NCBI GenBank assembly: GCA_964620265.1
Contig: CAZUGY010000002.1
Coordinates: 13,504-77,503 of the forward strand
Length of the DNA stretch: 64,000 nt
Source: an uncultured Alcaligenaceae bacterium
Lineage (GTDB): Bacteria > Pseudomonadota > Gammaproteobacteria > Burkholderiales > Casimicrobiaceae
Reading direction: 5' to 3'
Below the pieces are notes generated by a model. The model did not search any database, was not told the DNA's origin, and saw only the letters and a program-made list of their open reading frames with translations. This document shows, in pieces, positions 1 through 64,000 of the stretch. Positions within the stretch are counted from its first letter, which is position 1, and every line of letters starts with the position of its first letter. The position numbers were made by a program, and so were the translations under genes.

Positions 1-622
1 CCTCACCTACGTGGCGGCACTCGACCCCATCTGGGTGAACTTCTCCATCTCGCAGAACCAGATGGCGCACTTCCAGGAGCTCGCCGAGAAGAATCTCGTC
101 GTGGCCCCCAAGGACGACAACTTCGACGTCGAGCTCGTGCTGCCCAACGGCAATGCGTTTCCGCAGCGCGGACGCATCGGCTTCGCCGATCCCTCGTTCA
201 GCCCCGACACGGGATCGTTCATGGTGCGCGCGGTGATCCCCAATCCGAAGTCCGAGCTGCGGCCCGGCATGTTCGTCACGGCCCGCCTGCTCGGCGCGGT
301 ACGCCCCAATGCGATCGTGGTGCCGCAGCTCGCCGTGCAGCAGGGCAACAACGGCCACGCCGTGTTCGTGGTGAATGCGAGCGGCGTGGCCGAGGTGCGG
401 CCGGTGATCGTGGGCGACTACATCGGCGAGCGCGACATCGTGGTCCGCACGGGGCTCGCCCAGGGTGACCAGGTGATCGTCGACGGCATGATGCGCGTGG
501 TGCCGGGGCAGCCGGTGCGCATCGCGGCGGCGATCGCGAGCGCTCCCGCGGACGCGACGGCCCCGGGCGCCGCGCCGAAAGCGATCGACAGCGCCAAGGC
601 TTCCGACGCCAAGAAGAAGTAG
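1..622 (+). CDS. RND efflux periplasmic adaptor (MFP), 5'-truncated by the window edge
   Basis: C-terminal AcrA/MexA-like sequence (LDPIWVNFSISQ, GRIGFADP, VIPNPKSELRPGMFV, VPQLAVQQG). The reading frame is open to the window start and the gene sits directly upstream of an RND permease. Confidence 0.93.
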   Translation, partial: LTYVAALDPIWVNFSISQNQMAHFQELAEKNLVVAPKDDNFDVELVLPNGNAFPQRGRIGFADPSFSPDTGSFMVRAVIPNPKSELRPGMFVTARLLGAVRPNAIVVPQLAVQQGNNGHAVFVVNASGVAEVRPVIVGDYIGERDIVVRTGLAQGDQVIVDGMMRVVPGQPVRIAAAIASAPADATAPGAAPKAIDSAKASDAKKK

Positions 623-624
623 CG

Positions 625-3600
625 ATGTTCACGCACTTCTTCATCGACCGGCCGATCCTGTCGTCGGTCATCTCGATCCTGTTCGTGCTCGCGGGCCTCG
701 TGGCGATGTCGGTCGCGCCCATCGAGCAGTATCCGGAGCTGGCACCGCCGTCCGTGGCGATCTCGGCCTCCTATCCCGGCGCCACCGCCGAGGTGATCGC
801 GAACCAGGTGGCCGCGCCCATCGAGGCGCAGATCAACGGGGTGGACAACCTCCTCTACTTCAGCTCGACGAGCTCGTCGTCGGGAAGCGTATCGATCCAG
901 GCGGTGTTCGCGCCGGGCAGCGATCCCGACATCAACCAGGTCAACGTGCAGAACCGCGTGAACCAGGCGCTGTCCCAGCTCCCGCAGGTGGTCACGCAGC
1001 AGGGCGTGACGGTCGAGAAGGTGTCGTCGGCCATCATGATGGTGCTGTCGATCTACTCCAACGACGACCGCTACACGTCGACCTACGTCGACAACTACAC
1101 CAACCTCTACGTCCTCGACGAGCTGAAGCGCGTGCCCGGGGCGAACCGCGCCTCCGTGCTCGGCATGCCCGACATCGCGATGCGCGTGTGGCTGCAGCCC
1201 GACCGCATGGCGCAGCTCGGCATCACGATCCGCGAAGTGTCCGACGCGCTGCAGAGCCAGAACCAGACGTTCGGCATCGGCCAGATCGGCGGCCAGCCCG
1301 CCGTGCCCGGCACGCAGCAGACGTTCGTGATCACGGCGCAGGGCCTGCTCACCCGACCGGAGGAATTCGAGGACGTGATCATCCGCGCCGACAAGGCGGG
1401 GGCGGCCACCGTGCGGCTGCGCGACATCGGCCGCGTGGAGCTCGACAAGCGCGACTACTCGGTGGTGAGCCGCATGAACGGCAAGATCTCCACCACCATC
1501 GCGATCTACCAGCAGCCGGGCGCCAATGCGGTGGCCACCGCCAAGGCCGTGCGCGCGCGCCTGGACGAGCTGCGCAAGTCCTTCCCCACCGGGCTCGACT
1601 ACCGCATCGCGCTCGACACGAGCCTCTTCACGCTGAACTCGATCGAGAAGGTGGTGCACACCTTCTTCGAGGCCGTCGTGCTCGTCGTGCTCGTGGTGTT
1701 CGTGTTCCTGCAGTCGCTGCGCGCCACGATCATCCCGATCCTCGCGGTGCCGGTGTCGATCATCGGCACGTTCGTGGGGATGCACCTGCTCGACTTCTCG
1801 ATCAACATGCTGACGCTCTTCGGCATGATCCTGGCCATCGGCCTCGTGGTGGACGACGCGATCGTGGTGGTCGAGGGTGTGGAGGCCAACATGGCGGAGA
1901 GGCACATCGGGCCGCTCGAGGCCGCCAAGCTCACGATGACGCAAATCGCGAGCGCGCTCATCTCGATCGTGCTGGTGCTCGTGGCGGTGTTCCTGCCGGT
2001 GGCCTTCCTGGGCGGGGTGACCGGCAAGCTCTACCAGCAGTTCGCGGTGACGATCGCGATCTCGATGGTGATTTCCGGGATCATGGCGCTCACGCTTTCG
2101 CCCGCGCTCGCGGCGATCATCCTCAAAGCGCAGCACGGCCAGAAGAACCGCTTCTTCCGCGCCTTCGAGCGCGGGTTCGAGAAGGTCCGCGACGGCTACC
2201 TGGGCATCATCGCGCGCACGCTGCGCGGCTGGCCGCTCGCGCTCATCGCCTTCGCCTTCATCCTCGCCGGCATCTGGGTCATGTTCCGCACGCTGCCGTC
2301 GAGCTTCGTGCCGGAGGAGGACCAGGGCTACTTCTTCACGGCGATCGTGGCGCCGGACACGGCGAGCCTCGAGGTCACCACGGCCATCACGCGGCGCGTG
2401 CAGGAGATCGTGTCGGCCGATCCGGCGGTGCAGGACGTGGCGTCGGTGGCGGGCTACAGCCTCCTCGACGGGCAGCTCGCCAACAACGGCGGGATCCTCT
2501 TCGCGTCGCTCAAGCCCTTCGAGCAGCGCACCGACGCGTCGATGCTCTCCTTTGCCGTGCTGCCGCGGATCAACGCCAAGCTGATGGAGATCCGGGACGC
2601 CTTCACCATCGCGATCAATCCGCCGTCGATCCCGGGCATGGGGTCCGTGGGCGGCTTCGAGTTCTACCTGCAAAGCCGCGGCAACCTCGATGCGCGCGCG
2701 CTGGGTGACGCGGTGAACGTGCTGATCGCCAAGGCCCGCGAGCGGCCCGAGCTGCAGGGCGTGTCGACCACCTATCGTCCGGCGACGCAGCAGCTCTTCG
2801 TGGACCTCGACCGCAGCAAGGCCGAGGTGCTGGGCGTGACGGTGTCGGAAGCGTTCGCCACGATGCAGGCGTTCTTCGGCTCGCAGGTGGTGGGCCAGTT
2901 CTCGCAGTTCTCGCGCGTGTGGTGGGTGATCCTGCAGGCCGATGCGAGCTACCGCATGAAGCCGTCGGACTTCGACAAGATCTTCGTGCGCTCGAGAAGC
3001 GGCGCCAACGTGCCGCTGTCGGCCCTCATCACCACGAAGTATGTCGCCTCGCCCAAGCTCGTGACGCGCTTCAACGGCTTCACGTCGGTCAAGATCACGG
3101 GCTCGCAGGCGCCGGGCTACAGCTCGGGCCAGGCGCTCGTCGCGATGGAGGAGATCGCACGCGAGCTGCCGGGCGATTTTTCCTACGCCTGGGCGGGACA
3201 GGCGCTGCAGGAGAAGCAATCGGGCAGCACGTCGAGCTCCGCCTTCATCTTCGGCCTGATCCTCGTGTTCCTGCTGCTCGCCGCGCAGTTCGAGAAGTGG
3301 ACGCTGCCGATCGCGGTCGTGCTCACGATCCCGATCGCGGTGCTGGGCGCGCTGCTGCTCACCTGGGCCGTGGGGCTCGAGAACGACGTGTATTTCCAGG
3401 TGGGGCTGGTGACGCTCGTGGGCCTGTCGGCCAAGAACGCGATCCTCATCTGCGAGGTGGCCATCGAGCACGTGCGCGAGGGCATGCCGCCGCGCGAGGC
3501 GGCGCTCGCCGCCGCCAGGGCGCGCCTGCGCGCGATCGTGATGACCTCGCTCGCCTTCGGCTTCGGCTGCATCCCGCTGGCCATCGCCACCGGCGCCGGT

Positions 3601-3810
3601 GCCAACAGCCTGCGCGCGATCGGCACCGGCGTGATCGGCGGGATACTCGCGTCGATGCTGGTGGCGGTGATCTTCGCGCCGCTCTTCTTCTTCCTGCTGG
3701 AATCGATGTCGCAGCGCTTCACGCGCCGGAAGGATGGCGGGCCGGACGCGCGCGACGGCGCCGTGCCGGCGGGGGACGAGGGAACCGCGCCGTCGTCGGG
3801 AGCGCACTGA
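625..3810 (+). CDS. HAE1-family RND efflux permease (AcrB/MexB-like)
   Basis: 1061 aa. Starts MFTHFFIDRPILSSVIS and carries the proton-relay motifs GLVVDDAIVVVE, GLSAKNAIL and RLRAIVMTSLAF. Confidence 0.96.
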   Translation: MFTHFFIDRPILSSVISILFVLAGLVAMSVAPIEQYPELAPPSVAISASYPGATAEVIANQVAAPIEAQINGVDNLLYFSSTSSSSGSVSIQAVFAPGSDPDINQVNVQNRVNQALSQLPQVVTQQGVTVEKVSSAIMMVLSIYSNDDRYTSTYVDNYTNLYVLDELKRVPGANRASVLGMPDIAMRVWLQPDRMAQLGITIREVSDALQSQNQTFGIGQIGGQPAVPGTQQTFVITAQGLLTRPEEFEDVIIRADKAGAATVRLRDIGRVELDKRDYSVVSRMNGKISTTIAIYQQPGANAVATAKAVRARLDELRKSFPTGLDYRIALDTSLFTLNSIEKVVHTFFEAVVLVVLVVFVFLQSLRATIIPILAVPVSIIGTFVGMHLLDFSINMLTLFGMILAIGLVVDDAIVVVEGVEANMAERHIGPLEAAKLTMTQIASALISIVLVLVAVFLPVAFLGGVTGKLYQQFAVTIAISMVISGIMALTLSPALAAIILKAQHGQKNRFFRAFERGFEKVRDGYLGIIARTLRGWPLALIAFAFILAGIWVMFRTLPSSFVPEEDQGYFFTAIVAPDTASLEVTTAITRRVQEIVSADPAVQDVASVAGYSLLDGQLANNGGILFASLKPFEQRTDASMLSFAVLPRINAKLMEIRDAFTIAINPPSIPGMGSVGGFEFYLQSRGNLDARALGDAVNVLIAKARERPELQGVSTTYRPATQQLFVDLDRSKAEVLGVTVSEAFATMQAFFGSQVVGQFSQFSRVWWVILQADASYRMKPSDFDKIFVRSRSGANVPLSALITTKYVASPKLVTRFNGFTSVKITGSQAPGYSSGQALVAMEEIARELPGDFSYAWAGQALQEKQSGSTSSSAFIFGLILVFLLLAAQFEKWTLPIAVVLTIPIAVLGALLLTWAVGLENDVYFQVGLVTLVGLSAKNAILICEVAIEHVREGMPPREAALAAARARLRAIVMTSLAFGFGCIPLAIATGAGANSLRAIGTGVIGGILASMLVAVIFAPLFFFLLESMSQRFTRRKDGGPDARDGAVPAGDEGTAPSSGAH

Positions 3811-3811
3811 C

Positions 3812-5329
3812 ATGGCCGCGCTCCCTTCGCGCACGAAACCTCCCCGCAGCCGGCGTGCGCGCCTGCGCGACGCGGCTCGCCTCGCCGCGTCGTGCGCGGC
3901 GCTCGCGCTCGCCGCCTGCACCCTGGGCCCGGATTACGTCCAGCCCGTGGTGGAGACGCCGCCCGCGTGGCGCGTGACCTACGAAACGGCCGCCGGCGCG
4001 GCCAACACGCGCTGGTGGGAGCAGTTCGACGACCCGGTGCTCACCGGCCTCGTCGAGAGCGCCTTGCGCGAGAACCTCGACCTCGTGACCGCAGCGGCGC
4101 GCGTGGACGCCTTCATCGGGCAATTGCAGACCACGCGCGCGCAGCTCTACCCGAAAGCGAGCTACAACCTCGATACGAGTCGCAATCGCATGTCGCTCGC
4201 GGGCACGCCGCCGTCGCCTGAAGGCACCGACCCCTACTATTCGATCTACAGCGGCGCGCTCGGCGCGTCGTGGCAGCTCGACCTTTTCGGCCGCGTGCGG
4301 CGGCAATCGGAGTCGGCGCAGGCACGCGTCTTTGCCACCGAGCAGGGGCGACGCGGCGTGGTGCTGTCGGTGGTCACCAGCATGGCGGCGAGCTACATCG
4401 CGCTGCGCGGGTTCGACAAGCAACTCGAGGTCTCGCAGCGAACTGCCGAGAATGCGGCGAACACGCTGCGCATCTTCGGCCTTCGCCACCAGGGAGGCGT
4501 GGTCTCGCGCGTCGAGCTCGAGCAGGCGCAGTCGCAGTACCAGCAGGCGCTCGCGGCGATCCCGGCCGTCGAGCAGCGCATCGCCGCGCAGGAGAATCTC
4601 ATCGCCACGCTGCAGGGCCGCAGCCCCTATCCGATTCCGCGCGGGAAGACGATCGACCAGCTCACGCTGCCGGCGATACCCGCCGACCTGCCGGCGTCGC
4701 TCCTCACGCGCCGTCCCGACATCCTGCAAGCCGAGCAGAACATGATCGCGGCCAACGCCGAAATCGGCGCGGCGGAGGCGCTCTACTACCCGCAGTTCAA
4801 CCTCACCGGGTCGCTCGGATCGGTCAGTGGCGCGCTCACGAACTTCCTGAGCGGTCCGGCCGCGACCTGGGCGCTCGCCGCGGCCGTTGCGGGGCCGCTG
4901 TTCACCGCCGGCTCCGTCGCGGGCCAGGTGGCCAGTGCCACGGCCACCACCGAGGCCACGGTCGCCGTCTACCGGCAAACGATCCTCATCGCCTTCCGCG
5001 AGACGAACGACGCGCTCGCGGGCACCGTCAAGAAACGCGCCGAGGCCGCCGCGCAGGCCAGGCGCGTGAAAGCGCTGAGCGAGCTGGCGCGCCTGTCGCG
5101 CGTGCGCTTCAACAGTGGCTACGGCGGCTACCTCGAGGTCATGTATGCGGAGAACGAGCTCTTCGCCGCCGAGCTCGCCGCCGTGCAGTCGTATTCCGAA
5201 GCCTACACGCAGCTCGTGGCGGTCTATCGCGCGATGGGCGGTGGCTGGATCGACCTCGCCGACGCCGGAACCGCCGCCGGCGGCGCCCCGCCGCTCGACG
5301 AGCGGGCGGCGAAGCAGCCCCTCTTCTAG
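3812..5329 (+). CDS. Outer-membrane efflux factor lipoprotein (OprM/NodT family)
   Basis: ATG at 3812 follows the permease stop. Lipobox LAAC-TLGPDY, SWQLDLFGR, LLTRRPDILQAE and YRAMGGGW are present. Confidence 0.94.
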   Translation: MAALPSRTKPPRSRRARLRDAARLAASCAALALAACTLGPDYVQPVVETPPAWRVTYETAAGAANTRWWEQFDDPVLTGLVESALRENLDLVTAAARVDAFIGQLQTTRAQLYPKASYNLDTSRNRMSLAGTPPSPEGTDPYYSIYSGALGASWQLDLFGRVRRQSESAQARVFATEQGRRGVVLSVVTSMAASYIALRGFDKQLEVSQRTAENAANTLRIFGLRHQGGVVSRVELEQAQSQYQQALAAIPAVEQRIAAQENLIATLQGRSPYPIPRGKTIDQLTLPAIPADLPASLLTRRPDILQAEQNMIAANAEIGAAEALYYPQFNLTGSLGSVSGALTNFLSGPAATWALAAAVAGPLFTAGSVAGQVASATATTEATVAVYRQTILIAFRETNDALAGTVKKRAEAAAQARRVKALSELARLSRVRFNSGYGGYLEVMYAENELFAAELAAVQSYSEAYTQLVAVYRAMGGGWIDLADAGTAAGGAPPLDERAAKQPLF

Positions 5330-6351
5330 CGCCCCGGGCGCGTCGGGCCCCTGGCGTTGCGTCCGGCACGCCGGGACGAAGGCGTCGCATCGTATTGCCG
5401 GCGGTACCAGTGGGAGAACCCGCTCGAGCCCGAGAAGCCGAGCAGCGTCGCGATCTCGGCGAGGCTGCGCCGGTCCTCGAGATAGCGTTCCGCGAGCTCG
5501 CGCCGCACGGCGTCGACGATGCCCGAGAACGTCGCGCCGTCCTTCGCGAGGCGGCGGTGGATCGTGCGCCGGTCCACCCCCAGGTGCTGCGCGGCGCGGT
5601 CGATCGTGCACGCGCCGGTGCCGAGCAGGGTCACGACGAGATCGCGCACCTGGGCCGCGATGTCCTCCTGCGCGCGCACGGCGCGCTGCCCGTCGAGCAT
5701 GCGCTGCGCGAGGCGCGCGAGCTCCGGGTCGGCGTGGGCATTGGGGCGCGCGAGATCCGCCAGCGCGCACACGATGCCGTTGAAGTCGTGGCCGAACTCG
5801 ACGTGACGCCCGAAGATGCGCTCGTGGATCGTGCGATCCGCGGGCGGATCGTGCGCGAAGCAGACGCGGCGCGGTCGCCAGTCGCTGCCGAGCAGGTTCT
5901 GCAGCGTGCGAAAGGCGACGCCGATCGCGAGCTCGGTCGCCTGGCGCACGGGGCCGCCGTGCCCGATTACCAGCAGCTCGCGCAGGACGAGCACGTCGGC
6001 GGCTTCCTCGATGGTGAGGTGCAGCGACTCGTTCAGGCGCCACCCGTGCTCGACGAAGGCCTGCAGCGCGAGCCGCGGCGTGGGCTGCTCGCGGATCAGG
6101 AGGCCGAGCGGCCCGAGGCTCGACAGCCGCCGCGTCTCCGCCATGAGCAGGCCAAAGGCGTCGACGCCGCTCCTGCCCGCCGACGCCTCGAGCAGCGCGC
6201 GGACGGCATCGATGGGAACGACCACCTCCGGGTCCTCGAGGCAGCGCGCGGGAAGGGCGAACTCGCGCAGCATGCACGCCGGATCGAGGCCGCAGGCGCG
6301 CGCCACGTCCGCGTAATTGGTGAGGCTCGCGCTCCTGATGAGGCCGTTCAC
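5326..6351 (-). CDS. AraC-family transcriptional regulator (OruR/VirS-like N-terminal ligand domain)
   Basis: LIRSASLTNY N-terminus and a C-terminal double HTH (AAQHLGVDRRTIHRRL; IATLLGFSGSSGFSHWYRR). The GTG at 6351 has a GGAGG RBS; the ORF track start at 6360 is an alternative. Confidence 0.9.
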   Translation of the reverse strand: MNGLIRSASLTNYADVARACGLDPACMLREFALPARCLEDPEVVVPIDAVRALLEASAGRSGVDAFGLLMAETRRLSSLGPLGLLIREQPTPRLALQAFVEHGWRLNESLHLTIEEAADVLVLRELLVIGHGGPVRQATELAIGVAFRTLQNLLGSDWRPRRVCFAHDPPADRTIHERIFGRHVEFGHDFNGIVCALADLARPNAHADPELARLAQRMLDGQRAVRAQEDIAAQVRDLVVTLLGTGACTIDRAAQHLGVDRRTIHRRLAKDGATFSGIVDAVRRELAERYLEDRRSLAEIATLLGFSGSSGFSHWYRRQYDATPSSRRAGRNARGPTRPGR

Positions 6352-6368
6352 GCCGGACACCTCCCCGC

Positions 6369-6431
6369 GTCCCGAATGAGCAAGTTTACGTCACAGGGGA
6401 TCAACCACCAATGGAGGGTGGCGCCGACAAT
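6369..6431 (+). promoter_or_regulatory. AraC-type activated promoter P1: two GTC-N9-CAA direct repeats 21 bp apart, plus -10-like GACAAT
   Basis: GTCccgaatgagCAA at 6369-6383, GTCacaggggatCAA at 6390-6404, GACAAT at 6426-6431. The same geometry recurs at 11171-11233. Confidence 0.7.
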
Positions 6432-6479
6432 GGCATCCGTCCCCCAAGTCCCCCACGAACACCCGAGCGCTCCCGCCCG

Positions 6480-7805
6480 ATGGCTCTCCACGCCGCCGCC
6501 TTCGACCTCGCACCCGACCGTCCCGCGCCGCGCCGGTACGCATGGACGGTGTTCGGCGTGCTGTTCGCGCTCATGGTGGTCGACTACGTCGACCGCCAGG
6601 TCATCGTGTCGATGTTCTCGCACCTCAAGGCGGAGTGGGACCTCTCCGACGGCCAGCTCGGCGCGCTCGTGTCGATCGTCTCCGTGACCGTCGCCGCCGG
6701 CGCCGTGCCGCTCTCGCTGCTCGCGGATCGCTGGAGCCGCGTCAAGAGCATCTTCCTGATGGCGGTGGTGTGGAGCCTCGCCACGATCTCGTGTGCATTC
6801 GCGGGCAGCTACATGCAGCTCTTCGCCGCGCGCGGGCTGGTGGGGCTGGGCGAGGCGGCCTACGGGACCGTGGGCGCCGCGCTGATCGCGACGCTGTTTC
6901 CCGTACGCATGCGCAGCTCCGTGCTCGGGGCGTTCTTCCTGGCCGGCATCCTGGGCTCGGTGCTGGGCGTGGTCCTGGGCGGCCTCATCGCGGAGCGCTG
7001 GAGCTGGCAGGCCGGCTTCGGCGTGGTCGGCGTGCCGGGCCTCCTCCTCGCCTTCGTGTTCCTGTTCGTCGTGCGCGATTACAAGACGGTCCCGCTGCCG
7101 CGGGCGAGCGGCAGCGGCAGCCGGGCCGCGCTCGCCACGCGCGCCATCGTCGCGGCACTGCTGAAGCCGCGCACGGCGCTCGTCGCGTCGCTCGGCGCGG
7201 GCTTCCAGCTCCTCACGCTGTCGATGACCTATGCATGGCTGCCGACGTACTTCAACCGCTACTACGGCCTCGCGCCGGACGTGGCGGGATTGAAGGCGGG
7301 CGTCGTCGTCCTCGTCGGCGGGATCGGCGCCTTCGTGTGGGGCGTGGTGGCGGACCGCCTGACGCCGCGCATCGCCTGCGCCCGCCTGTACGTGCCCGCG
7401 GTGGGTGCCGTCCTGACGGCGATCCTGATGGGCAGCGCCTTCGGGCTGCTGCCGCCCGGCAATGCGCAATTCGCGCTGATCGTCGCCGGCGGCCTCATGA
7501 TGGCCGTGAACGTCGGCCCCATCAGCGCGGCCGTGATCGACGTCGTGCATCCGTCGGTGCGGGCGACGGCCGCCTCGATCCTTTCGCTGATCCAGAACCT
7601 GTTCGGCCTCGCCGGCGGGCCGCTGCTCACCGGCATGCTGTCGGACCGCTACGGGCTGCAGTTCGCGCTCACCTGCGTGCCCGCCTTCTGCCTGCTGGCC
7701 GCGATCCTGTTCGCGCTCGCCGCACGGACCTACGTCTTCGACCTCCGCCAGGCGCAGCAAGTGGATGCCGCCGAGCGCGGCGCCGGCGCGCTGCAACCCG
7801 CGTGA
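6480..7805 (+). CDS. MFS transporter (spinster-like / aromatic acid:H+ symporter-like)
   Basis: 12 hydrophobic segments. Motifs VDYVDRQVI, LADRWSRVK, GLGEAAY and LSDRYG. Confidence 0.92.
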   Translation: MALHAAAFDLAPDRPAPRRYAWTVFGVLFALMVVDYVDRQVIVSMFSHLKAEWDLSDGQLGALVSIVSVTVAAGAVPLSLLADRWSRVKSIFLMAVVWSLATISCAFAGSYMQLFAARGLVGLGEAAYGTVGAALIATLFPVRMRSSVLGAFFLAGILGSVLGVVLGGLIAERWSWQAGFGVVGVPGLLLAFVFLFVVRDYKTVPLPRASGSGSRAALATRAIVAALLKPRTALVASLGAGFQLLTLSMTYAWLPTYFNRYYGLAPDVAGLKAGVVVLVGGIGAFVWGVVADRLTPRIACARLYVPAVGAVLTAILMGSAFGLLPPGNAQFALIVAGGLMMAVNVGPISAAVIDVVHPSVRATAASILSLIQNLFGLAGGPLLTGMLSDRYGLQFALTCVPAFCLLAAILFALAARTYVFDLRQAQQVDAAERGAGALQPA

Positions 7806-8221
7806 TGAAGAAGAAGATGAACACCCCCGCCGTCCACGATCCGCTGCCGACGCGCACGCAGCGCCTCGCGAGCGGGAACTGGAATCCCGACTGGGAGCCG
7901 TTCGCGCAGATCGATCCGGCGTGGACCGAGAAAGCCATCGCCTTCGCGATCGCGCCCGCGGTTGCCGGCGCGCTCGACAAGAAGACGATCGAGCTCATCG
8001 GCATCGCGCTCGACGCCTCGGTCACGCACCTGTACGCCCCCGGCGTGCGCCGCCACATCCAGCGCGCGCTGAAGGCAGGGGCCACGCGCGAGGAAATCAC
8101 CGCCGTGCTGCAACTGTGCTGCATGCAGGGCCTGCACAGCATGTGCCTCGCCGCGCCGATCCTCCTCGACGAGCTCGGCGAGGCGCCATCGACCATCACC
8201 ACCGAGAGGACCCGACCATGA
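7805..8221 (+). CDS. Carboxymuconolactone decarboxylase / AhpD-like family protein (no CxxC)
   Basis: The ATG overlaps the MFS stop (alternative ATG at 7817). LDKKTIELIGIALDA...HIQRALKAGATREEITAVL fits the CMD family pattern. Confidence 0.8.
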   Translation: MKKKMNTPAVHDPLPTRTQRLASGNWNPDWEPFAQIDPAWTEKAIAFAIAPAVAGALDKKTIELIGIALDASVTHLYAPGVRRHIQRALKAGATREEITAVLQLCCMQGLHSMCLAAPILLDELGEAPSTITTERTRP

Positions 8222-9276
8222 ACTTCCTAGACGGATCGCTGTTCCCCGAGAACCAGGACAAGCTCGTCATCACCGCCGCGCCGTACGGCCCCGAGTGGGT
8301 GCCGGCCGACTTTCCGGAGGACATCCCGGTCACGATGGAAGCGCAGATCCAGAAGGCGGTGGACTGCTACAACGCGGGGGCTGCCGTGCTGCACCTGCAC
8401 GTGCGCGAGCTCGACGGCAAGGGCAGCAAGCGGCTGTCGAAGTTCAACGAGCTGATCGCCGGCGTGCGCCGCGCCGTGCCGGACATGGTCATCCAGGTCG
8501 GCGGCTCGATCTCCTTCGCACCGGAGACCGAAGGCTCCGCCGCCAAGTGGCTGTCCGACGACACGCGCCACATGCTGGCCGAGCTCGACCCGCGGCCGGA
8601 CCAGGTCACGGTGACCGTGAACACCACGCAGATGAACGTCGTGGAGCAGATGGAGATCGACGACATCGCCGGCACGTCGATGGCGGAGCCTGCGAACTAC
8701 CAGGCCTACCGCGAGATGATCGTCCCCTCCGCCCCGAGCTGGGTCGAGGAGCACGTGCGCCGCCTGAGCGCCGCCGGCATCCAGAGCGCCTTCCAGTTCT
8801 ACAACATCAACAGCTACGAGACCGTGGAGCGCCTGATCCGCCGCGGCGTCTACAAGGGCCCGCTGGTGATGAACTGGGTGGCGATCGGCGGCGGGATGGA
8901 CCAGCCGACGATCTACAGCCTGTCCAATTTCCTGCGCGCCATTCCCGACGGCTCGATGCTGACCGTGGAGAGCAGCATGCGCAATGTGCTGCCGATCAAC
9001 ATGATGGGCATCGCCATGGGCCTGCACGTGCGCTGCGGCATCGAGGACAACCTCTGGAACCAGTCGCGCACGGCCAGGATGACCACCGTGCAGCAGATCG
9101 AGCAGCTGGTGCGCATCGCCGGCGAGTTCGGCCGTGACGTGGCCAACGGCAGGGAGGCGCGCGAGATCTGCAAGATCGGCGTGTTCTACGATACAGTGGA
9201 ACAGACGCTGGCCGCCAATGGCTTCGCCCCGAACGCCAGGGGCCGCCAGCAGGGTTTCCTGCGCAAGGTCGCGTGA
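8218..9276 (+). CDS. Beta-keto acid cleavage enzyme (3-keto-5-aminohexanoate cleavage / DUF849 family)
   Basis: ITAAPYG start, metal-binding LHLHVR, IQVGGS and HVRCGIEDNLW. ATGA overlap with the upstream gene. Confidence 0.88.
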   Translation: MNFLDGSLFPENQDKLVITAAPYGPEWVPADFPEDIPVTMEAQIQKAVDCYNAGAAVLHLHVRELDGKGSKRLSKFNELIAGVRRAVPDMVIQVGGSISFAPETEGSAAKWLSDDTRHMLAELDPRPDQVTVTVNTTQMNVVEQMEIDDIAGTSMAEPANYQAYREMIVPSAPSWVEEHVRRLSAAGIQSAFQFYNINSYETVERLIRRGVYKGPLVMNWVAIGGGMDQPTIYSLSNFLRAIPDGSMLTVESSMRNVLPINMMGIAMGLHVRCGIEDNLWNQSRTARMTTVQQIEQLVRIAGEFGRDVANGREAREICKIGVFYDTVEQTLAANGFAPNARGRQQGFLRKVA

Positions 9277-9284
9277 GGATGACC

Positions 9285-10277
9285 ATGGCACAAGCGATCC
9301 GCATGTACGCGACGGGCGGGCCCGAAGTGCTGCGCCTCGAGGAGGTCGCGGTGGGCGATCCCGGGCCCGGCCAGGCGCGCATCCGGCACGTCGCCGTCGG
9401 CCTCAATTTCGCCGACACCTACTTCCGCAGCGGCCTCTATCCGGTCCCGTTGCCGAACGGCATCGGTGTGGAAGCCGCGGGCATCGTCGAGAGCGTCGGC
9501 GACGGCGTGACCAACGTCGCGCCGGGCGATCGCGTGACGTACACGGGATTCGTCAACACGCTCGGCGCGTACAGCACCAAGCGCATCATCGCGGCGGCGC
9601 CGCTCATCAAGCTGCCCCCCGCCATCGCGTGCGAGACCGCCGCCGCGATGACCATGCGCGGGCTCACGTCGGCGTACCTGATGCGGCGCATCTGGCCGCT
9701 CCACGCGGGCGACACGATCCTGCTCCACGCGGCCGCGGGCGGCGTCGGCCTCATCGTCTCGCAGTGGGCGAAGCTGCTCGGGCTCGGCGTCATCGGCACG
9801 GTGTCGACGCCAGCCAAGGCCGATATCGCCCTCGCGCACGGATGCGACCACGTGATCCTCTACGGCCGGGAGGATGTCGCGGCGCGCGTGCGCGAGATCA
9901 CCGGCGGCGCCGGCGTGGCGGTGGTCTACGACAGCGTGGGCAAGGACACGTTCGCGGGCTCGCTCGCGTCGCTGCGCCGGCGCGGGCTGCTCGTGTGCGT
10001 CGGCACGGCGTCGGGTCCCATCCCGCCGATCGACGCGATGCAGCTGGCGCTGAAGGGATCGCTGTTCGTCACCCGCCCGGCGCTGGCCGACTACATCGCC
10101 GATCCGGCGGAGAAGGACGCGCTCGCCGCGGAGCTCTTCGACCACGTGGCGGCAGGACGCATCAGGATCGAGATCAACCAGCGCTACCGCCTCGAGGATG
10201 CGGCGCAGGCGCATCGCGACCTCGAGTCGCGCCGGACCATGGGCTCGTCCATCTTCGAGGTGACCTCACATGACTAA
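9285..10277 (+). CDS. NADPH:quinone oxidoreductase (Zn-independent MDR family, Qor-like)
   Basis: AIRMYATGGPEVL, GLNFADTYFRSGLY, HAAAGGVGL, VYDSVGKDTF and LESRRTMGS. A GAGGA RBS precedes the ATG at 9285. Confidence 0.92.
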   Translation: MAQAIRMYATGGPEVLRLEEVAVGDPGPGQARIRHVAVGLNFADTYFRSGLYPVPLPNGIGVEAAGIVESVGDGVTNVAPGDRVTYTGFVNTLGAYSTKRIIAAAPLIKLPPAIACETAAAMTMRGLTSAYLMRRIWPLHAGDTILLHAAAGGVGLIVSQWAKLLGLGVIGTVSTPAKADIALAHGCDHVILYGREDVAARVREITGGAGVAVVYDSVGKDTFAGSLASLRRRGLLVCVGTASGPIPPIDAMQLALKGSLFVTRPALADYIADPAEKDALAAELFDHVAAGRIRIEINQRYRLEDAAQAHRDLESRRTMGSSIFEVTSHD

Positions 10278-11166
10278 CGTCATCGACAACACGGCGCCCG
10301 CCGTGACCCCCACGCAGCTTCGCGTCGAGCCGCTGACCTGCGCCATCGGCGCGGAAGTCCTCGGCGTGAGTCTCGGCGACGCCGCGCGCGACGACGGGCT
10401 GTTCGCGCAGATTCGCGCCCTGCTCCTGCGGCACAAGGTGCTGTTCCTGCGCAACCAGGACATCACGCGCGCCGAGCACGTCGCGTTCGCGCGCAGGTTC
10501 GGCGACCTCGAGGATCACCCGGTGGCCGGCAGCGATCCCGACCACCCCGGCCTCGTGCGCATCTACAAGTCACCCGACCAGCCCAACGACCGCTACGAGA
10601 ACGCGTGGCATACCGACGCGACGTGGCGCGAGAAGCCGCCGTTCGGCTGCGTGCTGCGCTGTGTGGAGTGCCCGCCGGTGGGCGGCGACACCATGTGGGC
10701 GAACATGGCCCTTGCCTACGAGCGCCTGCCCGATCACGTGAAGGCACAGATCGCCGGCCTGCGCGCGCGCCACAGCATCGAGGCGACGTTCGGCGCCGCC
10801 ATGCCGATCGAGAGGCGCCTGGCGCTCAAGGCGCAGTTCCCGGACGCCGAGCACCCGGTCGTGCGCACGCACCCGGAAACCGGCGAGAAGGTCCTGTTCG
10901 TCAACGCGTTCACGACGCACTTCACGAACTTCCACACCCCGGAGCGCGTGCGCTACGGCCAGGACTACAGCCCCGGCGCCGCCCAGCTCCTCGAGTACCT
11001 CGTCAGCCAGGCGCTCATCCCCGAGTACCAGGTCCGCTGGCGCTGGGAGCCCAACGCGGTCGCCATCTGGGACAACCGCTGCACGCAGCATTACGCAGTC
11101 ATGGACTACCCGCCGTGTCACCGGAAGATGGAGCGCGCCGGGATCATGGGGGACACGCCTTTCTAG
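10270..11166 (+). CDS. TauD/TfdA-family Fe(II)/2-oxoglutarate dioxygenase
   Basis: WHTD (HxD), GGDTMW, EHPVVRTHPETG and IWDNRCTQHYA (distal His) followed by a conserved Arg. Confidence 0.93.
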   Translation: MTNVIDNTAPAVTPTQLRVEPLTCAIGAEVLGVSLGDAARDDGLFAQIRALLLRHKVLFLRNQDITRAEHVAFARRFGDLEDHPVAGSDPDHPGLVRIYKSPDQPNDRYENAWHTDATWREKPPFGCVLRCVECPPVGGDTMWANMALAYERLPDHVKAQIAGLRARHSIEATFGAAMPIERRLALKAQFPDAEHPVVRTHPETGEKVLFVNAFTTHFTNFHTPERVRYGQDYSPGAAQLLEYLVSQALIPEYQVRWRWEPNAVAIWDNRCTQHYAVMDYPPCHRKMERAGIMGDTPF

Positions 11167-11170
11167 CGCC

Positions 11171-11233
11171 GTCCCCGAAAGACAAGTTCGTGACACTCGC
11201 GATCAAGCATCGCGCGAGGCCGGCGCGGACAAT
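11171..11233 (+). promoter_or_regulatory. AraC-type activated promoter P2, same architecture as P1
   Basis: GTCcccgaaagaCAA at 11171-11185, GACactcgcgatCAA at 11192-11206 (21 bp period), and GACAAT at 11228-11233, 24 nt after the start of the second CAA, exactly as in P1. Confidence 0.68.
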
Positions 11234-11363
11234 GTGATTCACGGGTACGGCCGGCAACACGGCCGGCCCGCGAACAACGACGGCGCTTTCCGGGCGCCGC
11301 GGCAGCACCGAAGACCCGCACACAAGGGTAAATGAACTCCGAAGGGTTCAGGGAGGGCTACGC

Positions 11364-12404
11364 ATGTACCGTCACATCCTGGTTCCGATCGACGACTCGC
11401 CGCTCGCGATAGACACCGTGCAGCAGGCGGTCACGTTCGCGCGCTCGATCGGCGCGAAGGTGACATTCTTCCATGCCCAGCACGACTACGCCGCCTCGAG
11501 CCTCGGGGCGCTCGACCGGGTCATGTCGCCGGGCGCCTTCAACGAAGAGGTCGCCGGCGAGGCACGCGCGCTGCTCGCGAAGGCCGAGGTCGTCGCGCGC
11601 ACCGCGGGCGTCCCGCACGACGCGCTCGCGATGACCTGCGACCGTCCGCACGAGGCGATCCTCGGCGCCGCCGAGGCGCACGGCTGCGACCTCATCTTCA
11701 TGGCGTCGCACGGGCGCCGCGGCCTCACGGGCCTCGTGCTGGGCTCGCAGACGAGCAAGGTGCTGCAGGCGGCCTCCATCCCGGTGCTGGTCGCCACGGT
11801 GGAGAGCAACCGCGCGCCCTCGTCGGCCGACGCCGCACTCATGGTGGTGCGCGACGAGCACCGCTCGCTCGCGGCGGTCATCCACGGGCTCGAGTTCGTC
11901 GTCCGCGAGGCACGCGAGCGCGGCACGCCGGCGTCGGTGCCGCTCCTGCGCGCGATCGTGCGCTATGTCCATGACTTTCCGGAGACGCTGCATCACCCCA
12001 AGGAGGACACCTACCTCTTCCCGCTCCTGCGCGCGCGCACGACCGAGTACGACGCCACGCTCGACGCGCTCGCCCGGCAGCACGAGACGGGGACCGCGCT
12101 CACGCAGGCACTGTCGCGCGCGGTGGATGCCTACGCCGCGGATCCCGCGCAGGGCCTGCCCGTCCTCGCCGACGCGGCCGCGGCGTTCGCCACCGCGCAG
12201 ATGGAGCACATGCTCCTCGAGACGAAGGTGATCATCCCCGCGGCGCGCAGGCACCTCACCGCCGAGGACTGGACGCTCGTCGCGGACGCGTTCGGCCAGA
12301 ACGGCGATCCGCGCTTCTCCATCGATGCGGACGAGGAATACCGCCACCTCTTCGCACGCATCCTGAATCTCGCGCCGGCCGGCGTCGTCGGCAGCGCGCA
12401 ATGA
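11364..12404 (+). CDS. Universal stress protein fused to a hemerythrin-like (HHE) domain
   Basis: N-terminal USP (YRHILVPIDDS; DLIFMASHGRRGLTGLVLGSQTSKVL). C-terminal EHRSL, HHPKED, QHETG and EHMLLE metal-ligand pattern. Confidence 0.85.
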   Translation: MYRHILVPIDDSPLAIDTVQQAVTFARSIGAKVTFFHAQHDYAASSLGALDRVMSPGAFNEEVAGEARALLAKAEVVARTAGVPHDALAMTCDRPHEAILGAAEAHGCDLIFMASHGRRGLTGLVLGSQTSKVLQAASIPVLVATVESNRAPSSADAALMVVRDEHRSLAAVIHGLEFVVREARERGTPASVPLLRAIVRYVHDFPETLHHPKEDTYLFPLLRARTTEYDATLDALARQHETGTALTQALSRAVDAYAADPAQGLPVLADAAAAFATAQMEHMLLETKVIIPAARRHLTAEDWTLVADAFGQNGDPRFSIDADEEYRHLFARILNLAPAGVVGSAQ

Positions 12405-12430
12405 ACATCATTCCACAGGGGAGACCTGAC

Positions 12431-14275
12431 ATGCACCGTTCCTTCACGTTCCGCCGCACGGCGGCCGCCGCCGCACTTGCCGCGCTGTTCGCAGCGCCGG
12501 CGCTCGCCTTCGAGATCGACACCGGCAATCCCGACCTCGAGCTGCGCTGGGACAACACCTTCCGCTACAACCTGGGCGGTCGCGTGCAGGACCAGAACCC
12601 GGCGATCCTGGGCGCCGTGAACAACGACGACGGCGACCGCAACTTCGACAAGGGCTCGCTCGTCACCAACCGCCTCGACATCCTGTCCGAGTTCGACTTC
12701 GTGTGGCAGAAGAGCTACGGTGCGCGCGTGAGCGCGGCGCTGTGGTACGACGACGCCTACCGCAGCCTCGACAACACCTTCACGGCGACCGCCAACACGC
12801 TGGTCAACGGCCTGCCCGCGGCCGGCCAGCTGTCGCCGTACAGCAAGCGCTTCCTCGAGGGCCCGTCGGCCGAGTGGCTCGACGCCTTCGGCTTCGCGAA
12901 CTTCGAGGCACTCGGCATGCAATGGAACGTCAAGGCCGGCCAGCACACCGTGTACTGGGGCGACAGCCTCCTGCTCGGCGGCGCCGTCCATGGCGTGTCG
13001 TATGCGCAGAACTCGATCGACCTCATGAAAGGCTTCGGCACGCCGGGCGCGGAAGCGAAGGAGCTGTTCCGTCCCAAGGGCGGCATCACGCTGCAGACGC
13101 AGGCGACCAAGGACCTGTCGATCGCCGGCCAGTGGTTCTACAACTGGCAGGCCGTGCGCGCGCCCGAGTCGGGCAGCTACCTGACCGCGCACGACGCACT
13201 GCAGTTCGGCGGCGACTCGCTGGTCTTCGGCCCGAATCCGTTCGCCGCGGCGATCCCCGGCGCGCCGGCGTTCACCCGCCTGTGGAACCAGCAGGCGATC
13301 CCCGCGTCGCGCTACAGCGCGAGCCTGGGCGACTGGGGCATCTCCGCGCGCTGGAGCCCGGACTGGCTCGACGGCACGATGGGCTTCTATTTCCGCAACG
13401 CGACCGACATCCTGCCGCAGACGGTCGTCATCCCCGGCTTCGCGGCGCTGCCGGCGGCCACCTGCCAGGCCATCGGCGGCATCGTGGTGGCGCCCACCGC
13501 GTGCATCATCAATCCCAAGGCGACGAGCGTCGCCGACCTCACGCAGAGGGGCAAGGTCGGCGAATACCGGACGGCATACGGCGACAACATCCACATCTTC
13601 GGCGTGACGCTCTCCAAGAACATCGGCGGCGTCAGCGTGGGCGCGGAGCTCTCGTACCGCCAGAACATGCCGCTGCTGTCGGACCCGGTGCAGGCGCTGC
13701 CGACGCCGCTCGTCAATGCCGCCGCGGGCCAGATCTCGATCAACAACATTCCGGAGAACGGCACGCCCGGCGCGCTCGGCGACACCTTCCACGGCGTCCT
13801 CAACGGCTTCTGGATCATGTCCAAGACGCCGCTCTTCGACAGCGCGACGTTCGCGGCGGAAGGCACGTGGATGCGCTGGAGCCGGGTGACGCAGAACGAG
13901 GCGGTATTCAAGGGCCGCGACGGCTACACTGCGATCGACAAGCCGTCGCGCGACTTCTTCGGCATCGCCTTCAACGTCACGCCGACCTGGTTCCAGGTGT
14001 GGCCGGGCGTGGACCTGCTGGCGCCGATGTCGTATTCGCGCGGCGTGTCCGGCAATGCCGCCGTCTTCCTCGGGGGCAACGAAGCTGCCGGCAACTATGC
14101 CGTGGGCCTCGCCGCCGACATCTACTCGAAGTACCGCATCGACCTCAAGTACACCGGTTACTTCGGCGACTACTCGACCAATGAGGCGACGGGCGCGGCG
14201 ACCACGTTCAACGGCGTGTTCGGCTCGCTGTCCGACCGCGGCTGGGTCTCTCTCACGTTCAAGACCACGTTCTAA
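12431..14275 (+). CDS. DUF1302-family outer-membrane beta-barrel protein
   Basis: Signal peptide, WDNTFRYN, NNDDGDRNF, KAGQHTVYWGDSL and a terminal DRGWVSLTFKTTF beta-signal. Confidence 0.85.
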   Translation: MHRSFTFRRTAAAAALAALFAAPALAFEIDTGNPDLELRWDNTFRYNLGGRVQDQNPAILGAVNNDDGDRNFDKGSLVTNRLDILSEFDFVWQKSYGARVSAALWYDDAYRSLDNTFTATANTLVNGLPAAGQLSPYSKRFLEGPSAEWLDAFGFANFEALGMQWNVKAGQHTVYWGDSLLLGGAVHGVSYAQNSIDLMKGFGTPGAEAKELFRPKGGITLQTQATKDLSIAGQWFYNWQAVRAPESGSYLTAHDALQFGGDSLVFGPNPFAAAIPGAPAFTRLWNQQAIPASRYSASLGDWGISARWSPDWLDGTMGFYFRNATDILPQTVVIPGFAALPAATCQAIGGIVVAPTACIINPKATSVADLTQRGKVGEYRTAYGDNIHIFGVTLSKNIGGVSVGAELSYRQNMPLLSDPVQALPTPLVNAAAGQISINNIPENGTPGALGDTFHGVLNGFWIMSKTPLFDSATFAAEGTWMRWSRVTQNEAVFKGRDGYTAIDKPSRDFFGIAFNVTPTWFQVWPGVDLLAPMSYSRGVSGNAAVFLGGNEAAGNYAVGLAADIYSKYRIDLKYTGYFGDYSTNEATGAATTFNGVFGSLSDRGWVSLTFKTTF

Positions 14276-14287
14276 GGAGTACCGCAC

Positions 14288-15649
14288 ATGTTCGACAAGA
14301 CTCTCGTTGCCCTGGCCTTCGCGTCGCTCGCGGGCACCGCCTTCGCCGCGGTCTCCGCCGAGGAGGCGAAGCAGCTCGGCACCACGCTCACCGCCGTCGG
14401 TGCCGAGAAGGCCGGCAACAAGGAAGGCACCATTCCCGCCTACACCGGCGGGCTGAAGGAGATCCCCGCGTCCTACAAGCAGGGCAGCGGCATCCGTCCG
14501 TCGCCCTTCGAGGCGGAGAAGCCCCGGCTGGTCATCGATGCCAAGAACGCGGCGCAGCACGCGGACAAGCTGACGGAGGGCACCAAGGAGCTCCTGAAGC
14601 GCTACCCCGCCACGATGCGCCTCGACGTGTATCCCACGCAGCGCGTGGTCGCGTTGCCCGCGAAGGTGCTCGCCAACACCGCGAAGAACGCGGTCGGCAC
14701 CAAGAGCGTGAACGACGGCCTCGGCGTGGAGAACATGCTCCCGGGCATCCCGTTCCCCATTCCGAAGACGGGCAACGAGGCGATGTGGAACCACCTCGTG
14801 CGCTATCCGGGTGTGGCCTACGTGCAGAAGTACGAGAACTGGAACGTCGACTCGGCCGGCGTGCCGACGCTCGCCACCGCGGGCACGCTCACCAACGAGT
14901 TCCCGCTGTTCGATCCGAAGCGCCCCGAAGGCGCCGCGAAGGAGAGCGATCCCTTCTGGAAGATCAAGGTGCTCTACACGGGACCCGCGCGCCGGGCCGG
15001 CGAGGCGCTGATGGTCGTCGACTCGGTCAATCCGATCGTGCAGGGCCGGCGGGCGTGGCAATACCTCCCGGGACAGCGCCGCGTGAAGCTCGCGCCGGAC
15101 CTGTCCTACGACACGCCGAACGCAGGCACGGCGGGCACCTCGACCTATTCGGACGCGTTCGTGTTCAACGGCGCGATGGACCGCTTCGACTGGAAGCTCG
15201 TGGGCAAGAAGGAGATGTACGTCCCGTACAACGGCTACAAGCTCATGTACGCGAAGGACATCAAGCCCGCGCTCACGCCGAATCACGTCAATCCCGAGTT
15301 CATGCGCTGGGAGCTGCATCGCGTCTGGGTCGTGGAAGCGACGCTCAAGCCGGGCAAGCGCGACCTGTACAGCAAGCGCGTGTATTACCTCGACGAGGAC
15401 AGCTGGGCCGCGCTCGCCGCCGACCAGTACGACAACAAGGGGCAGCTCTACCGCGCCACGATCGTCAACCCGACGTGGAGCTACGACGCGAGTGCCGTGA
15501 ACATCGACAACTACACGTTCTACGACTTTTCCTCGGGCTCGTACGCCGTCGTCGGCGCCTCCGGAAGGTCCGATGGCATCCGCTACGTCGATCCGCTGCC
15601 CGAGCTGCAGTGGGCGTCGGAGTCGCTGGCGGGGTCGGGGATCCGTTGA
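14288..15649 (+). CDS. DUF1329-family periplasmic protein (LolA-like lipid-shuttle fold)
   Basis: Signal peptide, LTAVGAEKAGN, IPAYTGG, PFPIPKTGNEAMWNH, AWQYLPGQRRVK, RWELHRVWVVEATLKPGKR and YLDEDSW. Confidence 0.88.
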   Translation: MFDKTLVALAFASLAGTAFAAVSAEEAKQLGTTLTAVGAEKAGNKEGTIPAYTGGLKEIPASYKQGSGIRPSPFEAEKPRLVIDAKNAAQHADKLTEGTKELLKRYPATMRLDVYPTQRVVALPAKVLANTAKNAVGTKSVNDGLGVENMLPGIPFPIPKTGNEAMWNHLVRYPGVAYVQKYENWNVDSAGVPTLATAGTLTNEFPLFDPKRPEGAAKESDPFWKIKVLYTGPARRAGEALMVVDSVNPIVQGRRAWQYLPGQRRVKLAPDLSYDTPNAGTAGTSTYSDAFVFNGAMDRFDWKLVGKKEMYVPYNGYKLMYAKDIKPALTPNHVNPEFMRWELHRVWVVEATLKPGKRDLYSKRVYYLDEDSWAALAADQYDNKGQLYRATIVNPTWSYDASAVNIDNYTFYDFSSGSYAVVGASGRSDGIRYVDPLPELQWASESLAGSGIR

Positions 15650-16686
15650 AGCTTCTGCGCACCTTCGTCCTCTGCGCCGGCGCGGTCGCGCTGCCCGCCG
15701 GGGCAGCCGGCTTCGTCGACGTGCTGGCGCAGCCGGCCGTGATGTCGCCGCTGGCGAGCCGGTCGCTCATGCAGGCGGTGGCACGCGCAGGGACGAAGCT
15801 CGTCGCCGTCGGCCAGCGCGGGCACGTGCTCGTGTCGGCCGACGACGGCAAGACCTGGAAGCAGTCGCCGGTGCCCGTGAGCTCCGATCTCACGGCCGTG
15901 CATTTCGTCGACGACCGCAGGGGATGGGCCGTCGGCCACGACGGCGTGATCCTCGCTTCCGGGGACGGCGGTGCATCGTGGACGCTGCAGCTCGACGGCG
16001 CGCGCGCGAACCAGGCGCTGGTCGACGACCTCGCGCGCAAGCCCGAGGCGCAGGCGCTGCTCGCGGAAGCGAACCGCAATCTCGAGCAGGGTCCGGACAA
16101 GCCCTTCCTCGACGTGTGGTTCGCGGACGAGAAGGTCGGCTTCGCCGTCGGCGCCTACAACCTCGCATTCCGCACGGAAGACGGCGGGAAGACCTGGCAG
16201 CCGTGGTTCGATCGCATCGACAATCCCAAGCTGCTGAACCTGTATGCGATCCGCCCTGCGGCCGGCGAGCTGTTCATCGTCGGCGAGGCGGGCCTGGTGC
16301 TGAAGCTCGATGCGCCGGCGCAGCGCTTCCGCGCGGTCGAGCTGCCGTACCAGGGCACGCTCCTCGGCATCACCGGCAGCGCGGACGCGGTGATCGTGTT
16401 CGGCCTGCGCGGCCAGGCGTGGCGCAGCGAGGACGCCGGGAAGACATGGAGCAAGGTCGACGCGGGATTGCCGGCGACGATCGTCGCCGGAACGCCGGTG
16501 GCCGGCCAGGGATTCGCGCTCGCCGACGCGAGCGGACGCGTCAGCGTCTCGCGCGACGGCGGCCGCAACTTCCGGGCGGCGTCCCTTCCGCCCTCGATGA
16601 TGCTTGCCGGCATGGCCGACGCCGGCGAGGGCCGCCTCGCCCTCGCGGGCGCCCGCGGCGTGACGGTCGTCGCGCTGCCGCGCTGA
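15646..16686 (+). CDS. YCF48/BNR-repeat beta-propeller protein
   Basis: TTG start overlaps the upstream stop. Repeated Asp-box motifs (SADDGKTW, SGDGGASW, TEDGGKTW, SEDAGKTW, SRDGGRNF). Confidence 0.85.
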   Translation: MKLLRTFVLCAGAVALPAGAAGFVDVLAQPAVMSPLASRSLMQAVARAGTKLVAVGQRGHVLVSADDGKTWKQSPVPVSSDLTAVHFVDDRRGWAVGHDGVILASGDGGASWTLQLDGARANQALVDDLARKPEAQALLAEANRNLEQGPDKPFLDVWFADEKVGFAVGAYNLAFRTEDGGKTWQPWFDRIDNPKLLNLYAIRPAAGELFIVGEAGLVLKLDAPAQRFRAVELPYQGTLLGITGSADAVIVFGLRGQAWRSEDAGKTWSKVDAGLPATIVAGTPVAGQGFALADASGRVSVSRDGGRNFRAASLPPSMMLAGMADAGEGRLALAGARGVTVVALPR

Positions 16687-16702
16687 CCACCGCGGAACTG
16701 CC

Positions 16703-19180
16703 ATGATGACGAGCGACGACAGCGCGGGTGAGATGCCCGTCGTGCGGGCGCTGGGCGACTTCGACCGCAACTCCGGCAACGCCCTCGAGCGGCTCGTGTT
16801 CAACCACCGCCGCACCATGCTCGCGGTGTGCGCGGCGATCACCGTCGTGCTCGCCTTCTTCGCCGTCACGAAGCTCGTGCTCAATGCGAGCTTCGAGAAG
16901 ATGATTCCGCAGGGCCAGGCGTACATCCAGAACTACCTCACCTACCAGAAGGACCTGCGCGGCCTCGGCAACGTGCTGCGCGTCGTCGTGGAGAACACGA
17001 GTGGCGACATCTACGATCCCGCCTACCTCGAGACGCTGAAGGAGATCAACGACGAGCTCGTCGTGACGCCCGGCGTGGATCGCGCGTGGGTCAAGTCGCT
17101 GTGGATGCCTGCGGTGCGCTGGACCGAGGTCACCGAGGAGGGCTTCCGCGGCGGGCCGGTGATGCCGCCGAGCTTCGACGGCTCGCCCGCATCGGTGGAG
17201 CAGCTGAAGCAGAACGTCGCGCGTGCCGGGATCCTGGGCAGCCTCGTCGCCGACGACCGCAAGTCGTCCATGATCTTCGTGCCGCTGCTCGACCGCGAGC
17301 CCGGCACCGGCAAGCGCATCGATTATCACGGGCTGTCGCGCGTGCTGGAGGACAAGATCCGCGGCAAGTACGAGCTGGCCCACGCGGTGGACGCCGCGGC
17401 CGCGAAGGCGCCCGCGCACGTCAAGGTCCACGTGATCGGATTCGCCAAGCTGATCGGCGAGCTGATCGACGGGCTGGTCAAGGTCATGGCCTTCTTCGCC
17501 GTGGCCGCGGCGATCGCGACCGCCATCATCTACGCCTACACGCGCTGCGTGCGCAGCACGGCACTGGTGATCGCCTGCTCGCTCGTCGCCGTCATCTGGC
17601 AGCTCGGCCTGGTCGCGCTGCTGGGCTTCGAGCTCGACCCCTATTCGATCCTGGTGCCCTTCCTCGTATTCGCGATCGGCGTGTCGCACGGCGCGCAGAA
17701 GATGAACGGCATCATGCAGGACATCGGGCGCGGCACGCACAAGCTGGTCGCGGCGCGCTACACCTTCCGCCGCCTCTTCCTCGCCGGCCTCACCGCGCTG
17801 CTGGCCGACGCCGTCGGCTTCGGGGTGCTGATGGTGATCGACATCCCGGTCATCCGCGAGCTCGCCATCACCGCGAGTATCGGCGTCGCCGTGCTGATCT
17901 TCACCAACCTGCTGCTCCTGCCCGTGCTGCTGTCGTATACCGGCGTGAGCGCGTCCGCCGCGCAGCGCAGCCTCGCCGAAGAGCGCGCGGAAACGCGCGG
18001 ACGGGGCCTGGGCAAGCTGTGGCTGCTGCTCGACCGCTTCACCACGCGGCGCTATGCCACGGCGGCGGTCGCCGTCGCGGCGGTGCTGGCCGTCGGCGGC
18101 TTCGCGGTCGCGACGAAGCTCGCGATCGGCGACCTCGACCCCGGCGCGCCCGAGCTTCGCCGCGACTCGCGCTACAACCGCGACACGGCCTACGTCACGA
18201 GCCACTACGCGCTGTCGTCCGACCAGTTCGCCGTCATCGTGAAGACCGAGCGCGACGGCTGCCTCCACTACGAAACGCTGGTCGAAGCGGACCGCCTGGG
18301 CTGGACGCTGCGCCAGGTCCCCGGCGTGCAGGCGACCGTCTCGCTCGCCGATTCGGTGCGCCAGATCACCGCCGGCTCGTTCGAAGGCAGCCCCAAGTGG
18401 CTCACGATCAACCGCAACCAGGACGTCCTCAACTTCGCGGGACAGCAGACCTCGGTCAACAACCCCGACCTCTTCAATCTCGACTGCTCCGTGATGCCGG
18501 TGATCGCCTACCTGGCCGATCACAAGGCGGACACGCTCGATCGCGTGGTCGAGGCCGTGCGCGCCTTCGCCGCCGAGCACGACACCGAGGACCGCAAGTT
18601 CCTGCTCGCCGCCGGCACCGCCGGGATCGAGGCCGCCACCAACATCGTCGTGCGCGACGCCAACCGGACGATGCTCCTGTACGTCTACGCCGCGGTGATC
18701 GTGCTCTGCTTCATCACCTTCCGGAGCTGGCGCGCGGTGATCGTCGCCGTCGTGCCGCTCGCGATCACATCGATCCTCTGCGAGGCGCTGATGGTCGCGC
18801 TCGGCATGGGCGTCAAGGTGGCCACCCTCCCCGTCATCGCGCTCGGCGTCGGCATCGGCGTCGACTACGCGCTCTACCTGCTGTCGGTGCAGCTCGCGCA
18901 GCAACGCCGCGGCGTGCCGCTCACGCAGGCGTACCGCAACGCCGTGCAGTTCACCGGCAAGGTGGTGGCGCTCGTCGGCGTGACGCTCGCCGCGGGCGTG
19001 ATCACGTGGGCGTTCTCGCCCATCAAGTTCCAGGCCGACATGGGCATCCTGCTCACGTTCATGTTCCTGTGGAACATGATCGGCGCCCTGGTCCTCATTC
19101 CGGCGCTGTCGTACTTCCTGCTGCCGACGAGCGTCGTCGCAGGCCGGATCCCGGCCCGCCGCGCGATGGCGGCGGCCTGA
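16703..19180 (+). CDS. MMPL/HpnN-type RND transporter associated with DUF1302/DUF1329
   Basis: 825 aa with two membrane halves (AIGVSHGAQKMNG and GIGVDYALYLL), KFQADMGILLTFMF, and large periplasmic loops. Confidence 0.88.
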   Translation: MMTSDDSAGEMPVVRALGDFDRNSGNALERLVFNHRRTMLAVCAAITVVLAFFAVTKLVLNASFEKMIPQGQAYIQNYLTYQKDLRGLGNVLRVVVENTSGDIYDPAYLETLKEINDELVVTPGVDRAWVKSLWMPAVRWTEVTEEGFRGGPVMPPSFDGSPASVEQLKQNVARAGILGSLVADDRKSSMIFVPLLDREPGTGKRIDYHGLSRVLEDKIRGKYELAHAVDAAAAKAPAHVKVHVIGFAKLIGELIDGLVKVMAFFAVAAAIATAIIYAYTRCVRSTALVIACSLVAVIWQLGLVALLGFELDPYSILVPFLVFAIGVSHGAQKMNGIMQDIGRGTHKLVAARYTFRRLFLAGLTALLADAVGFGVLMVIDIPVIRELAITASIGVAVLIFTNLLLLPVLLSYTGVSASAAQRSLAEERAETRGRGLGKLWLLLDRFTTRRYATAAVAVAAVLAVGGFAVATKLAIGDLDPGAPELRRDSRYNRDTAYVTSHYALSSDQFAVIVKTERDGCLHYETLVEADRLGWTLRQVPGVQATVSLADSVRQITAGSFEGSPKWLTINRNQDVLNFAGQQTSVNNPDLFNLDCSVMPVIAYLADHKADTLDRVVEAVRAFAAEHDTEDRKFLLAAGTAGIEAATNIVVRDANRTMLLYVYAAVIVLCFITFRSWRAVIVAVVPLAITSILCEALMVALGMGVKVATLPVIALGVGIGVDYALYLLSVQLAQQRRGVPLTQAYRNAVQFTGKVVALVGVTLAAGVITWAFSPIKFQADMGILLTFMFLWNMIGALVLIPALSYFLLPTSVVAGRIPARRAMAAA

Positions 19181-19220
19181 CCCGGCCTGCATTCCCCGTC
19201 CAACGAACGAGATCCCCGTC

Positions 19221-20870
19221 ATGAATCCCCTCGCCATCCAGCGCACTCCGGCGGCGCACGACACGCCGCTGATCCTCCGCCACATCCTCGAGCGCGGCGT
19301 CTCACAGGCCCCGCAGCAGGAGATCGTGTACGCCGACCAGGCGCGCCACACGTACACCACGCTCGCGGAGCGGATCGCGCGGCTGGCCTCCGGCCTCGCC
19401 GCGCTCGGCGTGCGCCCCGGCTCGACGGTGGGCGTGATGGACTGGGACAGCCACCGCTACCTCGAGTGCTTCTTCGCGATCCCGATGATGGGTGCGGTGC
19501 TGCACACGATCAACGTGCGCATCTCGCCGGACCAGATCCTCTACACCATCAATCACGCCGAAGACGACGTGATCCTGGTCAACGCCGAGTTCCTGCCCAT
19601 CCTGGAGGCGATCCAGCACAAGCTCCGGCGCGGCGTGAAGCTCGTGCTGCTCTGTGATCTGCCGGCCGCGCCGGCGTCGAGCCTCGCGTTCGCGCACGGC
19701 TACGAGGAGATGCTGGCATCCGCCCCGGCGTCGTACGCCTTTCCCGATCTTCCCGACGACACCCGCGCCACCACGTTCTACACGACGGGCACGACGGGCC
19801 TGCCGAAGGGCGTCTACTACAGCCATCGCCAGCTCGTGCTGCACACGCTGGCCATCGCGGAGGCCTTCGCGAATGCGCCGCACGCCTCGTTCACCGCGCG
19901 CGACGTGTACATGCCCGTCACGCCGATGTTCCACGTGCACGCGTGGGGGCTGCCCTATCTCGCGACCCTGCTCGGCGTGAAGCAGGTCTACCCGGGACGC
20001 TACGTGCCGGACAGGCTGCTCGCGCTCGTCACCCGCGAAGGCGTCACGTTCTCGCATTGCGTGCCGACGATCCTGTCGATGCTGCTCGGCAGCCCGGCGG
20101 TATCGGACGCGAACCTTGCCGGGTGGAAGATGATCATCGGCGGCTCGGCGCTCCCGCTGCCGCTCGCGCGCAAGGCCCTGGACTGCGGCATCGACGTGAT
20201 CGCCGGCTACGGCATGTCCGAGACCTGCCCGATCCTGACGCTCGCGCACCTGCGTCCGCACATGAGCGAATGGGACGTCGAGCGCAAGCTGCCGGTCCTC
20301 GTGCGCGCCGGGCGTCCGATTCCCTTCGTCGAGCTGCGCATCGTCGACGCGGACATGAACGACGTCCCGCACGACGGTGTGGCGCAGGGCGAGGTCGTGG
20401 TCCGCTCGCCCTGGCTCACGCAGGGCTACCTGCACGATCCCGAGCGCTCCGCCGAGCTCTGGCACGGCGGCTGGCTGCACACGGGCGACGTGGGCATCAT
20501 CGACACCGAGGGCTATCTCAAGATCGTCGACCGCATCAAGGACGTCGTGAAGACCGGCGGCGAGTGGGTCTCGTCGCTCGACATCGAGGACCTGGTGCTG
20601 CGCGTGCCCGGCATCGTCGAGGCCGCCGTCATCGGCGTGCCCGACGACAAGTGGGGCGAGCGCCCGGTGGCCTTCGTCGTGCGCAAGGGCGATGCCGGTG
20701 CGACCGAGGACGCCATCCGCCGTCACGTCCAGGACTTCGCGGATCGCGGCGCGATCTCGAAGTACGCCGTGCCGGACCGCGTGTACTTCGTCGAGGCGAT
20801 TCCGAAGACCAGCGTCGGCAAGCTCGACAAGAAGGTGATCCGCGCGCAGCTCGCGGCCCCCGCGAAGTGA
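19221..20870 (+). CDS. Medium/long-chain acyl-CoA ligase (AlkK/DmdB-like)
   Basis: YTTGTTGLPKG AMP-binding motif, PMFHVHAWG, GYGMSET, WLHTGD, DRIKDVVKTGGEW and PKTSVGKLDKK. Confidence 0.93.
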   Translation: MNPLAIQRTPAAHDTPLILRHILERGVSQAPQQEIVYADQARHTYTTLAERIARLASGLAALGVRPGSTVGVMDWDSHRYLECFFAIPMMGAVLHTINVRISPDQILYTINHAEDDVILVNAEFLPILEAIQHKLRRGVKLVLLCDLPAAPASSLAFAHGYEEMLASAPASYAFPDLPDDTRATTFYTTGTTGLPKGVYYSHRQLVLHTLAIAEAFANAPHASFTARDVYMPVTPMFHVHAWGLPYLATLLGVKQVYPGRYVPDRLLALVTREGVTFSHCVPTILSMLLGSPAVSDANLAGWKMIIGGSALPLPLARKALDCGIDVIAGYGMSETCPILTLAHLRPHMSEWDVERKLPVLVRAGRPIPFVELRIVDADMNDVPHDGVAQGEVVVRSPWLTQGYLHDPERSAELWHGGWLHTGDVGIIDTEGYLKIVDRIKDVVKTGGEWVSSLDIEDLVLRVPGIVEAAVIGVPDDKWGERPVAFVVRKGDAGATEDAIRRHVQDFADRGAISKYAVPDRVYFVEAIPKTSVGKLDKKVIRAQLAAPAK

Positions 20871-21415
20871 CCGAGCCCACCGTCCTGATCGTGCCCGGCC
20901 TGCGCGATCATGTGCCGGAGCATTGGCAGGCGCTGCTCGAGGCCCGGCTCCCCAACGCGCGCTGCGTGCCGCGGATGGAGCACGACAAGCTCTCGCGCGC
21001 GGCGTGGGTCGCGGCGCTCGACCAATCGCTCGCCGCGATCGACGGACCGGTGATCCTCGTCGCGCACAGCGCGGGCGTGCTCATCACCGTGCACTGGGCG
21101 CAGGAACACCGCCGTCCGATCCGCGGCGCGCTGCTCGCGACGCCGCCTGACCTGTCGCGCCCGCTGCCGGCCGGCTATCCGGCGCAGAGCGTGCTGCTCG
21201 CCAATGGGTGGCTGCCCACGCCCCGCGCGCGCCTGCCGTTTCCGAGCATCGTCGCGGCGAGCACGAACGATCCGCTCGCCGAGCCCGTCCACGTGGCCGC
21301 ACTCGCCAGCTCGTGGGGCAGCCGGCTCGTCGACGTCGGCGCGGTCGGACATCTCAATCCCGCCGCAGGCTACGGCCCATGGCCGCGCGCGGAAGCGCTG
21401 ATCGCCGAGCTCTGA
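20867..21415 (+). CDS. RBBP9/YdeN-family alpha/beta hydrolase
   Basis: GTG overlaps the ligase stop. LIVPGL, HWQ, VAHSAG (nucleophile Ser), ASTNDP and GHLN. Confidence 0.88.
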   Translation: MTEPTVLIVPGLRDHVPEHWQALLEARLPNARCVPRMEHDKLSRAAWVAALDQSLAAIDGPVILVAHSAGVLITVHWAQEHRRPIRGALLATPPDLSRPLPAGYPAQSVLLANGWLPTPRARLPFPSIVAASTNDPLAEPVHVAALASSWGSRLVDVGAVGHLNPAAGYGPWPRAEALIAEL

Positions 21416-21453
21416 ACGGACCAGACGGACGACGACGGACCGAGGCGGAGCAC

Positions 21454-21468
21454 TGTCGAGATTTGCAT
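21454..21468 (+). promoter_or_regulatory. Partial copy of the TGTC-N4-WTTGCA motif upstream of the DUF3302 operon
   Basis: TGTCGAGATTTGCAT differs from TGTCGAGTTTTGCAA (minus strand, 38574-38588) at 2 of 15 positions. It also overlaps the palindrome CGAGAT-ttgc-ATCTCG at 21457-21472. Confidence 0.4.
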
Positions 21469-21610
21469 CTCGGATGCTCGCGCAAGGATTGACGCCTTCC
21501 GCGGACACCGCGCTGCACCCCAGCGACAACCCGTGCCTGGCGCCGCGTCGGGACGCAGAAGCGGCGCCGCTGTAAACTCCGCTGCTATCCATCTGCTGGA
21601 GCACGTCCGC

Positions 21611-22162
21611 ATGCCTTTCCGGCCGCGCATTTTCGCCGCGATCCTGGCCCTTCTCGTACCGAGCGTCGCAAGCGCTTCCTTCCTTTCCGGTGACGCCCTC
21701 GACACCATGGCCGACTGGATCGCCATCGTGGTGCTCGTGGTCGTGCCAGCCGGCGTGATCGTGGTGTTCTGGATGATCCACGTCCTGCCCGAGAAGATCG
21801 CCGAGAAGCGGCACCATCCGCAGAAGGACGCGATCAACACGCTCTGCCTGCTCTCGCTCGTGTTCGGCGGGCTCCTGTGGCCCCTCGCCTGGATCTGGGC
21901 CTACACCAAGCCCGTGGCCTACCGGTCCGCCTACGGCACCGACAAGCACGACGACTGGTTCGCCGACATGGAGGCCCGCGCTCGCGCCGGCGACCTGAGC
22001 GACATCGAGCTCGGCGTGCTGCGCGACGAGCTCGACCATCGGGCCGGCGGCGGCCGCCTGCCGCCCGCGCTGGCGCGCTTGCGCCGCGAGCTCGACGAGC
22101 TGCCCGTGCGCCATGCCGCGCCGCCGGACGCCGCGCCGCCCGCCGCTGCCGGGGAGGCGTAG
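21611..22162 (+). CDS. DUF3302 (YiaW/YibI-like) small membrane protein
   Basis: IHVLPEKIAEKRHHPQKDAINTLCLLSLVFGGLLWPLAWIWAY is the family signature. It lies directly upstream of a HlyD gene. Confidence 0.82.
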   Translation: MPFRPRIFAAILALLVPSVASASFLSGDALDTMADWIAIVVLVVVPAGVIVVFWMIHVLPEKIAEKRHHPQKDAINTLCLLSLVFGGLLWPLAWIWAYTKPVAYRSAYGTDKHDDWFADMEARARAGDLSDIELGVLRDELDHRAGGGRLPPALARLRRELDELPVRHAAPPDAAPPAAAGEA

Positions 22163-22165
22163 CGC

Positions 22166-23392
22166 ATGGAAGCCCTCCTGCTCGGCATCTATTCGTTCTT
22201 CGTCTGGCTGATCTTCATCAAGTTCAAGTGGCTGCCGTGGAACATCACGTCGCAGGTCATCGTGGTGATCATCCCGGTGGTGGCGCTCACGGCGATGATC
22301 CTAACCCTCAATGTCGTGGCGCCCACCTCGGCCAACCTGCGCGTGTACAAGTACACGATCCCCATCGTGTCGCAGGTGCGGGGCCGCGTGCTCGAGGTAC
22401 CGGTGGAGGAAGGCAATCGCCTCGTCCGCAAGGGCGACGTCCTCTTCAAGGTGGATCCCACGCCCTACCAGCTCGACGTGGCGAGCCTCGAGGCACAGCT
22501 GGCGCTCGCCGAAGGCGGCCAGCGCGAAACGCAGGAGTCGCTGGGCGGGGCGGTGGCCAAGGTCGCGGAGTCGCGCGCCGCGATCGCGCAGGCCACCGCA
22601 CGGATATCGGAAGTGGATGCCAAGCTCGCGCTGGCGCGCAAGCGTGTCGACCAGTATCGCGAGCTCGTGACCTCGGGGGCGGGCAACCGCTTCGACCTCG
22701 AGGAGGCCGAGGCGAGCCTCGCCGAGCTTTCCGGCCAGCGCGAGGCCGCGCGCAGCGCCGAGGCACAGGCGCGCGCCGGCGAGGCGCAGGCGCAGGCGTC
22801 GGTGGCGCAGGTGCGGCAGAAGCTCGGCACCAAGGTCGACGGCGGCACCTACGCGCAGGTCGCGCAGATCCGGGCCCAGCTCGAGAACGCGCGCTGGCTG
22901 CTCGAGCAGACCACCACCGTGTCGCCCTGCGATTGCCACGTGATCAACCTGCAGCTGCGCGCCGGCGCCTTCGTGGCCGGGCTGCCGCTCAATCCGGTGA
23001 TGACGCTGGTGGAGGCCGACGGCCAGGTCGTCGCCTTCTATGCGCAGAACGAGCTCACGCGGGTGGCCGCCGGCGACGAGGCGGAGTTCGCGCTGCAGAC
23101 CTATCCCGGGCGCATCGTGAAGGGCAAGGTGGACTCGGTCGTGTGGGCCATCGGCCAGGGCTCGCTCCCGCCGAGCGGCACGATCCCGCTGTCGACACTC
23201 GCCACGCAGCCGCCGGGCCAGTTCGCGGTGAAGTTCGACCTCGCCGATCGCGACCGCGAGCTCTTCCTCGCCGCGGGCGCCGTGGGCCAGGCGGCCATCT
23301 ACACGCAATACGGCGCGATGCTGCACGTGGTGCGCAAGGTCATCCTGCGCGTGGGCTCGTACCTCAACTACCTCATCCTCAAGCTGCACTAG
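22166..23392 (+). CDS. HlyD-family membrane fusion protein (YiaV/YibH-like)
   Basis: Two N-terminal hydrophobic segments, IVSQVRGRVLEVPV, VRKGDVLFKVDPTPYQ, a coiled coil, and YPGRIVKGKVDSV. Confidence 0.9.
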   Translation: MEALLLGIYSFFVWLIFIKFKWLPWNITSQVIVVIIPVVALTAMILTLNVVAPTSANLRVYKYTIPIVSQVRGRVLEVPVEEGNRLVRKGDVLFKVDPTPYQLDVASLEAQLALAEGGQRETQESLGGAVAKVAESRAAIAQATARISEVDAKLALARKRVDQYRELVTSGAGNRFDLEEAEASLAELSGQREAARSAEAQARAGEAQAQASVAQVRQKLGTKVDGGTYAQVAQIRAQLENARWLLEQTTTVSPCDCHVINLQLRAGAFVAGLPLNPVMTLVEADGQVVAFYAQNELTRVAAGDEAEFALQTYPGRIVKGKVDSVVWAIGQGSLPPSGTIPLSTLATQPPGQFAVKFDLADRDRELFLAAGAVGQAAIYTQYGAMLHVVRKVILRVGSYLNYLILKLH

Positions 23393-23393
23393 G

Positions 23394-24866
23394 GTGACGA
23401 TCCGACGCATGGGCGCACACGCGAACGAACCCCGCGGCCGGCGCGGCATCGCCGCCTCGCTTGCCGCGGCGTGCGTGCTCGGCGGCTGCGCGCTGGCGCC
23501 GCCGCCTCCGGTGGAGGAAACGCGCACCACCGCCCTGCCGCAGGTCGTGGTGCCCGCGCACTACACGGCGCAGCCCGCGCCGACCGGCGCCGGCGCCGTC
23601 GTCGACGGCTGGATCGACACGTTCAACGATCCCGCGCTGACGACGCTCGTGCGCGAGGCGATCCTGTACAACAGCGACCTGCGGATCGCGCAGGCGCGCG
23701 TCGAGCAGGCGGCGGCGTATCTCAAGGTGGCGGGCGCCCTCCTCTATCCGCAGGTGAACCTCATGGGCCGCGGCGGCGGCCAGATGTCCGACAGCAGCGG
23801 CCTTTCCGGCGTGGGCATCTTCGCCAACTGGGAGCTCGACCTGTGGGGTCGCGTGCGCTCGGGCCAGGCCTTCGCGCGGGCGCAGTACGAGGCCACGCAG
23901 CTCGATGCGGAGTACGCGCGGCAATCGATCGCCGCCCTCGTGGCCAAGGGCTGGTTCCTCGCCATCGAGGCGCGCCTGCAGCGCGCGCAGGCCACGGCGA
24001 TGCGCGAGTCGGCCACGAAGCTCGTGGACCTCGCGCAGGACCGCCTGCGCGTGGGTCGCGGCGACGAATACGACGTGGCGCTCGCCCGCGCCAACGTCGC
24101 CACGCTGCGCGATACCGAGCGCAACCTCGAGGCGGCCTACCAGCAGGCGGTGCGCAGCCTCGAGACGCTCGTGGGACGCTATCCCGCCGCGGCGCTCGTG
24201 GCGCCGGCGCAGCTCACCGCCTGGCCGGGCGACGTGCCCGTGGGACTGCCCTCCGAGCTCCTCGAACGGCGCCCCGACGTCATCGCGGCGGAGCGGCGCG
24301 TGGCGGGTGCGTTCTACCGCACCGAGGAAGCCAAGGCCGCGCGGCTGCCGCGCATCACGCTCACGGCGAGCGTGACCTCGATCTCGAGCGAGCTCTTCGT
24401 GCTGAAGGCCACCGACAATCCCGTGTGGAGCCTGGGTGCCGGGTTGCTGCAGCCGCTCTTCCTGGGTGGCCAGCTGCAGGGCCAGGTCGAGCTGCGCACG
24501 GCCGAACAGCTGCAGACCGTGGCCGAATACGGCCGCACCGGTGCCCGCGCCTTCGCCGAGGTCGAGGATTCGCTGTCCAACGGCTTCGCGCTCGCCGACC
24601 GCGAGGCGCTGCTGGCCACGGCGGTGCGCGAGAACGCGCGCGCCTACGACTTGGCCGGCGTGCGCTACCGCGTAGGTGCCGGCGACCTGCGGGCCGTGCA
24701 GCAGCAACAGCTCGCGCTCTACGCCGCGCAGGTGCAGTTGCTGCGCGTGCAGGCCGAGCGCCTCGTGCAGCGGGTCAACCTCCACCTGGCCCTGGGCGGC
24801 AGCTTCGAATCGCCGCCGGTGCGGGCCGCCGCGGTGGCGCCCGCCCCGAGCGGAACGACCCAGTAG
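23394..24866 (+). CDS. Outer-membrane efflux factor lipoprotein (NodT/TolC family)
   Basis: Lipobox LGGC, NWELDLWGRVR, LLERRPDVIAAE and LHLALGGSF. Start may be the ATG at 23409. Confidence 0.92.
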   Translation: MTIRRMGAHANEPRGRRGIAASLAAACVLGGCALAPPPPVEETRTTALPQVVVPAHYTAQPAPTGAGAVVDGWIDTFNDPALTTLVREAILYNSDLRIAQARVEQAAAYLKVAGALLYPQVNLMGRGGGQMSDSSGLSGVGIFANWELDLWGRVRSGQAFARAQYEATQLDAEYARQSIAALVAKGWFLAIEARLQRAQATAMRESATKLVDLAQDRLRVGRGDEYDVALARANVATLRDTERNLEAAYQQAVRSLETLVGRYPAAALVAPAQLTAWPGDVPVGLPSELLERRPDVIAAERRVAGAFYRTEEAKAARLPRITLTASVTSISSELFVLKATDNPVWSLGAGLLQPLFLGGQLQGQVELRTAEQLQTVAEYGRTGARAFAEVEDSLSNGFALADREALLATAVRENARAYDLAGVRYRVGAGDLRAVQQQQLALYAAQVQLLRVQAERLVQRVNLHLALGGSFESPPVRAAAVAPAPSGTTQ

Positions 24867-24879
24867 GAAGCGCGCCGCC

Positions 24880-24911
24880 GCGCCTGCCCGGGTCTCGGGC
24901 CCGGCAGGCGC
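24880..24911 (+). terminator. GC-rich hairpin after the OMF gene (no U-tract)
   Basis: GCGCCTGCC (24880-24888) and GGCAGGCGC (24903-24911) form a perfect 9-bp stem. Confidence 0.4.
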
Positions 24912-24938
24912 TCCCGCACGGCACGCGCCGGGGGCGGT

Positions 24939-24967
24939 TCGACAAACCGCAGCGGCTGCGGTACAAA
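24939..24967 (+). promoter_or_regulatory. Sigma70-like promoter with a perfect palindromic operator in the spacer
   Basis: TCGACA (24939-24944), 17 nt spacer, TACAAA (24962-24967). ACCGCAGC-g-GCTGCGGT spans 24946-24962. Confidence 0.55.
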
Positions 24968-25041
24968 GCCGAAGCCCGTTTCCCCCGCTGCCTGCCGACA
25001 GCGTTCCCGCCTTGCCCGCCGCCCGCTTCGCCCCAGCTGCC

Positions 25042-26583
25042 ATGAATCCATCGCACGTCAAGCCACGCTCGCGCGTGGTGCGCCCCGTCATGGCCGCGCT
25101 TGCCGCGGCACTCCTCGTCGCCGGCTGCGGGCGGGAGCCGCCCAAGCCGCCCGAAAAGGGACCCGCCGAGGTCGCCGTGCAGACGATCCAGCGGGCGGAT
25201 GTGCCGATCGCCGCGGTCTACGTCGCGCAGACCCAGAGCTCGCAGGCGGTCAACATCCAGGCGCGGGTGTCCGGCTGGCTCGACAAGCGGCTGTATCGGG
25301 AGGGCTCCGTGGTGAAGAGCGGCCAGGTCCTCTTCCAGATGGACCCCAAGCCGTTCCAGGCGTCGCTCGCGGCCGCCCAGGCCGCGCTCCAGCGCAACCA
25401 GGCGGCCCTCACGGTCGCCCAGCAGAACCTGAACCGCACCAAGCCGCTGGCCCAGCAGAATGCGCTGTCGCAAAAGGACCTGGACGACGCGCAGGGGCAA
25501 TACGAGCAGTCCGCCGCCGCGGTGGAGCAGGCCAAGGCGCAGGTCACGCAGGCGCAGCTCGACCTCTCCTACACCACGATCCGCTCGCCGGTGGACGGCG
25601 TGTCGAGCTTCGCGGTCGTGGCCGACGGCACCTACCTGTCGCCTTCCAATTCGCAGCTCACCACGGTGTCGGTCCTCTCGCCGATGTGGGTCAACTTCAG
25701 CGTTTCCGAGAACGAGATGGAGCGCATCCGCAACGAGGTGCGCGCCGGGCAGCTCCGGCTGCCCGAGGGCGGACGCTTCGTCGTCGAGATCGAGATGGTC
25801 GACGGCAACCTCTTCCCCTACACGGGGGCGATCACGTTTGCCGATCCGTCGTACAACCCCACGACCGGCACCTTCCTCCTGCGCGCGACCGTCGACAATC
25901 CTGCGGGCGTGCTGCGGCCCAACCAGTACGTGCGCGTGCGCCTGAACGGCGCCGTGCGGCCGAATGCGATCGTCGTGCCGCAACGCGCCGTCCAGCAGAG
26001 TGCCAAGGGGCACTTCGTGTGGATCGTGAACAAGGACAACCACGCCGAGCTGCGTCCGGTCGTGGTCGGCCAGTGGAAGGGCGAGGGCTGGATCATCGCC
26101 GAGGGCCTCGACGACGGAGACCGGGTCGTCGTCGACGGCGGCATCCGGCTGGCGGAAGGCGCGCCGGTCAAGGCCACGCCCTACGTCGCGCCACCGCCCG
26201 CGCCCGCGACCGTGGGTCGCAGCGCGAGCGCAGGCACGGCCACGCTGCCCGCGCCGTATCCTGCGGCCACGCCGTCCAGCGTCTCGGTCTACTTCGACAA
26301 GGGTTCCGCCGCGCTCGACAGCAGCGCGGAGCGCACGCTGCGCTTCGCGGCGGCAGCATATGTGGGCATCGGCACCAGGGTTCTCGTCACGGGCCATGCC
26401 GACCGCACCGGCCATGCCGATGCGAACGTGGAGCTCGCGAAGAAGCGCGCCCAGGCCGTGCGTGACGGGCTCGTGCGGCTGGGCGTCGAGGCGCGGCGCA
26501 TCGAGCTCACGCCGCCGGCCAGCGTGACGGGATCGGGCAGCGACGACCAGGCGCGCCGCGTCGACCTGCGCGTGCAGCAGTAA
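25042..26583 (+). CDS. RND periplasmic adaptor lipoprotein with a C-terminal OmpA-like peptidoglycan-binding domain
   Basis: Lipobox LLVAGC and an AcrA-like body (IQARVSGWLDKR, TIRSPVDG, LRPNQYVRV). After a Pro/Ala linker comes VYFDKGSAAL...VTGHADRTG...ANVELAKKRAQAV...RRVDL. Confidence 0.9.
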   Translation: MNPSHVKPRSRVVRPVMAALAAALLVAGCGREPPKPPEKGPAEVAVQTIQRADVPIAAVYVAQTQSSQAVNIQARVSGWLDKRLYREGSVVKSGQVLFQMDPKPFQASLAAAQAALQRNQAALTVAQQNLNRTKPLAQQNALSQKDLDDAQGQYEQSAAAVEQAKAQVTQAQLDLSYTTIRSPVDGVSSFAVVADGTYLSPSNSQLTTVSVLSPMWVNFSVSENEMERIRNEVRAGQLRLPEGGRFVVEIEMVDGNLFPYTGAITFADPSYNPTTGTFLLRATVDNPAGVLRPNQYVRVRLNGAVRPNAIVVPQRAVQQSAKGHFVWIVNKDNHAELRPVVVGQWKGEGWIIAEGLDDGDRVVVDGGIRLAEGAPVKATPYVAPPPAPATVGRSASAGTATLPAPYPAATPSSVSVYFDKGSAALDSSAERTLRFAAAAYVGIGTRVLVTGHADRTGHADANVELAKKRAQAVRDGLVRLGVEARRIELTPPASVTGSGSDDQARRVDLRVQQ

Positions 26584-26595
26584 GGAGCGCCCGGC

Positions 26596-29500
26596 ATGCT
26601 GTCGCGCTTCTTCATCGAGCGGCCCGTCTTCGCGGCGGTCGTCGCGCTCATCATCTGCCTCGCCGGCCTCGTGTCGATGACGCAGCTCCCGGTTTCGCAG
26701 TATCCCTCCATCACGCCGGTGCAGGTGACGGTCTCGGCCAGCTACCCCGGCGCCGACTCGCGCACGCTCGCCGAGTCCGTGGCCTCGCCCATCGAGCAGC
26801 AGATCAACGGCGTGGACAACATGCTCTACATGTCGTCGACGTCGAGCTCGACCGGCCAGCTCACGATGACGATCTACTTCTCGCTCGACACCGATCCCGA
26901 CATCGCGCAGGTGCAGGTGCAGAACCGCGTCAACCTCGCGATGCCGCAGCTGCCGTCGGCCGTGGTGCAGCAGGGCGTGAACGTGCAGAAGAAGTCGTCG
27001 TCGATCATGATGCTGCTGGCGGTCTACGCGAAGGACAACCGCTACAGCGCGAACTACATCGCCAACTACGCCAACGTCTACGTGCTCGATGCGCTGAAGC
27101 GCGTCAACGGCGCGGGCCAGGCGCAGATCATGGGTGTGCCCAACCAGGCGATGCGCATCTGGATGAATCCGGACCGCATGGCCTCGCTCGGCATCACCAC
27201 GAGCGACATCGCCAACGCCATCAACCAGCAGAACCAGCTCTTCGGCGCGGGCCAGATCGGCCAGCAGCCCAATGCCGGGCCGGTGGAGCTCACCTTCCCG
27301 GTCATCACGCAGCCGCAGTACACCGATCCGCAGCAGTACGAGAACATCGTCCTGCGCGCCTCGCAGGACGGCGCGGCGATCGTGCGCGTGGGCGATGTGG
27401 CGCGCGCCGAGATCGGCCTGCAGCAATACATCGTCAACAGCCAGATGAACGGCACGCCGGCCACGATCATCGCGGTCTACCAGCAGCCGGGCGCCAACGG
27501 GCTCCTCGTCTCCCAGGCCGTGCGCGAGACGATGGACAAGATGAAGTCCAAGTTTCCCGACGGGATGGAGTATCTCGTCGCGCTCGACACCAACGACTTC
27601 GTGCGGCTGTCGATCAAGGAAGTCATCAAGACGCTCTTCGAGGCGATGCTGCTCGTGGTGCTCGTGGTGTATCTCTTCCTGCAGAGCTTCCGCACCACGA
27701 TCATCTGCGCGGTGGCGATCGTGATCGCGCTCATTGCCACCTTCGCAGGGATGCTGGCCCTCGGCTTCTCGATCAACCTCCTCACGCTCTTCGGGCTCGT
27801 GCTCGCCATCGGGATGGTGGTGGACGACGCCATCGTGGTGGTCGAGAACGTCGAGCGCAACATGCAGCAGCACCACCTGTCGCCGAAGGACGCGACGATC
27901 CGCTCCATGGACGAGATCGCGAGCTCGCTCGTGGCCGTGGTGCTCGTGATGTGCTCGGTGTTCATCCCGGCGGCGTTCCTGCCCGGCACCACGGGACAGC
28001 TCTACAAGCAGTTCGCGATCACCATCGTGATCTCGGTCTCGGTATCGGGATTCGTCGCGCTCACGGTCACGCCGGCGATGTGCGCGGTACTGCTGAAGCA
28101 CACCCCACCGCCCACGCGCGGGCCGTTCGCCTGGTTCAACCGGCAGGTGGATCGCGTGACGCAGGCGTTCGGCGTGGCGGTGGGCTACGTCATCAAGTAC
28201 GCGGTGGTCGCACTGATCCTGCTCGCGGTGTTCCTCTACTCGATCTTCCACCTCTTCAAGATCCTGCCCACGAGCTTCGTCCCCAACGAGGACCAGGGTT
28301 ACGCCTTCGCCGCGATCATCATGCCGCAGGCCGCGAGCCTCGCGCGCACGCAGGAGATCACCAACCGCGCCGATGCGATCTTCAAGGACATCCCGGGGGT
28401 CAAGACGCGCACGGTCGTCACCGGCTACAGCCTGCTCGACAGCGGGTTCAAGACCAGCGCCGGCACGATCTTCGTGAACTTCGACGACTTCGACAAGCGC
28501 TACGAAAGCATCGAGACGGCCAAGGCGCAGAACGTGCGCACTATCCTGCAGACGTTCTATGCCAGGTCGAGCCAGATCGAGGAAGCGATCGTGGTGCCCA
28601 TCGCGCCGCCCGCCATTCCCGGCATCGGCACCACCGGTGGCTTCGAGTTCTGGATCCAGGACACCGGCACCGGCGATCCGGTGGCGCTGGAGCACGTGCT
28701 GCAGGACGTGATGAAGGCGGCGCGGGCGCGTCCCGAGCTCACCGGGCTCGCCACCACCTACAACGCGAGCACGCAGCAGCTCAAGGCCAACGTCGATCGC
28801 GAGAAATCGCAGCTCCTGGGCGTGCCGATCCAGGACGTCTACAGTGCCATCCAGGCGCAGTTCGGCTCGCTCGCGGTCAGCCAGTACAACCTCTTCTCCA
28901 ACGTGTGGTGGGTGATCCTGCAGTCGGATGCGCCCTACCGGCAGAATCCCGAGGACCTCACGCGCCTGTACACGCGCAACGGCCAGAACCAGATGGTGCC
29001 GCTGTCGGCGGTGGTGACGACGGAATGGACGTCGGGGCCGGACATCCTGCCGCACTTCAACGGCTTTGCGGCGGCCAAGATCAACGGGAACGCGGCGGCA
29101 GGCTACAGCTCGGGCGACGCGATCAGGGTGATGGAAGAGGTCGCGGGCGAGGTGCTGCCGCCCGGCTATACGTTCGCGTGGTCGGGGCTCGCCTTCGAGG
29201 AGAAGCAATCGGGCGGCACGTCGGGGCTCGCCTTCATCTTCGGCTTCATCATCGTGTTCCTGGTGCTCGCCGCGCAGTACGAATCGTGGACGCTGCCCGG
29301 GGCCGTGATGTCCGCGGTGCCCTTCGGCATCCTCGGCGCGCTCCTCACCAACCACCTGCGCGGGCTCGACAACGACGTCTACTTCCAGATCGGCCTTCTC
29401 GTGCTGATCGGCCTGGGTGCGAAGAATGCGGTGCTGCGCGTGTCCGCAGCGATCGACTTCCGCAAGCAGGGCAAGTCGATCATGGAAGCGACGATCCTCG

Positions 29501-29865
29501 CGGGCGAGCAGCGCCTGCGGCCGATCATCATGACCTCGCTCGCCTTTGCCATCGGCTGCCTGCCGCTGGCGCTCGCGGTGGGCGCGGGTGCCAATGCACG
29601 CCATTCGATCGGCACCGGCATCATCGGCGGCATGCTGGGGGAGACCACGCTCGCGATGCTCTACGTCCCGCTGCTCTTCTATCTCTTCGACCGCATGAAG
29701 GAAGGCCGCGAGGAGACGGTCGTGCACGTTGGTGAGACCGCGCACGCCGCGGCGGTGCCGACCGCTGCGGAAGATGCCGCCGGACCGCTTGCGGCTGACG
29801 TCCCGCCCGACGCTTCCACGCCCCCGCCGTCGGCTTCCACGCCGCCGTCGCGTCCGCAAGGCTGA
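26596..29865 (+). CDS. HAE1-family RND efflux permease
   Basis: 1089 aa. MLSRFFIERPVFAAV, GMVVDDAIVVVENVER, GLGAKNAV and RLRPIIMTSLAF. Pro/Ser-rich tail. Confidence 0.96.
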   Translation: MLSRFFIERPVFAAVVALIICLAGLVSMTQLPVSQYPSITPVQVTVSASYPGADSRTLAESVASPIEQQINGVDNMLYMSSTSSSTGQLTMTIYFSLDTDPDIAQVQVQNRVNLAMPQLPSAVVQQGVNVQKKSSSIMMLLAVYAKDNRYSANYIANYANVYVLDALKRVNGAGQAQIMGVPNQAMRIWMNPDRMASLGITTSDIANAINQQNQLFGAGQIGQQPNAGPVELTFPVITQPQYTDPQQYENIVLRASQDGAAIVRVGDVARAEIGLQQYIVNSQMNGTPATIIAVYQQPGANGLLVSQAVRETMDKMKSKFPDGMEYLVALDTNDFVRLSIKEVIKTLFEAMLLVVLVVYLFLQSFRTTIICAVAIVIALIATFAGMLALGFSINLLTLFGLVLAIGMVVDDAIVVVENVERNMQQHHLSPKDATIRSMDEIASSLVAVVLVMCSVFIPAAFLPGTTGQLYKQFAITIVISVSVSGFVALTVTPAMCAVLLKHTPPPTRGPFAWFNRQVDRVTQAFGVAVGYVIKYAVVALILLAVFLYSIFHLFKILPTSFVPNEDQGYAFAAIIMPQAASLARTQEITNRADAIFKDIPGVKTRTVVTGYSLLDSGFKTSAGTIFVNFDDFDKRYESIETAKAQNVRTILQTFYARSSQIEEAIVVPIAPPAIPGIGTTGGFEFWIQDTGTGDPVALEHVLQDVMKAARARPELTGLATTYNASTQQLKANVDREKSQLLGVPIQDVYSAIQAQFGSLAVSQYNLFSNVWWVILQSDAPYRQNPEDLTRLYTRNGQNQMVPLSAVVTTEWTSGPDILPHFNGFAAAKINGNAAAGYSSGDAIRVMEEVAGEVLPPGYTFAWSGLAFEEKQSGGTSGLAFIFGFIIVFLVLAAQYESWTLPGAVMSAVPFGILGALLTNHLRGLDNDVYFQIGLLVLIGLGAKNAVLRVSAAIDFRKQGKSIMEATILAGEQRLRPIIMTSLAFAIGCLPLALAVGAGANARHSIGTGIIGGMLGETTLAMLYVPLLFYLFDRMKEGREETVVHVGETAHAAAVPTAAEDAAGPLAADVPPDASTPPPSASTPPSRPQG
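29812..29850 (+). repeat. Short imperfect tandem repeat in the permease tail (ASTPPPS-ASTPPS)
   Basis: GCTTCCACGCCCCCGCCGTCG is followed directly by GCTTCCACGCCGCCGTCG. Confidence 0.55.
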
Positions 29866-29869
29866 TCCC

Positions 29870-31375
29870 GTGCGCGACCTGGCCTGCCCTGTGCGCCGCG
29901 CTGCCGATCCCGTGCGGCGCCTCGTCGCCTCCCTCGCCTGCGCGAGCCTCGTCGCGGGCTGCACCGTGGGTCCCGATTACGCGCGGCCCGCGATCGACAC
30001 GCCCGCCACCTTCCTCTATTCGCCGAAGGACGCCGCGGACACCGCGAACACCGCGTGGTGGAAGCAGTTCGACGATCCGGTGCTCGATGCGCTGATCGCG
30101 GAAGCGCTCGCCCACAACCAGAGCATCAGGGTCGCCGTGGGCAATGTCGAGCAAGCGGCGGGGGTGCTCACGCAGACGCGCTCGGCACTCTTCCCGCAAC
30201 TCGGCGGCAATGCGTCGGCGGGCCGCGCGCGCAGCTCCGAATCGGGCATCAGTCCCGAAGCCGCGAGCGTGCTGCGCAATCCGCAGAGCGCGTACCAGGC
30301 ATTGCTCTCCGCGAGCTGGGAGATCGACCTGTGGGGCCGCATCCAGCGGCTGTCGGAAGCGTCGCGGGCCAATCTTCTCGCCACCGACGAGGCGCGCAAG
30401 GGCGTGATCCTCACGCTGGTTTCCGGTGTTGCCACGAGCTACCTCACGCTGCGCGGCCTCGACCAGCAGCTCGTGGTGGCCAAGCGCACGCTCGATACCT
30501 ACGGCGAATCGCTGCGCCTTTTCAAGCTGCAGTTCCAGTACGGCCAGATCTCGCAGATGAACGTGTCGCAGGTGCAGTCGCAATACGAGACGGCCGCGGC
30601 GGCGATCCCGCAGATCGAATCGGAGATAGCGCAGCAGGAGCTGGCGCTGTGCGTGCTGCTCGGGCGCAACCCCGGCCCGATCGCGCGCGGCAAGTCGATC
30701 TACGACCTCGCGCTGCCCGCGGTGCCCGCCGGCGTGCCGTCGGACCTCCTCACCCGCCGTCCGGACCTCGTGCAGGCGGAGAACCAGCTCGTGGCCGCCA
30801 ATGCGCAGATCGGCGCGGCGCGTGCGCTGTACTTCCCGCAGATCTCGCTCACGGCCGCGGGGGGCTCGGGCAGCCCGGCGCTGTCGGATCTGTTCACCGG
30901 GCCCGCGCGCGTGTGGAGCTACGCGGGCTCGCTCGTAGGCCCCATCTTCACGTTCGGCGCGGTGAGCGGCCAGGTGGCGGCCGCCGAAGGCGCGCGCGAC
31001 GCGGCGGTCGCCAACTATCGCTATGCGATCCAGAATGCCTTCTCCGAGGTCGACCAGTCGCTCGTGGCCAGCGAGAAGGTGCAGGAGCAGCTCGCGGCCC
31101 AGCAGCGGCTCGTGAATGCGCTCGGCGACTACTCGCGACTCGCGCACCTGCAATACGACGGCGGATACACGTCGTACACGACGGTGCTGCAGGCGGAGCA
31201 GCAGCTCTTTCCGGCCGAGCTGCAGCTCGCCGCGGTGCGCGCGACGGTATTCACGTCGTCCGTCGCGATCTACAAGGCGATGGGCGGCGGCTGGGTGGTG
31301 GAAGCCGATCGCATGACGGGCAATGCTGCTCCACCGCCCGCCGAGCGCAGCACGGGAATGCCGCCGCTCTTCTAG
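29870..31375 (+). CDS. Outer-membrane efflux factor lipoprotein (OprM/NodT family)
   Basis: Lipobox VAGC-TVGPDY, SWEIDLWGR, LLTRRPDLVQAE and YKAMGGGW. GTG start at 29870 or 29912. Confidence 0.93.
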   Translation: MRDLACPVRRAADPVRRLVASLACASLVAGCTVGPDYARPAIDTPATFLYSPKDAADTANTAWWKQFDDPVLDALIAEALAHNQSIRVAVGNVEQAAGVLTQTRSALFPQLGGNASAGRARSSESGISPEAASVLRNPQSAYQALLSASWEIDLWGRIQRLSEASRANLLATDEARKGVILTLVSGVATSYLTLRGLDQQLVVAKRTLDTYGESLRLFKLQFQYGQISQMNVSQVQSQYETAAAAIPQIESEIAQQELALCVLLGRNPGPIARGKSIYDLALPAVPAGVPSDLLTRRPDLVQAENQLVAANAQIGAARALYFPQISLTAAGGSGSPALSDLFTGPARVWSYAGSLVGPIFTFGAVSGQVAAAEGARDAAVANYRYAIQNAFSEVDQSLVASEKVQEQLAAQQRLVNALGDYSRLAHLQYDGGYTSYTTVLQAEQQLFPAELQLAAVRATVFTSSVAIYKAMGGGWVVEADRMTGNAAPPPAERSTGMPPLF

Positions 31376-31574
31376 GCATCGCCGCAGCTCGCGGCAACCT
31401 GCACGCCACCACCGTTGTCACCGATGGCCCGCTCATGCACGGGAAGCTGACCCATGTCATCTCCTCCGGATCGCGACGCGCGCAGAATCGTCTTGCATTC
31501 GCGCGGCCACGCCGCGCGGGCGTTGATCCGCACACGCTCCATTCAAACATTCCGACAATCACGAGGAGACGACG

Positions 31575-32135
31575 ATGAACCACCGCAGCATCATGGCAGC
31601 CGCCCTGTTCTGGGCGATGAGTTCCGGATTCGCATTCGCCGCGGACAAGGCCAAGGACCAGGCCGAAGTGAAGGCGGCGGGCGAGGCCGCGCTCGCCGCG
31701 CTCTACAAGGCGCAGCCCTCCGCGCGCAAGGCTGTCGAGTCTGCCGCGGGCTACGCCGCCTTCAGCAATTTCGGGATGAAGATACTCGTGGCCGGCGGCG
31801 GCTCGGGGAAGGGCATCGCCGTGAACAACAAGACCAAGGCCATCACCTACATGAAGATGGCCGAGGTGCAGGCGGGACTTGGCATCGGTGCCAAGAAGTT
31901 CCAGGTCGTGTGGGTATTCGCGGACGACGCCGCGCTCAACAATTTCATCAACTCCGGCTGGGAGTTCGGCGGTCAGGCCACCGCGGCCGCGAAATCGGGC
32001 GACAAGGGCAGCGCCTACCAGGGGGCCGTTTCGGTGTCGCCGGGCGTGTGGCTCTACCAGGTCACCGACAAGGGCCTCGCGCTGGAGCTCACCGCCAAGG
32101 GGACCAAGTACTACAAGGATGCGGATCTCAACTGA
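31575..32135 (+). CDS. Secreted YSC84/SYLF-like lipid-binding domain protein
   Basis: Signal peptide, GYAAFSNFG, GGGSGKGIAV, EVQAGLGIGAKKFQVVWVF and GWEFGGQATAAA. GAGGAG RBS. Confidence 0.8.
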   Translation: MNHRSIMAAALFWAMSSGFAFAADKAKDQAEVKAAGEAALAALYKAQPSARKAVESAAGYAAFSNFGMKILVAGGGSGKGIAVNNKTKAITYMKMAEVQAGLGIGAKKFQVVWVFADDAALNNFINSGWEFGGQATAAAKSGDKGSAYQGAVSVSPGVWLYQVTDKGLALELTAKGTKYYKDADLN

Positions 32136-32147
32136 GCGCTCGCGCCG

Positions 32148-32174
32148 GAAGGCGCGGTGACCGGGCGCGCCTTC
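32148..32174. terminator. Hairpin between convergent genes (possible bidirectional terminator)
   Basis: GAAGGCGCG (32148-32156) and CGCGCCTTC (32166-32174) form a perfect 9-bp stem between two stop codons. Confidence 0.5.
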
Positions 32175-32175
32175 G

Positions 32176-33870
32176 CTATGCGATGAGCCGCACGATCACC
32201 GTGCCCCACGTCGTGAGGAGGATGTGGCCTATCGCCACGGTCCCCGAGTAGCCCAGCACGGCCACCGAGCTTCCCGAACGCTCCTGCACGGCGGCGAGCG
32301 CCGCCGTCATCGTCTGCGCGCCCGCGAGCCCGCCGAGCAGCAGCAACGGATTGAGCTTCAGCACGTAGCGTCCGAAGTAGAGGCCCACGAAGAGCGGCGC
32401 GAGGGTCACCAGCACGCCGCCCAGCAGCAGCCCGATGCCGGACTCGCGCACCGCCGTCATGAAGTGGGGACCCGCCCCCAGGCCGATCATCGCCACGAAC
32501 GCCGCCAGGCCCAGCGAGATCATCAGGGCGACCGCGCCCGACGGTATCCTGCCGAAGCGGGGCCGCACCGAGTGCAGGTAGCCCACGAGGAGCCCCGCGA
32601 GCAGGGTGCCCACGCTCGTCCCCATCGCGATGCGCAACTCCCCCAGCGGAACCACGATGGAAACGCCCACGATGGCGCCGGTGACGATGCCGAGGCCCAG
32701 CGCGACGAAGTCGGTCTGGTCCGTGGGCAGCACGATCTCGCCCAGGCTGTCGGCAGCGCGCTTGACCGCGGCGGTTCGTCCCGACAGATACACGATGTCG
32801 CCGGCCTCGATCACGGTACCGGGTGCAACCGGCAGCTCCTGCCCTCCGCGGGAGATCGAGCGCAGGAAGACGCCGCGCAGCGGCACGTCCGACTGCACGA
32901 TCTGCGCGATGGACTTGCCGGCGATCGCCCTGTTCGATACGAACACGCCGCACGCCATCACCGGAACGTCGAGCGCCTCGCGATCCTCGATCTCGGTGGC
33001 ACCTGCGCGGCCGATCACGTCGGTGAGGATCTCGCGCCGGCCCGACAACGCCAGCACGTCGCCCGCGAGCACGACCGTGGACATGTCCGGCTCGATGAGA
33101 CGGCCGTCGCGCCGGATCCGCTCCACGAAGACGCGCGCGTCCGGCACCATGCCTTCGATCTGCTGCACGGTATGGCCCGCCACCCGGCCGCCCTCTTGCA
33201 CCCGGTAGGCGCGCAGCTCGAACGGCCGCCACGCCGAGCCCACCCCGGCGCTCGTGCGCCCGATGCCCAGCGACTCCTCCACCGCCCTTCCTTCGGCGGC
33301 GAGGTCGATGCGCAGGAGCTTCGGTCCGATCACGCTGCAGAACACGATGACCCCGAGCGCGCCGAAGACGTAGCACAGCGCATCGGCGACCGCGACGTGT
33401 CCCACGAGGCGCTCGCGCACGTCCTCGGGCAGCGGCAGCGACTGGATCGCCTCGATCGCGGTGCCGATCGCCGGTGACTCGGTGAGGGCGCCCGACAGGA
33501 GTCCCGCCGCCAGCCCCGGATCGAGATCGAGAAAGCGCGCGACGGCATACGCGGCGCCCAGTCCCGTGAAGGACATGACCGTCGCGAGCGCCGCCCACCG
33601 CAATCCGTCGCCCTTCATCGCCTTGAAGAATTGCGGCCCGACGGAGTAGCCGATGGCGAACAGGAACAGCATGAACATCAGCGACTTGGCCATCGACGAC
33701 ACGGTGACCGGAAACACGTAGCCCACCACAAGCCCCACCAGGAGGGACCCCGTGACCGGCCCGAGCGCAAAGCCCATGACCTTCAGGTTGCCGAGCCAGT
33801 AGCCGATCCCCACCACGAAGAACACGGCGACTTCCGGATACTTCGCCAGCGTCGCGGCCATCCAGTCCAT
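32176..33870 (-). CDS. AspT/YidE-family (AAE) amino acid exchanger with two TrkA-C domains
   Basis: FMLFLFAIGYSVGPQFF, GLLSGALTESPAIG, central RCK-C loops, LFGGLAGAQT-like GGLAGAQTMTAAL and LGYSGTVAIGHILLT. Confidence 0.9.
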   Translation of the reverse strand: MDWMAATLAKYPEVAVFFVVGIGYWLGNLKVMGFALGPVTGSLLVGLVVGYVFPVTVSSMAKSLMFMLFLFAIGYSVGPQFFKAMKGDGLRWAALATVMSFTGLGAAYAVARFLDLDPGLAAGLLSGALTESPAIGTAIEAIQSLPLPEDVRERLVGHVAVADALCYVFGALGVIVFCSVIGPKLLRIDLAAEGRAVEESLGIGRTSAGVGSAWRPFELRAYRVQEGGRVAGHTVQQIEGMVPDARVFVERIRRDGRLIEPDMSTVVLAGDVLALSGRREILTDVIGRAGATEIEDREALDVPVMACGVFVSNRAIAGKSIAQIVQSDVPLRGVFLRSISRGGQELPVAPGTVIEAGDIVYLSGRTAAVKRAADSLGEIVLPTDQTDFVALGLGIVTGAIVGVSIVVPLGELRIAMGTSVGTLLAGLLVGYLHSVRPRFGRIPSGAVALMISLGLAAFVAMIGLGAGPHFMTAVRESGIGLLLGGVLVTLAPLFVGLYFGRYVLKLNPLLLLGGLAGAQTMTAALAAVQERSGSSVAVLGYSGTVAIGHILLTTWGTVIVRLIA

Positions 33871-33885
33871 GCGCGCTCCCGGTCG

Positions 33886-35613
33886 CTACTTCGACAGCAC
33901 CATCGCGAGATAGCCGAACACGGTGAGCAGCACGCCCGATACCGCGTAGCCCACGGGAAAGCCGATCCACGGCACCGAGCTGTCGATCTCCTTGGCCGCC
34001 TCGCGCGCAGGACCCGAGTGCGACCGCGCGCCGGCCACGCCGCCCATCAGCACCGCCGGATTGATCTTCATCCAGTGGTAGCCGATGGCCCACACGAGGA
34101 TCGGCGGGATGGTGGTGACGATGAAGCCCGCGAGGAAGATGTACAGCGCGACCGCGCCCGTGAGCTGCGAGATGAGGCCCGCGCCGGCGTTGATGCCCAC
34201 GATCGCGATGAACACGATGAGCCCCAGGTCCTCCAGGATGTTGCGCGCGGCATTGGGCGTGTTGCCGAAGAAGCGCAGGCGCGACACCACCGAGGACACG
34301 ATCACGCCCGAGACCAGCAGGCCCCCGGCGTTGCCGAGGCCCACGTTGGATCCGGCCAGCGGAAAGGAGATCGCGCCGATGAGGAAGCCCAGGATCATGC
34401 CGAGCGACAGCGTGAGGAGGTCGGTGGCGGTGCTCGGCCGCGCGACCTTGCCGAGGAGGCCGGAGAGCTTGCCGACGGCGGACTTGAGGCCCACCACGAA
34501 CAGCACGTCGAAGCGCTGCAGCTTGACGTGCAGGCCCACCGGGATCGGAACGCCGCCGCGCTCGAGGCGCTGCAGGCCGAGCTGGCCCGCGAATTCGGCG
34601 GTGCGCAGATCGCCCAGCTCCTTGCCTTCCATGTCCTTGTTGGTGACGAGGATCTCGGCCTGGTCGAGCGGGATGTTGAGCGCCTTCGCATCCGGCACCT
34701 CGGGGCCGATGAGCCCCATGCGCTCGGTCATCGAATCGAGGCGCCCGCCGAGCACGATCACGTCGCCCTCGCGCAGCACGAGGTCGTCGGGCGCGCCGAG
34801 CATGTCGGAGCGGTCGCTGTCGGGGAGGTCAGCGCCCGGCCGCCGCACGTTGACGATCTTGTATTCCGGATTGCGCTGCAGGAACTGCAGCACCGTGGAG
34901 CCCACGACCTGCGCATTGGTGAGGCGATAGGCGCGCAACGCGAGCGGCCGGTAGCCCGTGAGGCCGGCATCGTCGACATTGGGCACGCCCTCTTCCTCCT
35001 CGTAGCGCTTGGCGGCCGCCTTGGCATCGATGCCCCACCAGCGCGGCAGGTACTTGCAGATGAGGATGATGCCCACCGTCCCCCAGATGTACGTCAGCCC
35101 GTAGGACAGCGCGATCATGCCGCTCACGGTCTCGAAGGTCTGTCCAGGCCCCAGCGGGAACACGCCCTGCCGCACCGCTTCCTCCGCCGAGCCGATCGCC
35201 GCCGACATCGTCATCGCGCCGGCGAGGATGCCCCCCGCCGCGCCCGCGGGCAGGTCCCACAGCTTGGAGAAGAACACCGCGCCCAGGAGTCCCAGGATCG
35301 AGCAGAACACCGCGAGCACGGTGAACTTCAAGCCGTCGCCCTTCAGGCTGTTGATGAACGACGGCCCCACGCGCAGCCCCACCCCGTACATGAAGAGGTA
35401 GTAGAAGAGCGACTTCGTGAAGTTGTCGAGGCTCATCTTGATGCCGTAGGTGGACGCCCACGCGGAGATGCCCGCCCCCACCACGATGGCGGACGCCACC
35501 ATGCCCAGCCCATAGCCCTTGACCGTGAACTTGCCGAGGAGGACCGCGCCACCCACCGTGAAGAAGAGCAGGATGAAGGGATTCGCCGCCAGCCACTTGA
35601 GGAAGATTTCCAT
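33886..35613 (-). CDS. AspT/YidE-family (AAE) exchanger, second copy
   Basis: YLFMYGVGLRVGPSF, GILAGAMTMSAAIG, TrkA-C loops, GGVAGARSHSG and GFPVGYAVSGVLLT. Confidence 0.9.
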   Translation of the reverse strand: MEIFLKWLAANPFILLFFTVGGAVLLGKFTVKGYGLGMVASAIVVGAGISAWASTYGIKMSLDNFTKSLFYYLFMYGVGLRVGPSFINSLKGDGLKFTVLAVFCSILGLLGAVFFSKLWDLPAGAAGGILAGAMTMSAAIGSAEEAVRQGVFPLGPGQTFETVSGMIALSYGLTYIWGTVGIILICKYLPRWWGIDAKAAAKRYEEEEGVPNVDDAGLTGYRPLALRAYRLTNAQVVGSTVLQFLQRNPEYKIVNVRRPGADLPDSDRSDMLGAPDDLVLREGDVIVLGGRLDSMTERMGLIGPEVPDAKALNIPLDQAEILVTNKDMEGKELGDLRTAEFAGQLGLQRLERGGVPIPVGLHVKLQRFDVLFVVGLKSAVGKLSGLLGKVARPSTATDLLTLSLGMILGFLIGAISFPLAGSNVGLGNAGGLLVSGVIVSSVVSRLRFFGNTPNAARNILEDLGLIVFIAIVGINAGAGLISQLTGAVALYIFLAGFIVTTIPPILVWAIGYHWMKINPAVLMGGVAGARSHSGPAREAAKEIDSSVPWIGFPVGYAVSGVLLTVFGYLAMVLSK

Positions 35614-35633
35614 GACCGTTCCTTTCCGGTTGC

Positions 35634-38432
35634 CTAACGGGAGGTGGCTTTGGTGCGCGGCGCCGGCGCGCGCCCGGCCTTGGCACCATGGGCGGCGAGC
35701 GCCTCGGGCTTCAGGAGCTCGAGTCCGCGCGTGGCATTGAACCCATGGATCTCCTTCACGTCGAGCTTGCGCATGAAGGCGATGGTCTCCGGCGTGACCA
35801 CCTGCCCCGGCACCATGATCGGAAAGCCCGGGGGATAGGGAATCACGAACTTGGCCGACACGAGCTCGGGTCCGTTCTTGAGCCGCTCGTCGATGCGCTT
35901 GTCGTTGAGCTTCAGGTATTCGCAGTTGGCCGCGTCGTAGGCCATGTAGTAGGCCGCGCGCATGTCGCCTTCCGGCGTGGCGCTCTTGCCATCCAGCCGG
36001 AACGCATCGTGGAAGCGGCTGAAGTTGGGAAGGTCGGGCACGTCGTCGACGAGGGACTTCACGCGCTGCGCGAAGGCCTCGCGCTCCGCCTCGCCGCCGT
36101 CGGCGAGCCGCTTGTCGATGGCATGCGACATGTCGACGAGCGCCTTCACGAGATGCGCCATGTCGCTTCGCGTGTTGTTGATGTTGATCTGCACGAGCAC
36201 GCTGTTGCGCGAGGTCTTGTTGATCTGGATGTCGTAGTCGTTGGCGAGCAGCGCCTTGAACTGCGTGCCGTCGTACCCGGCCTTGCCGCAGAGCAGCGTG
36301 ATGCGCGTGGGATCGAGGAAGAACTCGTCCTCGCGCAGCGCCCGCAGCGTGTCGGCCAGCGTGCGGCCGGGCGTGCCGTAGTCGGCGAAGCCGGAACGCC
36401 GGTATTCCGCGGGGATCATCTCCTCCGGAGTCGCGGCACGGAAGTAGCGCGAGATGAGCGGATGCCCGTTGATCTCGCGGCGGATCTCGACGGCGAGCTG
36501 GATCGCCCGCTGCACGAGCTCGTAGCCCTCGAGCTCCATCTGCCGCCGCGCAAGGTCGAGCGAGGCGATGATCTGGAGGTTGGGCGAGGTGGAGGTGTGC
36601 GTGAAGAACGCCTCCTTGAAGGCGGCCTCGACGGACGGGAAGTCCTGGTCCGCCACCACGATGATCGAGCCCTGGCGCAATGCCGACATCGACTTGTGCA
36701 CGGAGTCGGACTCGTATACGCGGATGCGCACCTTGTCAGGGTCCGGCAGGAGCGCCATGTCGAGGAGCTTGGGATCGTTGGGCTTCAGCTTGGCGACCGC
36801 AGCCTTCGACGCCTCGTAGTGCTCGCGATACGCCGGATCGCGCATCAGCGCGCGCAGGCTCGCCGCGGCGCCCATCGCGGTGCGGCGGCGCAGGAACGGC
36901 GAGAAGCGCGCGTAGCCGTACCACGCCTCGTCCCAGAGGAAGACGAGGTCAGGCTTGATGGCGAGGCATTCGAGCATCGTCCGCTCGACGTTGGCGATGT
37001 GGCCGTCGAACGTGCAGTTGGTGAGCACGAGCATGCGCGCGCGGTCGAGCTTGCCCTCGGCCTTCAACTGCAGCAGCGCCTCCTTGATGGGACGGATCGC
37101 GAGGCTGCCATACATCGAGTACTGCGTGAGCGGGAAAGCATCGATGTACAGCGGCTCGCCGCCCGCGAGCACGAGGCCGTAGTGATGCGATTTGTGGCAG
37201 TCGCGGTCGATCAGCACGATGTCGCCGGGCCGCACCAGCGCCTGGTGGATGATCTTGTTGGACGTGGACGTGCCGTTGGTCACGAAGAACGTGCGGTCGC
37301 CGCCGAAGGCGCGCGCCGCCTTGTCCTGCGCGACCTTGATGTTGCCGGTGGGCTCGAGCAGGCTGTCGAGCCCGCCCGTGGTGGCGGAGGACTCGGCGAG
37401 GAAGAGGTTCGCGCCGTAGAACTCGCCCATGTCGCGGATCCAGTTCGACTTGAAGATCGACTTCCCGCGCGCCACCGGCAACGCATGGAAGGTGCCGATC
37501 GGCCGCGCGGCGTAACGCTTCAGGTTGTCGAAATACGGCGTGGCATAGCGGTCGGCCACGCCGGCCTGGATGGCGAGGTGGATCTCCATCGGCTCCTCCA
37601 CGCCGTAGAACACGCGGCGGATGATGTCGGCGTCCTCGGCGCCTGCGAGCTTGCCGACGTCGTGGTCGGTCACCACGAAGAGATCGAGCTCGGGCCGCAG
37701 GTTGTGCAGCAGGCGGCAGAGGGGAACACCCAGGTCGGACAGCCCCACCTGGATCCCGTCGGGCACGTGGGCCGACAGGAGCTCGCGCAAGGCCGGCGTG
37801 CTCAACTGCGACTCGAAGGCGAAGCCCTCGATGGCCACGATGGACTGGAGGTTGAAGTTGAAGAGCGTGGCGAGGACCGCATCCTCGAAGCTGCCGACCA
37901 CCACCGGCTCGTAGGTGAAGGCATCCTCGTCGCGGCGCAGGCGCCGGAAGGTGTCGCGCAGCGACGGCCACGTCGAGCGGTCGCCGGCGGCCACGATCAG
38001 CACCTCGAAGTAGGGACGCCGGCTCTGCCCGCGGCCGAGCGACGGCGGCAGGATGTCCGGCAATTGCGCCTCCGAGTCGTCGTCGGCCGTCCAGGCCTGC
38101 GCGTCGTCGCGGTAGCTGCCCGACATGAGCGCGCCGCTCACCCGGGCGACGAGGCGGGCGAAGCCGCGGGCATCGCCCGACTGGAGCAGATCGTGGATCT
38201 CCGCCATGAGGTGCGGACCCGGATACCCGTTGAGCTCCTCGAGCGAGGTGAGCTCGGCGAGTGCTGCGGCCGCGCGCTTGCGCAGGCCCGCGGCGTCACC
38301 CCCGGCCAGGAGCGCCTTGGCGACCCGGTTGAGATCGCGCCAGCGATCGATGCGCGCCTCGGCGGCGGAGAAGAACTGGCTGAAGGCACCGGCGACCGGT
38401 CCCGCGGCGGACTTGCTTGCGCTCTTGCTCAT
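35634..38432 (-). CDS. Orn/Lys/Arg-type PLP-dependent amino acid decarboxylase (about 932 aa, extended N-terminus)
   Basis: FHALPVARGKS, FVTNGTSTSNK, DRDCHKSHHY, WDEAW, PLP-lysine motif SVHKS, HTSTSPN, LDPTRITL and PYPPGFPIMVPG. Start placed at the ATG after a GGAGGAAG RBS. Confidence 0.9.
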   Translation of the reverse strand: MSKSASKSAAGPVAGAFSQFFSAAEARIDRWRDLNRVAKALLAGGDAAGLRKRAAAALAELTSLEELNGYPGPHLMAEIHDLLQSGDARGFARLVARVSGALMSGSYRDDAQAWTADDDSEAQLPDILPPSLGRGQSRRPYFEVLIVAAGDRSTWPSLRDTFRRLRRDEDAFTYEPVVVGSFEDAVLATLFNFNLQSIVAIEGFAFESQLSTPALRELLSAHVPDGIQVGLSDLGVPLCRLLHNLRPELDLFVVTDHDVGKLAGAEDADIIRRVFYGVEEPMEIHLAIQAGVADRYATPYFDNLKRYAARPIGTFHALPVARGKSIFKSNWIRDMGEFYGANLFLAESSATTGGLDSLLEPTGNIKVAQDKAARAFGGDRTFFVTNGTSTSNKIIHQALVRPGDIVLIDRDCHKSHHYGLVLAGGEPLYIDAFPLTQYSMYGSLAIRPIKEALLQLKAEGKLDRARMLVLTNCTFDGHIANVERTMLECLAIKPDLVFLWDEAWYGYARFSPFLRRRTAMGAAASLRALMRDPAYREHYEASKAAVAKLKPNDPKLLDMALLPDPDKVRIRVYESDSVHKSMSALRQGSIIVVADQDFPSVEAAFKEAFFTHTSTSPNLQIIASLDLARRQMELEGYELVQRAIQLAVEIRREINGHPLISRYFRAATPEEMIPAEYRRSGFADYGTPGRTLADTLRALREDEFFLDPTRITLLCGKAGYDGTQFKALLANDYDIQINKTSRNSVLVQININNTRSDMAHLVKALVDMSHAIDKRLADGGEAEREAFAQRVKSLVDDVPDLPNFSRFHDAFRLDGKSATPEGDMRAAYYMAYDAANCEYLKLNDKRIDERLKNGPELVSAKFVIPYPPGFPIMVPGQVVTPETIAFMRKLDVKEIHGFNATRGLELLKPEALAAHGAKAGRAPAPRTKATSR

Positions 38433-38573
38433 CGACTTCCTCCTTGTGTTGTCACCGCGGCCGCGCGCCGGACGCGTCCGGCGGGGGCTGCCATGCGCTG
38501 CTGGCGAACAGCGGATGGCTGCATCGGGGCGAACCTCGGTGCGCATCATTGCCCGCGCGAGCGGAATGCGTCC

Positions 38574-38641
38574 TTGCAAAACTCGACAAATGGAGACCGC
38601 CGTGGCACATGCCTGCCGTCCTTGCACAATGAGACGCAATG
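38574..38641 (-). promoter_or_regulatory. Two copies of a YGTC-N12-GACG motif with an internal TGCAA, upstream of the decarboxylase operon
   Basis: On the minus strand, CGTCTCATTGTGCAAGGACG starts at 38636 and TGTCGAGTTTTGCAAGGACG starts at 38588, 48 bp apart. Confidence 0.55.
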
Positions 38642-38643
38642 TC

Positions 38644-38657
38644 TTGATGCACGTCAA
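38644..38657. promoter_or_regulatory. FNR/FixK-type box
   Basis: TTGAT-gcac-GTCAA, one mismatch to TTGAT-N4-ATCAA. It sits inside the perfect palindrome GTCTTGA-N6-TCAAGAC (38641-38660). Confidence 0.7.
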
Positions 38658-38750
38658 GACCAAGGGAGGACGTGCCGTCCGCGCGTCGTGCGACGCAGCG
38701 CACGAAGTGGGAGCGCAAGAGCCCGCCGGAGCGAGCGGCCGCGGACGTCG

Positions 38751-39842
38751 CTAGGCCCTCACCTCGACGCTCGAGGTCCGGTGCGCGGCGCGCGCTTCGT
38801 TGCGCCACCGTCCGGGCGTGTTTCCGGACCAGCGCCGGAAGGTCCGCTGGAACGAGCTCAATCCGCTGTAGCCCAGCGTCATCGCGATCTCGTCCATCGG
38901 AATCTCGCCGTCGGCCAGGAGCTGGCGGGCGAAGTCGTAGCGCACGCCATCGAGCACCGCCTGGAAGCTCGTGCCATGCGCCTTCAGGCGCCGGTTGAGC
39001 GTGCGCCGATGCAGGGCCAGCGACTGCGCCACGTCGTCACCCGAGTGGCGGCCGACGATGAGCAGCGTGCGCAACGCGCGCACCACGCGATCGACGAAAG
39101 CGCCGGGACCGAATTCCTGCGCCCGCGCCTCGAGGACGCGTCGCTGCGCGGCATCGGCGCCGGGTACCGGATGCGCGAGCCACTCGCGCGGAAAGCGCAG
39201 GGCGGCGCGATCCGAGTCGAAGCGGAGGCTCCCATGGAAGACCCGCCGGTATTCCGCGATGTGCGCGGGGCGCGCATGGGGAAGCAGCACGGTCTGGATC
39301 GGCCACGCGCCCCCGCACAGCTCCCGCAGGAGGTTGACGGCACCGGCGAGGGCGGAGGCATAGATATGCTCGCTGCCGGCGACCTCGGGTTGATAGATCG
39401 CATAGCCGAAGTCGGCGCTTGCTCCGTGGTCGACCAGGAAGGTCATGGCGCCGCCGCTATTGAGCCGCTGGTAGAGCACGAACATCCGCAGCGCGGCGCC
39501 CACCGTTTCGCAATTGCGGGCGATCTCGCCGGCAAAGCCATAGTCGCGCAGTTGCCATGCCTCGCCGCAGAGGAGCCCGAAGTGCGGGCACTTGGTCTGC
39601 TCCGCCGCCACGCAGAGCAGGCGGCCGAGGCTCGCATAGGGAACCCGCTGGTCGGCCCGATCGAGCGCGTCGGGGGAGAGCCCCGCCATCGCCAGGATGC
39701 GCCCGGGATCGGCGCCCATGCTGGAAAGCAGGCCGGGCACGCTGGTGAACGCGCCCACCCGCTGGTCGGGCCAGGAAGGGGACGCGTCGTCGTGACGCGA
39801 ACCGTGGATACTCGAATTTGCCGCCAAAAGCGCTCCTGTCAT
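38751..39842 (-). CDS. AraC-family transcriptional regulator (same subfamily as 5326-6351)
   Basis: PHFGLLCG, NCETVGAAL, and C-terminal HTHs VAQSLALHRRTLNRRL and IAMTLGYSGLSSFQRTFRRW. Alternative start at 39719. Confidence 0.88.
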   Translation of the reverse strand: MTGALLAANSSIHGSRHDDASPSWPDQRVGAFTSVPGLLSSMGADPGRILAMAGLSPDALDRADQRVPYASLGRLLCVAAEQTKCPHFGLLCGEAWQLRDYGFAGEIARNCETVGAALRMFVLYQRLNSGGAMTFLVDHGASADFGYAIYQPEVAGSEHIYASALAGAVNLLRELCGGAWPIQTVLLPHARPAHIAEYRRVFHGSLRFDSDRAALRFPREWLAHPVPGADAAQRRVLEARAQEFGPGAFVDRVVRALRTLLIVGRHSGDDVAQSLALHRRTLNRRLKAHGTSFQAVLDGVRYDFARQLLADGEIPMDEIAMTLGYSGLSSFQRTFRRWSGNTPGRWRNEARAAHRTSSVEVRA

Positions 39843-39918
39843 GTCTGCGCACACCGCATCGGCAAGCCCACGGTCGATGCCGTGGCGGCACCCGATTATG
39901 CCGACGGCCCTGAACGAA

Positions 39919-39938
39919 TGTCCAGATTTGCAAAGACG
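39919..39938 (+). promoter_or_regulatory. Third copy of the YGTC-N12-GACG motif, upstream of the pfl operon
   Basis: TGTCCAGATTTGCAAAGACG, in the divergent intergenic region between AraC and the pfl operon. Confidence 0.55.
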
Positions 39939-40010
39939 GCGCGCAAAGGGCGCGCCGAGAATTCTCGATACCACAGGCGGATTCCGCCAATACCCCGAAG
40001 GAGGAAGTAT

Positions 40011-40418
40011 ATGAACAAGTCTCATATGGCCGTGGCGATTGTCGCCGCCACCGCCCTCATCGGCGTCGCTGCGGCGCAACAGCCCGCGACGTCCACCGAC
40101 AAGGCCACGGCGAAGGCGCAACGCGATGCCGCCGCGCAGAAGAACCTGAAGAGCGCCACCGAGGGTACCGCCAAGGGGTACACCGGCGGCGCCGCCGAGG
40201 GCTCCGCGAAGGCCGCCGCGACCAAGGACATGCCGAGGACGGCACCCGACGCCGCCGCCAAGCAGCAGGCCGTCAAGTCGGCCACCAAGGGTGCGGGCAC
40301 CGGATACGGCGAGGCCGCCGCCGACTCCGCCGCCATCGCCGCCAAGGACAAGTCGGGCAAGACGCCCCTGCCCAAGCCGAAGGCGGATGCACCGGAGATG
40401 CGCAAGGTCGTTCCGTAA
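40011..40418 (+). CDS. Hypothetical secreted Ala/Lys-rich protein with two internal repeats
   Basis: Strong AAGGAGG RBS and signal peptide MNKSHMAVAIVAATALIGVAAA. Repeats KSATEGTAKGY..AAEGSA and KSATKGAGTGY..AAADSA. Ends 18 nt before pflB. Confidence 0.7.
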   Translation: MNKSHMAVAIVAATALIGVAAAQQPATSTDKATAKAQRDAAAQKNLKSATEGTAKGYTGGAAEGSAKAAATKDMPRTAPDAAAKQQAVKSATKGAGTGYGEAAADSAAIAAKDKSGKTPLPKPKADAPEMRKVVP

Positions 40419-40436
40419 GCCTGACAGGAGACGCTG

Positions 40437-42689
40437 ATGGCAACTGCGCTGAAGGCTGCCGCGCGCAGCCAGGATCCATGGCGGGATTTCACCCCTGGCG
40501 TGTGGCAGTCGCGCGTCGACGTGCGCGACTTCATCCAGCGCAACTACACGCCGTACGAAGGTGACGGCGCGTTCCTCGCCGGCCCCACCGCCCGCACCAC
40601 GAACCTGTGGAAGTCCCTGGCGCCGCTGCTGGCCGAAGAGCGCAAGAAGGGCATCCTCGACGTCTCGCAGGTGCCCGCGGGCATCCTCGCCCATGGTCCC
40701 GGCTACATCGACCGCGACCACGAGATCATCGTCGGACTGCAGACCGACGCGCCGCTGAAGCGCGCGATCATGCCCAACGGCGGCTGGCGCGTGGTGGCAG
40801 CAAGCCTCGAGGCCTACGGCTACAAGCCCGACGAGCGCGTGGGCGAGATCTTCACCAAGTACCGCAAGACGCACAACGACGGCGTGTTCGATGCCTACAC
40901 GCCCGCGATCCGCAAGGCGCGCAAGTCCGGCGTGGTGACGGGCCTGCCCGATGCCTACGGCCGCGGCCGCATCATCGGCGACTACCGGCGCGTCGCGCTG
41001 TACGGCGTCGATTTCCTCATCGAGGACAAGCAGCGCGAGAAGGCCGAGCTCGACGACCGCCACTCCATCGAGGAGGTGATCCGCGTGCGCGAGGAGCTCG
41101 CCGAGCAGATCCGGTCGCTGCAGGAGCTGAAGGAGATGGCCGCGAGCTATGGCCACGACATCGCAGGTCCCGCGGCCAATGCGCGCGAGGCCGTGCAGTG
41201 GACCTACTTCGGCTACCTCGCCGCGATCAAGCAGCAGAACGGCGCCGCGATGTCCGCCGGGCGGCTGTCCACGTTCTGGGACATCTACTTCGAGCGCGAC
41301 CTGCGCGACGGCACGCTCACCGAGGCGCAGGCGCAGGAGATCATCGACGACGTCGTGATCAAGTGGCGCCTCGTGCGCTTCCTCCGCGCGCCCGAATACA
41401 ACGCGCTCTTCTCCGGCGATCCCGTGTGGGTCACCGAGGTGGTGGGCGGCATGGGCGACGACGGGCGCACGCTGGTGACGAAGAGCGCGTTCCGCATGCT
41501 GCACACGCTGAACAACCTGGGCCCCGCGCCGGAGCCCAACCTGACCGTCTTCTGGTCCACGCGCCTGCCCGAGGGCTTCAAGCGCTTCGCGATCAAGGTG
41601 TCGATCGACACCAGCTCCATCCAGTACGAGGCCGACGACCTCATGCGGCCCAAGTGGGGCGACGACTGTGCCATCGCCTGCTGCGTGTCCGCCATGCGCC
41701 TCGGCAAGCAGATGCAGTTCTTCGGCGCGCGGGTCAACCTGCCCAAGACGCTGCTCTACGCGCTCAACGGCGGCCGCGACGAGATCAGCGGCGAGCAGAT
41801 CGCCCCGCGCCTGGCCCCCGTGACCGGCGACGTCCTCGACTACGACGAGGTGATGGCGCGCCTCGATCCGATGCTCGACTGGCTCGCGCAGACCTACGTG
41901 AATGCGCTGAACGTCATCCACTACATGCACGACAAGTACTGCTACGAGGCGATCGAGATGGCGCTGCACGATCGCGACGTGCTGCGCACGCTGGCCTGCG
42001 GCATCGCCGGCCTCTCGCATGCCGCCGACAGCCTGTCGGCGATCCGGTACGCCAAGGTACGTCCGGTCCGCGACGAGCGCGGGATCATCGTCGACTTCCA
42101 CACCGAGGGCGAGTTCCCCTGCTTCGGCAACAACGACGACCGCGCCGACGACATCGCCAAGGCACTGGTGTCGACGATGATGAACAAGATCCGCCGCTTC
42201 CCGACCTACCGCAACGCCGTGCACACGCAATCGGTGCTCACGATCACGTCCAACGTGGTGTACGGCAAGGCCACCGGCAACACGCCCGACGGCCGCAAGA
42301 AGGGCGAGGCCTTCGCCCCCGGCGCCAATCCCTCCAACGGCCGCGATACGCATGGCGCGCTGGCGGCGCTCATGTCGGTGGCCAAGATCCCCTACGACGA
42401 CGCCGAGGACGGCATCTCGCTCACGCTCTCGGTGGTGCCGTCCGCGCTCGGCAACGCGCAGGAGCGCCTCGACCGCGGCGTGGGCGCGCTCGACGCCTAC
42501 TTCGGCACCGGCGGCTTCCACGTCAACATCAACGTGCTGAACCGCGAGACGCTGCAGGATGCGATGAAGCATCCGGAGAAGTATCCGCAGCTCACGATCC
42601 GGGTGTCGGGCTACGCGGTGAACTTCGTCAAGCTCACGAAGGAGCAGCAGCAGGACGTCATCAACCGCACGTTCCACGGCGCGATCTAG
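40437..42689 (+). CDS. pflB: Pyruvate formate-lyase (formate C-acetyltransferase)
   Basis: 750 aa. [31 protein letters not shown], catalytic IACCVS, and glycyl-radical motif [11 protein letters not shown]. Confidence 0.97.
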
Positions 42690-42696
42690 GACCCCC

Positions 42697-43554
42697 ATGG
42701 CGGACACGCTGGTGGGCAGCCGCTATTCGCTGCATGTCGCAAGGCGTGGCGCAAACGAGACGAAGGCCTCGCGCGACTATTTTGCCGTGCAGCCCGGGGA
42801 CACCGAGCTCGATGCCCCCGGCGAGGACATCGCGGGCTTCGTCCACTCCTACGAGGTGGGCAGCACGGTGGACGGGCCGGGACTGCGCTTCGTGGCCTTC
42901 CTCACCGGCTGCCTGCTGCGCTGCCAGTACTGCCACAACCCGGATACCTGGCACAAGCACAACGGCCACCCCGTGACCGTGTCGCGCGCCATGAAGACGA
43001 TCGGCAAGTACGCCGCGGTGCTCAAGCTCTCCAGGGGCGGCATCACGATCTCCGGCGGCGAGCCCGTGGTGCAGAAGGCCTTCGTCGTGGAGGTGTTCCG
43101 CCGCTGCAAGGCACTCGGCCTGCACACCTGCCTCGACACGTCGGGGCGACTGGGCGAGCGCCTCACCGACGAGGACCTCGCGTCCATCGACCTCAACCTG
43201 CTCGACATCAAGTCGGGCGACCCCGAGATCTACGAGCGCGTGACGCGGCAGCCGCTGCAGCCCACGCTCGACTATGCGCGGCGGCTGTCGGCGCTCGGCC
43301 GTCCCATGTGGATCCGCTACGTGCTCGTGCCGGGCCTCACCGACGGCGTCGACAACGTCGAGAAGGTCGCGCAGTTCTGCGGGAGCCTCGCGACCGTCGA
43401 GCGCGTGGAGATCCTGCGCTTCCACCAGATGGGCCGCGACAAGTGGGAAAAGCTGGGCCTCGAATACACGCTGGGCAACGTCGAGCCGCCCGACGCCGCG
43501 CTGACCGAGCGGGTGCGCGGGCAGTTCCGCAGCCACGGCCTCACCGTCTACTAG
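42697..43554 (+). CDS. pflA: PFL-activating enzyme (radical SAM)
   Basis: GSTVDGPGLRFVAF, CLLRCQYCHNPDTW (CxxxCxxC), GGITISGGEP and WIRYVLVPGLTD. Confidence 0.96.
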   Translation: MADTLVGSRYSLHVARRGANETKASRDYFAVQPGDTELDAPGEDIAGFVHSYEVGSTVDGPGLRFVAFLTGCLLRCQYCHNPDTWHKHNGHPVTVSRAMKTIGKYAAVLKLSRGGITISGGEPVVQKAFVVEVFRRCKALGLHTCLDTSGRLGERLTDEDLASIDLNLLDIKSGDPEIYERVTRQPLQPTLDYARRLSALGRPMWIRYVLVPGLTDGVDNVEKVAQFCGSLATVERVEILRFHQMGRDKWEKLGLEYTLGNVEPPDAALTERVRGQFRSHGLTVY

Positions 43555-43588
43555 ACGACGATCACCAGGCAACTCATCGGGGAAGACC

Positions 43589-45178
43589 TTGGAATTCCTG
43601 CGCACCCTGCTCGAGCAGCAACCGCTGATGGCGGTATTCCTCACCATCGCCATCGGCTATCTCGTGGGCGAGATCAACATCAAGGGCTTCTCGCTCGGGG
43701 TGGGCGCCGTCCTCTTCGTGGCGCTCGCGGTCGGCTGGTTCGCACCCAAGTCGGCGCCCGCGCCGATGGTCGGCACGCTCGGCCTCGCGCTCTTCCTCTA
43801 TGCCGTGGGCGTGCAGTACGGCAAGCAGTTCTTCCTGGGCCTCACCAGCGCGGAGGGACGCAAGGCGAACTTCATCGCCCTCGTGGGCGTGCTGTGCGCG
43901 GGGCTCGTGAGCCTCCTCTTCGTGAAGGTGATGGGGCTGAACCTGGGCCATGCGCTCGGGCTCTTCGCCGGCTCCGGCACGAGCACGCCCACGCTGCAGG
44001 CCGCGATCGTGACGCTGGGCAACGACGATCCCGCCGTCGGCTACTCGGTGTCCTACCCCTTCGGCGTGGCCGGACCGATCCTCCTGCTCTACATCGCCTT
44101 CATGGTCATGAAGCCGCGGCTCGACCGGCCGGGTGCCGGCGGCATGGAGCTGCTCGAGATCGCGCTGCGCAATCCCGAGCACATCGGCCGCACGCTCTCC
44201 GAGGTGAGCGCGGCCCTGCCCGCGGGCGTGAGCATCGCGGCCCTGCGCCGGCAAAGCCAGAACGAGCCGGCCGCCCCCGCCACGGTGCTCGCCGAGGACG
44301 ACGTGCTCCTCGCCGTCGCCTCGACGCAGGTCGCGCTCGAAAGCGCGCGCAAGATGCTGGGCGAAGCGGCGCCGGGCCGCATCGCCAAGGACCGCCGCGA
44401 CCTCGACTATGTCCGCGTGTTCGCCTCCCGGCCCGCCATCGTGGGCCGCGCGCTCGGCGACCTGGCGTTGCCGGGCCGGAAGGCCTCGATCGTGGCGCAC
44501 GTGCGCCGGGGGGACACCGACATCCTGCCGCGACCCGACCTCGTGCTCGAGTTCGGCGATCGCATCGGCCTCCTCGCGCATCGCGACGATTTCGCCGCGC
44601 TGCGCAAGCACTTCGGCGATTCGATCAAGGGCACCGCCGAGTTCAGCTACGTGTCGATCGGGCTCGGCATGGCGGCGGGCTTCCTGCTCGGCGCGATCCA
44701 GCTGCCGCTGCCGGGCATCGGCAAGATCGCCGTGGGCCTGTCGGGCGTGCTCATCATGGCGCTGATCCTCGGCAACTTCCGCCGTACGGGCGGGCTCAAC
44801 TGGACGATTCCCTTGTCGGCCAACCTCGTGCTGCGCAACCTGGGGCTGACGCTGTTCCTGGCCCAGGTCGGCATGGCCTCCGGGCCGAAGTTCGCCGCCA
44901 CCGTCTCGCAGACCGGCTTCATGATGCTGGGCCTGGGCGCGCTCGTGCTGCTCGCCCTCGTGATCCCGATCATGATCCTGGGCTTCCTCGTCTTCCGCAT
45001 GCCCTACGACGAGGTCGCGGGCATCGTCGCGGGCGCGTGCGGCAATCCCGCGATCCTCGCCTACGCCAACAAGCTCGCCCCCACCGATCGCCCGGACCTG
45101 GGCTACGCGATGATCTTTCCCGGCATGACGATCGTGAAGATCATCTTCGTCGACGTGGTTCCCGCATTGGTCACATGA
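43589..45178 (+). CDS. AspT/YidE/YbjL-family (AAE) exchanger, third copy
   Basis: TTG start after a GGGAAG RBS. LFLYAVGVQYG, GLFAGSGTSTPTLQAA, TrkA-C loops, and GACGNPAILAYA...YAMIFP. Confidence 0.88.
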   Translation: MEFLRTLLEQQPLMAVFLTIAIGYLVGEINIKGFSLGVGAVLFVALAVGWFAPKSAPAPMVGTLGLALFLYAVGVQYGKQFFLGLTSAEGRKANFIALVGVLCAGLVSLLFVKVMGLNLGHALGLFAGSGTSTPTLQAAIVTLGNDDPAVGYSVSYPFGVAGPILLLYIAFMVMKPRLDRPGAGGMELLEIALRNPEHIGRTLSEVSAALPAGVSIAALRRQSQNEPAAPATVLAEDDVLLAVASTQVALESARKMLGEAAPGRIAKDRRDLDYVRVFASRPAIVGRALGDLALPGRKASIVAHVRRGDTDILPRPDLVLEFGDRIGLLAHRDDFAALRKHFGDSIKGTAEFSYVSIGLGMAAGFLLGAIQLPLPGIGKIAVGLSGVLIMALILGNFRRTGGLNWTIPLSANLVLRNLGLTLFLAQVGMASGPKFAATVSQTGFMMLGLGALVLLALVIPIMILGFLVFRMPYDEVAGIVAGACGNPAILAYANKLAPTDRPDLGYAMIFPGMTIVKIIFVDVVPALVT

Positions 45179-45933
45179 GCGATCTCGCCACGAGTCCCGC
45201 GTCGGTCTCCGCCACCGGCCGTGGCGCGGCGCAGGCACGGCCCCGTGACGAGGCGGGCGGCGATTCGCGGCGGGCGGCGGAGGTGCTGCGCGCACGCGAG
45301 CTGGCGTGGCGCCTGTCCACGCCGGGCGCCAGCAGCGTCAGGGTCCCGCGCGGGCACGTCCTCGTGCGCAGCGGCGCCCGTTTCGAGGGGCTGTACGTGA
45401 TCCGCTCCGGCTCCTGCATGCTGGTCGTCACGAGTCCCGATGGCGAGGAGCACATCGCCTCGTTCCGCCTTCCCGGCGAGGTCCTGGGCTTCGAGGCGCT
45501 CGCCAGCGGCGTGCACGAAGCCACGGTCCATGCGCTCGAGCCCATGACCTGCTGGCGGCTTCCCGCCGAGCGTGTCGACGCGCTCCTGCGCCAGGACCCG
45601 GCGTTCGCGCAGACGCTGGTCCACGCGCTGTCGCTCGAGGCGGGACGGGGCCTGGCGGGCATGCTCCTGCTCGGAACCATGACGGCCGACCAGCGAGTGG
45701 CGTCGTTCCTGCTCGATCTCGCCGAGCGGTATCGCCAGCTCGGCTTCTCCGACAGCGCCTTCGAGCTCCGGATGACGCGCGCCGAGATCGGCCGCCACCT
45801 GGGCCTCTCCACGGAGACCGTGAGCCGCGTGCTCTCGCGCTTCCGCGCCGACGACCTCGCGATCGTGGACGGACGCAGCGTGCGCCTGCCCGATCGCGCG
45901 GCGCTGGGCCGGATCCTGGTCCACGGCGGCTGA
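45175..45933 (+). CDS. Crp/Fnr-family regulator, FixK-like (no N-terminal Cys cluster)
   Basis: LYVIRSGS, F.LPGEVLGFE, TADQRVASFLLDL, and MTRAEIGRHLGLSTETVSR (FNR-type recognition helix). ATGA overlap with the transporter. Confidence 0.9.
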   Translation: MSDLATSPASVSATGRGAAQARPRDEAGGDSRRAAEVLRARELAWRLSTPGASSVRVPRGHVLVRSGARFEGLYVIRSGSCMLVVTSPDGEEHIASFRLPGEVLGFEALASGVHEATVHALEPMTCWRLPAERVDALLRQDPAFAQTLVHALSLEAGRGLAGMLLLGTMTADQRVASFLLDLAERYRQLGFSDSAFELRMTRAEIGRHLGLSTETVSRVLSRFRADDLAIVDGRSVRLPDRAALGRILVHGG

Positions 45934-46053
45934 ACGGGACGGGGCCGCCGGCGCCGTCGAGCGCGCGGTGGCCACGGGCAGCGGGGGACAATCGCACCGT
46001 GCCGTGACGGCGCGGCGGCCCACGCCGTGCGGGCTGTTGCAGAATGCGGCCCC

Positions 46054-46628
46054 ATGCCGCCCTCCGCCACGCCCTCCGGAACGGGCGCCCATGCCTTCGC
46101 GCACCAGGCGTTCGCGCTGCTCTTCCTCCTCATGGCGATCAATCACCTCGACCGGCATGTCGTGGTGGGCATGTTCGGCCCGCTCGCGGCAGCGTGGAGC
46201 CTCACCGACACGAAGCTCGCCATGCTCGTGTCGATCGTGTCGATCGTGGTCGCGGCGGCCTCGGTGCCGCTTTCCATGCTGGCCGACCGCTGGGGCCGGG
46301 TACGCAGCATCGTGGCGATGGCGCTCGTGTGGAGCCTCGCCACGGATCCGTCGTGATGATGGCGGGCGTGGGCCCGGTCATCGCCGTAGCCCTGGACGTG
46401 GTCCCGCCGCACGTCCGCGCGACCGCCGCCGCCATCGTCGCCATGGCGCAGAACCTGATCGGCCTCGCCGGGGGTGCGTTCATCGCAGGCGCCTTGTCCG
46501 ATCGATACGGCTTGCAGGCCGCACTGGCGATCGTGCCGGCCTTTGCCCTGCCCGCTGCCTTGTGCCATGCGCTGGCGTGCCGCACCTATGTGGCCGACAT
46601 GCATCGCGCAGCACAACGCGAACGCTGA
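46054..46628 (+). pseudogene. Internally deleted, frameshifted paralog of the MFS at 6480-7805 (about TM1-3 joined to TM10-12)
   Basis: 46054-46356 aligns by eye to the N-terminus of the MFS (INHLDRHVV vs VDYVDRQVI; LADRWGRVRSI..WSLAT vs LADRWSRVKSI..WSLAT). 46356-46628 aligns to its C-terminus (VRATAAAI..QNLIGLAGG..LSDRYGLQ). The middle is missing. Confidence 0.8.
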
Positions 46629-46774
46629 AGAGCGAACGCCACGCGCAGTCGCCGCTGCGTTATCCTTGCGGTAGATCATGCCGCCCGGGCTTCCGGGCCA
46701 GTACCCTTGCCGCATCGCCATCCTGGTGCGCTGCGGCTCCTCGAAACAGCGCAGCGCAACCTCAAGTGACTTCC

Positions 46775-48085
46775 ATGCCCCTCGCATCACACTCGCGCTG
46801 GATCGCAGCCTTCGCCTGCGCCACGCTCCTCCCCCCGCTGCACGCCCAGACGCCCACCGCGCCCGCCACCGCGCCGCCCGCGGCCGCCAGCACCCAGGCC
46901 GCCGCCCCGGCGAGTGCCACGTTCTCGCAGGAGGAGCTCGACCAGCTCGTTGCTCCGATCGCGCTCTACCCTGATGCCTTGCTCGCACAGGTGCTGATGG
47001 CCTCCACCTATCCGCTCGAGGTGGTCGAGGCCGAGCGCTGGGTCAAGGCGAACCCGGGACTCAAGGACAAGGCGCTCGAGGATGCGCTGCAACAGCAGAA
47101 GTGGGACCCGAGCGTGAAGTCGCTCGCGGTGTTTCCGCAGGTCCTCACGATGATGAGCGAGAAGCTCGACTGGACGCAGAAGCTCGGCGACGCTTTCCTC
47201 GCGCAGCAGAAGGACGTGCTTGCCACGGCGCAGGCGCTGCGCAGCAAGGCTTCCGCGCAAGGGGCGCTCAAGGACACGAAGGAGCAGAAGGTCATCACCA
47301 CGCAGGAGAACAACACCACGGTGATCAAGATCGAGCCCACGAATCCGGAGGTGGTGTACGTCCCGTCCTACAACCCCACCGTGGTGTACGGCGCATGGCC
47401 CTATCCCGCCTATCCGCCGTACTACTGGTATCCGCCGGGGTACGTGGCCGGAGGCGCGCTCCTGGGCTTCACGGCCGGGGTCATCGTGGGCGGTGCGCTC
47501 TGGGGTGGAGTGGGCTGGGGCCGCGGCGACGTGGACATCAACGTGAATCGCTACAACAACTTCAACAAGACGAACATCAGTAACGGCAACTGGAAGCACA
47601 ACGCCGAGCACCGCGGCGCGGTTCCCTATCGCGACAAGGGCGTTGCACAGCAGAACGGCCGCGGCCAGGCCGCCGACGCCGCGTCGCGCGACGCCTTCCG
47701 CGGTCATGCCGACGCCGGCCGCCAGCAGATCCAGCGCGGCGAGGTAGCGGCTCCGCGCAACACGCAAATGGATAGAGGCGGTGCGGGCGCGGGCGACCGC
47801 GGCGGCGCGGGCGCCGGCAACCGACCGGGCGGAGGCGCAGGTGGCAATTACGGCGGCGCAGGCAATCGCGGAGGCTACAGCGGCGCCAGCGCGGGACAGC
47901 ACGACATGAGCGGCCGCGGCAGCTCGGCATTCGACACGCGCAGCGCGTCGCAGGCACGCAGCTCGAGCAACCGCGGCGCATCGAGCATGAACTCGTCGAT
48001 GGGAGCCGGACACATGTCCCGGGGTGGCGGAGGTGGTGGTGGAGCAAGAGGCGGCGGTGGTGGTGGACGGGGAGGACGGCGATGA
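46775..48085 (+). CDS. DUF3300-family exported protein with a Gly/Arg-rich disordered tail
   Basis: Signal peptide, ELDQLVAPIALYPDALLAQVLMASTYP, WDPSVKSL, IEPTNPEVVYVPSYNP and WKHNAEHRGAVPY. Confidence 0.88.
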   Translation: MPLASHSRWIAAFACATLLPPLHAQTPTAPATAPPAAASTQAAAPASATFSQEELDQLVAPIALYPDALLAQVLMASTYPLEVVEAERWVKANPGLKDKALEDALQQQKWDPSVKSLAVFPQVLTMMSEKLDWTQKLGDAFLAQQKDVLATAQALRSKASAQGALKDTKEQKVITTQENNTTVIKIEPTNPEVVYVPSYNPTVVYGAWPYPAYPPYYWYPPGYVAGGALLGFTAGVIVGGALWGGVGWGRGDVDINVNRYNNFNKTNISNGNWKHNAEHRGAVPYRDKGVAQQNGRGQAADAASRDAFRGHADAGRQQIQRGEVAAPRNTQMDRGGAGAGDRGGAGAGNRPGGGAGGNYGGAGNRGGYSGASAGQHDMSGRGSSAFDTRSASQARSSSNRGASSMNSSMGAGHMSRGGGGGGGARGGGGGGRGGRR

Positions 48086-49056
48086 TCGGCATCTCCATGT
48101 CACCTTTGCTGATGCTTCCCGCGCAATTTTCCGGCCGGTCGATGCAACGCGCCGCACGCGTGGCTACCCTCGCCGTCCTGCTGCTCGCGTCGCCGTACCT
48201 TCTCGCGGCGGAGGCTGCGCAGCGAACCTTTGCGACGCCGGACGATGCCGTGGCGGCGCTTGTCGCAGCCGCCAAAGCTGATGACGCGAAAGCGCTGCGT
48301 GCGGTGCTCGGCAACGACCGTGGCGACCTCGCATCGGGTGACGCCGTGGCCGATCGCACGCTGCGCGAGCAGTTCGTCGCGGCCTACACGGCCAAGCACG
48401 CGCTCGTCCCGGCGGGCGACGCCATGCAGCTCAACGTCGGCAACGACGATTTCCCCTTCGCGTTCCCGTTGGTGAAAAAAGGGGATCGCTGGCGCTTCGA
48501 TACGGCGGCCGGACGCACCGAGCTTCTCGCCCGGCGCATCGGCGCGAACGAGCTCGACGCCATCAAGGTCATGCAGGCCATCGTGGATGCCCAGCGCGAA
48601 TATGCGTCGGTGGACCGCAACGGCGACGGCACCGTCGAGTATGCGCGACGCTTCGCCAGCAGCGCAGGCAAGCACGACGGCCTGTACTGGCCCGCCGCTG
48701 CCGGCGAGGCCCCGAGCCCGCTCGGCAACCTCGTGGCACGCGCCGCCGGCGAGGGCTACCAGGGCAAGGCCGGCACGCCCACGCCCTATCGCGGCTACTA
48801 CTACCGGATGCTCGCAGGCCAGACGGCAAAGGCGAGCGGAGGTGCCACCGACTACGTCGTGCGCCGCCGTGCCATCGGCGGGTTCGCCGTGGTGGCGTAT
48901 CCGGCGAAGTACGCCAGCTCGGGCATCATGACCTTCATCGTGAACCACGACGGCGTCGTCTACCAGGCCGACCTCGGTCCCGATTCCGCCGCCAAGGCGA
49001 AGGCCATGCGCAAGTTCGATCCCGGCAGCGCGTGGACGCGCGTCGCCACGCCCTGA
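48082..49056 (+). CDS. DUF2950-family exported protein
   Basis: FATPDDAVAAL, RRIGANELDAI, GKHDGLYWP, PYRGYYYRML and AYPAKYASSGIMTFIVNHDG. Coupled to DUF3300. Confidence 0.88.
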   Translation: MIGISMSPLLMLPAQFSGRSMQRAARVATLAVLLLASPYLLAAEAAQRTFATPDDAVAALVAAAKADDAKALRAVLGNDRGDLASGDAVADRTLREQFVAAYTAKHALVPAGDAMQLNVGNDDFPFAFPLVKKGDRWRFDTAAGRTELLARRIGANELDAIKVMQAIVDAQREYASVDRNGDGTVEYARRFASSAGKHDGLYWPAAAGEAPSPLGNLVARAAGEGYQGKAGTPTPYRGYYYRMLAGQTAKASGGATDYVVRRRAIGGFAVVAYPAKYASSGIMTFIVNHDGVVYQADLGPDSAAKAKAMRKFDPGSAWTRVATP

Positions 49057-49110
49057 TTCTCGGCGCGTCGGCGCGCTCGCGCCGACGCCGCTCTCCTCCA
49101 AGGAACTGAC

Positions 49111-49701
49111 ATGAACCACAAGACATTGCTGCTCGCTCCCCTCCTCGCCGTCGCTGCGGCGGCATCACCCCTTTACGCGCAGTCCGGTGGCGTCGTCGCG
49201 GCATCGGCGCCGGGCGTGGTGGGAGCCGCCAAGACCGTCGACATCACCGCGTCCATCGTGTCCATCGACAAGGCGACACGCGACGTCGCGCTCAAAGGCC
49301 CCCAAGGGAACGTCGTCACCGTGACCGCCGGTCCGCAGGTCACGAATTTCGACAAGCTCAAGGTGGGCGACTCGGTCAGGATCAAGTACGTCGAAGCCGT
49401 GGCCGTTTCGCTGAAGAAGGGTGGCGGCCTCGTGGTGGGCACCACCGCGACAGCCGGTGCGGCAGGTGCCAAGGCGGGTGAGACTCCCGCCGGCGTGGGC
49501 GGTCGCGAGGTCACGCTCGTCGCCGATGTCGTGGCGGTCGATCCCGCCAGCCAGAGGGTCACGCTCAAGGGGCCCAACCGCACGGTCGACGTGCGCATCG
49601 CCGACCCCGAGCAATTCAAGCGCATCGCCAAGGGCGACCAGGTCGAGGCGAAGTACGTGCAGGCCGTCGCCATCGCGGTCGAGTCCCCGCCGCCGAAGTG
49701 A
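49111..49701 (+). CDS. Hypothetical secreted protein with two tandem beta-rich (OB-like) repeats
   Basis: AAGGA RBS and signal peptide. IVSIDKATRDVALKGPQG..DKLKVGDSVRIKYVEAVAV repeats as VVAVDPASQRVTLKGPNR..KRIAKGDQVEAKYVQAVAI. Confidence 0.75.
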   Translation: MNHKTLLLAPLLAVAAAASPLYAQSGGVVAASAPGVVGAAKTVDITASIVSIDKATRDVALKGPQGNVVTVTAGPQVTNFDKLKVGDSVRIKYVEAVAVSLKKGGGLVVGTTATAGAAGAKAGETPAGVGGREVTLVADVVAVDPASQRVTLKGPNRTVDVRIADPEQFKRIAKGDQVEAKYVQAVAIAVESPPPK

Positions 49702-50225
49702 TCGACCCTCGCTCGTACCTGACGGCAGAGACCGCGAAGGGTGGCCTCTCCGTCACGATACGTGCGCTGCGCCCCGATGATCGCGACCGCATGGCGGCCG
49801 CGGTGCGCGGGCTCGATCCCGAATCGATCTATCTTCGCCTCTTCAGCCGCGGTCGCGAGCTCACGGAGAGCGCGATCGACCGCATCATGCGCTTCGATCC
49901 CGAGCGCGAGGTCGTCCTCGTGGCCACCACCGACGACGACACGCGTGTCATCGGCTCCGCGCGCTACGTGGTAGCGGCCCCCGGCACCGCGGAGGTCGCC
50001 TTCGTCGTCGACGAGGACTTCCGGGGCCAGGGCATCGCCGGCCACCTCCTGCGCCATCTCGCCCGTGTCGCCTCGGCGCAGGGCATCGGCACCTTCGAGG
50101 CCGACGTCCTCGCGCGCAATCGCGCCATGCAGGCCGTGTTTGCGCGCGCCGGCTGGGCCGTGCAGTCGCGGCGCCAGGGCGATTCCGTGCATCTCACGAT
50201 GGCCTTGCCGCGTGACCCGGAATAA
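49698..50225 (+). CDS. GNAT N-acetyltransferase
   Basis: IRALRPDD, SIYLRLFS, GSARYV, AEVAFVVDEDFRGQGIAGHLL and VLARNRAMQAVF. Confidence 0.88.
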   Translation: MIDPRSYLTAETAKGGLSVTIRALRPDDRDRMAAAVRGLDPESIYLRLFSRGRELTESAIDRIMRFDPEREVVLVATTDDDTRVIGSARYVVAAPGTAEVAFVVDEDFRGQGIAGHLLRHLARVASAQGIGTFEADVLARNRAMQAVFARAGWAVQSRRQGDSVHLTMALPRDPE

Positions 50226-50280
50226 CGCCGGCACGCCACCTCGCAAGCGAACCTCGCGGCGCCTTCTCCTGCGTGCCGAG

Positions 50281-51621
50281 GTGCGCCTGCGGCGGTTCGC
50301 GCGCCACCTGCGCGGCCGCCTCGCATGGGGCCGCCTCTACTGGCTCACGAGCTACCTGCGCTCGGCACTGTGGACGGTGCCGCTCATCGCCATCGCGATC
50401 GTGATCGTCGCGGTGCCGGCGCTGCGCTGGCTCGACCGCTGGCTGCACTGGGAGTGGACCGCCCTCGCTCCGGCCGGCGCGGAAGCGCTCTACCAGACCG
50501 CGATCACGCTCACGCTGTCGTTCCTCGTCTTCACGTTCGGCTCGCTGCTGGTGGCGATCCAGGTCGCGGGCGGGCAGCTCACGCCGCGCATCATCGCCAC
50601 GATCCTGCTGCGCAACAACGTGGTCCGCTACAGCGTGGGCCTGTTCACCTTCACGCTCGTGTTCGCGGTGATGGCGTTGAACCGCCAGGAAGCCGCGGTG
50701 AGCCAGCTCGTGGCGTTCCTCGTCGCATTGCTGGGCATCGCGAGCATCGCGGACTTCCTCTTCCTCATCGACTACGCCGCGCGGCTCCTGCGCCCGGTGA
50801 GTGTCGTGGCCCACGTGGGCAATGCCGCGGTGGACGTGATCCGCAGCGTCTATCCGGTGCTGCTCACCGAGGCGATGGCCGACGTGCAGCCGCTGCGCAT
50901 CGGCACCGACAAGCCCGTGCGCCTGGTCGTGCACCGCAGCGCTCCCGGCATCGTGCTCGCCGTGGACCTGCGCTCGATCGTGAGCCACGTGCGCCGCCAC
51001 GGGGGCGTGGTGGAGTTCATGCCGCGCGTGGGCGACTTCGTGTCCGAGGACGATCCGCTGTTCGCCCTCTTCGGCGCCGCCGCATCGATCGACGACCGCG
51101 TGCTGCACGCGACCGTCGCGGTGGGTGTCGAACGCACGCTCGAGCAGGATCCGATGTTCGCCTTCCGCATCCTCGTCGACATCGCCTTGAAGGCGCTGTC
51201 GCCCGCCATCAACGATCCCACCACCGCGGTGCTGGCCCTCGACCAGATCCACCGCCTCCTGCGGCTCGTGGGCAAGCGGCGGCTGCGCAGCGAGCTCGTG
51301 CACGACGACGCGGGCGCGCCGCGGATCATCTTCCGCACGCCGAACTGGGAGGACTACGTCGAGGTCTCCTGCAAGGAGATCCGCCACTGCGGCGGCGCAA
51401 GCCTCCAGGTCGTGCGGCGGATGCGCGCGATGCTCGAGGACCTGCACGAGGCCGTCCCCGCGTCGCGCCGGACCGCGCTGGAGCAGGAGCTGCGCCTCCT
51501 CGACGCGACAGTCGATGCCTCCTTCCCCGCTCGCGAGGATCGCGAGCTCGCACGCATCGGCGATCTCCAGGGCCTGGGCAGCGCGACGCCACGCGGCGGC
51601 GACCCGGTGACGCATCCATGA
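50281..51621 (+). CDS. DUF2254-family membrane protein (start uncertain)
   Basis: QVAGGQLTPRII, ERTLEQDPMFAFRILVDIALKALSPAINDPTTAV and NWEDYV. Confidence 0.82.
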   Translation: MRLRRFARHLRGRLAWGRLYWLTSYLRSALWTVPLIAIAIVIVAVPALRWLDRWLHWEWTALAPAGAEALYQTAITLTLSFLVFTFGSLLVAIQVAGGQLTPRIIATILLRNNVVRYSVGLFTFTLVFAVMALNRQEAAVSQLVAFLVALLGIASIADFLFLIDYAARLLRPVSVVAHVGNAAVDVIRSVYPVLLTEAMADVQPLRIGTDKPVRLVVHRSAPGIVLAVDLRSIVSHVRRHGGVVEFMPRVGDFVSEDDPLFALFGAAASIDDRVLHATVAVGVERTLEQDPMFAFRILVDIALKALSPAINDPTTAVLALDQIHRLLRLVGKRRLRSELVHDDAGAPRIIFRTPNWEDYVEVSCKEIRHCGGASLQVVRRMRAMLEDLHEAVPASRRTALEQELRLLDATVDASFPAREDRELARIGDLQGLGSATPRGGDPVTHP

Positions 51622-52511
51622 TCCCCGGTGGCATCGTGCCCGACTGGCTGCTGTCGATCACGGCCGCCTGCACGCTCTTCGTCGTGATGTTCGACCTGGG
51701 GCTCGCGGTGGTGCCGGGGGAATTCCGCGCGGTGCTGCGCCCGCCCGGGCTCCTCACCCGCGCGCTCTTCGCGGTGCTCGTGGCCGTGCCGTGCATGGTC
51801 TGGCTCGTGTGCAGGGTGTTCGACCTCTCCCGTCCGGTCGAGATCGGGATGATGCTCATGGCGATCGCTCCGGGGGCGCCATTCGCGCTGCGCAACTCGC
51901 TCGGCGCGGGCGGCCACCCGGCCTTCGCGCCGGTGCTGCAGATCGGCCTCGCCTTCGCGGCGATCGTGTCGATGCCGCTGTGGATCCTGGGCCTCGACGA
52001 GTACTACGCGGGCACGGCGTCGGTCGATCCGCGCCACCTCGCCCGCCAGGTGATGGTGGCGCAGCTCCTGCCGCTCGCGCTCGGCATGCTCGCGCGCTGG
52101 CGCTTCGAGGGCCTGGTCGCGCGGCTCGAGCCCGCGCTGCGGCAGGTCGGCTCGGGCCTCCTCGGGCTGTTGCTGGTGCTGGCGCTCCTCGACGTGTACC
52201 AGACCGTGCTCGATGCCGGGCCGCGCGTCGCGGTGGCCATCGTCGTGGCCACGCTGCTCGCCCTCGCGGCGGGACATCTGCTGGGCGGGCCGGCCGCGGG
52301 CACGCGCACGGCCACCGCCATCTCGAGCGCCTCGCGCAACGCGGGGCTCGCGCTCCTGGTGGCCACGCTCAATCACGCGAGCGCCGCGATCGTCGCGACG
52401 GTGCTCGCCTATTTCGTGCTCTCGGCGAGCACCGTAGTCGTCTACGCGCTGTGGCGCCGCCGCACGGCGGCCGCGACGGCGATTCCACCACCGGCAAGAG
52501 GAGTGCAATGA
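51618..52511 (+). CDS. Bile acid:Na+ symporter (BASS)-family transporter
   Basis: VMFDLGL, MAIAPGAPF, QLLPLALGM, AISSASRNAGLALLVA. About 9-10 hydrophobic segments. Confidence 0.8.
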   Translation: MIPGGIVPDWLLSITAACTLFVVMFDLGLAVVPGEFRAVLRPPGLLTRALFAVLVAVPCMVWLVCRVFDLSRPVEIGMMLMAIAPGAPFALRNSLGAGGHPAFAPVLQIGLAFAAIVSMPLWILGLDEYYAGTASVDPRHLARQVMVAQLLPLALGMLARWRFEGLVARLEPALRQVGSGLLGLLLVLALLDVYQTVLDAGPRVAVAIVVATLLALAAGHLLGGPAAGTRTATAISSASRNAGLALLVATLNHASAAIVATVLAYFVLSASTVVVYALWRRRTAAATAIPPPARGVQ

Positions 52512-53410
52512 TGGCGAAGGACAAGGGCAAGGCGCGCGGTGCGAGCCGCGCAACGACGGACAAGGCAGTGAAGGAGGCGACGGCCACGAAGCGGCCCGCG
52601 CGCAAGGCGTCCGCGGACGCAGGCAACCAGGCGGGCGGCGAGCTCAGCGGCAAGCAGTACGACGCGGAGCTGAAGAAGCTGCACATCGAGCTCGTGAAGC
52701 TGCAGCAATGGGTGCAGGCCAAGGGCCTCAAGGTCTGCATCGTGTTCGAGGGGCGCGACGGCGCGGGCAAGGGCGGTACCATCAAGGCGATCACGGAGCG
52801 GGTGAGCCCGCGCGTGTTCCGGGTGGTCGCGCTGCCCGCTCCGACGGAGCGCGAGAAGTCGCAGATGTACGTGCAGCGCTACCTGCCGCACCTCCCCGCC
52901 GGCGGCGAGATCGTGATCTTCGACCGCAGCTGGTACAACCGCGCGGGCGTGGAGCGCGTGATGGGCTTCACGCCCGAGCACCAGGTCGAGCGCTTCCTCA
53001 AGGGCGTGCCGCTGGTGGAGAAGACGATCACCGACTCGGGGATCATCCTCCTCAAGTACTGGCTCGAGGTGAGCGAAGCGGAGCAGACGCGCCGGCTCGC
53101 GTCGCGCATCGAGGACGGCCGCAAGATCTGGAAGCTCTCGCCGATGGACCTCGAGTCGTACAGCCGCTGGTACGACTACTCGCGCGCCCGCGATGCGATG
53201 TTCGAGGCGACCGATACCGCGTGGGCGCCGTGGTACGTCGCCAATTCCGAGAACAAGAAGCGCGTGCGGCTCAACATCATCTCGCACATATTGTCGAGGA
53301 TTCCGTACGAGGAATTGCCGCGGGCGAAGATCGTGCTGCCCAAGCGGCAGAAGGCCAAGGGCTACAAGGACCCCGACTACGCCTACAAGCGGGTGCCGGA
53401 GAAGTACTGA
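52508..53410 (+). CDS. ppk2: Polyphosphate kinase 2
   Basis: FEGRDGAGKGGTIK Walker A, FDRSWYNRAGVERVMGF, WKLSPMD and WYDYSRARD. Confidence 0.95.
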   Translation: MMAKDKGKARGASRATTDKAVKEATATKRPARKASADAGNQAGGELSGKQYDAELKKLHIELVKLQQWVQAKGLKVCIVFEGRDGAGKGGTIKAITERVSPRVFRVVALPAPTEREKSQMYVQRYLPHLPAGGEIVIFDRSWYNRAGVERVMGFTPEHQVERFLKGVPLVEKTITDSGIILLKYWLEVSEAEQTRRLASRIEDGRKIWKLSPMDLESYSRWYDYSRARDAMFEATDTAWAPWYVANSENKKRVRLNIISHILSRIPYEELPRAKIVLPKRQKAKGYKDPDYAYKRVPEKY

Positions 53411-53438
53411 CCGTGCCGGGCCGCGGCAGCTCGGGCAC

Positions 53439-53466
53439 CGGGCGCGGGGCGGCGCGCCCGCGCCCG
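53439..53466. terminator. Hairpin between convergent ppk2 and fabI
   Basis: CGGGCGCGGG (53439-53448) and CCCGCGCCCG (53457-53466) form a perfect 10-bp stem. No U-tract. Confidence 0.5.
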
Positions 53467-53468
53467 TG

Positions 53469-54251
53469 TCACGCCATGATGTTGACGCCGCCGTCGATGT
53501 AGAGCGTCTCGCCCGACAGGCGCCGGGCGTAGGGCGTGGCGAGGTAGGCGCAGGTGAAGCCCACGTCCATGATGTCCACGAGCTCGCCCAGCGGCGCGCG
53601 CTGGGCGGCCTCGGTGAGGAGGAGGTCGAAGTCCTTCAAGCCCGACGCGGCGCGCGTCTTGAGCGGGCCGGGCGAGATCGCATGCACGCGGATGCCCTGC
53701 CCGCCGAGCTCGTAGGCGAGGTAGCGGCACGAGGCTTCGAGCGCGGCCTTGACCGGACCCATCACGCTGTAGGTGGGCACGACCTTGTTGGCGCCGTAGT
53801 AGCTCATCGCGAGCATGGTGCCGCCTTCGTCCATCAGCGGCGCCGCGAGGCGGGCCATGCGCACGAACGAATGGCAGGAGACGTCCATCGCCTTGGCGAA
53901 GCCCGCCGCCGAGCACTGCAGCAGCCCGCCCTGCAGGTCCTCCTTCGGCGCGAAGGCGATCGAGTGCACGAGGATGTCGAGGCGCCCCCAGGTGCGGCGG
54001 ATCTCGTCGAACACCGCTTCGAGCTCGCCCTCCACGGACACGTCGAGCGGCATGAAGATGGCAGCGCCGAGGTCGCGCGCGAGCGGCTCGACATACGGGC
54101 GCGCCTTGGCATTGAGGTGCGTCACGGCGAGATCGGCGCCGAGCTCGCGGAAGGCCTTGGCGCAGCCCCAGGCGATCGACTGGTCGTTGGCGATCCCCAC
54201 CACGAGCGCCTTGCGGCCCTCGAGGATGCGCGTGTGCGATGCGGCGGTCAT
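53469..54251 (-). CDS. fabI: Enoyl-ACP reductase (NADH)
   Basis: VVGIANDQSIAWG, LDILVHSIAFAP, YSVMGPVKAALE (Y..M...K), ISPGPLKTRAASG and YIDGG. Confidence 0.92.
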   Translation of the reverse strand: MTAASHTRILEGRKALVVGIANDQSIAWGCAKAFRELGADLAVTHLNAKARPYVEPLARDLGAAIFMPLDVSVEGELEAVFDEIRRTWGRLDILVHSIAFAPKEDLQGGLLQCSAAGFAKAMDVSCHSFVRMARLAAPLMDEGGTMLAMSYYGANKVVPTYSVMGPVKAALEASCRYLAYELGGQGIRVHAISPGPLKTRAASGLKDFDLLLTEAAQRAPLGELVDIMDVGFTCAYLATPYARRLSGETLYIDGGVNIMA

Positions 54252-54264
54252 TCCGGTCTCTTCC

Positions 54265-55458
54265 TCAGGAAGCGTTCGCGGGCGAGAGCACGTTGCGCGT
54301 GTGGCGCGCGATCATGAGCTCTTCGTTGGTGGGAAGTGCGAGCACCGCCACGCGGCTTTCGGGGGTGCTGATGCGGATGGCGCCGGCGGCATTGGCCGCG
54401 GGGTCGAGCGCCACGCCGAGCCACGCGGCATCGCGGCACACGCGCTCGCGCAGCGATACGCTGTGCTCGCCGATGCCCGCCGTGAACACGATCGCATCGA
54501 GCCCGCCCAGCGCCGCTGCGAGCGAGCCCAGCTCGCGGCCGATGCGGTAGACGAAGAGGTCGATCGCCTCGCGCGCGTGCGGATCGGCGCTCGCCTCGAG
54601 CGTGCGCATGTCGCTCGACACGCCGGACACGCCGAGGAGCCCGGACTGCTGGTAGATGAGCTTCTCGATGGCGCGCGCATCCATGTGCAGCTCGTTCATG
54701 CAGTAGAGCAGCACGCCGGGATCGATGTTGCCGCAGCGCGTGCCCATCGGGAGGCCGTCGACGGCGGTGAAGCCCATCGTGCTCGCCACGCTGCGCCCGG
54801 CGGCGAGCGCGCACATGCTGGCGCCGTTGCCCAGGTGCAGCACGACCGTCCGGCCCGTCGCCGCGCGCGCGTCGTGCCCGGGCAGCGCCTGCGCGATGTA
54901 CTCGTATGAGAGGCCATGGAAGCCGTAGCGCACGACACCACGCTCGCCGAATTCGCGCGGCAGCGCGAAGGCCTGCGCCACCGCGGGCTGGCTGCGGTGA
55001 AAGGCGGTGTCGAAGCACGCCACCTGCGGCAAATCGGGTTGTCGCGCCATCAGCAGGCGGATGGGTGCCAGGTTGTGCGGCTGGTGCAGCGGGGCGAGCG
55101 GCACGAAGCGCTCGAGCGCGGCGAGCACCCCGGCATCCACGCGGATGGGCCGCGCGTAATCCGGGCCGCCGTGCACCACGCGATGCCCCACGGCCGTGAG
55201 CGTGTACGCCGAGAAGCGCGCACGCAACAGCGCGATGAGGTAGTCGAGCGCGCCTTCGTGCCCGAGGCTCGCGCCGTCGCCCCAGGACTTCTCGTCGAAC
55301 ACCTTGCCGCTGCTGTCGCGCGCGACGAAGCGCGGCGAGGTGAACAGGCCCTCGGCCTGGCCGCTGGCGAAGACGGACAGCTCGCCTCCGCGCGGTTCGA
55401 AGAGCGAGAACTTGAGGCTCGACGAGCCCGCGTTGAGGACGGCGATCGCGTCGGGCAT
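54265..55458 (-). CDS. ackA: Acetate/propionate kinase
   Basis: LNAGSSSLKF, GHRVVHGG, FDTAFH, RYGFHGLSY, HLGNGAS, PMGTRCG and PTNEELMIA. Confidence 0.95.
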   Translation of the reverse strand: MPDAIAVLNAGSSSLKFSLFEPRGGELSVFASGQAEGLFTSPRFVARDSSGKVFDEKSWGDGASLGHEGALDYLIALLRARFSAYTLTAVGHRVVHGGPDYARPIRVDAGVLAALERFVPLAPLHQPHNLAPIRLLMARQPDLPQVACFDTAFHRSQPAVAQAFALPREFGERGVVRYGFHGLSYEYIAQALPGHDARAATGRTVVLHLGNGASMCALAAGRSVASTMGFTAVDGLPMGTRCGNIDPGVLLYCMNELHMDARAIEKLIYQQSGLLGVSGVSSDMRTLEASADPHAREAIDLFVYRIGRELGSLAAALGGLDAIVFTAGIGEHSVSLRERVCRDAAWLGVALDPAANAAGAIRISTPESRVAVLALPTNEELMIARHTRNVLSPANAS

Positions 55459-55460
55459 CG

Positions 55461-56402
55461 TCAGGCGAGCGCCTTGCCGGGCGCTTCGCGCCGCGCGCTG
55501 GCAACGAGCGACGCGATGCCGCACGAGGCAAGGCGGGTGGTGTTGGAGTCGGCGCGGCTGGTGAGGATGATCGGCACGCGCGCGCCGAGCACGATGCCGG
55601 CGGCGTCGGCGCCGGCGAGGAACGACAGGCTCTTGGCGAGCATGTTGCCCGCCTCGAGATCCGGCACGACAAGCACGTTGGCCCGTCCGGCCACCGGCGA
55701 ATCGATCTTCTTGATCTTCACCGACTCGAGGCTGATCGCGTTGTCGAGCGCGAGCGGACCGTCGAGGATGGCGCCCGTGATCTGCCCGCGATCGGCCATC
55801 TTGCACAGCGCGCCCGCCTCGACCGTGGACGGGACCTTGGGATTCACCGTCTCCATCGCGGAGAGGATGGCGACACGCACTTCGGGAAAGCGCATGGCGT
55901 GCCCGAGGTCGATGGCGTTCTGGATGATGTGGACCTTGTCCTCCATCGTGGGGGCGATGTTGATCGCCGCGTCGGTGACGATGAGGGTCTCGCTGTACGA
56001 GGGCACGTCCATGACGAAGCAGTGGCTGACCCGGCGCGAGGTGCGCAAGCCCGTCTCGCGCCGCACCACCGCACCCATGAGCTCGTCGGTATGCAGGCTC
56101 CCCTTCATGAGCGCCTCCGCCTTGCCCTCGCGCACGAGGGCCACCGCCCTGGCGGCGGAGGCCTCGGTATCCGCGGCATCGACGAGCGGCAGCGCGGCGA
56201 TGTCGATCCCGTGCTTGCGTGCGACCTCCTCGATGAGCGCCTTGGGACCCACGAGGATCGGGGCGATGAGCCCGAGCGCCGCGGCGTCCACCACTCCCCG
56301 CAGCGAGCTCTCGTCGCATGGGTACGCCACCGCGGTGGGCACCGGTGGCAGCGTCTTGCAGAAATCGAGGAGACGCTGGTATTTCTCGCGCGTTCGTTCC
56401 AT
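55461..56402 (-). CDS. pta: Phosphate acetyl/butyryltransferase (no MaoC domain)
   Basis: LMKGSLHT, DAAINIAP, DGPLALDNA, VPDLEAGNMLAK and GARVPIILTSRAD. Directly upstream of ackA. Confidence 0.88.
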   Translation of the reverse strand: MERTREKYQRLLDFCKTLPPVPTAVAYPCDESSLRGVVDAAALGLIAPILVGPKALIEEVARKHGIDIAALPLVDAADTEASAARAVALVREGKAEALMKGSLHTDELMGAVVRRETGLRTSRRVSHCFVMDVPSYSETLIVTDAAINIAPTMEDKVHIIQNAIDLGHAMRFPEVRVAILSAMETVNPKVPSTVEAGALCKMADRGQITGAILDGPLALDNAISLESVKIKKIDSPVAGRANVLVVPDLEAGNMLAKSLSFLAGADAAGIVLGARVPIILTSRADSNTTRLASCGIASLVASARREAPGKALA

Positions 56403-56412
56403 GAGGGGCTCG

Positions 56413-58851
56413 CTAGGGGCGTGAAGAGGTCTTGGTCCCGGGTTTGCGCACGGTGCCGCGCTTGCGCACCGTCTTGCGTGCCCGCGGCGGGGCCGTGCCC
56501 CGGGTCACAGCCTTGGGCGCGGGCGTCTTCGCCTTCTTCGCGGGCGCCGCGGCAGGCGGGGATTGCAGCGCTAGCACGTGGCTCAGCTCCTCCACCATCG
56601 CGAGCTGGCCCTTGGTGGGATCGGTGCGCCGTACGCGCGGATCCTGCACGAGGCGGCGCACCAGCGTGACGAGGCGCGCGCGGTCGCGGGGGTCGCGCAG
56701 CAGCTCGGGCAAGGTGGCGAGCGCCTCGTCGGGCGCATAGCGGACGACGATGTCCTGCTCGCCCCGGATGCGCCGCCACTGGTCGGGCGGCATGTCGGGG
56801 AGAAGGTCGCGATACTCGCCCAGGAGCTGCTGGCGCGTGGACAGCCGCGACAGCAGCACGGGCTCGCCCTTGCGCGCCAGGAGGCAGGCCACGCGCGCCA
56901 GCGCCTCGGGATAGCCCCCCTGCGCCATCGAGGCCAGCGCCTCCTGCACGAAAGGCAGGTCGCGCGGCTCCGCCACGCCCGCCGGCGCGGACGGGCGCTT
57001 GTCCGCCACGTAGAGCGAGAAGACGTTGCCGTAGGTGAGGAAGAATGCCGCCTCGCTGGCGGCATCGCGCACTGCGCGATAGTGGTCGAGCGAGGCGCTG
57101 ATCGCCGCGGAGGCGGCCTTCTCCAGCTTCACGTAGGCATTGTCAGTGGCCGCGCTCGTGCGCTGCTCGCGCACCGCATGCGCGGCAGGGCCGAGCCAGG
57201 CAAGCCACGGATTGAGGTCGGAGACCGCCCAGCGCTGCGCGCGCAACGGATGCAGCGTGCGCGCGAGCTTGGCCGTGTACTCGTTGGCGCCTGCCTGCAC
57301 GAGCGGCTGCAGGAACAATTCGTAGGCGCGCTGGTTGAACTCGGAGACGGCGGCGAGCGCCTCGAACGGCTGCTCGTCGGCGCGCTGGAAGCGGTTCAGC
57401 CGCGCCATCACGCTCTCGAGCGTGCGCTCCTCGAAGGCGACGTCGAATTCGGTCGCCCCGCCGCGCCCCTTGCGCTCGCGGATGTGCATCGCATAGAGTC
57501 CGGGCGGGAGCATCTCGATCGAATGCAGCACCTCGACGATCTGCGCGTGCTCCTTGTTCGCCACCTTGCCGGAGACGAAGATGCCGAGATGGCCCACGCT
57601 CTCGTGCACCAGCCCCACGATGACCTGGCCGCGCGACTTGATCTCGTCGGTGGATCCGTAGACGTCGGCCACCCAGTTGAAGGCCTGCTGCGGCGGCGTG
57701 ATGTTGTCGCCCATCGACGCGAACAGGATGATCGGCGCCTTGATCGAGCGCAGGTCGAACACCTCGCCGCCCGGACCCTTCGTATCGCCCGTCCACAGCT
57801 TGTTGCCGACGAAGAGGTTGCGGGTGATCCACTCGATCTCCTCGCGGTTCATGAGGTAGAAGCCGCCCCACCAGCGCTCGAACTCGAGGAAGCGCGGGGG
57901 CTCGGTGTCGACGTTCGAGTAGAGGTGGTAGTACTTGTCCCAGAAGGTGTTGGCGGGATTGAGGTTCTCGAAGTTGTCGACGAGGTGCGCGCCGTCGAAC
58001 ACGCCGTCGCCCAGGTCGGCGGTGAGCGAGGCGAGCCAGGCGCCGCCCAGCATGCCGCCGGCGTAGCGCATCGGATTGTCGCCCGCGCCTTCGTCCCACG
58101 CGCCGCCCCAGTAGGACATCGGCGCGCCGTTGATCACGATGGGGCCGGTGTCGTCGGGATCGGCGGCGGCGAGCATCATCGCCGCCCACCCGCCCTGGCA
58201 GTTGCCGATGATGGCGGGCTTGGGGCTTTGCGGATGCAGCTCCCGCACCTTGCGCACGAAGGCCTGCTCCGCGCGGCACACGTCGAGCAGCGTCTGCCCG
58301 GGCTCGGGGTCGCGGAAGAAGATCACGAAGTAGACGGGATGGCCCGCGCGCAGCGCCACGCCCACCTGCGAGTCGTCCTTGAAGCCGCCGATGCCGGGAC
58401 CATGGCCCGCGCGCGGATCGATGATGACGTAAGGGCGGGACGTGGGATCGATCTGCGTGCCCGCGGGCGGCACGATGCGCACGAGCGCGTAGTTCACCGG
58501 GCGCGCGAGCGTGCGGCCATCGACCACGATCTCGTGCTCGAAGTGGAGCACGGGGGGCAGTCCGGCGTTGGCGTGCTCGAGGAAGGCATTGCCGCGCTGG
58601 CGCAACGTGTCCCAGAAGAGCACGGCGCGCTGGCTCGCGTCGACCGCGTAGGCGTACGCGTCGGTCCACAGGCGGGCGGCGTCGGCGGGCGTGGCGGGAG
58701 GCGCGCCCACGCCGTGGTCCTCGCGCGCCTGCGCGAGGCGCCGCGAGAGGGCATCCTGCGCGATCTCCACGCGCTTGCGGAAGACGGTGCCGACCTTGGT
58801 GGCGATGTCCTGGCTGCGTGCGAGCTTGCTCGCCGGGCTCGGCCTGCTCAT
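56413..58851 (-). CDS. DUF3141-family PhaC-like alpha/beta hydrolase
   Basis: IDPRAGHGPGIGGFK, nucleophile motif GNCQGG, SMGDNITPP (Asp), VGHLGIF (His) and RFLEFERWW. Basic C-terminal tail. Confidence 0.85.
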   Translation of the reverse strand: MSRPSPASKLARSQDIATKVGTVFRKRVEIAQDALSRRLAQAREDHGVGAPPATPADAARLWTDAYAYAVDASQRAVLFWDTLRQRGNAFLEHANAGLPPVLHFEHEIVVDGRTLARPVNYALVRIVPPAGTQIDPTSRPYVIIDPRAGHGPGIGGFKDDSQVGVALRAGHPVYFVIFFRDPEPGQTLLDVCRAEQAFVRKVRELHPQSPKPAIIGNCQGGWAAMMLAAADPDDTGPIVINGAPMSYWGGAWDEGAGDNPMRYAGGMLGGAWLASLTADLGDGVFDGAHLVDNFENLNPANTFWDKYYHLYSNVDTEPPRFLEFERWWGGFYLMNREEIEWITRNLFVGNKLWTGDTKGPGGEVFDLRSIKAPIILFASMGDNITPPQQAFNWVADVYGSTDEIKSRGQVIVGLVHESVGHLGIFVSGKVANKEHAQIVEVLHSIEMLPPGLYAMHIRERKGRGGATEFDVAFEERTLESVMARLNRFQRADEQPFEALAAVSEFNQRAYELFLQPLVQAGANEYTAKLARTLHPLRAQRWAVSDLNPWLAWLGPAAHAVREQRTSAATDNAYVKLEKAASAAISASLDHYRAVRDAASEAAFFLTYGNVFSLYVADKRPSAPAGVAEPRDLPFVQEALASMAQGGYPEALARVACLLARKGEPVLLSRLSTRQQLLGEYRDLLPDMPPDQWRRIRGEQDIVVRYAPDEALATLPELLRDPRDRARLVTLVRRLVQDPRVRRTDPTKGQLAMVEELSHVLALQSPPAAAPAKKAKTPAPKAVTRGTAPPRARKTVRKRGTVRKPGTKTSSRP

Positions 58852-58901
58852 GTCCTGGAACTCCAAAAGCCGAGCACCCGCGGCGTGCCAGCGCGTTGAG
58901 A

Positions 58902-59234
58902 CTATGAAGGCTCGCCGCCGAGCTTGTCGCCGATCCGCGTGCGGATGTTGGCGACGATGTCCTTGATCACTTCGGCGGTGAGGGTCTCGCCCATCGCACT
59001 CGAGGCCTTGTCGCGGATGTGGTAGTGGAGCATGAGCGCGTTGCGCAGCTTGTCGAAGGCAGGCTTGTTGGCCGTGCCGCAGACCGAGGCGTCGTTGGCG
59101 AGCACGCGCTCGATGATGCCCGGATCGAGCAGGCGAACCTTGCACAGCGTGGCGAGACGCGCGACCTCGCGATCGACGTCTTCGAGGTTCTTGGCCCACC
59201 ACTTCGTGCCCAGATTGCTCTTGTCGTCACTCAT
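58902..59234 (-). CDS. Hypothetical 110-aa cytoplasmic protein
   Basis: Clean ORF with protein-like composition (WWAKNLEDVDREVARLATLCKVRLLDPG...). Fills the gap between same-strand genes. Confidence 0.72.
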   Translation of the reverse strand: MSDDKSNLGTKWWAKNLEDVDREVARLATLCKVRLLDPGIIERVLANDASVCGTANKPAFDKLRNALMLHYHIRDKASSAMGETLTAEVIKDIVANIRTRIGDKLGGEPS

Positions 59235-59240
59235 GGTGTC

Positions 59241-59283
59241 ACCTTAGCCGCTCGATCGTGTCAAGACCATGACATGAATCATA
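59241..59283 (-). promoter_or_regulatory. AT-rich putative promoter with a Crp/Fnr-like palindrome
   Basis: ATGAT-tcat-GTCAT on the minus strand (59269-59282) is centred 41.5 nt upstream of the ATG at 59234. TAAGGT at 59246-59241 could be a -10 or an RBS. Confidence 0.35.
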
Positions 59284-59319
59284 TACTGCGGTTCCCGGGT
59301 GCGGGGCAAGCCGTCCCGG

Positions 59320-60531
59320 CTAGGGGCGGAACCAGGCATTGCCGACCACGAGATAGACCGCGCGCGTGCCCGGGCTCGCGGCGACGTCGATGCCCACGTG
59401 CATGCCGAACCTGCTCGCGAGCTCGTAGCGCACGCCGGCCCCGCCCGCACCGACGCTTTGCGTGAAGGAGCCGCGACTGTTGCTGGTCCATGCGCGGCCG
59501 GCGCCGCCGAAGCCGACCACGCTCCACCGGCCGTGGAACTGCCAGCGTGCCTCCACTTCCACCGAGCCGGCGTCGTCGCCCTGGTAGCGCATCGCGGGGA
59601 CGCCGCGCAGCTGCACGAACGGACGCATGAAGAAGGGGGTGCCCTCCGAGGTCCAGGTGTAAAGGCCGCGCGCGCCGAGGAAGACGTCGTCGCGCACCGG
59701 GTGCCAGCCGAGCAGCGTCTGGTCGAAGCGCTCGAAGTCCACCGAGGCGCCGAAGGATTCACGCGAGACGAAGTACGACGACTCGGCGTAGATCCCGTTC
59801 GTGGGCGTGAAGAGGCTGTCGCGCGTGTCGTACTCGAGCACGGCCGCCGGCGTGGAGAGGTTCACCCGGACGCGGTCGGCGAGGTTGGGGAAGAGCGGCT
59901 GGTCGCGCAGCCGCGGCTCCACTTCCGCGTAGAGATAGCGCAGCCCCACCGCCCACGGCGACTTCGGCGCGACCTGCCAGTTGGCCTGCAGAAGCGCGCC
60001 GGACATGGCGAGCGTGTAGCGTACGGCGACGTCGCGCGAGGTCGCGTCGCCCGACAGCCCGTAGAAGTCGAGGTTGACGAGGCCGGTGGCAGCGCCCGCG
60101 AGCGTGCGCAGGCGGCCGTCCAGCCACTTGCTCGAGTCGCCGGCCAGCGCCATCCAGGTCCCGTTCTCGGTGGCGATGGCGCCCACGGCCGAGATGTCGG
60201 GACGGGCGAAGCCCTCGTCGCCGGCGGCGTGGCGCGGGCGCAGGAACATGCCCACGATGCCGCCGCCGTAGCCCACCGCGGGCTCGGTCACCACGACCGG
60301 CACCGGGAGGAAATTGCGGGGCATGGCCAGGAACTTCGACAGGTCGAACTGGCCGTCGCGCGGATCGAAGAAGTCGCTCCAGGCGAGGCGCGGACCGAAC
60401 ACCGGCTTCTTCGCCGGATCGACCGCGGCGGCTTCGGCCTCGATCGCGTCCACGGTGGGCACCTGCGCATGCGCGGGAACGCCCGCCAGGAGAAGCGAGG
60501 CAACGATGCAGCATCGCAATGGCACGCGCAT
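59320..60531 (-). CDS. Omp85/BamA-TamA-family outer-membrane barrel without POTRA domains
   Basis: Signal peptide, then PVVVTEPAVGYGGG, LEYDTRDSLFTPTNG, QLRGVPAMRYQG (lid-loop RG motif) and GAGVRYEL..GIDVA. Confidence 0.78.
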   Translation of the reverse strand: MRVPLRCCIVASLLLAGVPAHAQVPTVDAIEAEAAAVDPAKKPVFGPRLAWSDFFDPRDGQFDLSKFLAMPRNFLPVPVVVTEPAVGYGGGIVGMFLRPRHAAGDEGFARPDISAVGAIATENGTWMALAGDSSKWLDGRLRTLAGAATGLVNLDFYGLSGDATSRDVAVRYTLAMSGALLQANWQVAPKSPWAVGLRYLYAEVEPRLRDQPLFPNLADRVRVNLSTPAAVLEYDTRDSLFTPTNGIYAESSYFVSRESFGASVDFERFDQTLLGWHPVRDDVFLGARGLYTWTSEGTPFFMRPFVQLRGVPAMRYQGDDAGSVEVEARWQFHGRWSVVGFGGAGRAWTSNSRGSFTQSVGAGGAGVRYELASRFGMHVGIDVAASPGTRAVYLVVGNAWFRP

Positions 60532-60614
60532 GACGAACCGACACCCGCGCGCGGAAGGCACCATCATGCCATCGGGCGCGCGCACGCTACCGCGGAAGGG
60601 ACGGCGCGAAATGA

Positions 60615-61238
60615 TCAGGGCTTCGGCAGGTTCGCCGCCGACAGGTCGCGTGCGAGCTCGGCGAGGATCTGCGACAGGGCCGTGTTCTGCGCCTCGACGT
60701 ACGCCGCGGCGCTTCCGGTCGTGAACGGGATCGCGCGCTCGTAGCTGCGCGTCCACACCGGCACGCCGGCATCGCCCGAGTGCGGGCGCAGGAACCAGGT
60801 GATGCGCAGCACGGCATTGGGCTTGGCCGGCACGCGGCCGTCGCCGTAGAGCGCCTCGACGAAGCCGTCGAGCACCCAGTTCGATTCCACCGCCACGCCG
60901 CCCGGCGCCACCGCATCGAAGACCCGGGCCGCCCTCAACGCGCGCACGGTGGCCTCGGCGACGTTGGCGCCCGGCGCCACGAGGAACTCGTGGTAGTAGT
61001 CGGTCTCGTACTTGAGGTCGGTCTCGCGATAGACGAACGTGCGCCCGCGATAGGGCGCGGCCACGGTGACGTTGCCCACGCGCAGCAGGCCCGGATGCGT
61101 GCGCACCACCGCAGGCGGCATCGCGGGCTCGAGGACGTAGGTCCCCTTGATGGGCGCCGGCCGCGAGCATCCCCCCACGAATCCGGACGCGGCGATCGCC
61201 GCGGCGGCGTGAACGAACTGACGGCGCGAAACGATCAT
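60615..61238 (-). CDS. ABC-type transport auxiliary lipoprotein (PqiC-like), probable Tat lipoprotein
   Basis: SRRQFV twin-arginine motif and VGGC lipobox. YRETDLKYETDYYHEFLVAPG. Overlaps the MCE gene. Confidence 0.8.
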   Translation of the reverse strand: MIVSRRQFVHAAAAIAASGFVGGCSRPAPIKGTYVLEPAMPPAVVRTHPGLLRVGNVTVAAPYRGRTFVYRETDLKYETDYYHEFLVAPGANVAEATVRALRAARVFDAVAPGGVAVESNWVLDGFVEALYGDGRVPAKPNAVLRITWFLRPHSGDAGVPVWTRSYERAIPFTTGSAAAYVEAQNTALSQILAELARDLSAANLPKP

Positions 61239-62296
61239 GGCTTGCGCTCCAGCGGTGCGGGCGGCTTGCCGAAGATCACGCTCGCGGGATAGCGTTTGGT
61301 GTCCTCGGTGAGATCGCGGAGGTTGTCCGTGATCGTCCGCAGGTTGTCGAAGGTGGTGGCGATGTCGGCATCCGAGGAACCGAAGAGGCGGTCGAAGCGG
61401 CCGGTGATGCGCTCGAGGTCGGCGATCGTCTTCGCGAGCTTGGGATCGCTCACGAGCTTGCGCACGCCGTCGATGGCCGCCGAGGTGTCCTCCGGGATCC
61501 TCGCCCATGCCGGATTCTCGAGCTGGGCTTTCAGCGCGGCATTGGACTGGCGCATCTCGGAGATGAGCGAATTGGCCTCGTCGGAGAGCTTCTTGACCTG
61601 CAGCTGCTCGAGGGCGGACTCGAGCTTCCCGAGCGTCCTTTCCGCCTGGGCGGAGAGCTTTCTCGTGTCGAGCCCCGCCACGCGCTCGTTGGTGGTGTCG
61701 AGGAGCCTGTCGATGCGCGCGACGGTCGCCTCGATGTCGACGCGATGCAGCTTCTCCAGGATGTCCTGCGCAGCATTCACGATGGCGGTGACCGTGGACG
61801 GCGCGCTCGGGATGTACAGGTTGTCGGGCGTCCAGTCGATCGGCAGCACGGGCGGCGGCGGATCGATGTAGTCCATCTCGAGGTAGCTCGTGCCGGTGAT
61901 GCCCTGCGGTGCGAGGCGCAGGCGCAGGCCCTTTTCCACTTCCATGCGGCCGCTCTCGGGATCGGTCATGTCGCCCGCCGCGGCGCGTCCGCCCACGAGA
62001 CGCGGCTGCAATTGCGCCTCCACGAGCACGTAGCGCTCGCGCTGGTTGATCGGCAGGTCGAGCTGGTAGCGCGTATAGGTGAAGGTGATCTTGGTGACCT
62101 CGCCGATGGTCACGCCGCGATACTTGAGGCGCGACCCGACGTCCAGGCCCTGCACCGACTCCTTGAAGTACGTCTCGATGAGGACCTTGCGCTCGAACCA
62201 GCGCCCGGTGCCGATGATGAGGAGCACGAGCACGCCGGCGACGATCGCGCCGATCACGAACAGGCCCAGCTTGAAGTAGTTGGCTTTCTGGCTCAT
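61235..62296 (-). CDS. MCE/MlaD-family protein with a long helical C-terminus
   Basis: FKLGLFVIG anchor, ESVQGLDVGSRLKYRGVTIGEV, LAPQGITGTSYLEM and terminal YPASVIFG. Confidence 0.92.
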   Translation of the reverse strand: MSQKANYFKLGLFVIGAIVAGVLVLLIIGTGRWFERKVLIETYFKESVQGLDVGSRLKYRGVTIGEVTKITFTYTRYQLDLPINQRERYVLVEAQLQPRLVGGRAAAGDMTDPESGRMEVEKGLRLRLAPQGITGTSYLEMDYIDPPPPVLPIDWTPDNLYIPSAPSTVTAIVNAAQDILEKLHRVDIEATVARIDRLLDTTNERVAGLDTRKLSAQAERTLGKLESALEQLQVKKLSDEANSLISEMRQSNAALKAQLENPAWARIPEDTSAAIDGVRKLVSDPKLAKTIADLERITGRFDRLFGSSDADIATTFDNLRTITDNLRDLTEDTKRYPASVIFGKPPAPLERKP

Positions 62297-62307
62297 GGCG
62301 CTCGAGG

Positions 62308-63126
62308 CTAGGCGGATTCCGGGGCAAGCTCCGCCTGCCGGTGGAAGAACTGGCGCACGTAGGGATCGGCGCTCTCGTCGCGCAGCGTGCGCGGGTCGCC
62401 GCTGGCGATGATCCCCTTGACCCGCTTGTCCAGCATGATGACACGATCGGCGATCGCGTAGATCGAGGCGAGCTCGTGCGTGACGATCACGAACGTCACG
62501 CCGAGGCTCTCGGCCAGGCGCCGGATCAGCGCATCGAGCTCGGCGGAGGTGATGGGATCGAGGCCCGCGGAAGGCTCGTCGAGGAAGAGGATCGGCGGAT
62601 CGAGCGCCATCGCGCGCGCGATGGCGGCGCGCTTCTGCATGCCGCCGGAGATCTCGTTGGGCAGGTGCCCCGTGAACTGCACGAGGCCCACGAGCGAGAG
62701 CTTCATGCGCGCGAGCAGCTCCATCTGCCCGGCATCGAGCGCGGTGAACACCTCCATCGGCAGGCGCACGTTCTCGAGCAGCGTCATCGAACCGAAGAGC
62801 GCGCCCGACTGGTACATGACGCCGAAGCGGCGCAGGATCGCGTCGCGCGCCGGGCCGTCGGCGGCGACGATGTCCTGGCCCTCGATGTACACGTGGCCGG
62901 CCACCACGTCGTAGAGGCCGATCATGTGCTTCAGCAGCGTGCTCTTGCCGCAGCCCGAGCCGCCGAGGATCACGAAGACCTCGCCGCGCTTCACGTCGAA
63001 GCTCACGTTCTCGAGGATCGTGCGGCCGTCGTAGCCGGCGGTGAGGCCGTCGACGCGGATGATGGGCGCGCCGCGCGGGACGACGGAGCCGTCGTCGGCC
63101 ATCGCCGGCGTCGTATCGGCGCTCAT
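62308..63126 (-). CDS. MlaF/Mkl-type ABC ATPase
   Basis: GGSGCGKST, YQSGALFGSMT, ISGGMQKRAAIARA, LFLDEPSAGLDP and IVTHEL. Confidence 0.94.
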   Translation of the reverse strand: MSADTTPAMADDGSVVPRGAPIIRVDGLTAGYDGRTILENVSFDVKRGEVFVILGGSGCGKSTLLKHMIGLYDVVAGHVYIEGQDIVAADGPARDAILRRFGVMYQSGALFGSMTLLENVRLPMEVFTALDAGQMELLARMKLSLVGLVQFTGHLPNEISGGMQKRAAIARAMALDPPILFLDEPSAGLDPITSAELDALIRRLAESLGVTFVIVTHELASIYAIADRVIMLDKRVKGIIASGDPRTLRDESADPYVRQFFHRQAELAPESA

Positions 63127-64000
63127 ATGTCGAGCATGAAGTAGATGACGGCGAAGACGCCGTCGACGATCACGATCAGCACGATGCCCGACACCACCGC
63201 GCGCGTGGCCGAGTCACCCACGGCGGAGGCGCCCGCGGCCGTCTGCAACCCGCGCAGGCAGCCGATGCCGGCGATGAGCAGGCCGAACACGAACGACTTC
63301 ACCCAGCCCGCCATGAAGTCCTGGAACGACACGATCGCCTCCACCTCGTTCACGAACGTGACGAAGGGGATCGAGAACGACAGCATCGTGAAGGCGCCGC
63401 CCAGGAGACCCACGAGATTCGCGAAGAGCGTGAGCAGCGGCGTCATCAGCACGGCGGCGATCACGCGCGTGGTCACGAGGAACCGGACCGGATCGAGACC
63501 CATGGTGGTGAGCGCGTCGATCTCCTGATTGACGCGCATCGTGCCGATCTCGGCCGCGAAGGCCGCGCCCGTGCGCCCGGCAAGCAGGATCGCCGTCATC
63601 AGCGCGCCGAGCTCGCGCAGCATCGCGAGGCCGATCAAGTCGGCCACGAAGATCTCCGCGCCGAACTTCTTCATCGGCACCGCCGACTGGAACGCGAGGA
63701 TCGAGCCCAGCAGGAACGAGATGAGCGCCACGATCGGCAGCGCATCGGCGCCCACGCGCTCGCAGATCACCCCCACGTCGCGCCAGCGCACCGACGACGG
63801 ATGGCGGATGGCGCCGGCCAGTGCGGCCACCGACTGGCCGAGGAACTCGACCTGCACGCGCAGGTCGCGGAACACGCCGGCGGCGGTACGCCCGACCTCC
63901 TCCACGGCGGGCCGCCGCGGGGGCTCCGGATCGAGGTCGTGGTCGAGCGCCTCGGGATCGTATTGGGCGAGCAGCGCCCCGAACGCGGGATCGAGGTTGG
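63123..64000 (-). CDS. MlaE-family ABC permease, 5' end outside the window
   Basis: RELGALMTAILLAGRTGAAFAAEIGTMRVNQEIDAL and VGDSATRAVV. The frame stays open to the window edge. Confidence 0.93.
   Translation of the reverse strand, partial: NLDPAFGALLAQYDPEALDHDLDPEPPRRPAVEEVGRTAAGVFRDLRVQVEFLGQSVAALAGAIRHPSSVRWRDVGVICERVGADALPIVALISFLLGSILAFQSAVPMKKFGAEIFVADLIGLAMLRELGALMTAILLAGRTGAAFAAEIGTMRVNQEIDALTTMGLDPVRFLVTTRVIAAVLMTPLLTLFANLVGLLGGAFTMLSFSIPFVTFVNEVEAIVSFQDFMAGWVKSFVFGLLIAGIGCLRGLQTAAGASAVGDSATRAVVSGIVLIVIVDGVFAVIYFMLDI

Follow-up and report, generated by a model that had tools for sequence, protein, structure and literature searches.

XylS at the TOL-plasmid promoter Pm and AraC at araBAD I1-I2 mediate class II activation from a pair of direct-repeat half-sites whose period is 21 bp. 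Within a half-site two boxes lie about one helical turn apart, and the complete site extends from about -70 to -35, touching a -35 element that is weak or absent. The marbox recognized by MarA, SoxS and Rob is a single 20-bp box, which MarA binds as a monomer and in either orientation.

AmeABCD of Castellaniella defragrans, the only studied homologue of the envelope module considered here, behaves as an exporter (PMC6394551). In Pseudomonas putida, a DUF1302/DUF1329 pair is believed to require a regulator of the LuxR type. In the literature on beta-keto acid cleavage enzymes (BKACE) in association with AraC or TauD, we found no description of the cluster analysed here.

This cluster lies within a 64,000-nucleotide stretch of DNA (the window) from a soil betaproteobacterium with a genome of 4.19 Mb. 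It contains two short regions 4.8 kb apart, P1 and P2, that we think are probably activator-dependent sigma-70 promoters carrying one type of operator, bound by the neighbouring AraC-family regulator. As judged from the sequence, the small catabolic operon downstream of P1 and the poorly understood envelope-transport operon downstream of P2 are very probably switched on together. The features are listed in Table 1.

Table 1. Positions of genes and of observed or predicted regulatory features in the window.
Feature	Position	Strand	Remarks
araC-family regulator gene	5326..6351	-	341 aa; Arabinose_bd N-terminal domain and double HTH
P1 operator	6368..6405	+	two direct repeats, 21-bp period
Putative divergent araC promoter	6383..6411	-	-35 TTGGTG 6411-6406, 17-bp spacer, -10 TAAACT 6388-6383; predicted
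P1 -10 hexamer GACAAT	6426..6431	+	predicted MFS-operon transcript start near 6438
MFS transporter, first P1-operon gene	6480..7805	+	PF07690 5.2e-50; start fits ortholog alignments
CMD (carboxymuconolactone decarboxylase/AhpD-like) small gene	7805..8221	+	PF02627 5.2e-09
BKACE family gene	8218..9276	+	PF05853 2.2e-62; start chosen from ortholog alignment
Zinc-type medium-chain dehydrogenase, NADPH:quinone reductase-like	9273..10277	+	PF00107, PF08240
TauD/TfdA-family 2-oxoglutarate dioxygenase, last P1-operon gene	10270..11166	+	PF02668 3.9e-67
P2 operator	11171..11207	+	GTCCC-N7-CAAGT and GACAC-N7-TCAA; begins 5 bp past TauD stop codon
P2 -10 hexamer GACAAT	11228..11233	+	predicted transcript start near 11240
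Universal stress protein (Usp) domain fused to hemerythrin domain, first gene after P2	11364..12404	+	PF00582 9.5e-27, PF01814 2.2e-13
DUF1302 outer-membrane barrel, AmeA-like	12401..14275	+	PF06980 1.3e-106
DUF1329 LolA-like periplasmic protein, AmeB-like	14288..15649	+	PF07044 6.5e-132
BNR/Ycf48-like propeller, AmeC-like	15646..16686	+	PF14870 6.3e-21 in frame of ORF 14785-16686
HAE3/MMPL-type RND transporter, AmeD-like	16703..19180	+	PF03176; TIGR00921 HAE3 1.3e-41
Acyl-CoA ligase, long-chain fatty-acid-CoA ligase subfamily	19221..20870	+	PF00501 2.8e-75; NF004837 642 bits, cut-off 476

Results

P1 and P2 have the same geometry

An earlier note on this DNA had described GTC and CAA strings repeated with a 21-bp period in both regions, followed by GACAAT, and every string is where it was placed: GTC at 6369-6371 and 6390-6392 with CAA at 6381-6383 and 6402-6404 in P1; GTC at 11171-11173, GAC at 11192-11194 and CAA at 11183-11185 and 11204-11206 in P2; and the two hexamers as in Table 1. 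The P1 half-sites read GTCCC-N7-CAAGT (6369-6385) and GTCAC-N7-TCAA (6390-6404), and the -10 hexamer lies at an offset of 57 from the operator start in P1 and P2 alike. The likeness goes further than was described, with 42 of 65 positions identical in an ungapped alignment and GTCCC, CAAGTT, CAC and GATCAA in common. The longer string GAGG..GGCGC.GACAATG, also noted earlier, does occur at both; its spacer part, GAGG..GGCGC, has been kept neither in P1 nor in P2 among the closest relatives, the spacer columns of 73 sites are uninformative, and we do not treat this part as functional. That this part is shared is probably a coincidence.

When about 8.3 million positions of the genome were scanned, P2 was the best match to the P1 65-mer (runner-up 37/65), and the repeat pattern of the earlier note, a post hoc test, was found at P1 and P2 only. 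A weight matrix built from 17 orthologous P1 sites, with the window and its two nearest relatives left out, gave 40.0 bits for P1, 30.9 for P2 and 13.0 for the third-best position in the whole genome; this last position, on contig C6, is within a coding frame and we take it as a chance match. With P2 as query, a GC-rich 65-mer can reach 43/65 by chance somewhere in the genome, so that identity by itself might be attributed to base composition. This explanation is effectively refuted: P2 stands 18 bits above the best of 8.35 million background positions with a matrix derived from other species, the bases at which P1 and P2 match are rare A/T positions conserved across the 73 sites, and P2 is itself conserved in relatives. 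P2 departs from the motif at position 22 of the proximal half-site, an A where T is 92% conserved across sites, and by reason of this change may bind more weakly than P1.

The motif is conserved beside araC with a fixed -10 position

The motif scan upstream of orthologous clusters that the earlier note had proposed was run on 80 related loci. The P1 site adjoins a divergent araC gene in 73 of these, and the 73 conserved sites were used for column statistics. Loci with the site come from Casimicrobiaceae, Usitatibacter, Steroidobacteraceae and Nevskiaceae MAGs and from Burkholderiaceae, and some of them have a different gene order. Repeat and fixed-spacing -10 are both retained, in the form GTCCC-N7-yAAGTyTAyGTCAC-N7-yCAA-N21-nAnAAT. 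Self-similarity of the motif peaks at a shift of 21 alone (13.6 bits, against at most 2.3 at other shifts), and the -10 bases A58, A60, A61 and T62 are 83-90% conserved.

The -35 position of P1 matches TTGACA at only about one base in six. Consensus sigma-70 promoter scans of 5200-12500 and 12400-23000 gave no matches, a result that is consistent with weak, activator-dependent promoters and uninformative alone. With nAnAAT at offsets 57-62, a poor -35 and an operator that ends at offset 35-37, the sites have the properties of class II activator-dependent sigma-70 promoters; relative to the predicted starts, the operator would reach from about -69 to -34. The predicted layout of P1 is that of a classic AraC/XylS-activated promoter. 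A sigma-54 reading of TGGCGC... was discarded because the GG/GC spacing is wrong and the columns between operator and -10 are not conserved across the 73 sites.

The neighbouring regulator is the likely ligand of the operator

The start codon of the araC gene is the GTG at 6351, which has GGAGG upstream at 6364-6360 and aligns with the ATG of orthologs. Profile searches place its product in the AraC/XylS family, with an N-terminal effector-binding/dimerization domain (PF12625 Arabinose_bd, residues 24-207, 1.4e-39) and a C-terminal HTH pair (PF12833 HTH_18, residues 257-331, 5.3e-14; the PF00165 match is weaker). The nearest named NCBIfam regulators are QhpR (176.3 bits, curated cut-off 250), GliR (94.2, cut-off 570) and CypR (73.5, cut-off 500); the scores fall far short of the cut-offs, and so the regulator is an equivalog of none of the three. 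It is the sole member of its subfamily in the genome (E<=1e-30), with no paralogue. A genome with only two sites and one such regulator favours the proposal of the earlier note that P1 and P2 form one regulon.

Adjacency and co-occurrence are the grounds on which we assign the operator to this protein. The strict motif is present in 18 of 138 genomes from the genus, 17 of them among the 22 with an araC ortholog and the 18th with a fragmented araC copy, and a control pattern gave no matches; within the genus the motif is thus essentially confined to araC-bearing genomes, directly beside araC. Further afield, it accompanies regulator homologues of 42-55% identity in other families, and paralogous araC-BKACE pairs, at 42% identity, have identical site geometry. 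It might be argued that another transcription factor binds the motif and that araC is a bystander, as the pairing is drawn from sequence and the locus in G075 contains an inserted Crp/Fnr-type gene. We regard this as very unlikely, given that the motif always adjoins araC in the genus and travels with distant homologues of the regulator, that AraC/XylS sites have this pattern of a 21-bp direct repeat whose half-sites comprise two boxes, and that neither the window nor most other loci have the Crp-type gene.

The P1 operator overlaps a putative araC promoter

Three positions distinguish araC-adjacent sites from secondary ones: T18, A41 and A42 are 84-92% conserved in the former and 8-15% in the latter (Fisher p 4e-9 to 2e-7; lineage-collapsed p 4e-5 to 4e-4). 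On the minus strand, the araC-adjacent sites contain the hexamers TAGACT/TAAACT and TTGnnn. The three bases fit an embedded araC promoter (TTGnnn-17-TAnACT) and support autoregulation, which the earlier note had suggested from overlap with the 5' region of the gene and which gains independent support from bases conserved solely in araC-adjacent sites. The operator would cover the spacer and -10 of this promoter, and the regulator should repress its own gene. Comparison of primary and secondary sites amounts to a clean natural experiment that sets activator-required bases against those of the divergent promoter.

Because repression is expected where the site overlaps the presumed araC promoter, one could suppose that the regulator acts at the common site mainly as a repressor. 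We think this quite unlikely. The whole site precedes the forward -10, and its downstream edge falls at the -35 position, where about one base in six matches the consensus; this arrangement is typical of activator-dependent promoters and not of repressed ones. Where the site lies and the lack of a -35 are the two features from which we suggest activation rather than repression in the forward direction.

P2 is a clade-specific second site

A site at the same TauD-Usp junction is found in G142 (L059/L046) and G126 (L139), both with GACAAT or CACAAT at the same offset, and, partly N-masked, in G020 (L015/L060). On this distribution P2 is a derived, clade-specific candidate internal promoter, shared by the window and three close relatives. 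Among 51 loci in which TauD is followed by Usp or DUF1302, a genome-collection scan found a second site in two (the set excludes the window and G126, and the N-masked G020 copy is uncounted), and so the function of the cluster needs no second promoter. In most relatives the gap between TauD and Usp/DUF1302 is 15-78 bp without a second site, and the genes therefore look like one long operon. The claim in the earlier note that the DUF1302/DUF1329 module is tied to the catabolic enzymes holds, by way of P2, for the small clade of the window; in most relatives the tie is one of tight spacing, with no second operator.

These short gaps could also mean that P2 is a dead relic of a local duplication of P1, with the downstream genes fed by read-through from P1 only. 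The mismatch at the well-conserved T22 would fit such decay, and no terminator was found between TauD and P2, which makes read-through likely regardless. We nevertheless consider a relic unlikely. In three species (the window, G142 and G126) P2 keeps its operator boxes and -10 bases at exact spacing, whereas its spacer and leader differ between them and it does not have the bases specific to the araC promoter; this pattern is one of selective retention. Moreover, extra copies of the site arose independently in other lineages at other gene junctions, once before a TonB-dependent receptor gene. All 13 secondary sites face the adjacent downstream gene on their own strand; eight are internal to the operon, and the other five follow araC and precede a TonB-dependent receptor gene.

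A further site in G126 (L140, 21 bits) has no co-directional gene downstream. An Rfam scan of 5000-21000 identified no relevant RNA element, and small hairpins in the P2 leader showed almost no covariation in four sequences.

Genes downstream of P1 and P2

In the P1 operon, the CMD start overlaps the MFS stop and the CMD stop overlaps the BKACE start; the CMD frame retains 61-87% amino-acid identity across 11 orthologous loci. BKACE falls under the cut-offs of every named equivalog (the best, Kce, at 137 against 382 bits), the dehydrogenase scores 344.7 bits against NF008024 (cut-off 348), and the dioxygenase, a member of the wider PF02668 family, scores 253.3 bits against the taurine dioxygenase TauD equivalog (cut-off 313). 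Because all equivalog scores of the pathway enzymes are below their cut-offs, we assign no substrate.

Downstream of P2, four genes from 12401 to 19180 follow one another in the order of an AmeABCD-type module; the start codon of the BNR propeller gene is uncertain, with candidates from 15646 to 15778. The description of this region as an uptake operon in the earlier note finds no support, the pump being of the HAE3 RND type and the studied homologue AmeABCD an exporter (PMC6394551).

Discussion

We suggest that a two-box half-site, GTCmC-N5-G-N2-AA, repeated directly with a period of 21 bp, makes up the operator and that its proximal copy abuts the missing -35. The protein bound there would most likely be a dimer of the divergently encoded regulator which, with its effector, would recruit RNA polymerase at P1 and P2. 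From P1 this would lead to transcription of the MFS, CMD, BKACE, dehydrogenase and TauD genes. P2 would act as an internal booster for the Usp/hemerythrin, DUF1302, DUF1329, BNR propeller, HAE3 RND pump and acyl-CoA ligase genes, and its transcript probably includes a serine hydrolase gene too. The mechanism is textbook AraC/XylS regulation and the advance is incremental. It provides a testable operator/promoter model for an uncharacterized AraC subfamily with a wide distribution among uncultured soil Betaproteobacteria and Gammaproteobacteria, and would tie the DUF1302/DUF1329/BNR/RND envelope module to defined catabolic enzymes and one regulator. Finding the inducer of the regulator would then give the likely cargo of the module.

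Copies of the same promoter precede the DUF1302/DUF1329/BNR/HAE3 module in the clade of the window and a TonB-dependent receptor gene in related gammaproteobacterial MAGs. This raises the tentative and rather doubtful idea that the operator marks a substrate-specific regulon with an interchangeable outer-membrane component, the DUF1302/DUF1329 machine being a functional analogue of the TonB-dependent receptor. If so, the machine would be the means by which the organic-acid substrate of the TauD-dehydrogenase-BKACE pathway crosses the envelope, and the uncharacterized DUF1302 and DUF1329 families would gain a defined cargo and inducer to test. The 63-bp module itself would amount to a compact dual promoter, with the three bases for the divergent regulator gene missing from its copies.

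In half-site geometry, span and weak or absent -35, P1 and P2 resemble XylS-Pm and AraC-araBAD, and, as at araC-araBAD, the binding region at P1 overlaps the putative promoter of a divergent regulator gene. They differ in their boxes (GTCmC ... AA), in the PF12625-type N-terminal domain of the regulator, in that no looping or distal operator is evident, and in the second, internal copy of the whole promoter in the same cluster. The marbox half-site layout is comparable, in that a GC-containing A box (GCAC, as against GTCAC in P1) precedes an A-rich B box by about 7 bp; here, however, a tandem pair of half-sites is conserved, implying a dimer. QhpR, GliR and CypR have an overall architecture in common with the regulator, but the genes that they regulate differ. 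Finally, AmeABCD of C. defragrans comprises the same four genes in the same order inside a catabolic gene cluster (PMC6394551), as do, in genes and order, the cofit DUF1302/DUF1329/BNR/RND clusters of Shewanella and Pseudomonas (bioRxiv 10.1101/072470; bioRxiv 10.1101/2020.07.04.188060). Unlike these, the module in the window is preceded by a Usp-hemerythrin gene and has an operator in common with the BKACE/TauD operon.

P1 and P2 carry the same operator–promoter unit

The earlier note had assigned P1, the promoter beside the divergent araC gene, and P2, a second copy after the TauD gene, to one AraC regulon, and every string that it quoted is present at the positions in the Table. Aligned in the same register, the P1 and P2 65-mers share 42 identical bases, among them GTCCC, CAAGTT, CAC and GATCAA; with the P1 65-mer as query, P2 was the top match in the 4.19 Mb assembly out of 8.3 million positions (runner-up, 37/65). 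The regular expression of the earlier note has two matches in the assembly, P1 and P2 alone. Because it was derived from those very places, we built an independent weight matrix, trained on 17 orthologous P1 sites from other species, from which the window and the two relatives nearest to it were excluded. Over the whole genome this gave 40.0 bits for P1, 30.9 bits for P2 and 13.0 for the next position, which lies within a coding frame. The likeness of P1 and P2 is confirmed, and chance is excluded.

Self-comparison of the frequency matrix over shifts from 8 to 31 bp gave a single notable positive peak, at 21 bp (13.6 bits; second best, 2.3), which makes the operator a genuine direct repeat of the two-box half-site GTCmC-N5-G-N2-AA. 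The forward −10 lies at a constant distance from the operator. At the −35 position about 1/6 bases match TTGACA, and a consensus scan for a sigma-70 promoter found none.

The P1 site is retained beside orthologous regulators

Orthologues of the regulator, at 60–83% identity, occur in 22 of the 138 genomes of the genus. Searching 185,579 species genomes with a profile gave 80 loci, from Casimicrobiaceae, Usitatibacter, Steroidobacteraceae and Nevskiaceae MAGs, Variovorax and Rubrivivax, some with the alternative gene order TauD–BKACE–dehydrogenase–MFS; carriers of the locus in culture include Variovorax, Ideonella and Paraburkholderia silviterrae. A motif scan upstream of the orthologous clusters, which the earlier note had offered as a check on its regulon, found the repeat and fixed-distance −10 retained at 73/80 loci, with a site of at least 12 bits immediately next to the start codon of the regulator and oriented like the divergent operon; two of the seven loci without such a site are truncated by contig ends. 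The same geometry was seen in two paralogous regulator–BKACE pairs (42% identity). The 73 distinct sites give the consensus tGTCCCnAAnnGnyAAGTnTAyGTCACnnnnnGnnAA, then A41 and A42 (offsets within the unit), then nAnAAT at offsets 57–62, while the flanking and spacer columns hold no information.

With one mismatch allowed at most, a strict core motif was present in 18 genomes of the genus, 17 of which belong to the 22 that carry the regulator; the reversed control pattern had no matches in the genus genomes. The eighteenth, G126, has the whole cluster as a frameshifted copy. There (locus L139, contig C24), almost all orthologous cluster genes appear as two BLAST segments each, which suggests that the many frameshifts are long-read assembly errors and not real pseudogenes.

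P2 as a derived copy, and other copies of the promoter unit

Four genomes have a second site between TauD and Usp: the window's, G142 (19.9 bits), G126 (30.0 bits) and G020, whose copy is unscored, exactly 18 of its operator bases being N-masked (L015 8548–8565, the same locus as L060). In G020, the closest relative, box and −10 are apparently 4 bp closer together than they are in the window. A weaker site (18.7 bits) lies at the same junction in L089. Usp or DUF1302 follows TauD in 51 loci of the genome-collection scan, a set that excludes the window and G126 and leaves the N-masked G020 copy uncounted; at the 12-bit threshold only two of the 51 have a site at that junction, and the TauD–Usp gap is typically 15–78 bp. 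The ancestral state therefore looks like a single long operon transcribed from P1, in which the window's clade would have gained a spacer of about 200 bp bearing a second promoter copy. P2 starts 5 bp past the TauD stop and has A in place of the conserved T22. With no terminator found between TauD and P2, the most plausible view of P2 is that of an internal booster. The earlier note had used the two promoters to link the DUF1302/DUF1329 module to the enzymes. In most species this link lies in conserved operon structure, to which the window adds the shared operator.

Between the window and G142, the P2 operator and −10 are nearly identical and the leader has many substitutions and indels. The leader (11240–11363, about 124 nt) contains small GC-rich hairpins, one directly before the ribosome-binding site, with almost no covariation support in an alignment of four relatives.

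Extra sites were also found upstream of BKACE (L079, L088, L089 and L094) and, in five gammaproteobacterial MAG loci (L118, L120, L121, L123 and L124), about 20–80 bp past the araC stop, where operator and −10 precede genes for a TonB-dependent receptor, a PF03601 membrane protein and a DUF72 protein, in that order. In G075 an inserted Crp/Fnr-type gene (L048 1801–2553) separates P1 from the MFS gene, and a full second promoter lies at its 3′ end, ahead of MFS; insertion and duplication of the promoter unit apparently went together. All secondary sites are oriented towards the adjacent downstream gene. The repeated duplication of the whole unit argues that operator plus −10 behaves as a portable regulated promoter.

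G126 has a third operator copy on contig C23 (L140, about 15859, minus strand; 21 bits), with GACAAT at the right offset. The AA34–35 box is missing from it, no gene follows in its direction, and an M48 peptidase gene converges on it; this copy may be a relic.

A putative divergent araC promoter embedded in the operator

The start of the operator and the regulator GTG are 17 bp apart, and a promoter for the regulator gene must therefore overlap the operator. We set the 73 primary (araC-adjacent) sites against 13 secondary ones. The two sets conserve the repeat boxes and the forward −10 equally well; T18, A41 and A42, by contrast, are present in 84–92% of primary and 8–15% of secondary sites (Fisher P = 4e-9, 2e-7 and 3e-8, respectively; 4e-5 to 4e-4 with the secondary sites collapsed to seven lineages). 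In minus-strand reading they would provide TA to a −10 hexamer (TAGACT or TAAACT, offsets 19–14) and TT to a −35 hexamer (TTGnnn, offsets 42–37), with exactly 17 bp between the two. In the window, GGAGG precedes the GTG by 8 nt. The spacer and −10 of the putative araC promoter would be covered by the activator site, and the simplest reading of this arrangement is that the regulator represses its own gene.

Cluster genes and the direction of transport

Features of the P1–P2 cluster (window coordinates)
Feature	Position	Strand	Remark
RND efflux operon	ends 5329		before the regulator gene in window order
Regulator gene (araC)	5326–6351	minus	Arabinose_bd domain and double HTH
Putative araC promoter	−35 TTGGTG 6411–6406; −10 TAAACT 6388–6383	minus	predicted from sequence
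P1	GTC-N9-CAA 6369 and 6390; GACAAT 6426		
MFS transporter	6480–7805	plus	
CMD (AhpD-like) family	7805–8221	plus	small, conserved, 138 aa
BKACE	8218–9276	plus	
Quinone-reductase-like dehydrogenase	9273–10277	plus	
TauD-family dioxygenase	10270–11166	plus	
P2	GTC-N9-CAA 11171; GAC-N9-CAA 11192; GACAAT 11228		
Usp–hemerythrin fusion	11364–12404	plus	
DUF1302	12401–14275	plus	
DUF1329	14288–15649	plus	
BNR/Ycf48-like propeller	frame of ORF 14785–16686	plus	
HAE3-type RND pump	16703–19180	plus	
Acyl-CoA ligase	19221–20870	plus	
Serine hydrolase (PF06821) domain	20880–21415 (end approximate)		directly after acyl-CoA ligase

Every junction from MFS through TauD is overlapping or abutting. The CMD gene, overlooked in the earlier note, fills the apparent 412-bp gap between MFS and BKACE, its start overlapping the MFS stop and its stop the BKACE start. 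The serine hydrolase gene probably closes the P2 unit and is itself followed by DUF3302, HlyD and OEP efflux genes. On the other side, araC converges with the outer-membrane efflux gene that belongs to the preceding RND operon, and their stop regions share 4 bp (5326–5329). In profile scoring, none of the cluster's enzymes reached the cut-off of a characterized equivalog.

The label ‘uptake’, given in the earlier note to the second unit, is unsupported: the pump is of the HAE3 type, and AmeABCD, the only studied homologous module, lowers dye accumulation and raises monoterpene tolerance, which indicates export (PMC6394551). In fitness studies the proposed roles are ester hydrolysis and the export of a component of the envelope. 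An import role is possible, because the same operator precedes a TonB-dependent receptor in other lineages.

Comparison with known AraC-family systems

Taken as an in silico prediction, the cluster is a well-supported regulon of a new AraC subfamily member. Beyond the original proposal, the analysis footprints the site phylogenetically, places P2 as derived, documents repeated copying of the promoter unit and dissects the putative divergent promoter within it. The mechanism would be a textbook one: if transcription starts about 7 nt past the −10, the operator would cover about −69 to −34, which is the class II arrangement standard for AraC at araBAD and XylS at Pm.

Follow-up and report, generated by a model that had tools for sequence, protein, structure and literature searches.

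One local form of a widespread proteobacterial module: a five-gene operon with TauD-like and BKACE-like genes in a Casimicrobiaceae genome

Five closely packed genes of an uncultured Casimicrobiaceae bacterium (contig CAZUGY010000002.1) encode a transporter, a small CMD-like protein, a BKACE-like zinc protein, a Qor-type reductase and a TauD-like dioxygenase. What is such a combination of enzymes for, and is it peculiar to this organism? The original prediction, made on the 64,000-nucleotide stretch of DNA that is referred to below as the window, took the genes to be an orphan operon in which a lipophilic acid or ester is oxidized to a beta-keto acid that then undergoes C-C cleavage.

The operon and its neighbors

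The five genes form a genuine operon. Stop and start codons overlap or almost touch throughout positions 6480-11166, as can be read directly from the sequence, and Pfam backs each of the genes at its coordinates. The first gene on the plus strand (6480-7805) specifies an MFS transporter (MFS_1, 170.8 bits) that is closest to anion:cation symporter-like subfamilies; its best NCBIfam match, TIGR00893, falls under that model's cut-off. It shares one nucleotide (TGATG) with the next gene (7805-8221, plus strand), which encodes a small protein of the CMD/AhpD fold (PF02627, 36.3 bits against a cut-off of 23). The translation of this second gene lacks the CxxC motif of AhpD-type peroxidases, and it aligns to each half of the tandem-CMD protein in PDB 2Q0T (E=2.5e-46). 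That closest structure has no known function. A 4-nt overlap (ATGA) leads into the gene for a 352-residue TIM-barrel zinc protein of the BKACE fold (8218-9276, plus strand; PF05853, 212.8 bits against a cut-off of 24.8). Just past the stop of this BKACE-like gene at 9276 lie two ATGs of the Qor gene, at 9279 and 9285. The Qor product (9279-10277, plus strand; Pfam ADH_N and ADH_zinc_N) appears to be a zeta-crystallin-like, NADPH-dependent medium-chain reductase of the QorA type: it carries the nucleotide motif AAAGGVG and reaches 344.7 bits against the QorA-type NADPH:quinone reductase model NF008024, just short of the cut-off of 348. The last gene (10270-11166, plus strand), overlapping Qor by 8 nt, encodes a TauD/TfdA-family Fe(II)/2-oxoglutarate dioxygenase (Pfam TauD, 227.4 bits).

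A divergently transcribed gene on the minus strand (5326-6360) faces this operon and encodes an AraC-family regulator with a ligand-binding Arabinose_bd domain (PF12625) and HTH_18; its NCBIfam matches (QhpR, GliR, CypR-like) are all under cut-off. The intergenic space between the AraC and MFS genes holds an operator-like element, P1 (GTCCCGAATGAGCAAGTTTACGTCAC, 6369-6394, plus strand), which is conserved in an alignment of 12 related genomes and is likely to be the AraC binding site. A second copy, P2 (GTCCCCGAAAGACAAGTTCGTGACAC, 11171-11196, plus strand), is picked out by local alignment with P1 and by the P1 consensus of the relatives, and lies 5' of a Usp-hemerythrin gene. That gene opens a downstream operon (11364-19180, plus strand, assigned by Pfam) that continues with DUF1302, DUF1329, BNR/YCF48-like and MMPL/RND genes. 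Closing the operon that P2 precedes, 8-10 kb downstream of the five genes, are an acyl-CoA ligase of the PRK06187 subfamily (19221-20870, plus strand; Pfam AMP-binding; NF004837, 642 bits against a cut-off of 476) and a YdeN/RBBP9-type serine hydrolase (20867-21415, plus strand; PF06821, formerly DUF1234; Ser_hydrolase, 153 bits). In several relatives the gap between the TauD gene and the downstream operon shrinks to just 35-66 nt, and the two operons are fused; elsewhere the DUF1302/DUF1329/BNR/MMPL operon adjoins the TauD and BKACE-like genes in other arrangements.

The downstream operon resembles loci of Pseudomonas putida KT2440 (PP_0763-PP_0767 and PP_2018/2019) and AmeABCD of Castellaniella defragrans in its DUF1302, DUF1329, BNR and RND/MMPL genes and in its CoA ligase, but no TauD or BKACE-like genes are reported at those loci. 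Genetic work in P. putida has tied the DUF1302/DUF1329/BNR/RND genes to the use of fatty esters for growth; cells need this envelope system on Tween 20 and butyl stearate, and they need the PP_0763 ligase to grow on C5 and C6 acids (10.1101/2020.07.04.188060).

A widespread module

At least 8 other genomes of the genus share the arrangement in the window, with the AraC gene diverging from MFS-CMD-BKACE-Qor-TauD and with protein identities of 59-94%, and 4 further MAGs have the identical gene order. The BKACE-like subfamily itself extends much further, to at least 592 species spread over the Beta-, Gamma- and Alphaproteobacteria (76-94% identity). Among 80 species loci, 66 have a TauD homologue, which in 51 lies directly upstream of the BKACE-like gene. 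The other partners are Qor (58 of the 80), AraC (51), the YdeN-type hydrolase SerH (42, with 21 directly downstream of the BKACE-like gene), MFS (39) and the acyl-CoA ligase ACS (24). TctC transporters, as an alternative to MFS, and LuxR regulators also recur with the module. Less frequent are a PSE (YeiH/PSE) exporter gene inside the operon (19/80), a DSBA-like/kappa-GST-like gene (12/80), CMD (10/80) and Usp-hemerythrin (6/80). Unbiased clustering of the ORFs of related loci brought up no further recurrent enzyme. The annotated operon of Ramlibacter sp. XY19 illustrates a fuller version: MalT-LuxR, followed by TauD-BKACE-SerH-ADH-MFS-ACS-PSE-TctC, with MMPL/BNR genes adjacent. The operon in the window, translationally coupled and AraC-associated, is one local form of a module that occurs far more widely and the core of which is a TauD-family gene followed directly by the gene for the 352-residue BKACE-fold zinc protein. 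A tie to the acyl-CoA ligase and the YdeN hydrolase had been proposed from the window, and it is borne out: in most other species both genes sit within the TauD-BKACE operon, and here a copy of the P1 operator stands before the operon that contains them.

The module is no orphan, as it had been called. The same gene set, belonging mainly to group G7 of the ASMC groups of Bastard et al. 2014, has been catalogued as NetSyn 'Louvain cluster 25' and tagged 'pathway to discover'; 9 of the 56 members of that cluster are G2 or G3, not G7 (bioRxiv 10.1101/2023.02.15.528638). The correspondence of the TauD-BKACE module to cluster 25 is shown by the TauD, Qor, MFS and AraC genes at the operon, the ligase and hydrolase downstream, and the complete set in sister loci. 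Shared with the cluster are the BKACE-like protein, the NADPH alcohol dehydrogenase/quinone oxidoreductase, TauD, MFS, the DUF1234 hydrolase, AraC and the acyl-CoA synthetase and, in sister loci, LuxR and the thioredoxin/DSBA-like protein; the taxa are likewise mostly Betaproteobacteria, and a missing catalytic residue, described below, fits the definition of G7. The window differs in its gene order (MFS-CMD-BKACE-Qor-TauD) and its additional CMD gene, in its displaced ligase and hydrolase genes, which here close the neighboring DUF1302-MMPL operon, and in the absence of LuxR, DSBA-like and PSE genes. The literature searched yielded no characterized pathway that combines these enzymes, its sole match being the NetSyn preprint, and on that point the original prediction holds.

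Active sites of the two core enzymes

The catalytic motifs had been described as intact. For the TauD-like protein that is the case: alignment places its iron ligands H114, D116 and H274 at H99, D101 and H255 of TauD, and its 2-oxoglutarate residues T141 and R285 at T126 and R266. Active-site mapping shows that the anion-binding His83 and Arg289 are also retained. In other family members the corresponding His and Arg bind not only sulfonates but also carboxylates, as in TfdA and RdpA; these two residues therefore do not discriminate between the substrate classes. The closest solved structure, PDB 5VN6 (E=1.4e-170), is near-identical over residues 16-298 and carries no assigned substrate; the nearest characterized structures are TauD, Rv3406 and AtsK. 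Identity as taurine dioxygenase sensu stricto was considered and rejected: the protein scores 253 bits against the NF007104 equivalog (cut-off 313), and the contacts to the taurine amine, made in TauD by Y73, N95 and S158, are lost (A86, R108 and T173, respectively).

The BKACE-like protein keeps its metal site and not its base. An AF2 model (pLDDT 80) matches 8RIP (TMq 0.69, TMt 0.78), 2Y7D and others in Foldseek at TMq 0.65-0.71. With Kce of Cloacimonas (PDB 2Y7D-G) and PdKce/BKACE15 (8RIO, 8RIP, 9HNF) it has in common the TIM barrel (TMq 0.69-0.70, TMt 0.78-0.85), the His-x-His and Glu zinc ligands (H59, H61 and E276, for H46, H48 and E230 of Kce) and the adjacent Asp (D277, for Asp231); these four residues are invariant, or vary in a single exceptional sequence, among 211 relatives. 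In contrast, the identity to these enzymes is only 25-27%, the subfamily has an insertion of ~45 residues with invariant GGSISFAP and TRH motifs, and alignment to both puts Gln193 at the position of the general base (E143 of Kce, E171 of PdKce). None of the 211 relatives has E at that position; 208 have Q, 2 have M and 1 has A. The canonical Tyr and Arg, present in the window's protein, are not conserved in the subfamily and vary even among syntenic orthologues, two of which (L018 and L020) have Ala for Tyr and Leu for Arg. No NCBIfam equivalog of a characterized BKACE (Kce, the 3,5-dioxohexanoate and 3-oxoadipate enzymes) is matched, since the highest score, 137.5 bits, falls short of the cut-off of 382. 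PdKce uses E171 as its catalytic base: the E171L variant is dead, and E171D retains 5% of activity (PMC11961710). The missing Glu, together with the matching genomic context, suggests that the protein probably belongs to ASMC group G7, which has been classed as 'not BKACE' (PMC4922564) and whose representatives converted no keto acid in a published screen (PMC4922564; bioRxiv 10.1101/2023.02.15.528638).

These observations bear directly on the proposed C-C cleavage of a beta-keto acid, in which the TauD-like enzyme would hydroxylate a lipophilic acid or ester on the way to a beta-keto acid and a true BKACE would then use acetyl-CoA to form acetoacetate and an acyl-CoA. Beyond the PF05853 fold, the intact zinc site with its Asp, and the Tyr and Arg of the window's protein, the proposal can draw on the acyl-CoA ligase, which puts CoA chemistry nearby, and on the likeness of its logic to the route from gamma-butyrobetaine through carnitine and dehydrocarnitine to betainyl-CoA. 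The carnitine-forming hydroxylase is a member of the TauD Pfam family; this enzyme, gamma-butyrobetaine hydroxylase (BBOX), feeds carnitine catabolism, and the proposed scheme follows the order of enzyme families found there, hydroxylase, dehydrogenase and BKACE. The coupling of a dehydrogenase with a BKACE has a known precedent in that pathway, in carnitine dehydrogenase and a dehydrocarnitine-specific BKACE (PMC9321204). The parallel stops at the families: the window has a BKACE-like protein without the base, a QorA-type MDR in place of a CDH of the 3-hydroxyacyl-CoA-dehydrogenase type, a 298-residue TauD/AtsK-like protein in place of BBOX, and a transporter that looks anion-type rather than betaine-type. 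The absence of the catalytic Glu makes beta-keto acid cleavage unlikely, and the inactivity of PdKce E171L, the failure of G7 members to turn over keto acids, and the loss of Tyr and Arg from syntenic orthologues also stand against it. So does the separate, canonical BKACE, with its general-base Glu, that the same genome encodes. Nor does the preceding oxidation fare better, since Qor looks like a QorA-type NADPH reductase rather than a 3-hydroxyacid dehydrogenase and is no obvious candidate for making a beta-keto acid from a hydroxy acid. Claisen chemistry could be rescued if some other residue, such as the invariant His118 of the subfamily-specific insertion, took the place of the missing base. 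Taken as a whole, we regard this scheme as improbable, if the best placed of the alternatives.

What the module may do

We incline instead, with moderate confidence, to a reading of the conserved module as serving the catabolism of an organic anion through zinc chemistry other than a Claisen reaction, a reading in which we infer all of the catalytic steps. The module's substrate would be this anion, taken up from outside; an amphiphilic ester that the neighboring envelope system handles may supply it as its acid or head-group part. The TauD-like enzyme would hydroxylate an sp3 carbon beside an anionic or leaving group to yield a carbonyl, possibly freeing sulfite or sulfate. The zinc enzyme would bind the resulting oxo-acid and perform a step other than the acetyl-CoA Claisen reaction, decarboxylation, hydrolysis and retro-aldol cleavage being candidates. 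Qor would use NADPH to reduce an enone, aldehyde or quinone product, and the acyl part would be processed by the ligase and the hydrolase. As to the substrate, our best guess from the sequences is an anion that is possibly organosulfur or esterified. Sister clusters contain a DmdB-equivalog ligase as well as the PSE exporter; the genome to which the window belongs lacks PF03601/PSE genes altogether, and the window's ligase is not DmdB-type, both of which weaken the organosulfur reading at this locus.

Might the operon serve defense instead, against quinones and other electrophiles? Qor would then reduce quinones and enones, oxidants would be met by the AhpD-like CMD protein and the Usp-hemerythrin, and adducts would be repaired or degraded by the TauD-like and BKACE-like enzymes. 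The QorA-type reductase, the CMD/AhpD-fold protein within the operon, the adjoining Usp-hemerythrin gene behind a copy of the same operator and the DSBA-like/kappa-GST-like gene of 12 sister loci all lend themselves to this interpretation, but the CMD and Usp-hemerythrin genes are precisely the ones that few loci contain. The invariant core is TauD plus BKACE-like, in the company of uptake transporters and a CoA ligase, and this indicates import and catabolism; we give a stress or detoxification role little credence.

We give less still to sulfur scavenging, in which, when sulfate runs short, a TauD/AtsK-type enzyme would liberate the sulfur of sulfonates or sulfate esters as sulfite or sulfate, with the other genes as accessories. 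It is the role for which the TauD family is best known, and the kept His83 and Arg289 and the nearest characterized structures (TauD, Rv3406, AtsK) agree with it. However, the regulators are AraC or MalT-LuxR and not of the CysB/Cbl/SsuR type, Cys and Met are not scarce in the proteins (5.4% in the BKACE-like, 4.4% in the TauD-like protein), the putative sulfate/sulfite exporter of sister operons fits dissimilation instead, and the CoA ligase, hydrolase and reductase would all be superfluous to scavenging. Chance juxtaposition of genes with no common function is effectively refuted by synteny, given the overlapping stop and start codons and a set of partners that members of three proteobacterial classes share in several different gene orders.

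The catabolism of an organic anion remains the preferred reading of a gene set that hundreds of soil bacteria carry and that has already been catalogued. The BKACE-like protein shares its fold with cis-epoxysuccinate hydrolase (5ZMU, 5ZMY), BsfD of flavophos biosynthesis (9ZSC) and ObcA (4NNC); at only 13-21% identity there is no sign of a common substrate or reaction with any of them, but together they show that the BKACE fold supports chemistry beyond beta-keto acid cleavage.

The operon, its partner downstream and a second putative operator

The G+C content of the operon region is about 70% and spurious ORFs are many. Pfam and NCBIfam searches yield one consistent gene set. An AraC-family regulator on the minus strand (5326-6360) stands divergent to an MFS transporter (6480-7805), a small CMD/AhpD-fold protein (7805-8221), a BKACE-fold protein (8218-9276), a QorA-type medium-chain reductase (Qor, 9279-10277) and a TauD-family dioxygenase (10270-11166); the coordinates and family calls of the original prediction are correct. 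Read from the sequence, the first two junctions from MFS to TauD are TGATG and ATGA; the third is a gap of 2-8 nt, and at the fourth the genes overlap by 8 nt. The translational coupling predicted for the five genes is therefore real. The operon itself is real and conserved: its order, divergent AraC included, is kept at 59-94% identity in at least eight other genomes of the genus, where Usp-hemerythrin, DUF1302 and DUF1329 genes usually come next.

Two side observations concern the flanks and junctions of the operon. An RND pump and outer-membrane-factor gene pair (625-5329) lies directly upstream of the AraC gene; an outer-membrane-factor homologue is also found upstream of AraC in one other locus (L024), and two Microbulbifer loci (L056 and L062) have one there whose similarity is weak (25-27%). 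A metagenomic protein of 542 aa (P0001, on an ENA contig) is called as a CMD-BKACE fusion (PF02627 and PF05853) and is 93% identical to the BKACE-like protein of the window; it may be a genuine fusion, or else the ATGA overlap may have given rise to a read-through or a faulty gene call.

Between the AraC and MFS genes lies GTCCCGAATGAGCAAGTTTACGTCAC at 6369-6394 (the putative P1 operator), which is conserved in 12 related genomes. Local alignment brings to light a close copy (P2) at 11171-11196, 5' of the Usp-hemerythrin gene, and a GGCGCnGACAATG block downstream of the operator that is common to both regions. A fixed-spacing pattern search had detected P1 alone, because the P2 copy contains indels. 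In five relatives (loci L013, L014, L016, L025 and L077) only 35-66 nt separate the TauD stop from the Usp-hemerythrin start, which implies a single long transcript; in the window (11167-11363) and its closest relatives the gap is 200-355 nt and accommodates the second operator copy. Some genomes thus appear to have the two operons fused, others to have them apart and the operator duplicated.

The downstream operon comprises genes for Usp-hemerythrin, DUF1302, DUF1329, BNR and MMPL proteins, and ends with an acyl-CoA ligase (19221-20870) and a YdeN-type serine hydrolase (PF06821, formerly DUF1234; 20867-21415). Since these last two genes reside within the TauD-BKACE operon in other genomes, and an operator copy precedes the downstream operon here, the co-regulation that had been proposed for them gains independent support. 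In Pseudomonas putida, RB-TnSeq associates growth on Tween 20 and butyl stearate with DUF1302/DUF1329 and BNR/RND genes, and growth on C5/C6 acids with the adjacent PP_0763 ligase (10.1101/2020.07.04.188060).

A BKACE fold with glutamine in place of the catalytic base

HMMER alignments with the canonical beta-keto acid cleavage enzymes Kce (2Y7D) and PdKce (8RIO, 8RIP) show that the BKACE-like protein (numbered from Met1 at 8218) retains the H-x-H and Glu zinc ligands and the adjacent Asp, as well as the Tyr and Arg of the canonical enzymes. The Glu of the E-x-Y motif is replaced by Gln (FQFYN versus VEVYE and FECYD). The replaced residue corresponds to Kce E143 (after correction for a six-residue tag) and to PdKce E171, the proposed catalytic base, for which the E171L substitution kills activity and E171D retains 5% (PMC11961710). 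Among 211 near-full-length relatives, this position (193) is Gln in 208, Met in two, Ala in one and Glu in none. H61 and D277 are unchanged in all 211, H59 and E276 each deviate in a single sequence, and R255 is Leu in 27; in syntenic orthologues from the same genus (71-72% identical), Tyr is replaced by Ala and Arg by Leu. Two further invariant motifs, GGSISFAP (95-102) and T116-R117-H118, are peculiar to the subfamily and located within or close to an insertion of ~45 residues. A canonical BKACE with its Glu present (RFEIECYD) is encoded on another contig of the same genome.

Because the base position is conserved as Gln, the zinc site and subfamily motifs are kept and a canonical Glu-bearing copy exists elsewhere, the BKACE-like protein is a conserved variant under selection, not a copy in decay, and it most likely lacks the acetyl-CoA Claisen activity. 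The beta-keto acid cleavage mechanism originally put forward is thus unsupported, and the operon is probably not a route of that kind. An AlphaFold2 model (pLDDT 80; TMq 0.64-0.71 to PdKce, Kce and cis-epoxysuccinate hydrolase) confirms the BKACE fold and yields no lead on function.

Other BKACE homologues were noted in passing. The canonical gene (locus L105, about 1.2-2.2 kb, on contig C99 of the window's genome) lies immediately downstream of a TetR-like regulator gene. Three loci of the same genus (L021, L022 and L023) hold remoter paralogues (49-60% identity) in which Met or Val takes the place of the base and Gly or Ala that of the Tyr; these adjoin AraC alone or AraC and MFS, or stand near tandem CMD genes.

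The TauD-like protein retains the three iron ligands and the Arg and Thr for 2-oxoglutarate. It also keeps the anion-binding His83 and Arg289, and is altered at the positions that in TauD contact the taurine amine. Its score falls under the NCBIfam TauD equivalog cut-off; its scores against TauD, PlaO1 and Rv3406 are comparable, with RdpA and AtsK a little behind, and its nearest solved relative (5VN6, E=1.4e-170), of the same subfamily, is a structural-genomics entry without an assigned substrate. Qor is marginally below the NCBIfam QorA subfamily cut-off. The CMD-like protein matches each half of 2Q0T, a structure without an assigned function. For two enzymes of the module, the family names 'taurine dioxygenase' and '3-keto-5-aminohexanoate cleavage protein' are almost certainly misannotations.

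A widespread and already catalogued synteny class

A word-based search of 5.8 billion proteins with the BKACE-like protein returns matches in the thousands, the top 120 of which are all 352 aa long and 84-93% identical (Ramlibacter, Variovorax, Caldimonas and many metagenomes). A representative search gave mainly fragments, and the diverse alignment was therefore built from genome loci. Scanning one genome per species places relatives in at least 592 species; the best 80 of these loci, at 76-94% identity, span three proteobacterial classes and include Variovorax, Paraburkholderia, Cupriavidus, Hydrogenophaga, Polaromonas, Acidovorax, Pseudomonas, Microbulbifer, Dyella, Thermomonas and alphaproteobacterial MAGs.

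When the window's proteins are mapped onto these best 80 loci, TauD is found in 66 (in 51 directly upstream of the BKACE-like gene on the same strand), Qor in 58, AraC in 51, the serine hydrolase in 42 (directly downstream in 21), MFS in 39 and the acyl-CoA ligase in 24; CMD, in 10, is a rare partner. The most frequent order is TauD-BKACE-serine hydrolase-Qor-MFS-ligase. Unbiased clustering of all ORFs in the loci revealed no additional recurrent enzyme; all that recurs besides are TctC binding proteins, a porin, a MalT-type LuxR regulator, a YeiH/PSE-family membrane protein and a DSBA-like protein. In Ramlibacter sp. XY19, whose genome is annotated, the operon is complete (MalT-LuxR regulator, then TauD, BKACE, Ser_hydrolase, ADH, MFS, AMP-binding ligase, PF03601 and TctC) and adjoined by convergent MMPL and BNR genes. 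The BKACE-like orthologues of cultured Ramlibacter sp. XY19 and Variovorax are 85-87% identical to the window's protein. Several genomes (loci L069, L079, L089, L096 and L097) have two or three TauD and BKACE-like pairs inside 17 kb, which suggests a paralogue family for related substrates. In the complete genome of Variovorax ureilyticus P51 (L034:12096-13900) the ligase gene looks split over two frames and could be a frameshift or a pseudogene.

This gene set has been seen before. The 725 BKACE sequences of Bastard et al. 2014 were analysed anew in the NetSyn preprint (10.1101/2023.02.15.528638), whose 'Louvain cluster 25' (47 members of ASMC group G7, seven of G3 and two of G2, mostly from Betaproteobacteria) has as conserved neighbours an NADPH alcohol dehydrogenase/quinone oxidoreductase, TauD dioxygenase, MFS, DUF1234 serine hydrolase, AraC and LuxR regulators, acyl-CoA synthetase and a thioredoxin-like protein. 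In G7 are placed proteins with one or more catalytic residues missing, which converted no keto acid when screened for the original publication (10.1101/2023.02.15.528638); it is listed elsewhere as 'not BKACE' (PMC4922564). The window's gene set is that of cluster 25, and its operon a genus-specific gene order within a known, uncharacterised synteny class. With at least 592 species in the class, 'orphan' is a misnomer; the claim that no described pathway combines these enzymes holds, cluster 25 being labelled 'Pathway to discover' (10.1101/2023.02.15.528638). Apart from NetSyn, literature searches turned up nothing relevant that pairs '3-keto-5-aminohexanoate cleavage' with either 'taurine dioxygenase' or 'quinone oxidoreductase', and mentions of DUF849 in PMC6206043 and PMC12393044 have no bearing on the module.

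Substrate clues and significance

The ligase of the commonest sister operons passes the NCBIfam DmdB (3-(methylthio)propionyl-CoA ligase) equivalog (971 bits versus a cut-off of 822); the window's ligase fails it. A YeiH/PSE 'putative sulfate export' gene (PF03601; TIGR00698 family) is part of the operon in 19 of the 80 sister loci, in three classes, placed after the ligase or DSBA-like gene (L104:15642-16652, L033, L037, L038, L056 and others); on L056, the sole locus tested, TIGR00698 scores 152 bits, the cut-off being 232.6. No PF03601/PSE exporter is encoded in the window's own 99.7%-complete genome, and the sulfur-export clue is therefore not applicable to its locus. Module proteins show no Cys and Met depletion in a sulfur-economy test, and the module's regulators are not of the sulfur-starvation type. 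What these clues suggest, weakly, is an organosulfur or otherwise anionic substrate that is dissimilated. In Variovorax paradoxus TBEA6 the catabolism of 3,3'-thiodipropionate has a missing thioether-cleaving step, for which the module was considered on account of the DmdB-type ligase and TctC genes. The idea was dropped: the TBEA6 proteomics paper makes no mention of a 2-oxoglutarate dioxygenase, BKACE, Qor or serine hydrolase.

It is conceivable, though we think it rather unlikely, that the module, in its at least 592 species, constitutes an undescribed dissimilatory route for anionic organosulfur compounds with a new, CoA-independent BKACE-fold zinc step. Candidate substrates would be sulfonated or sulfated carboxylates, or head groups of amphiphilic esters (acyl-isethionate, N-acyl-taurine or alkyl-sulfate-like lipids, for example), taken up by way of the DUF1302/DUF1329/BNR/MMPL system and the MFS or TctC transporter. 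The acyl part would fall to the serine hydrolase and CoA ligase; the TauD-like enzyme would turn the C-SO3 or C-OSO3 carbon into a carbonyl, freeing sulfite or sulfate for export by the PSE transporter of sister operons; and the zinc enzyme with Gln for its base would act on the resulting oxo-acid.

The value of this analysis is chiefly corrective, in that the operon, though real, is no orphan and probably no beta-keto acid cleavage route; the observation is not itself new. The module is nevertheless a good target for enzymology. Few uncharacterised enzyme sets of soil Burkholderiales are as widespread or as well conserved. Identifying its substrate would correct database annotations by the thousand and define a new BKACE-fold chemistry, and might explain the cargo of the enigmatic DUF1302/DUF1329/BNR/MMPL envelope system.

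Follow-up and report, generated by a model that had tools for sequence, protein, structure and literature searches.

In the window (the whole stretch of DNA analysed, 64 kb long), a duplicated AraC-type operator ties a transport operon to the MFS-CMD-BKACE-Qor-TauD-like operon located upstream, and the whole supercluster is found again in several bacterial orders. The four transport genes form a known AmeABCD-type tetrapartite cassette. As partner genes recur with close cassettes and both window operons share the AraC-type operator, co-regulation of the cassette with catabolic enzymes is supported. Sequence alone does not tell which way transport runs; we tentatively favour import, which we hold to fall somewhat short of probable.

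Operon layout and protein families

All six genes of the segment 12431-21415 are on the + strand, with intergenic distances of 12, -4, 16, 40 and -4 nt along the run from DUF1302 to the hydrolase (Table 1). The preliminary description of this segment, as a tightly coupled set of an outer-membrane barrel, a LolA-like protein, an exported propeller, an MMPL-type RND, a ligase and a hydrolase, is confirmed throughout. The first gene of the operon is probably the preceding one, Usp-hemerythrin (from position 11364), which lies 26 nt 5' of DUF1302 and is also found upstream of the cassette in relatives. It would thus probably comprise, in order, the genes for the Usp-hemerythrin fusion, DUF1302, DUF1329, the Ycf48-like propeller, the HAE3-type RND, the acyl-CoA ligase and the PF06821 hydrolase.

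Table 1. Features of the two operons and their operators in the window
Feature	Position	Strand	Evidence
AraC-family regulator (Arabinose_bd + HTH_18; QhpR/GliR/CypR-like), divergent from MFS operon	5326-6360	-	Pfam, NCBIfam
Operator/promoter P1: GTCCCGAATGAGCAAGTTTACGTCAC...GATCAA...GACAAT	6369-6440	+	strict-pattern match
MFS transporter, anion:cation symporter-like	6411-7805	+	MFS_1, E 5e-50
CMD (carboxymuconolactone decarboxylase / AhpD-like) family protein	7805-8221	+	PF02627, E 5e-9
Beta-keto acid cleavage enzyme (BKACE)	8218-9276	+	PF05853, E 8e-63
NADPH:quinone-reductase-like MDR oxidoreductase	9273-10277	+	NF008024, 344.7 bits vs cut-off 348
TauD/AtsK-family Fe(II)/2-oxoglutarate dioxygenase	10270-11166	+	PF02668, E 4e-67
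Operator/promoter P2, second copy of the P1 operator: GTCCCCGAAAGACAAGTTCGTGACAC...GATCAA...GACAAT	11171-11240	+	pattern match
Usp-hemerythrin fusion	11364-12404	+	Usp E 9.5e-27, Hemerythrin E 2e-13
DUF1302 outer-membrane beta-barrel (AmeA-like)	12431-14275	+	PF06980, E 1e-106
DUF1329 periplasmic LolA-like carrier (AmeB-like)	14288-15649	+	PF07044, E 6.5e-132; also LolA_like
Exported Ycf48-like BNR beta-propeller (AmeC-like, COG4447)	15646-16686	+	PSII_BNR, E 6.9e-24
HAE3/MMPL-type RND (AmeD-like)	16703-19180	+	PF03176 MMPL, over cut-off
Medium/long-chain acyl-CoA ligase (PRK06187 type)	19221-20870	+	NF004837, 642 bits vs cut-off 476
Cytoplasmic PF06821 (YdeN/RBBP9-type) serine hydrolase	20867-21415	+	PF06821, E 1e-43

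DUF1302, present once in the genome, encodes a protein of 614 aa with a signal peptide (end ALA/FE) and the C-terminus ...KTTF; its AF2 model (pLDDT 91.7) retrieves only generic porin/Occ/AlgE structures with Foldseek (TM about 0.5). The DUF1329 protein (453 aa) also has a signal peptide, and its model (pLDDT 92.7) matches LolA3 (9tp6, TMt 0.83), 3bk5 (0.77) and the 'DUF1329 family' structure 4z48 (0.71). The propeller gene uses a TTG start that overlaps the DUF1329 stop, and its PDB matches are Ycf48/HCF136 structures (E 1e-12 to 1e-14). The longest ORF at this place (15573-16706) matches no family and was rejected as an out-of-frame, Arg-rich artefact. Adenylation motifs of the ligase are all intact (YTTGTTGLPKG, GYGMSE, TGD, GKLDKK). 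The hydrolase, whose gene shares its first 4 nt with the end of the ligase gene, carries an HSAG nucleophile motif and matches PDB 3bdv (E 4e-25); no signal peptide was found in its sequence.

The best NCBIfam match of the RND is the HAE3 subfamily TIGR00921 (E 1e-41, under its cut-off), and a weak sterol-sensing-domain match (E 0.003) is also under cut-off. Hydropathy fits 12 TM segments with two periplasmic loops, each of ~190 aa. The motifs of its two halves were correctly described beforehand; they lie within FAIGVSHGAQ in TM4 (residues 323-332) and, with the Asp, GIGVDYALY in TM10 (717-725). This GVSH/GVDY asymmetry is present in 78/78 cassette-linked RNDs and is therefore a mark of the lineage, not a local oddity. 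As an argument on direction it is uninformative, since it is lineage-wide and since the exporter HpnN likewise carries just one Asp, but in the opposite half (GVDF in TM4, GVAF in TM10).

The upstream operon and the shared operator

The MFS gene is given in Table 1 from its longest-ORF start, the true start being probably later; its best NCBIfam match is the D-galactonate/ACS family TIGR00893, under cut-off. The TauD-like protein matches PDB 5vn6 (E 1e-170). Aligned with E. coli TauD, it retains His70, His99, Asp101, His255, Arg266 and Arg270, with Tyr73 and Asn95, which we take to be the amine binders, substituted; it was thus rejected as a typical taurine enzyme.

The strict operator pattern occurs at two sites in the window, 6369 and 11171, that is, one per operon. 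Its consensus is kept 5' of the MFS gene in four related loci (L038, L045, L080 and L081), which also keep the divergent AraC-MFS pair, and is found 5' of the Usp gene (L037), of DUF1302 (Lysobacter, L047) and of the hydrolase (Aeromonas, L075). Related sites at such genes amount to 8 matches vs 1.8 in shuffles (Casimicrobiaceae-like MAGs, Lysobacter and Aeromonas). In Pseudomonas and Aeromonas, the AraC-MFS pair adjoins the cassette. Moreover, the two window operons are one continuous operon in relatives, where the gap between TauD and Usp is 20-40 nt (L038, L045, L081 and L032). The earlier proposal that catabolic enzymes are joined to the cassette through shared promoters is supported by these observations.

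Conservation of the supercluster

The same gene order is found again in dozens of genomes, and the arrangement is far beyond chance. Treatment of the four envelope proteins as a single cassette is borne out. Among 46 distinct loci (cassettes with an RND at least 66% identical), 29 carry partner genes (BKACE, TauD, hydrolase or ligase) within 10 kb, and these 29 span Burkholderiales, Pseudomonas, Lysobacter and Aeromonas; none of the 33 more distant cassettes examined for these four partners carries them. The recurring set comprises the TauD-like dioxygenase, BKACE (62-94% identical in linked loci from other orders), the MFS anion symporter, AraC, the CoA ligase and the hydrolase. It often includes a YeiH-type sulfite/sulfate exporter (YeiH-family transporter in 13 loci); Salmonella requires YeiH for growth under sulfite stress. 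Other catabolic neighbours in relatives are a FadE-like acyl-CoA dehydrogenase and a ScoAB CoA-transferase, and a PAS-MCP is also found. The window copy has neither of the two, YeiH-type exporter or acyl-CoA dehydrogenase, a point against the import reading.

The hydrolase lies directly 5' of DUF1302 in eight Pseudomonas-group loci, and the ligase directly 3' of the RND in 10 loci. As RND-adjacent ligases belong to two different subfamilies (PRK06187 type and PRK07008/DmdB type), this suggests selection for having some ligase at that position. Across genomes of the genus, orthologous RND and BKACE occur together in 8, one alone in 2 and neither in 15 (Fisher p 7e-5). At the whole-genome scale, co-occurrence of the BKACE subfamily is weakly specific (35/43 vs 13/32 genomes), which also counts against import, our preferred explanation.

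Import or export

Under that explanation, the regulon would have an amphiphilic or hydrophobic substrate, and the cassette would form the outer-envelope part of the route by which it is taken up. The porin-like barrel and its docked LolA-like protein would draw the compound from or through the outer membrane, DUF1329 would ferry it over the periplasm to an RND-propeller complex, and the RND, driven by the proton gradient via a putative relay of TM10 Asp721-Tyr722 with TM4 Ser328-His329, would pass it into the inner membrane. The hydrolase would free fatty acids and the ligase would trap them as CoA esters, an anionic head-group product entering through the inner membrane via the MFS symporter. 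The substrate may, on a more doubtful note, be an organosulfonate/sulfate-ester lipid or ester, which the TauD-like enzyme would oxidatively cleave to a beta-keto acid and sulfite or sulfate; BKACE would then turn the beta-keto acid into acetoacetate and an acyl-CoA. Of the RND-based import chain initially proposed, the coupling of the cassette to the ligase, the hydrolase and catabolic genes stands, while import is no more than plausible.

The published AmeABCD model, a substrate-induced efflux or tolerance valve, is in our opinion unlikely here, albeit a real contender. The RND would draw excess amphiphile either from the periplasm or from the inner membrane's outer leaflet and send it out through the propeller, the LolA-like protein and the barrel, keeping the membrane load low while the MFS transporter and the enzymes use up the compound. 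To our knowledge, characterised bacterial RNDs have export polarity, which counts against import, and the dedicated MFS importer of the regulon already covers inner-membrane uptake. However, if one operator governed both import and export of a single compound, the result would be a futile cycle, and the locus already has three classical HAE1/HlyD-OMF efflux sets on its flanks. The sole deletion study of a homologous cassette, that of ameABCD, reported export/tolerance: limonene tolerance was lowered, being lost above 5 mM even with acetate, and Nile Red accumulation rose slightly, both of which the authors took as export (PMC6394551). An importer does not explain this tolerance defect, but the Nile Red difference was limited to CCCP-treated cells, and efflux kinetics of the mutant were those of the wild type (PMC6394551). 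Similarly, a comparative study of phenol regulons, within which the cassette lies, took it as a device against solvent stress. In P. putida RB-TnSeq data, the cassette is required on Tween 20 as well as on butyl stearate, both of them bulky esters, and not on free laurate or myristate, a pattern that agrees better with uptake than with export. Plain fatty acids would be served by two FadL genes located elsewhere in the genome, which also counts for uptake, and co-folding with AlphaFold led others to suggest a system for substrate transport.

It is quite improbable that the cassette serves, as Price et al. put it, the 'export of a cell wall component', bringing a lipid, a surfactant or an outer-membrane component to the cell surface, with growth defects on esters or hydrocarbons being then indirect. 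Shewanella and P. stutzeri show pleiotropic cofitness phenotypes that were taken as export of an envelope component, DUF1302/DUF1329 occur in Delftia nanopods (outer-membrane vesicle structures), and the LolA-like and HpnN/MmpL-like parts are similar to anterograde lipid traffic. Yet the cassette of this lineage shares a catabolic AraC operator with BKACE, TauD-like, ligase and hydrolase genes and with no lipid-synthesis gene, and a core envelope function fits poorly because distribution across the genus is patchy, the cassette being absent from about half the genomes. Finally, a CoA ligase adjoining an MMPL-type RND is also a signature of mycobacterial lipid export clusters, so that CoA trapping is not the only reading of this pair. 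A FadD-MmpL-like biosynthetic role, in which the ligase would activate a fatty acid for an RND-exported lipid, is nevertheless very improbable: PKS, NRPS, acyltransferase and glycosyltransferase genes are all absent from the regulon, the genes that accompany the cassette are catabolic (BKACE, CoA-transferase, acyl-CoA dehydrogenase, anion symporter), and the ligase is over the cut-off for the CoA-ligase family PRK06187 and does not match a FAAL model.

Comparison with known systems

RND-superfamily proteins that work inward exist: in the eukaryotic sterol hand-off from NPC2 to NPC1, a soluble lipid carrier passes its cargo to an RND-superfamily protein, with membrane insertion on the proton-rich side. 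This is an analogy only, without detectable orthology to the window system, and not evidence for it. Vectorial acylation by FadL/FadD follows a similar logic, outer-membrane passage followed by CoA trapping, although FadL requires neither a periplasmic carrier nor an RND. The FadL analogy drawn beforehand fails at the family level, the DUF1302 barrel being outside the FadL family, to which the two genes located elsewhere truly belong.

HpnN (a hopanoid RND, PDB 5khn) and MmpL3-type lipid RNDs share with the window RND a small architecture with two ~190-aa periplasmic loops, a GxxD[YF] transmembrane-helix motif and an operon without TolC-docking partner. Similarity to HpnN is very weak (E 6e-8, second half only; TIGR03480, 64 bits vs cut-off 752), and HpnN operates without dedicated barrel, carrier or propeller, unlike the window system.

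Cofit DUF1302/DUF1329/BNR/RND modules, made up of the four families also seen in the window, are known by RB-TnSeq from Shewanella amazonensis (Sama_1588-1591) and from P. putida (PP_0765/PP_0766 and PP_2018/PP_2019); in Pseudomonas a medium-chain CoA ligase (PP_0763) commonly lies nearby, and a part in substrate transport has already been put forward for such modules (bioRxiv 072470; 10.1101/2020.07.04.188060; PMC10866462). The P. putida KT2440 module is split between two loci and presumed to be controlled by a LuxR-type regulator, whereas the window module forms one operon with an AraC-type operator and is joined to BKACE, TauD-like and PF06821 genes.

Another close system, to which the window cassette is likened by family and length, is AmeABCD of Castellaniella defragrans 65Phen. 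It matches the window in all four families and in their order, with a COG4447 propeller, a COG1033/HAE3 RND and similar lengths (DUF1302, 605 vs 614 aa; DUF1329, 451 vs 453 aa), and lies in a gene island for the catabolism of hydrophobic substrates, with which it is co-induced (PMC6394551). Its partners are monoterpene enzymes, whereas those in the window are AraC, MFS, BKACE, TauD-like, CoA ligase and hydrolase genes, the last two within the operon itself. The literature already has the four-gene cassette, its CoA-ligase neighbour and the proposal of import; what is new here is the linkage of partner genes across 29 of the 46 loci, together with an AraC-type operator common to both window operons.

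Organization of the two operons

A DUF1302-DUF1329-YCF48-MMPL set followed by a CoA ligase and a hydrolase had been placed at 12431-21415 in the preliminary description. These coordinates are right and all six products match family profiles (see the table of genes below). The tight coupling claimed for these genes also holds, with gaps of -4 to 40 nt from DUF1302 to the hydrolase; starting from the Usp-hemerythrin fusion gene, successive gaps are 26, 12, -4, 16, 40 and -4 nt. The four cassette genes (DUF1302, DUF1329, propeller and RND) are contiguous on a single strand, and the propeller gene uses a TTG start and overlaps the stop of the DUF1329 gene. Signal peptides are found on DUF1302, DUF1329 and the propeller, and on neither the ligase nor the hydrolase. 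The DUF1302 protein ends in KTTF, i.e. with a C-terminal Phe, and the genome carries one DUF1302 and one DUF1329.

Genes of the regulator, upstream operon and cassette operon, with their family support
Feature	Position	Strand	Support
AraC regulator, divergent	5326-6360	-	
MFS transporter, anion-symporter-like	6411-7805	+	
Carboxymuconolactone decarboxylase (CMD) family protein	7805-8221	+	
Beta-keto acid cleavage enzyme (BKACE)	8218-9276	+	
Qor-like reductase	9273-10277	+	
TauD-family dioxygenase	10270-11166	+	
Usp-hemerythrin fusion	11364-12404	+	family support
DUF1302 outer-membrane barrel	12431-14275	+	PF06980, E 1e-106
DUF1329 / LolA-like	14288-15649	+	PF07044, E 6.5e-132
Ycf48-like BNR propeller	15646-16686	+	PSII_BNR, E 6.9e-24
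RND	16703-19180	+	PF03176 MMPL, above cut-off
Acyl-CoA ligase	19221-20870	+	NF004837, 642 bits (cut-off 476)
PF06821 serine hydrolase	20867-21415	+	PF06821

The window has a G+C content of about 69% and out-of-frame long ORFs are plentiful. Two of them (15573-16706 and 8295-9137) overlap true genes, as is typical at this G+C content. The former was considered as the propeller gene and rejected, being Arg-rich, in the wrong frame and free of family matches. A wrong-frame translation of 8295-9276 still matched relatives by tblastn at 37-81% identity, so ORF-based calls in the window demand caution.

The two operons appear to share their control. Within the window, a composite site (GTC-N9-CAA-N6-G(T/A)C-N9-CAA, then GACAAT) has exactly two copies, one preceding the MFS operon at 6369 and the other preceding the Usp-cassette operon at 11171. 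This strict pattern has no sites in the relatives, but a 17-mer consensus with at most three mismatches gives eight (1.8 in shuffles). The consensus, GTCCCGAAAAGAcAAGT, precedes the MFS gene in four cassette loci fetched from other genomes (L038, L045, L080 and L081), the Usp gene in another (L037), DUF1302 in Lysobacter and the hydrolase gene in Aeromonas. The earlier proposal that shared promoters tie the cassette to catabolic enzymes is thus upheld: a catabolic AraC regulon holds the AmeABCD-type cassette, the ligase and the hydrolase. The gap between the TauD-like and Usp genes is just 20-40 nt in L038, L045, L081 and L032, where the arrangement suggests that the twelve genes probably form one operon.

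Family membership of the envelope proteins

Judged by family composition, sizes and order as described in PMC6394551, the four envelope genes make up the cassette known as AmeABCD from Castellaniella defragrans: they comprise a DUF1302 barrel, a DUF1329 protein of LolA-like fold, a Ycf48-like propeller and an adjoining RND of the HAE3 branch. For DUF1302, DUF1329, the propeller and the hydrolase there is no NCBIfam model. In the PDB, DUF1302 is without a relative by sequence, and DUF1329 has only a marginal one. The AlphaFold2 model of DUF1302 (pLDDT 91.7) shows a beta-barrel of large size, for which Foldseek gives no more than generic matches to 16-18-strand porins, Occ and AlgE (TM about 0.5); it is not a TolC-type channel. 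A FadL/FadD-type barrel was likewise rejected, as DUF1302 matches PF06980 alone and no FadL is among the 50 Foldseek matches listed; the PF03349 (FadL) genes of this genome sit on other contigs. The DUF1329 model (pLDDT 92.7, built on a 73-sequence alignment) resembles LolA-superfamily structures over its C-terminal 240-290 residues (TMt of 0.83 for LolA3 9tp6, 0.77 for 3bk5 and 0.71 for 4z48, labelled 'DUF1329 family'), and the propeller matches PDB chains of Ycf48/HCF136.

The best NCBIfam match of the RND is HAE3 TIGR00921 (E 1e-41, below the model cut-off), and its hydropathy fits a protein of 12 TM segments with two periplasmic loops, each about 190 aa long, a small build of the HpnN/MmpL kind. 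Membership of BstA was rejected, as was that of HpnN (TIGR03480 scores 64 bits, with the cut-off at 752, and NF052374 scores 18.6 bits, with the cut-off at 1100). An HAE1 tripartite pump of the AcrAB-TolC type was discarded too, as ACR_tran, HlyD adaptor and OEP/TolC channel are all absent from the operon; these families occur in separate flanking operons (11-5329 and 21533-31375), which are classical HAE1 and HlyD-OMF efflux sets. The DUF3302-HlyD-OMF module that follows the operon (21533-24866) is without an obvious inner-membrane pump, and also adjoins the cassette in two Variovorax loci (L056 and L057, 51-67% identity).

The motifs previously reported for the RND are present, GVSHG at residues 326-330 and GIGVDY at 717-722. 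Among cassette-linked RNDs from the fetched loci (identity range 36-100%), 78 of 78 have [GA]xSH[GA] in TM4 and GxDY[AG] in TM10. HpnN has the reverse layout, with GVDF in TM4, where the window RND reads GVSH, and GVAF in TM10. As SH/DY is found in all 78 proteins and the opposite in HpnN, the asymmetry is, on the sequences compared, a hallmark of the lineage; the pair is possibly a His-Asp relay. Orthologous RNDs are broken into two or three frames in three loci (contigs G009:C7, or L028, and G011:C8, or L030, of two relatives, and L081), which may reflect indel errors in the assemblies or genuine pseudogenes.

A catabolic supercluster in relatives

The window proteins were searched by tblastn against 14 loci of the same genus and against 79 genome loci taken with flanks of 10 kb. 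These were split by RND identity, and partner genes were counted within 10 kb.

Partner genes within 10 kb of the cassette in 46 distinct loci (RND >=66%) and 33 loci (RND <66%), by RND identity to the window
Partner	RND >=66%	RND <66%
BKACE (62-94% identity)	21/46	0/33
TauD-like (68-87% identity)	19/46	0/33
PF06821 hydrolase	23/46	0/33
CoA ligase (at least 35% identity)	24/46	0/33
MFS	15/46	0/33
AraC	10/46	0/33
Any of BKACE, TauD-like, hydrolase, ligase	29/46	0/33

Carriers of this supercluster include Casimicrobiaceae-like MAGs, Rugamonas, Variovorax, Macromonas, Ramlibacter, Lysobacter, several Pseudomonas species and Aeromonas. Cultured ones are Pseudomonas reinekei MT1, Metapseudomonas resinovorans DSM 21078, Aeromonas rivipollensis DSM 24593, Lysobacter niastensis DSM 18481, Rugamonas fusca FT3S and Variovorax spp. 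The ligase gene lies immediately 3' of the RND gene in 10 loci and represents one of two subfamilies, PRK06187 type or PRK07008/DmdB type, and in Pseudomonas-group loci the hydrolase gene is the one immediately before DUF1302. Of the same-genus genomes, 8 have orthologues of both RND and BKACE, 2 have one of them and 15 have neither (p 7e-5). An even sample of 400 genomes across the class gave no BKACE orthologue beyond the window's own genome: the supercluster is rare and patchy. At the genome level, the BKACE subfamily co-occurs with the cassette with only weak specificity (35/43 vs 13/32), and the linkage argument therefore rests on adjacency.

Across orders, the BKACE (62-94% identical) and the TauD-like enzyme (68-87%) are far better conserved than the neighbouring transport proteins. 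Compared with E. coli TauD, the latter retains the residues that bind Fe and 2-oxoglutarate, as well as His70 and Arg270 for anion binding, while the amine binders Tyr73 and Asn95 are replaced. A true taurine dioxygenase was rejected since the amine-binding residues are not conserved, and a role as a taurine enzyme seems unlikely. A close relative in the PDB, 5vn6 (E 1e-170), is labelled 'taurine dioxygenase' and is also without these residues.

Loci of relatives carry extra genes for a FadE-like acyl-CoA dehydrogenase, a ScoAB CoA-transferase, a DsbA-like protein and a PAS-MCP, and a YeiH-family (PF03601) transporter in 13 cases; the window copy is without the acyl-CoA dehydrogenase and YeiH genes. 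The PAS-domain methyl-accepting chemotaxis protein lies beside the supercluster in L075 and L076 (Aeromonas) and L043 (Rugamonas), which fits taxis toward the substrate. The Usp-hemerythrin fusion adjoins the cassette in eight loci (L037, L038, L045, L081, L030, L032, L064 and L110), mostly as the gene directly 5' of DUF1302. A second DUF1329 occurs within 10 kb of the first in L073 (within ~2.5 kb) and in L053, L088, L096 and L109 (at 7-8 kb), accompanied by a second DUF1302 in L088 and L096. Finally, a DUF1302/DUF1329/BNR/RND cassette is found under an actinobacterial label (L039; JBNQGB010000001.1, 'Gordonia sp. IEGM753', 2.86-Mb contig); in its identities it is almost the same as Pseudomonas loci L040 and L042, and mislabelling or contamination of the record is probable.

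Substrate and direction of transport

The enzyme set would suit a beta-substituted acid, from which TauD-type cleavage would give a beta-keto acid, to be converted by the BKACE into acetoacetate and an acyl-CoA. Salmonella YeiH is required for growth under sulfite stress, and some of its orthologues carry the annotation of putative sulfate exporter; because of the YeiH link, the regulon may act on an organosulfonate or else a sulfate ester. The cassette would carry the amphiphilic substrate of the regulon, whatever its class, across the outer membrane and periplasm.

Published phenotypes of cassette homologues point to both import and export. We tentatively favour an uptake route, to which we give nearly an even chance: the company of the cassette is strictly catabolic, the growth defects of the P. 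putida cassette are ester-specific, and plain fatty acids are covered by FadL genes elsewhere in the genome. In favour of a relief valve working outward are the precedent set by RNDs and the tolerance phenotype of Ame, seen at high limonene in the presence of acetate. The Nile Red evidence is weak, and we consider such a role rather unlikely. Export of a surface lipid is improbable. A biosynthetic cluster of the FadD-MmpL kind is highly improbable, as no PKS or acyltransferase is among the annotated genes of window 1-51.6 kb; the mycobacterial FadD-Pks-MmpL locus was rejected as a match, RND and ligase being present but the ligase being of CoA-ligase type. The RND-based import chain put forward in the preliminary description is thus sustained in part: the cassette does lie in a catabolic regulon with ligase and hydrolase, but the SH/DY asymmetry is no evidence on transport direction and the barrel is not of the FadL family.

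In its most specific form, which we regard as doubtful, the uptake reading would make the cassette a proton-driven retrograde route for amphiphilic nutrients, from outer to inner membrane, a bacterial counterpart of the NPC2-NPC1 hand-off. In this lineage it would feed a pathway, not yet described, for lipids or esters that are sulfonated or sulfated, with the YeiH-type transporter expelling sulfite or sulfate. An inward-working bacterial RND, if true, would change the view of hydrophobic nutrient uptake across the Gram-negative envelope. The window lineage is practical for testing direction: the cassette is single-copy, the AraC regulator is dedicated to it and has a recognisable operator, and the linked enzymes are few. 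The presence of the supercluster in cultured strains adds to this practicality.

Comparison with published cassettes

Our literature search found no paper on the AraC / BKACE / TauD-like / PF06821 supercluster; the cassette, its CoA-ligase neighbour and the transport hypothesis are already published. Cassettes of the AmeABCD type abound in Proteobacteria and also occur outside them, and they populate many hydrocarbon, aromatic and lipid catabolic islands. The same four families form a cofit module in Shewanella, Kangiella and Pseudomonas, and in P. putida PP_0765/PP_0766 together with PP_2018/PP_2019 make up the same gene set. Cassette members are included in phenol regulons of Betaproteobacteria, and a Usp gene has been published together with the cassette in Azoarcus BH72.
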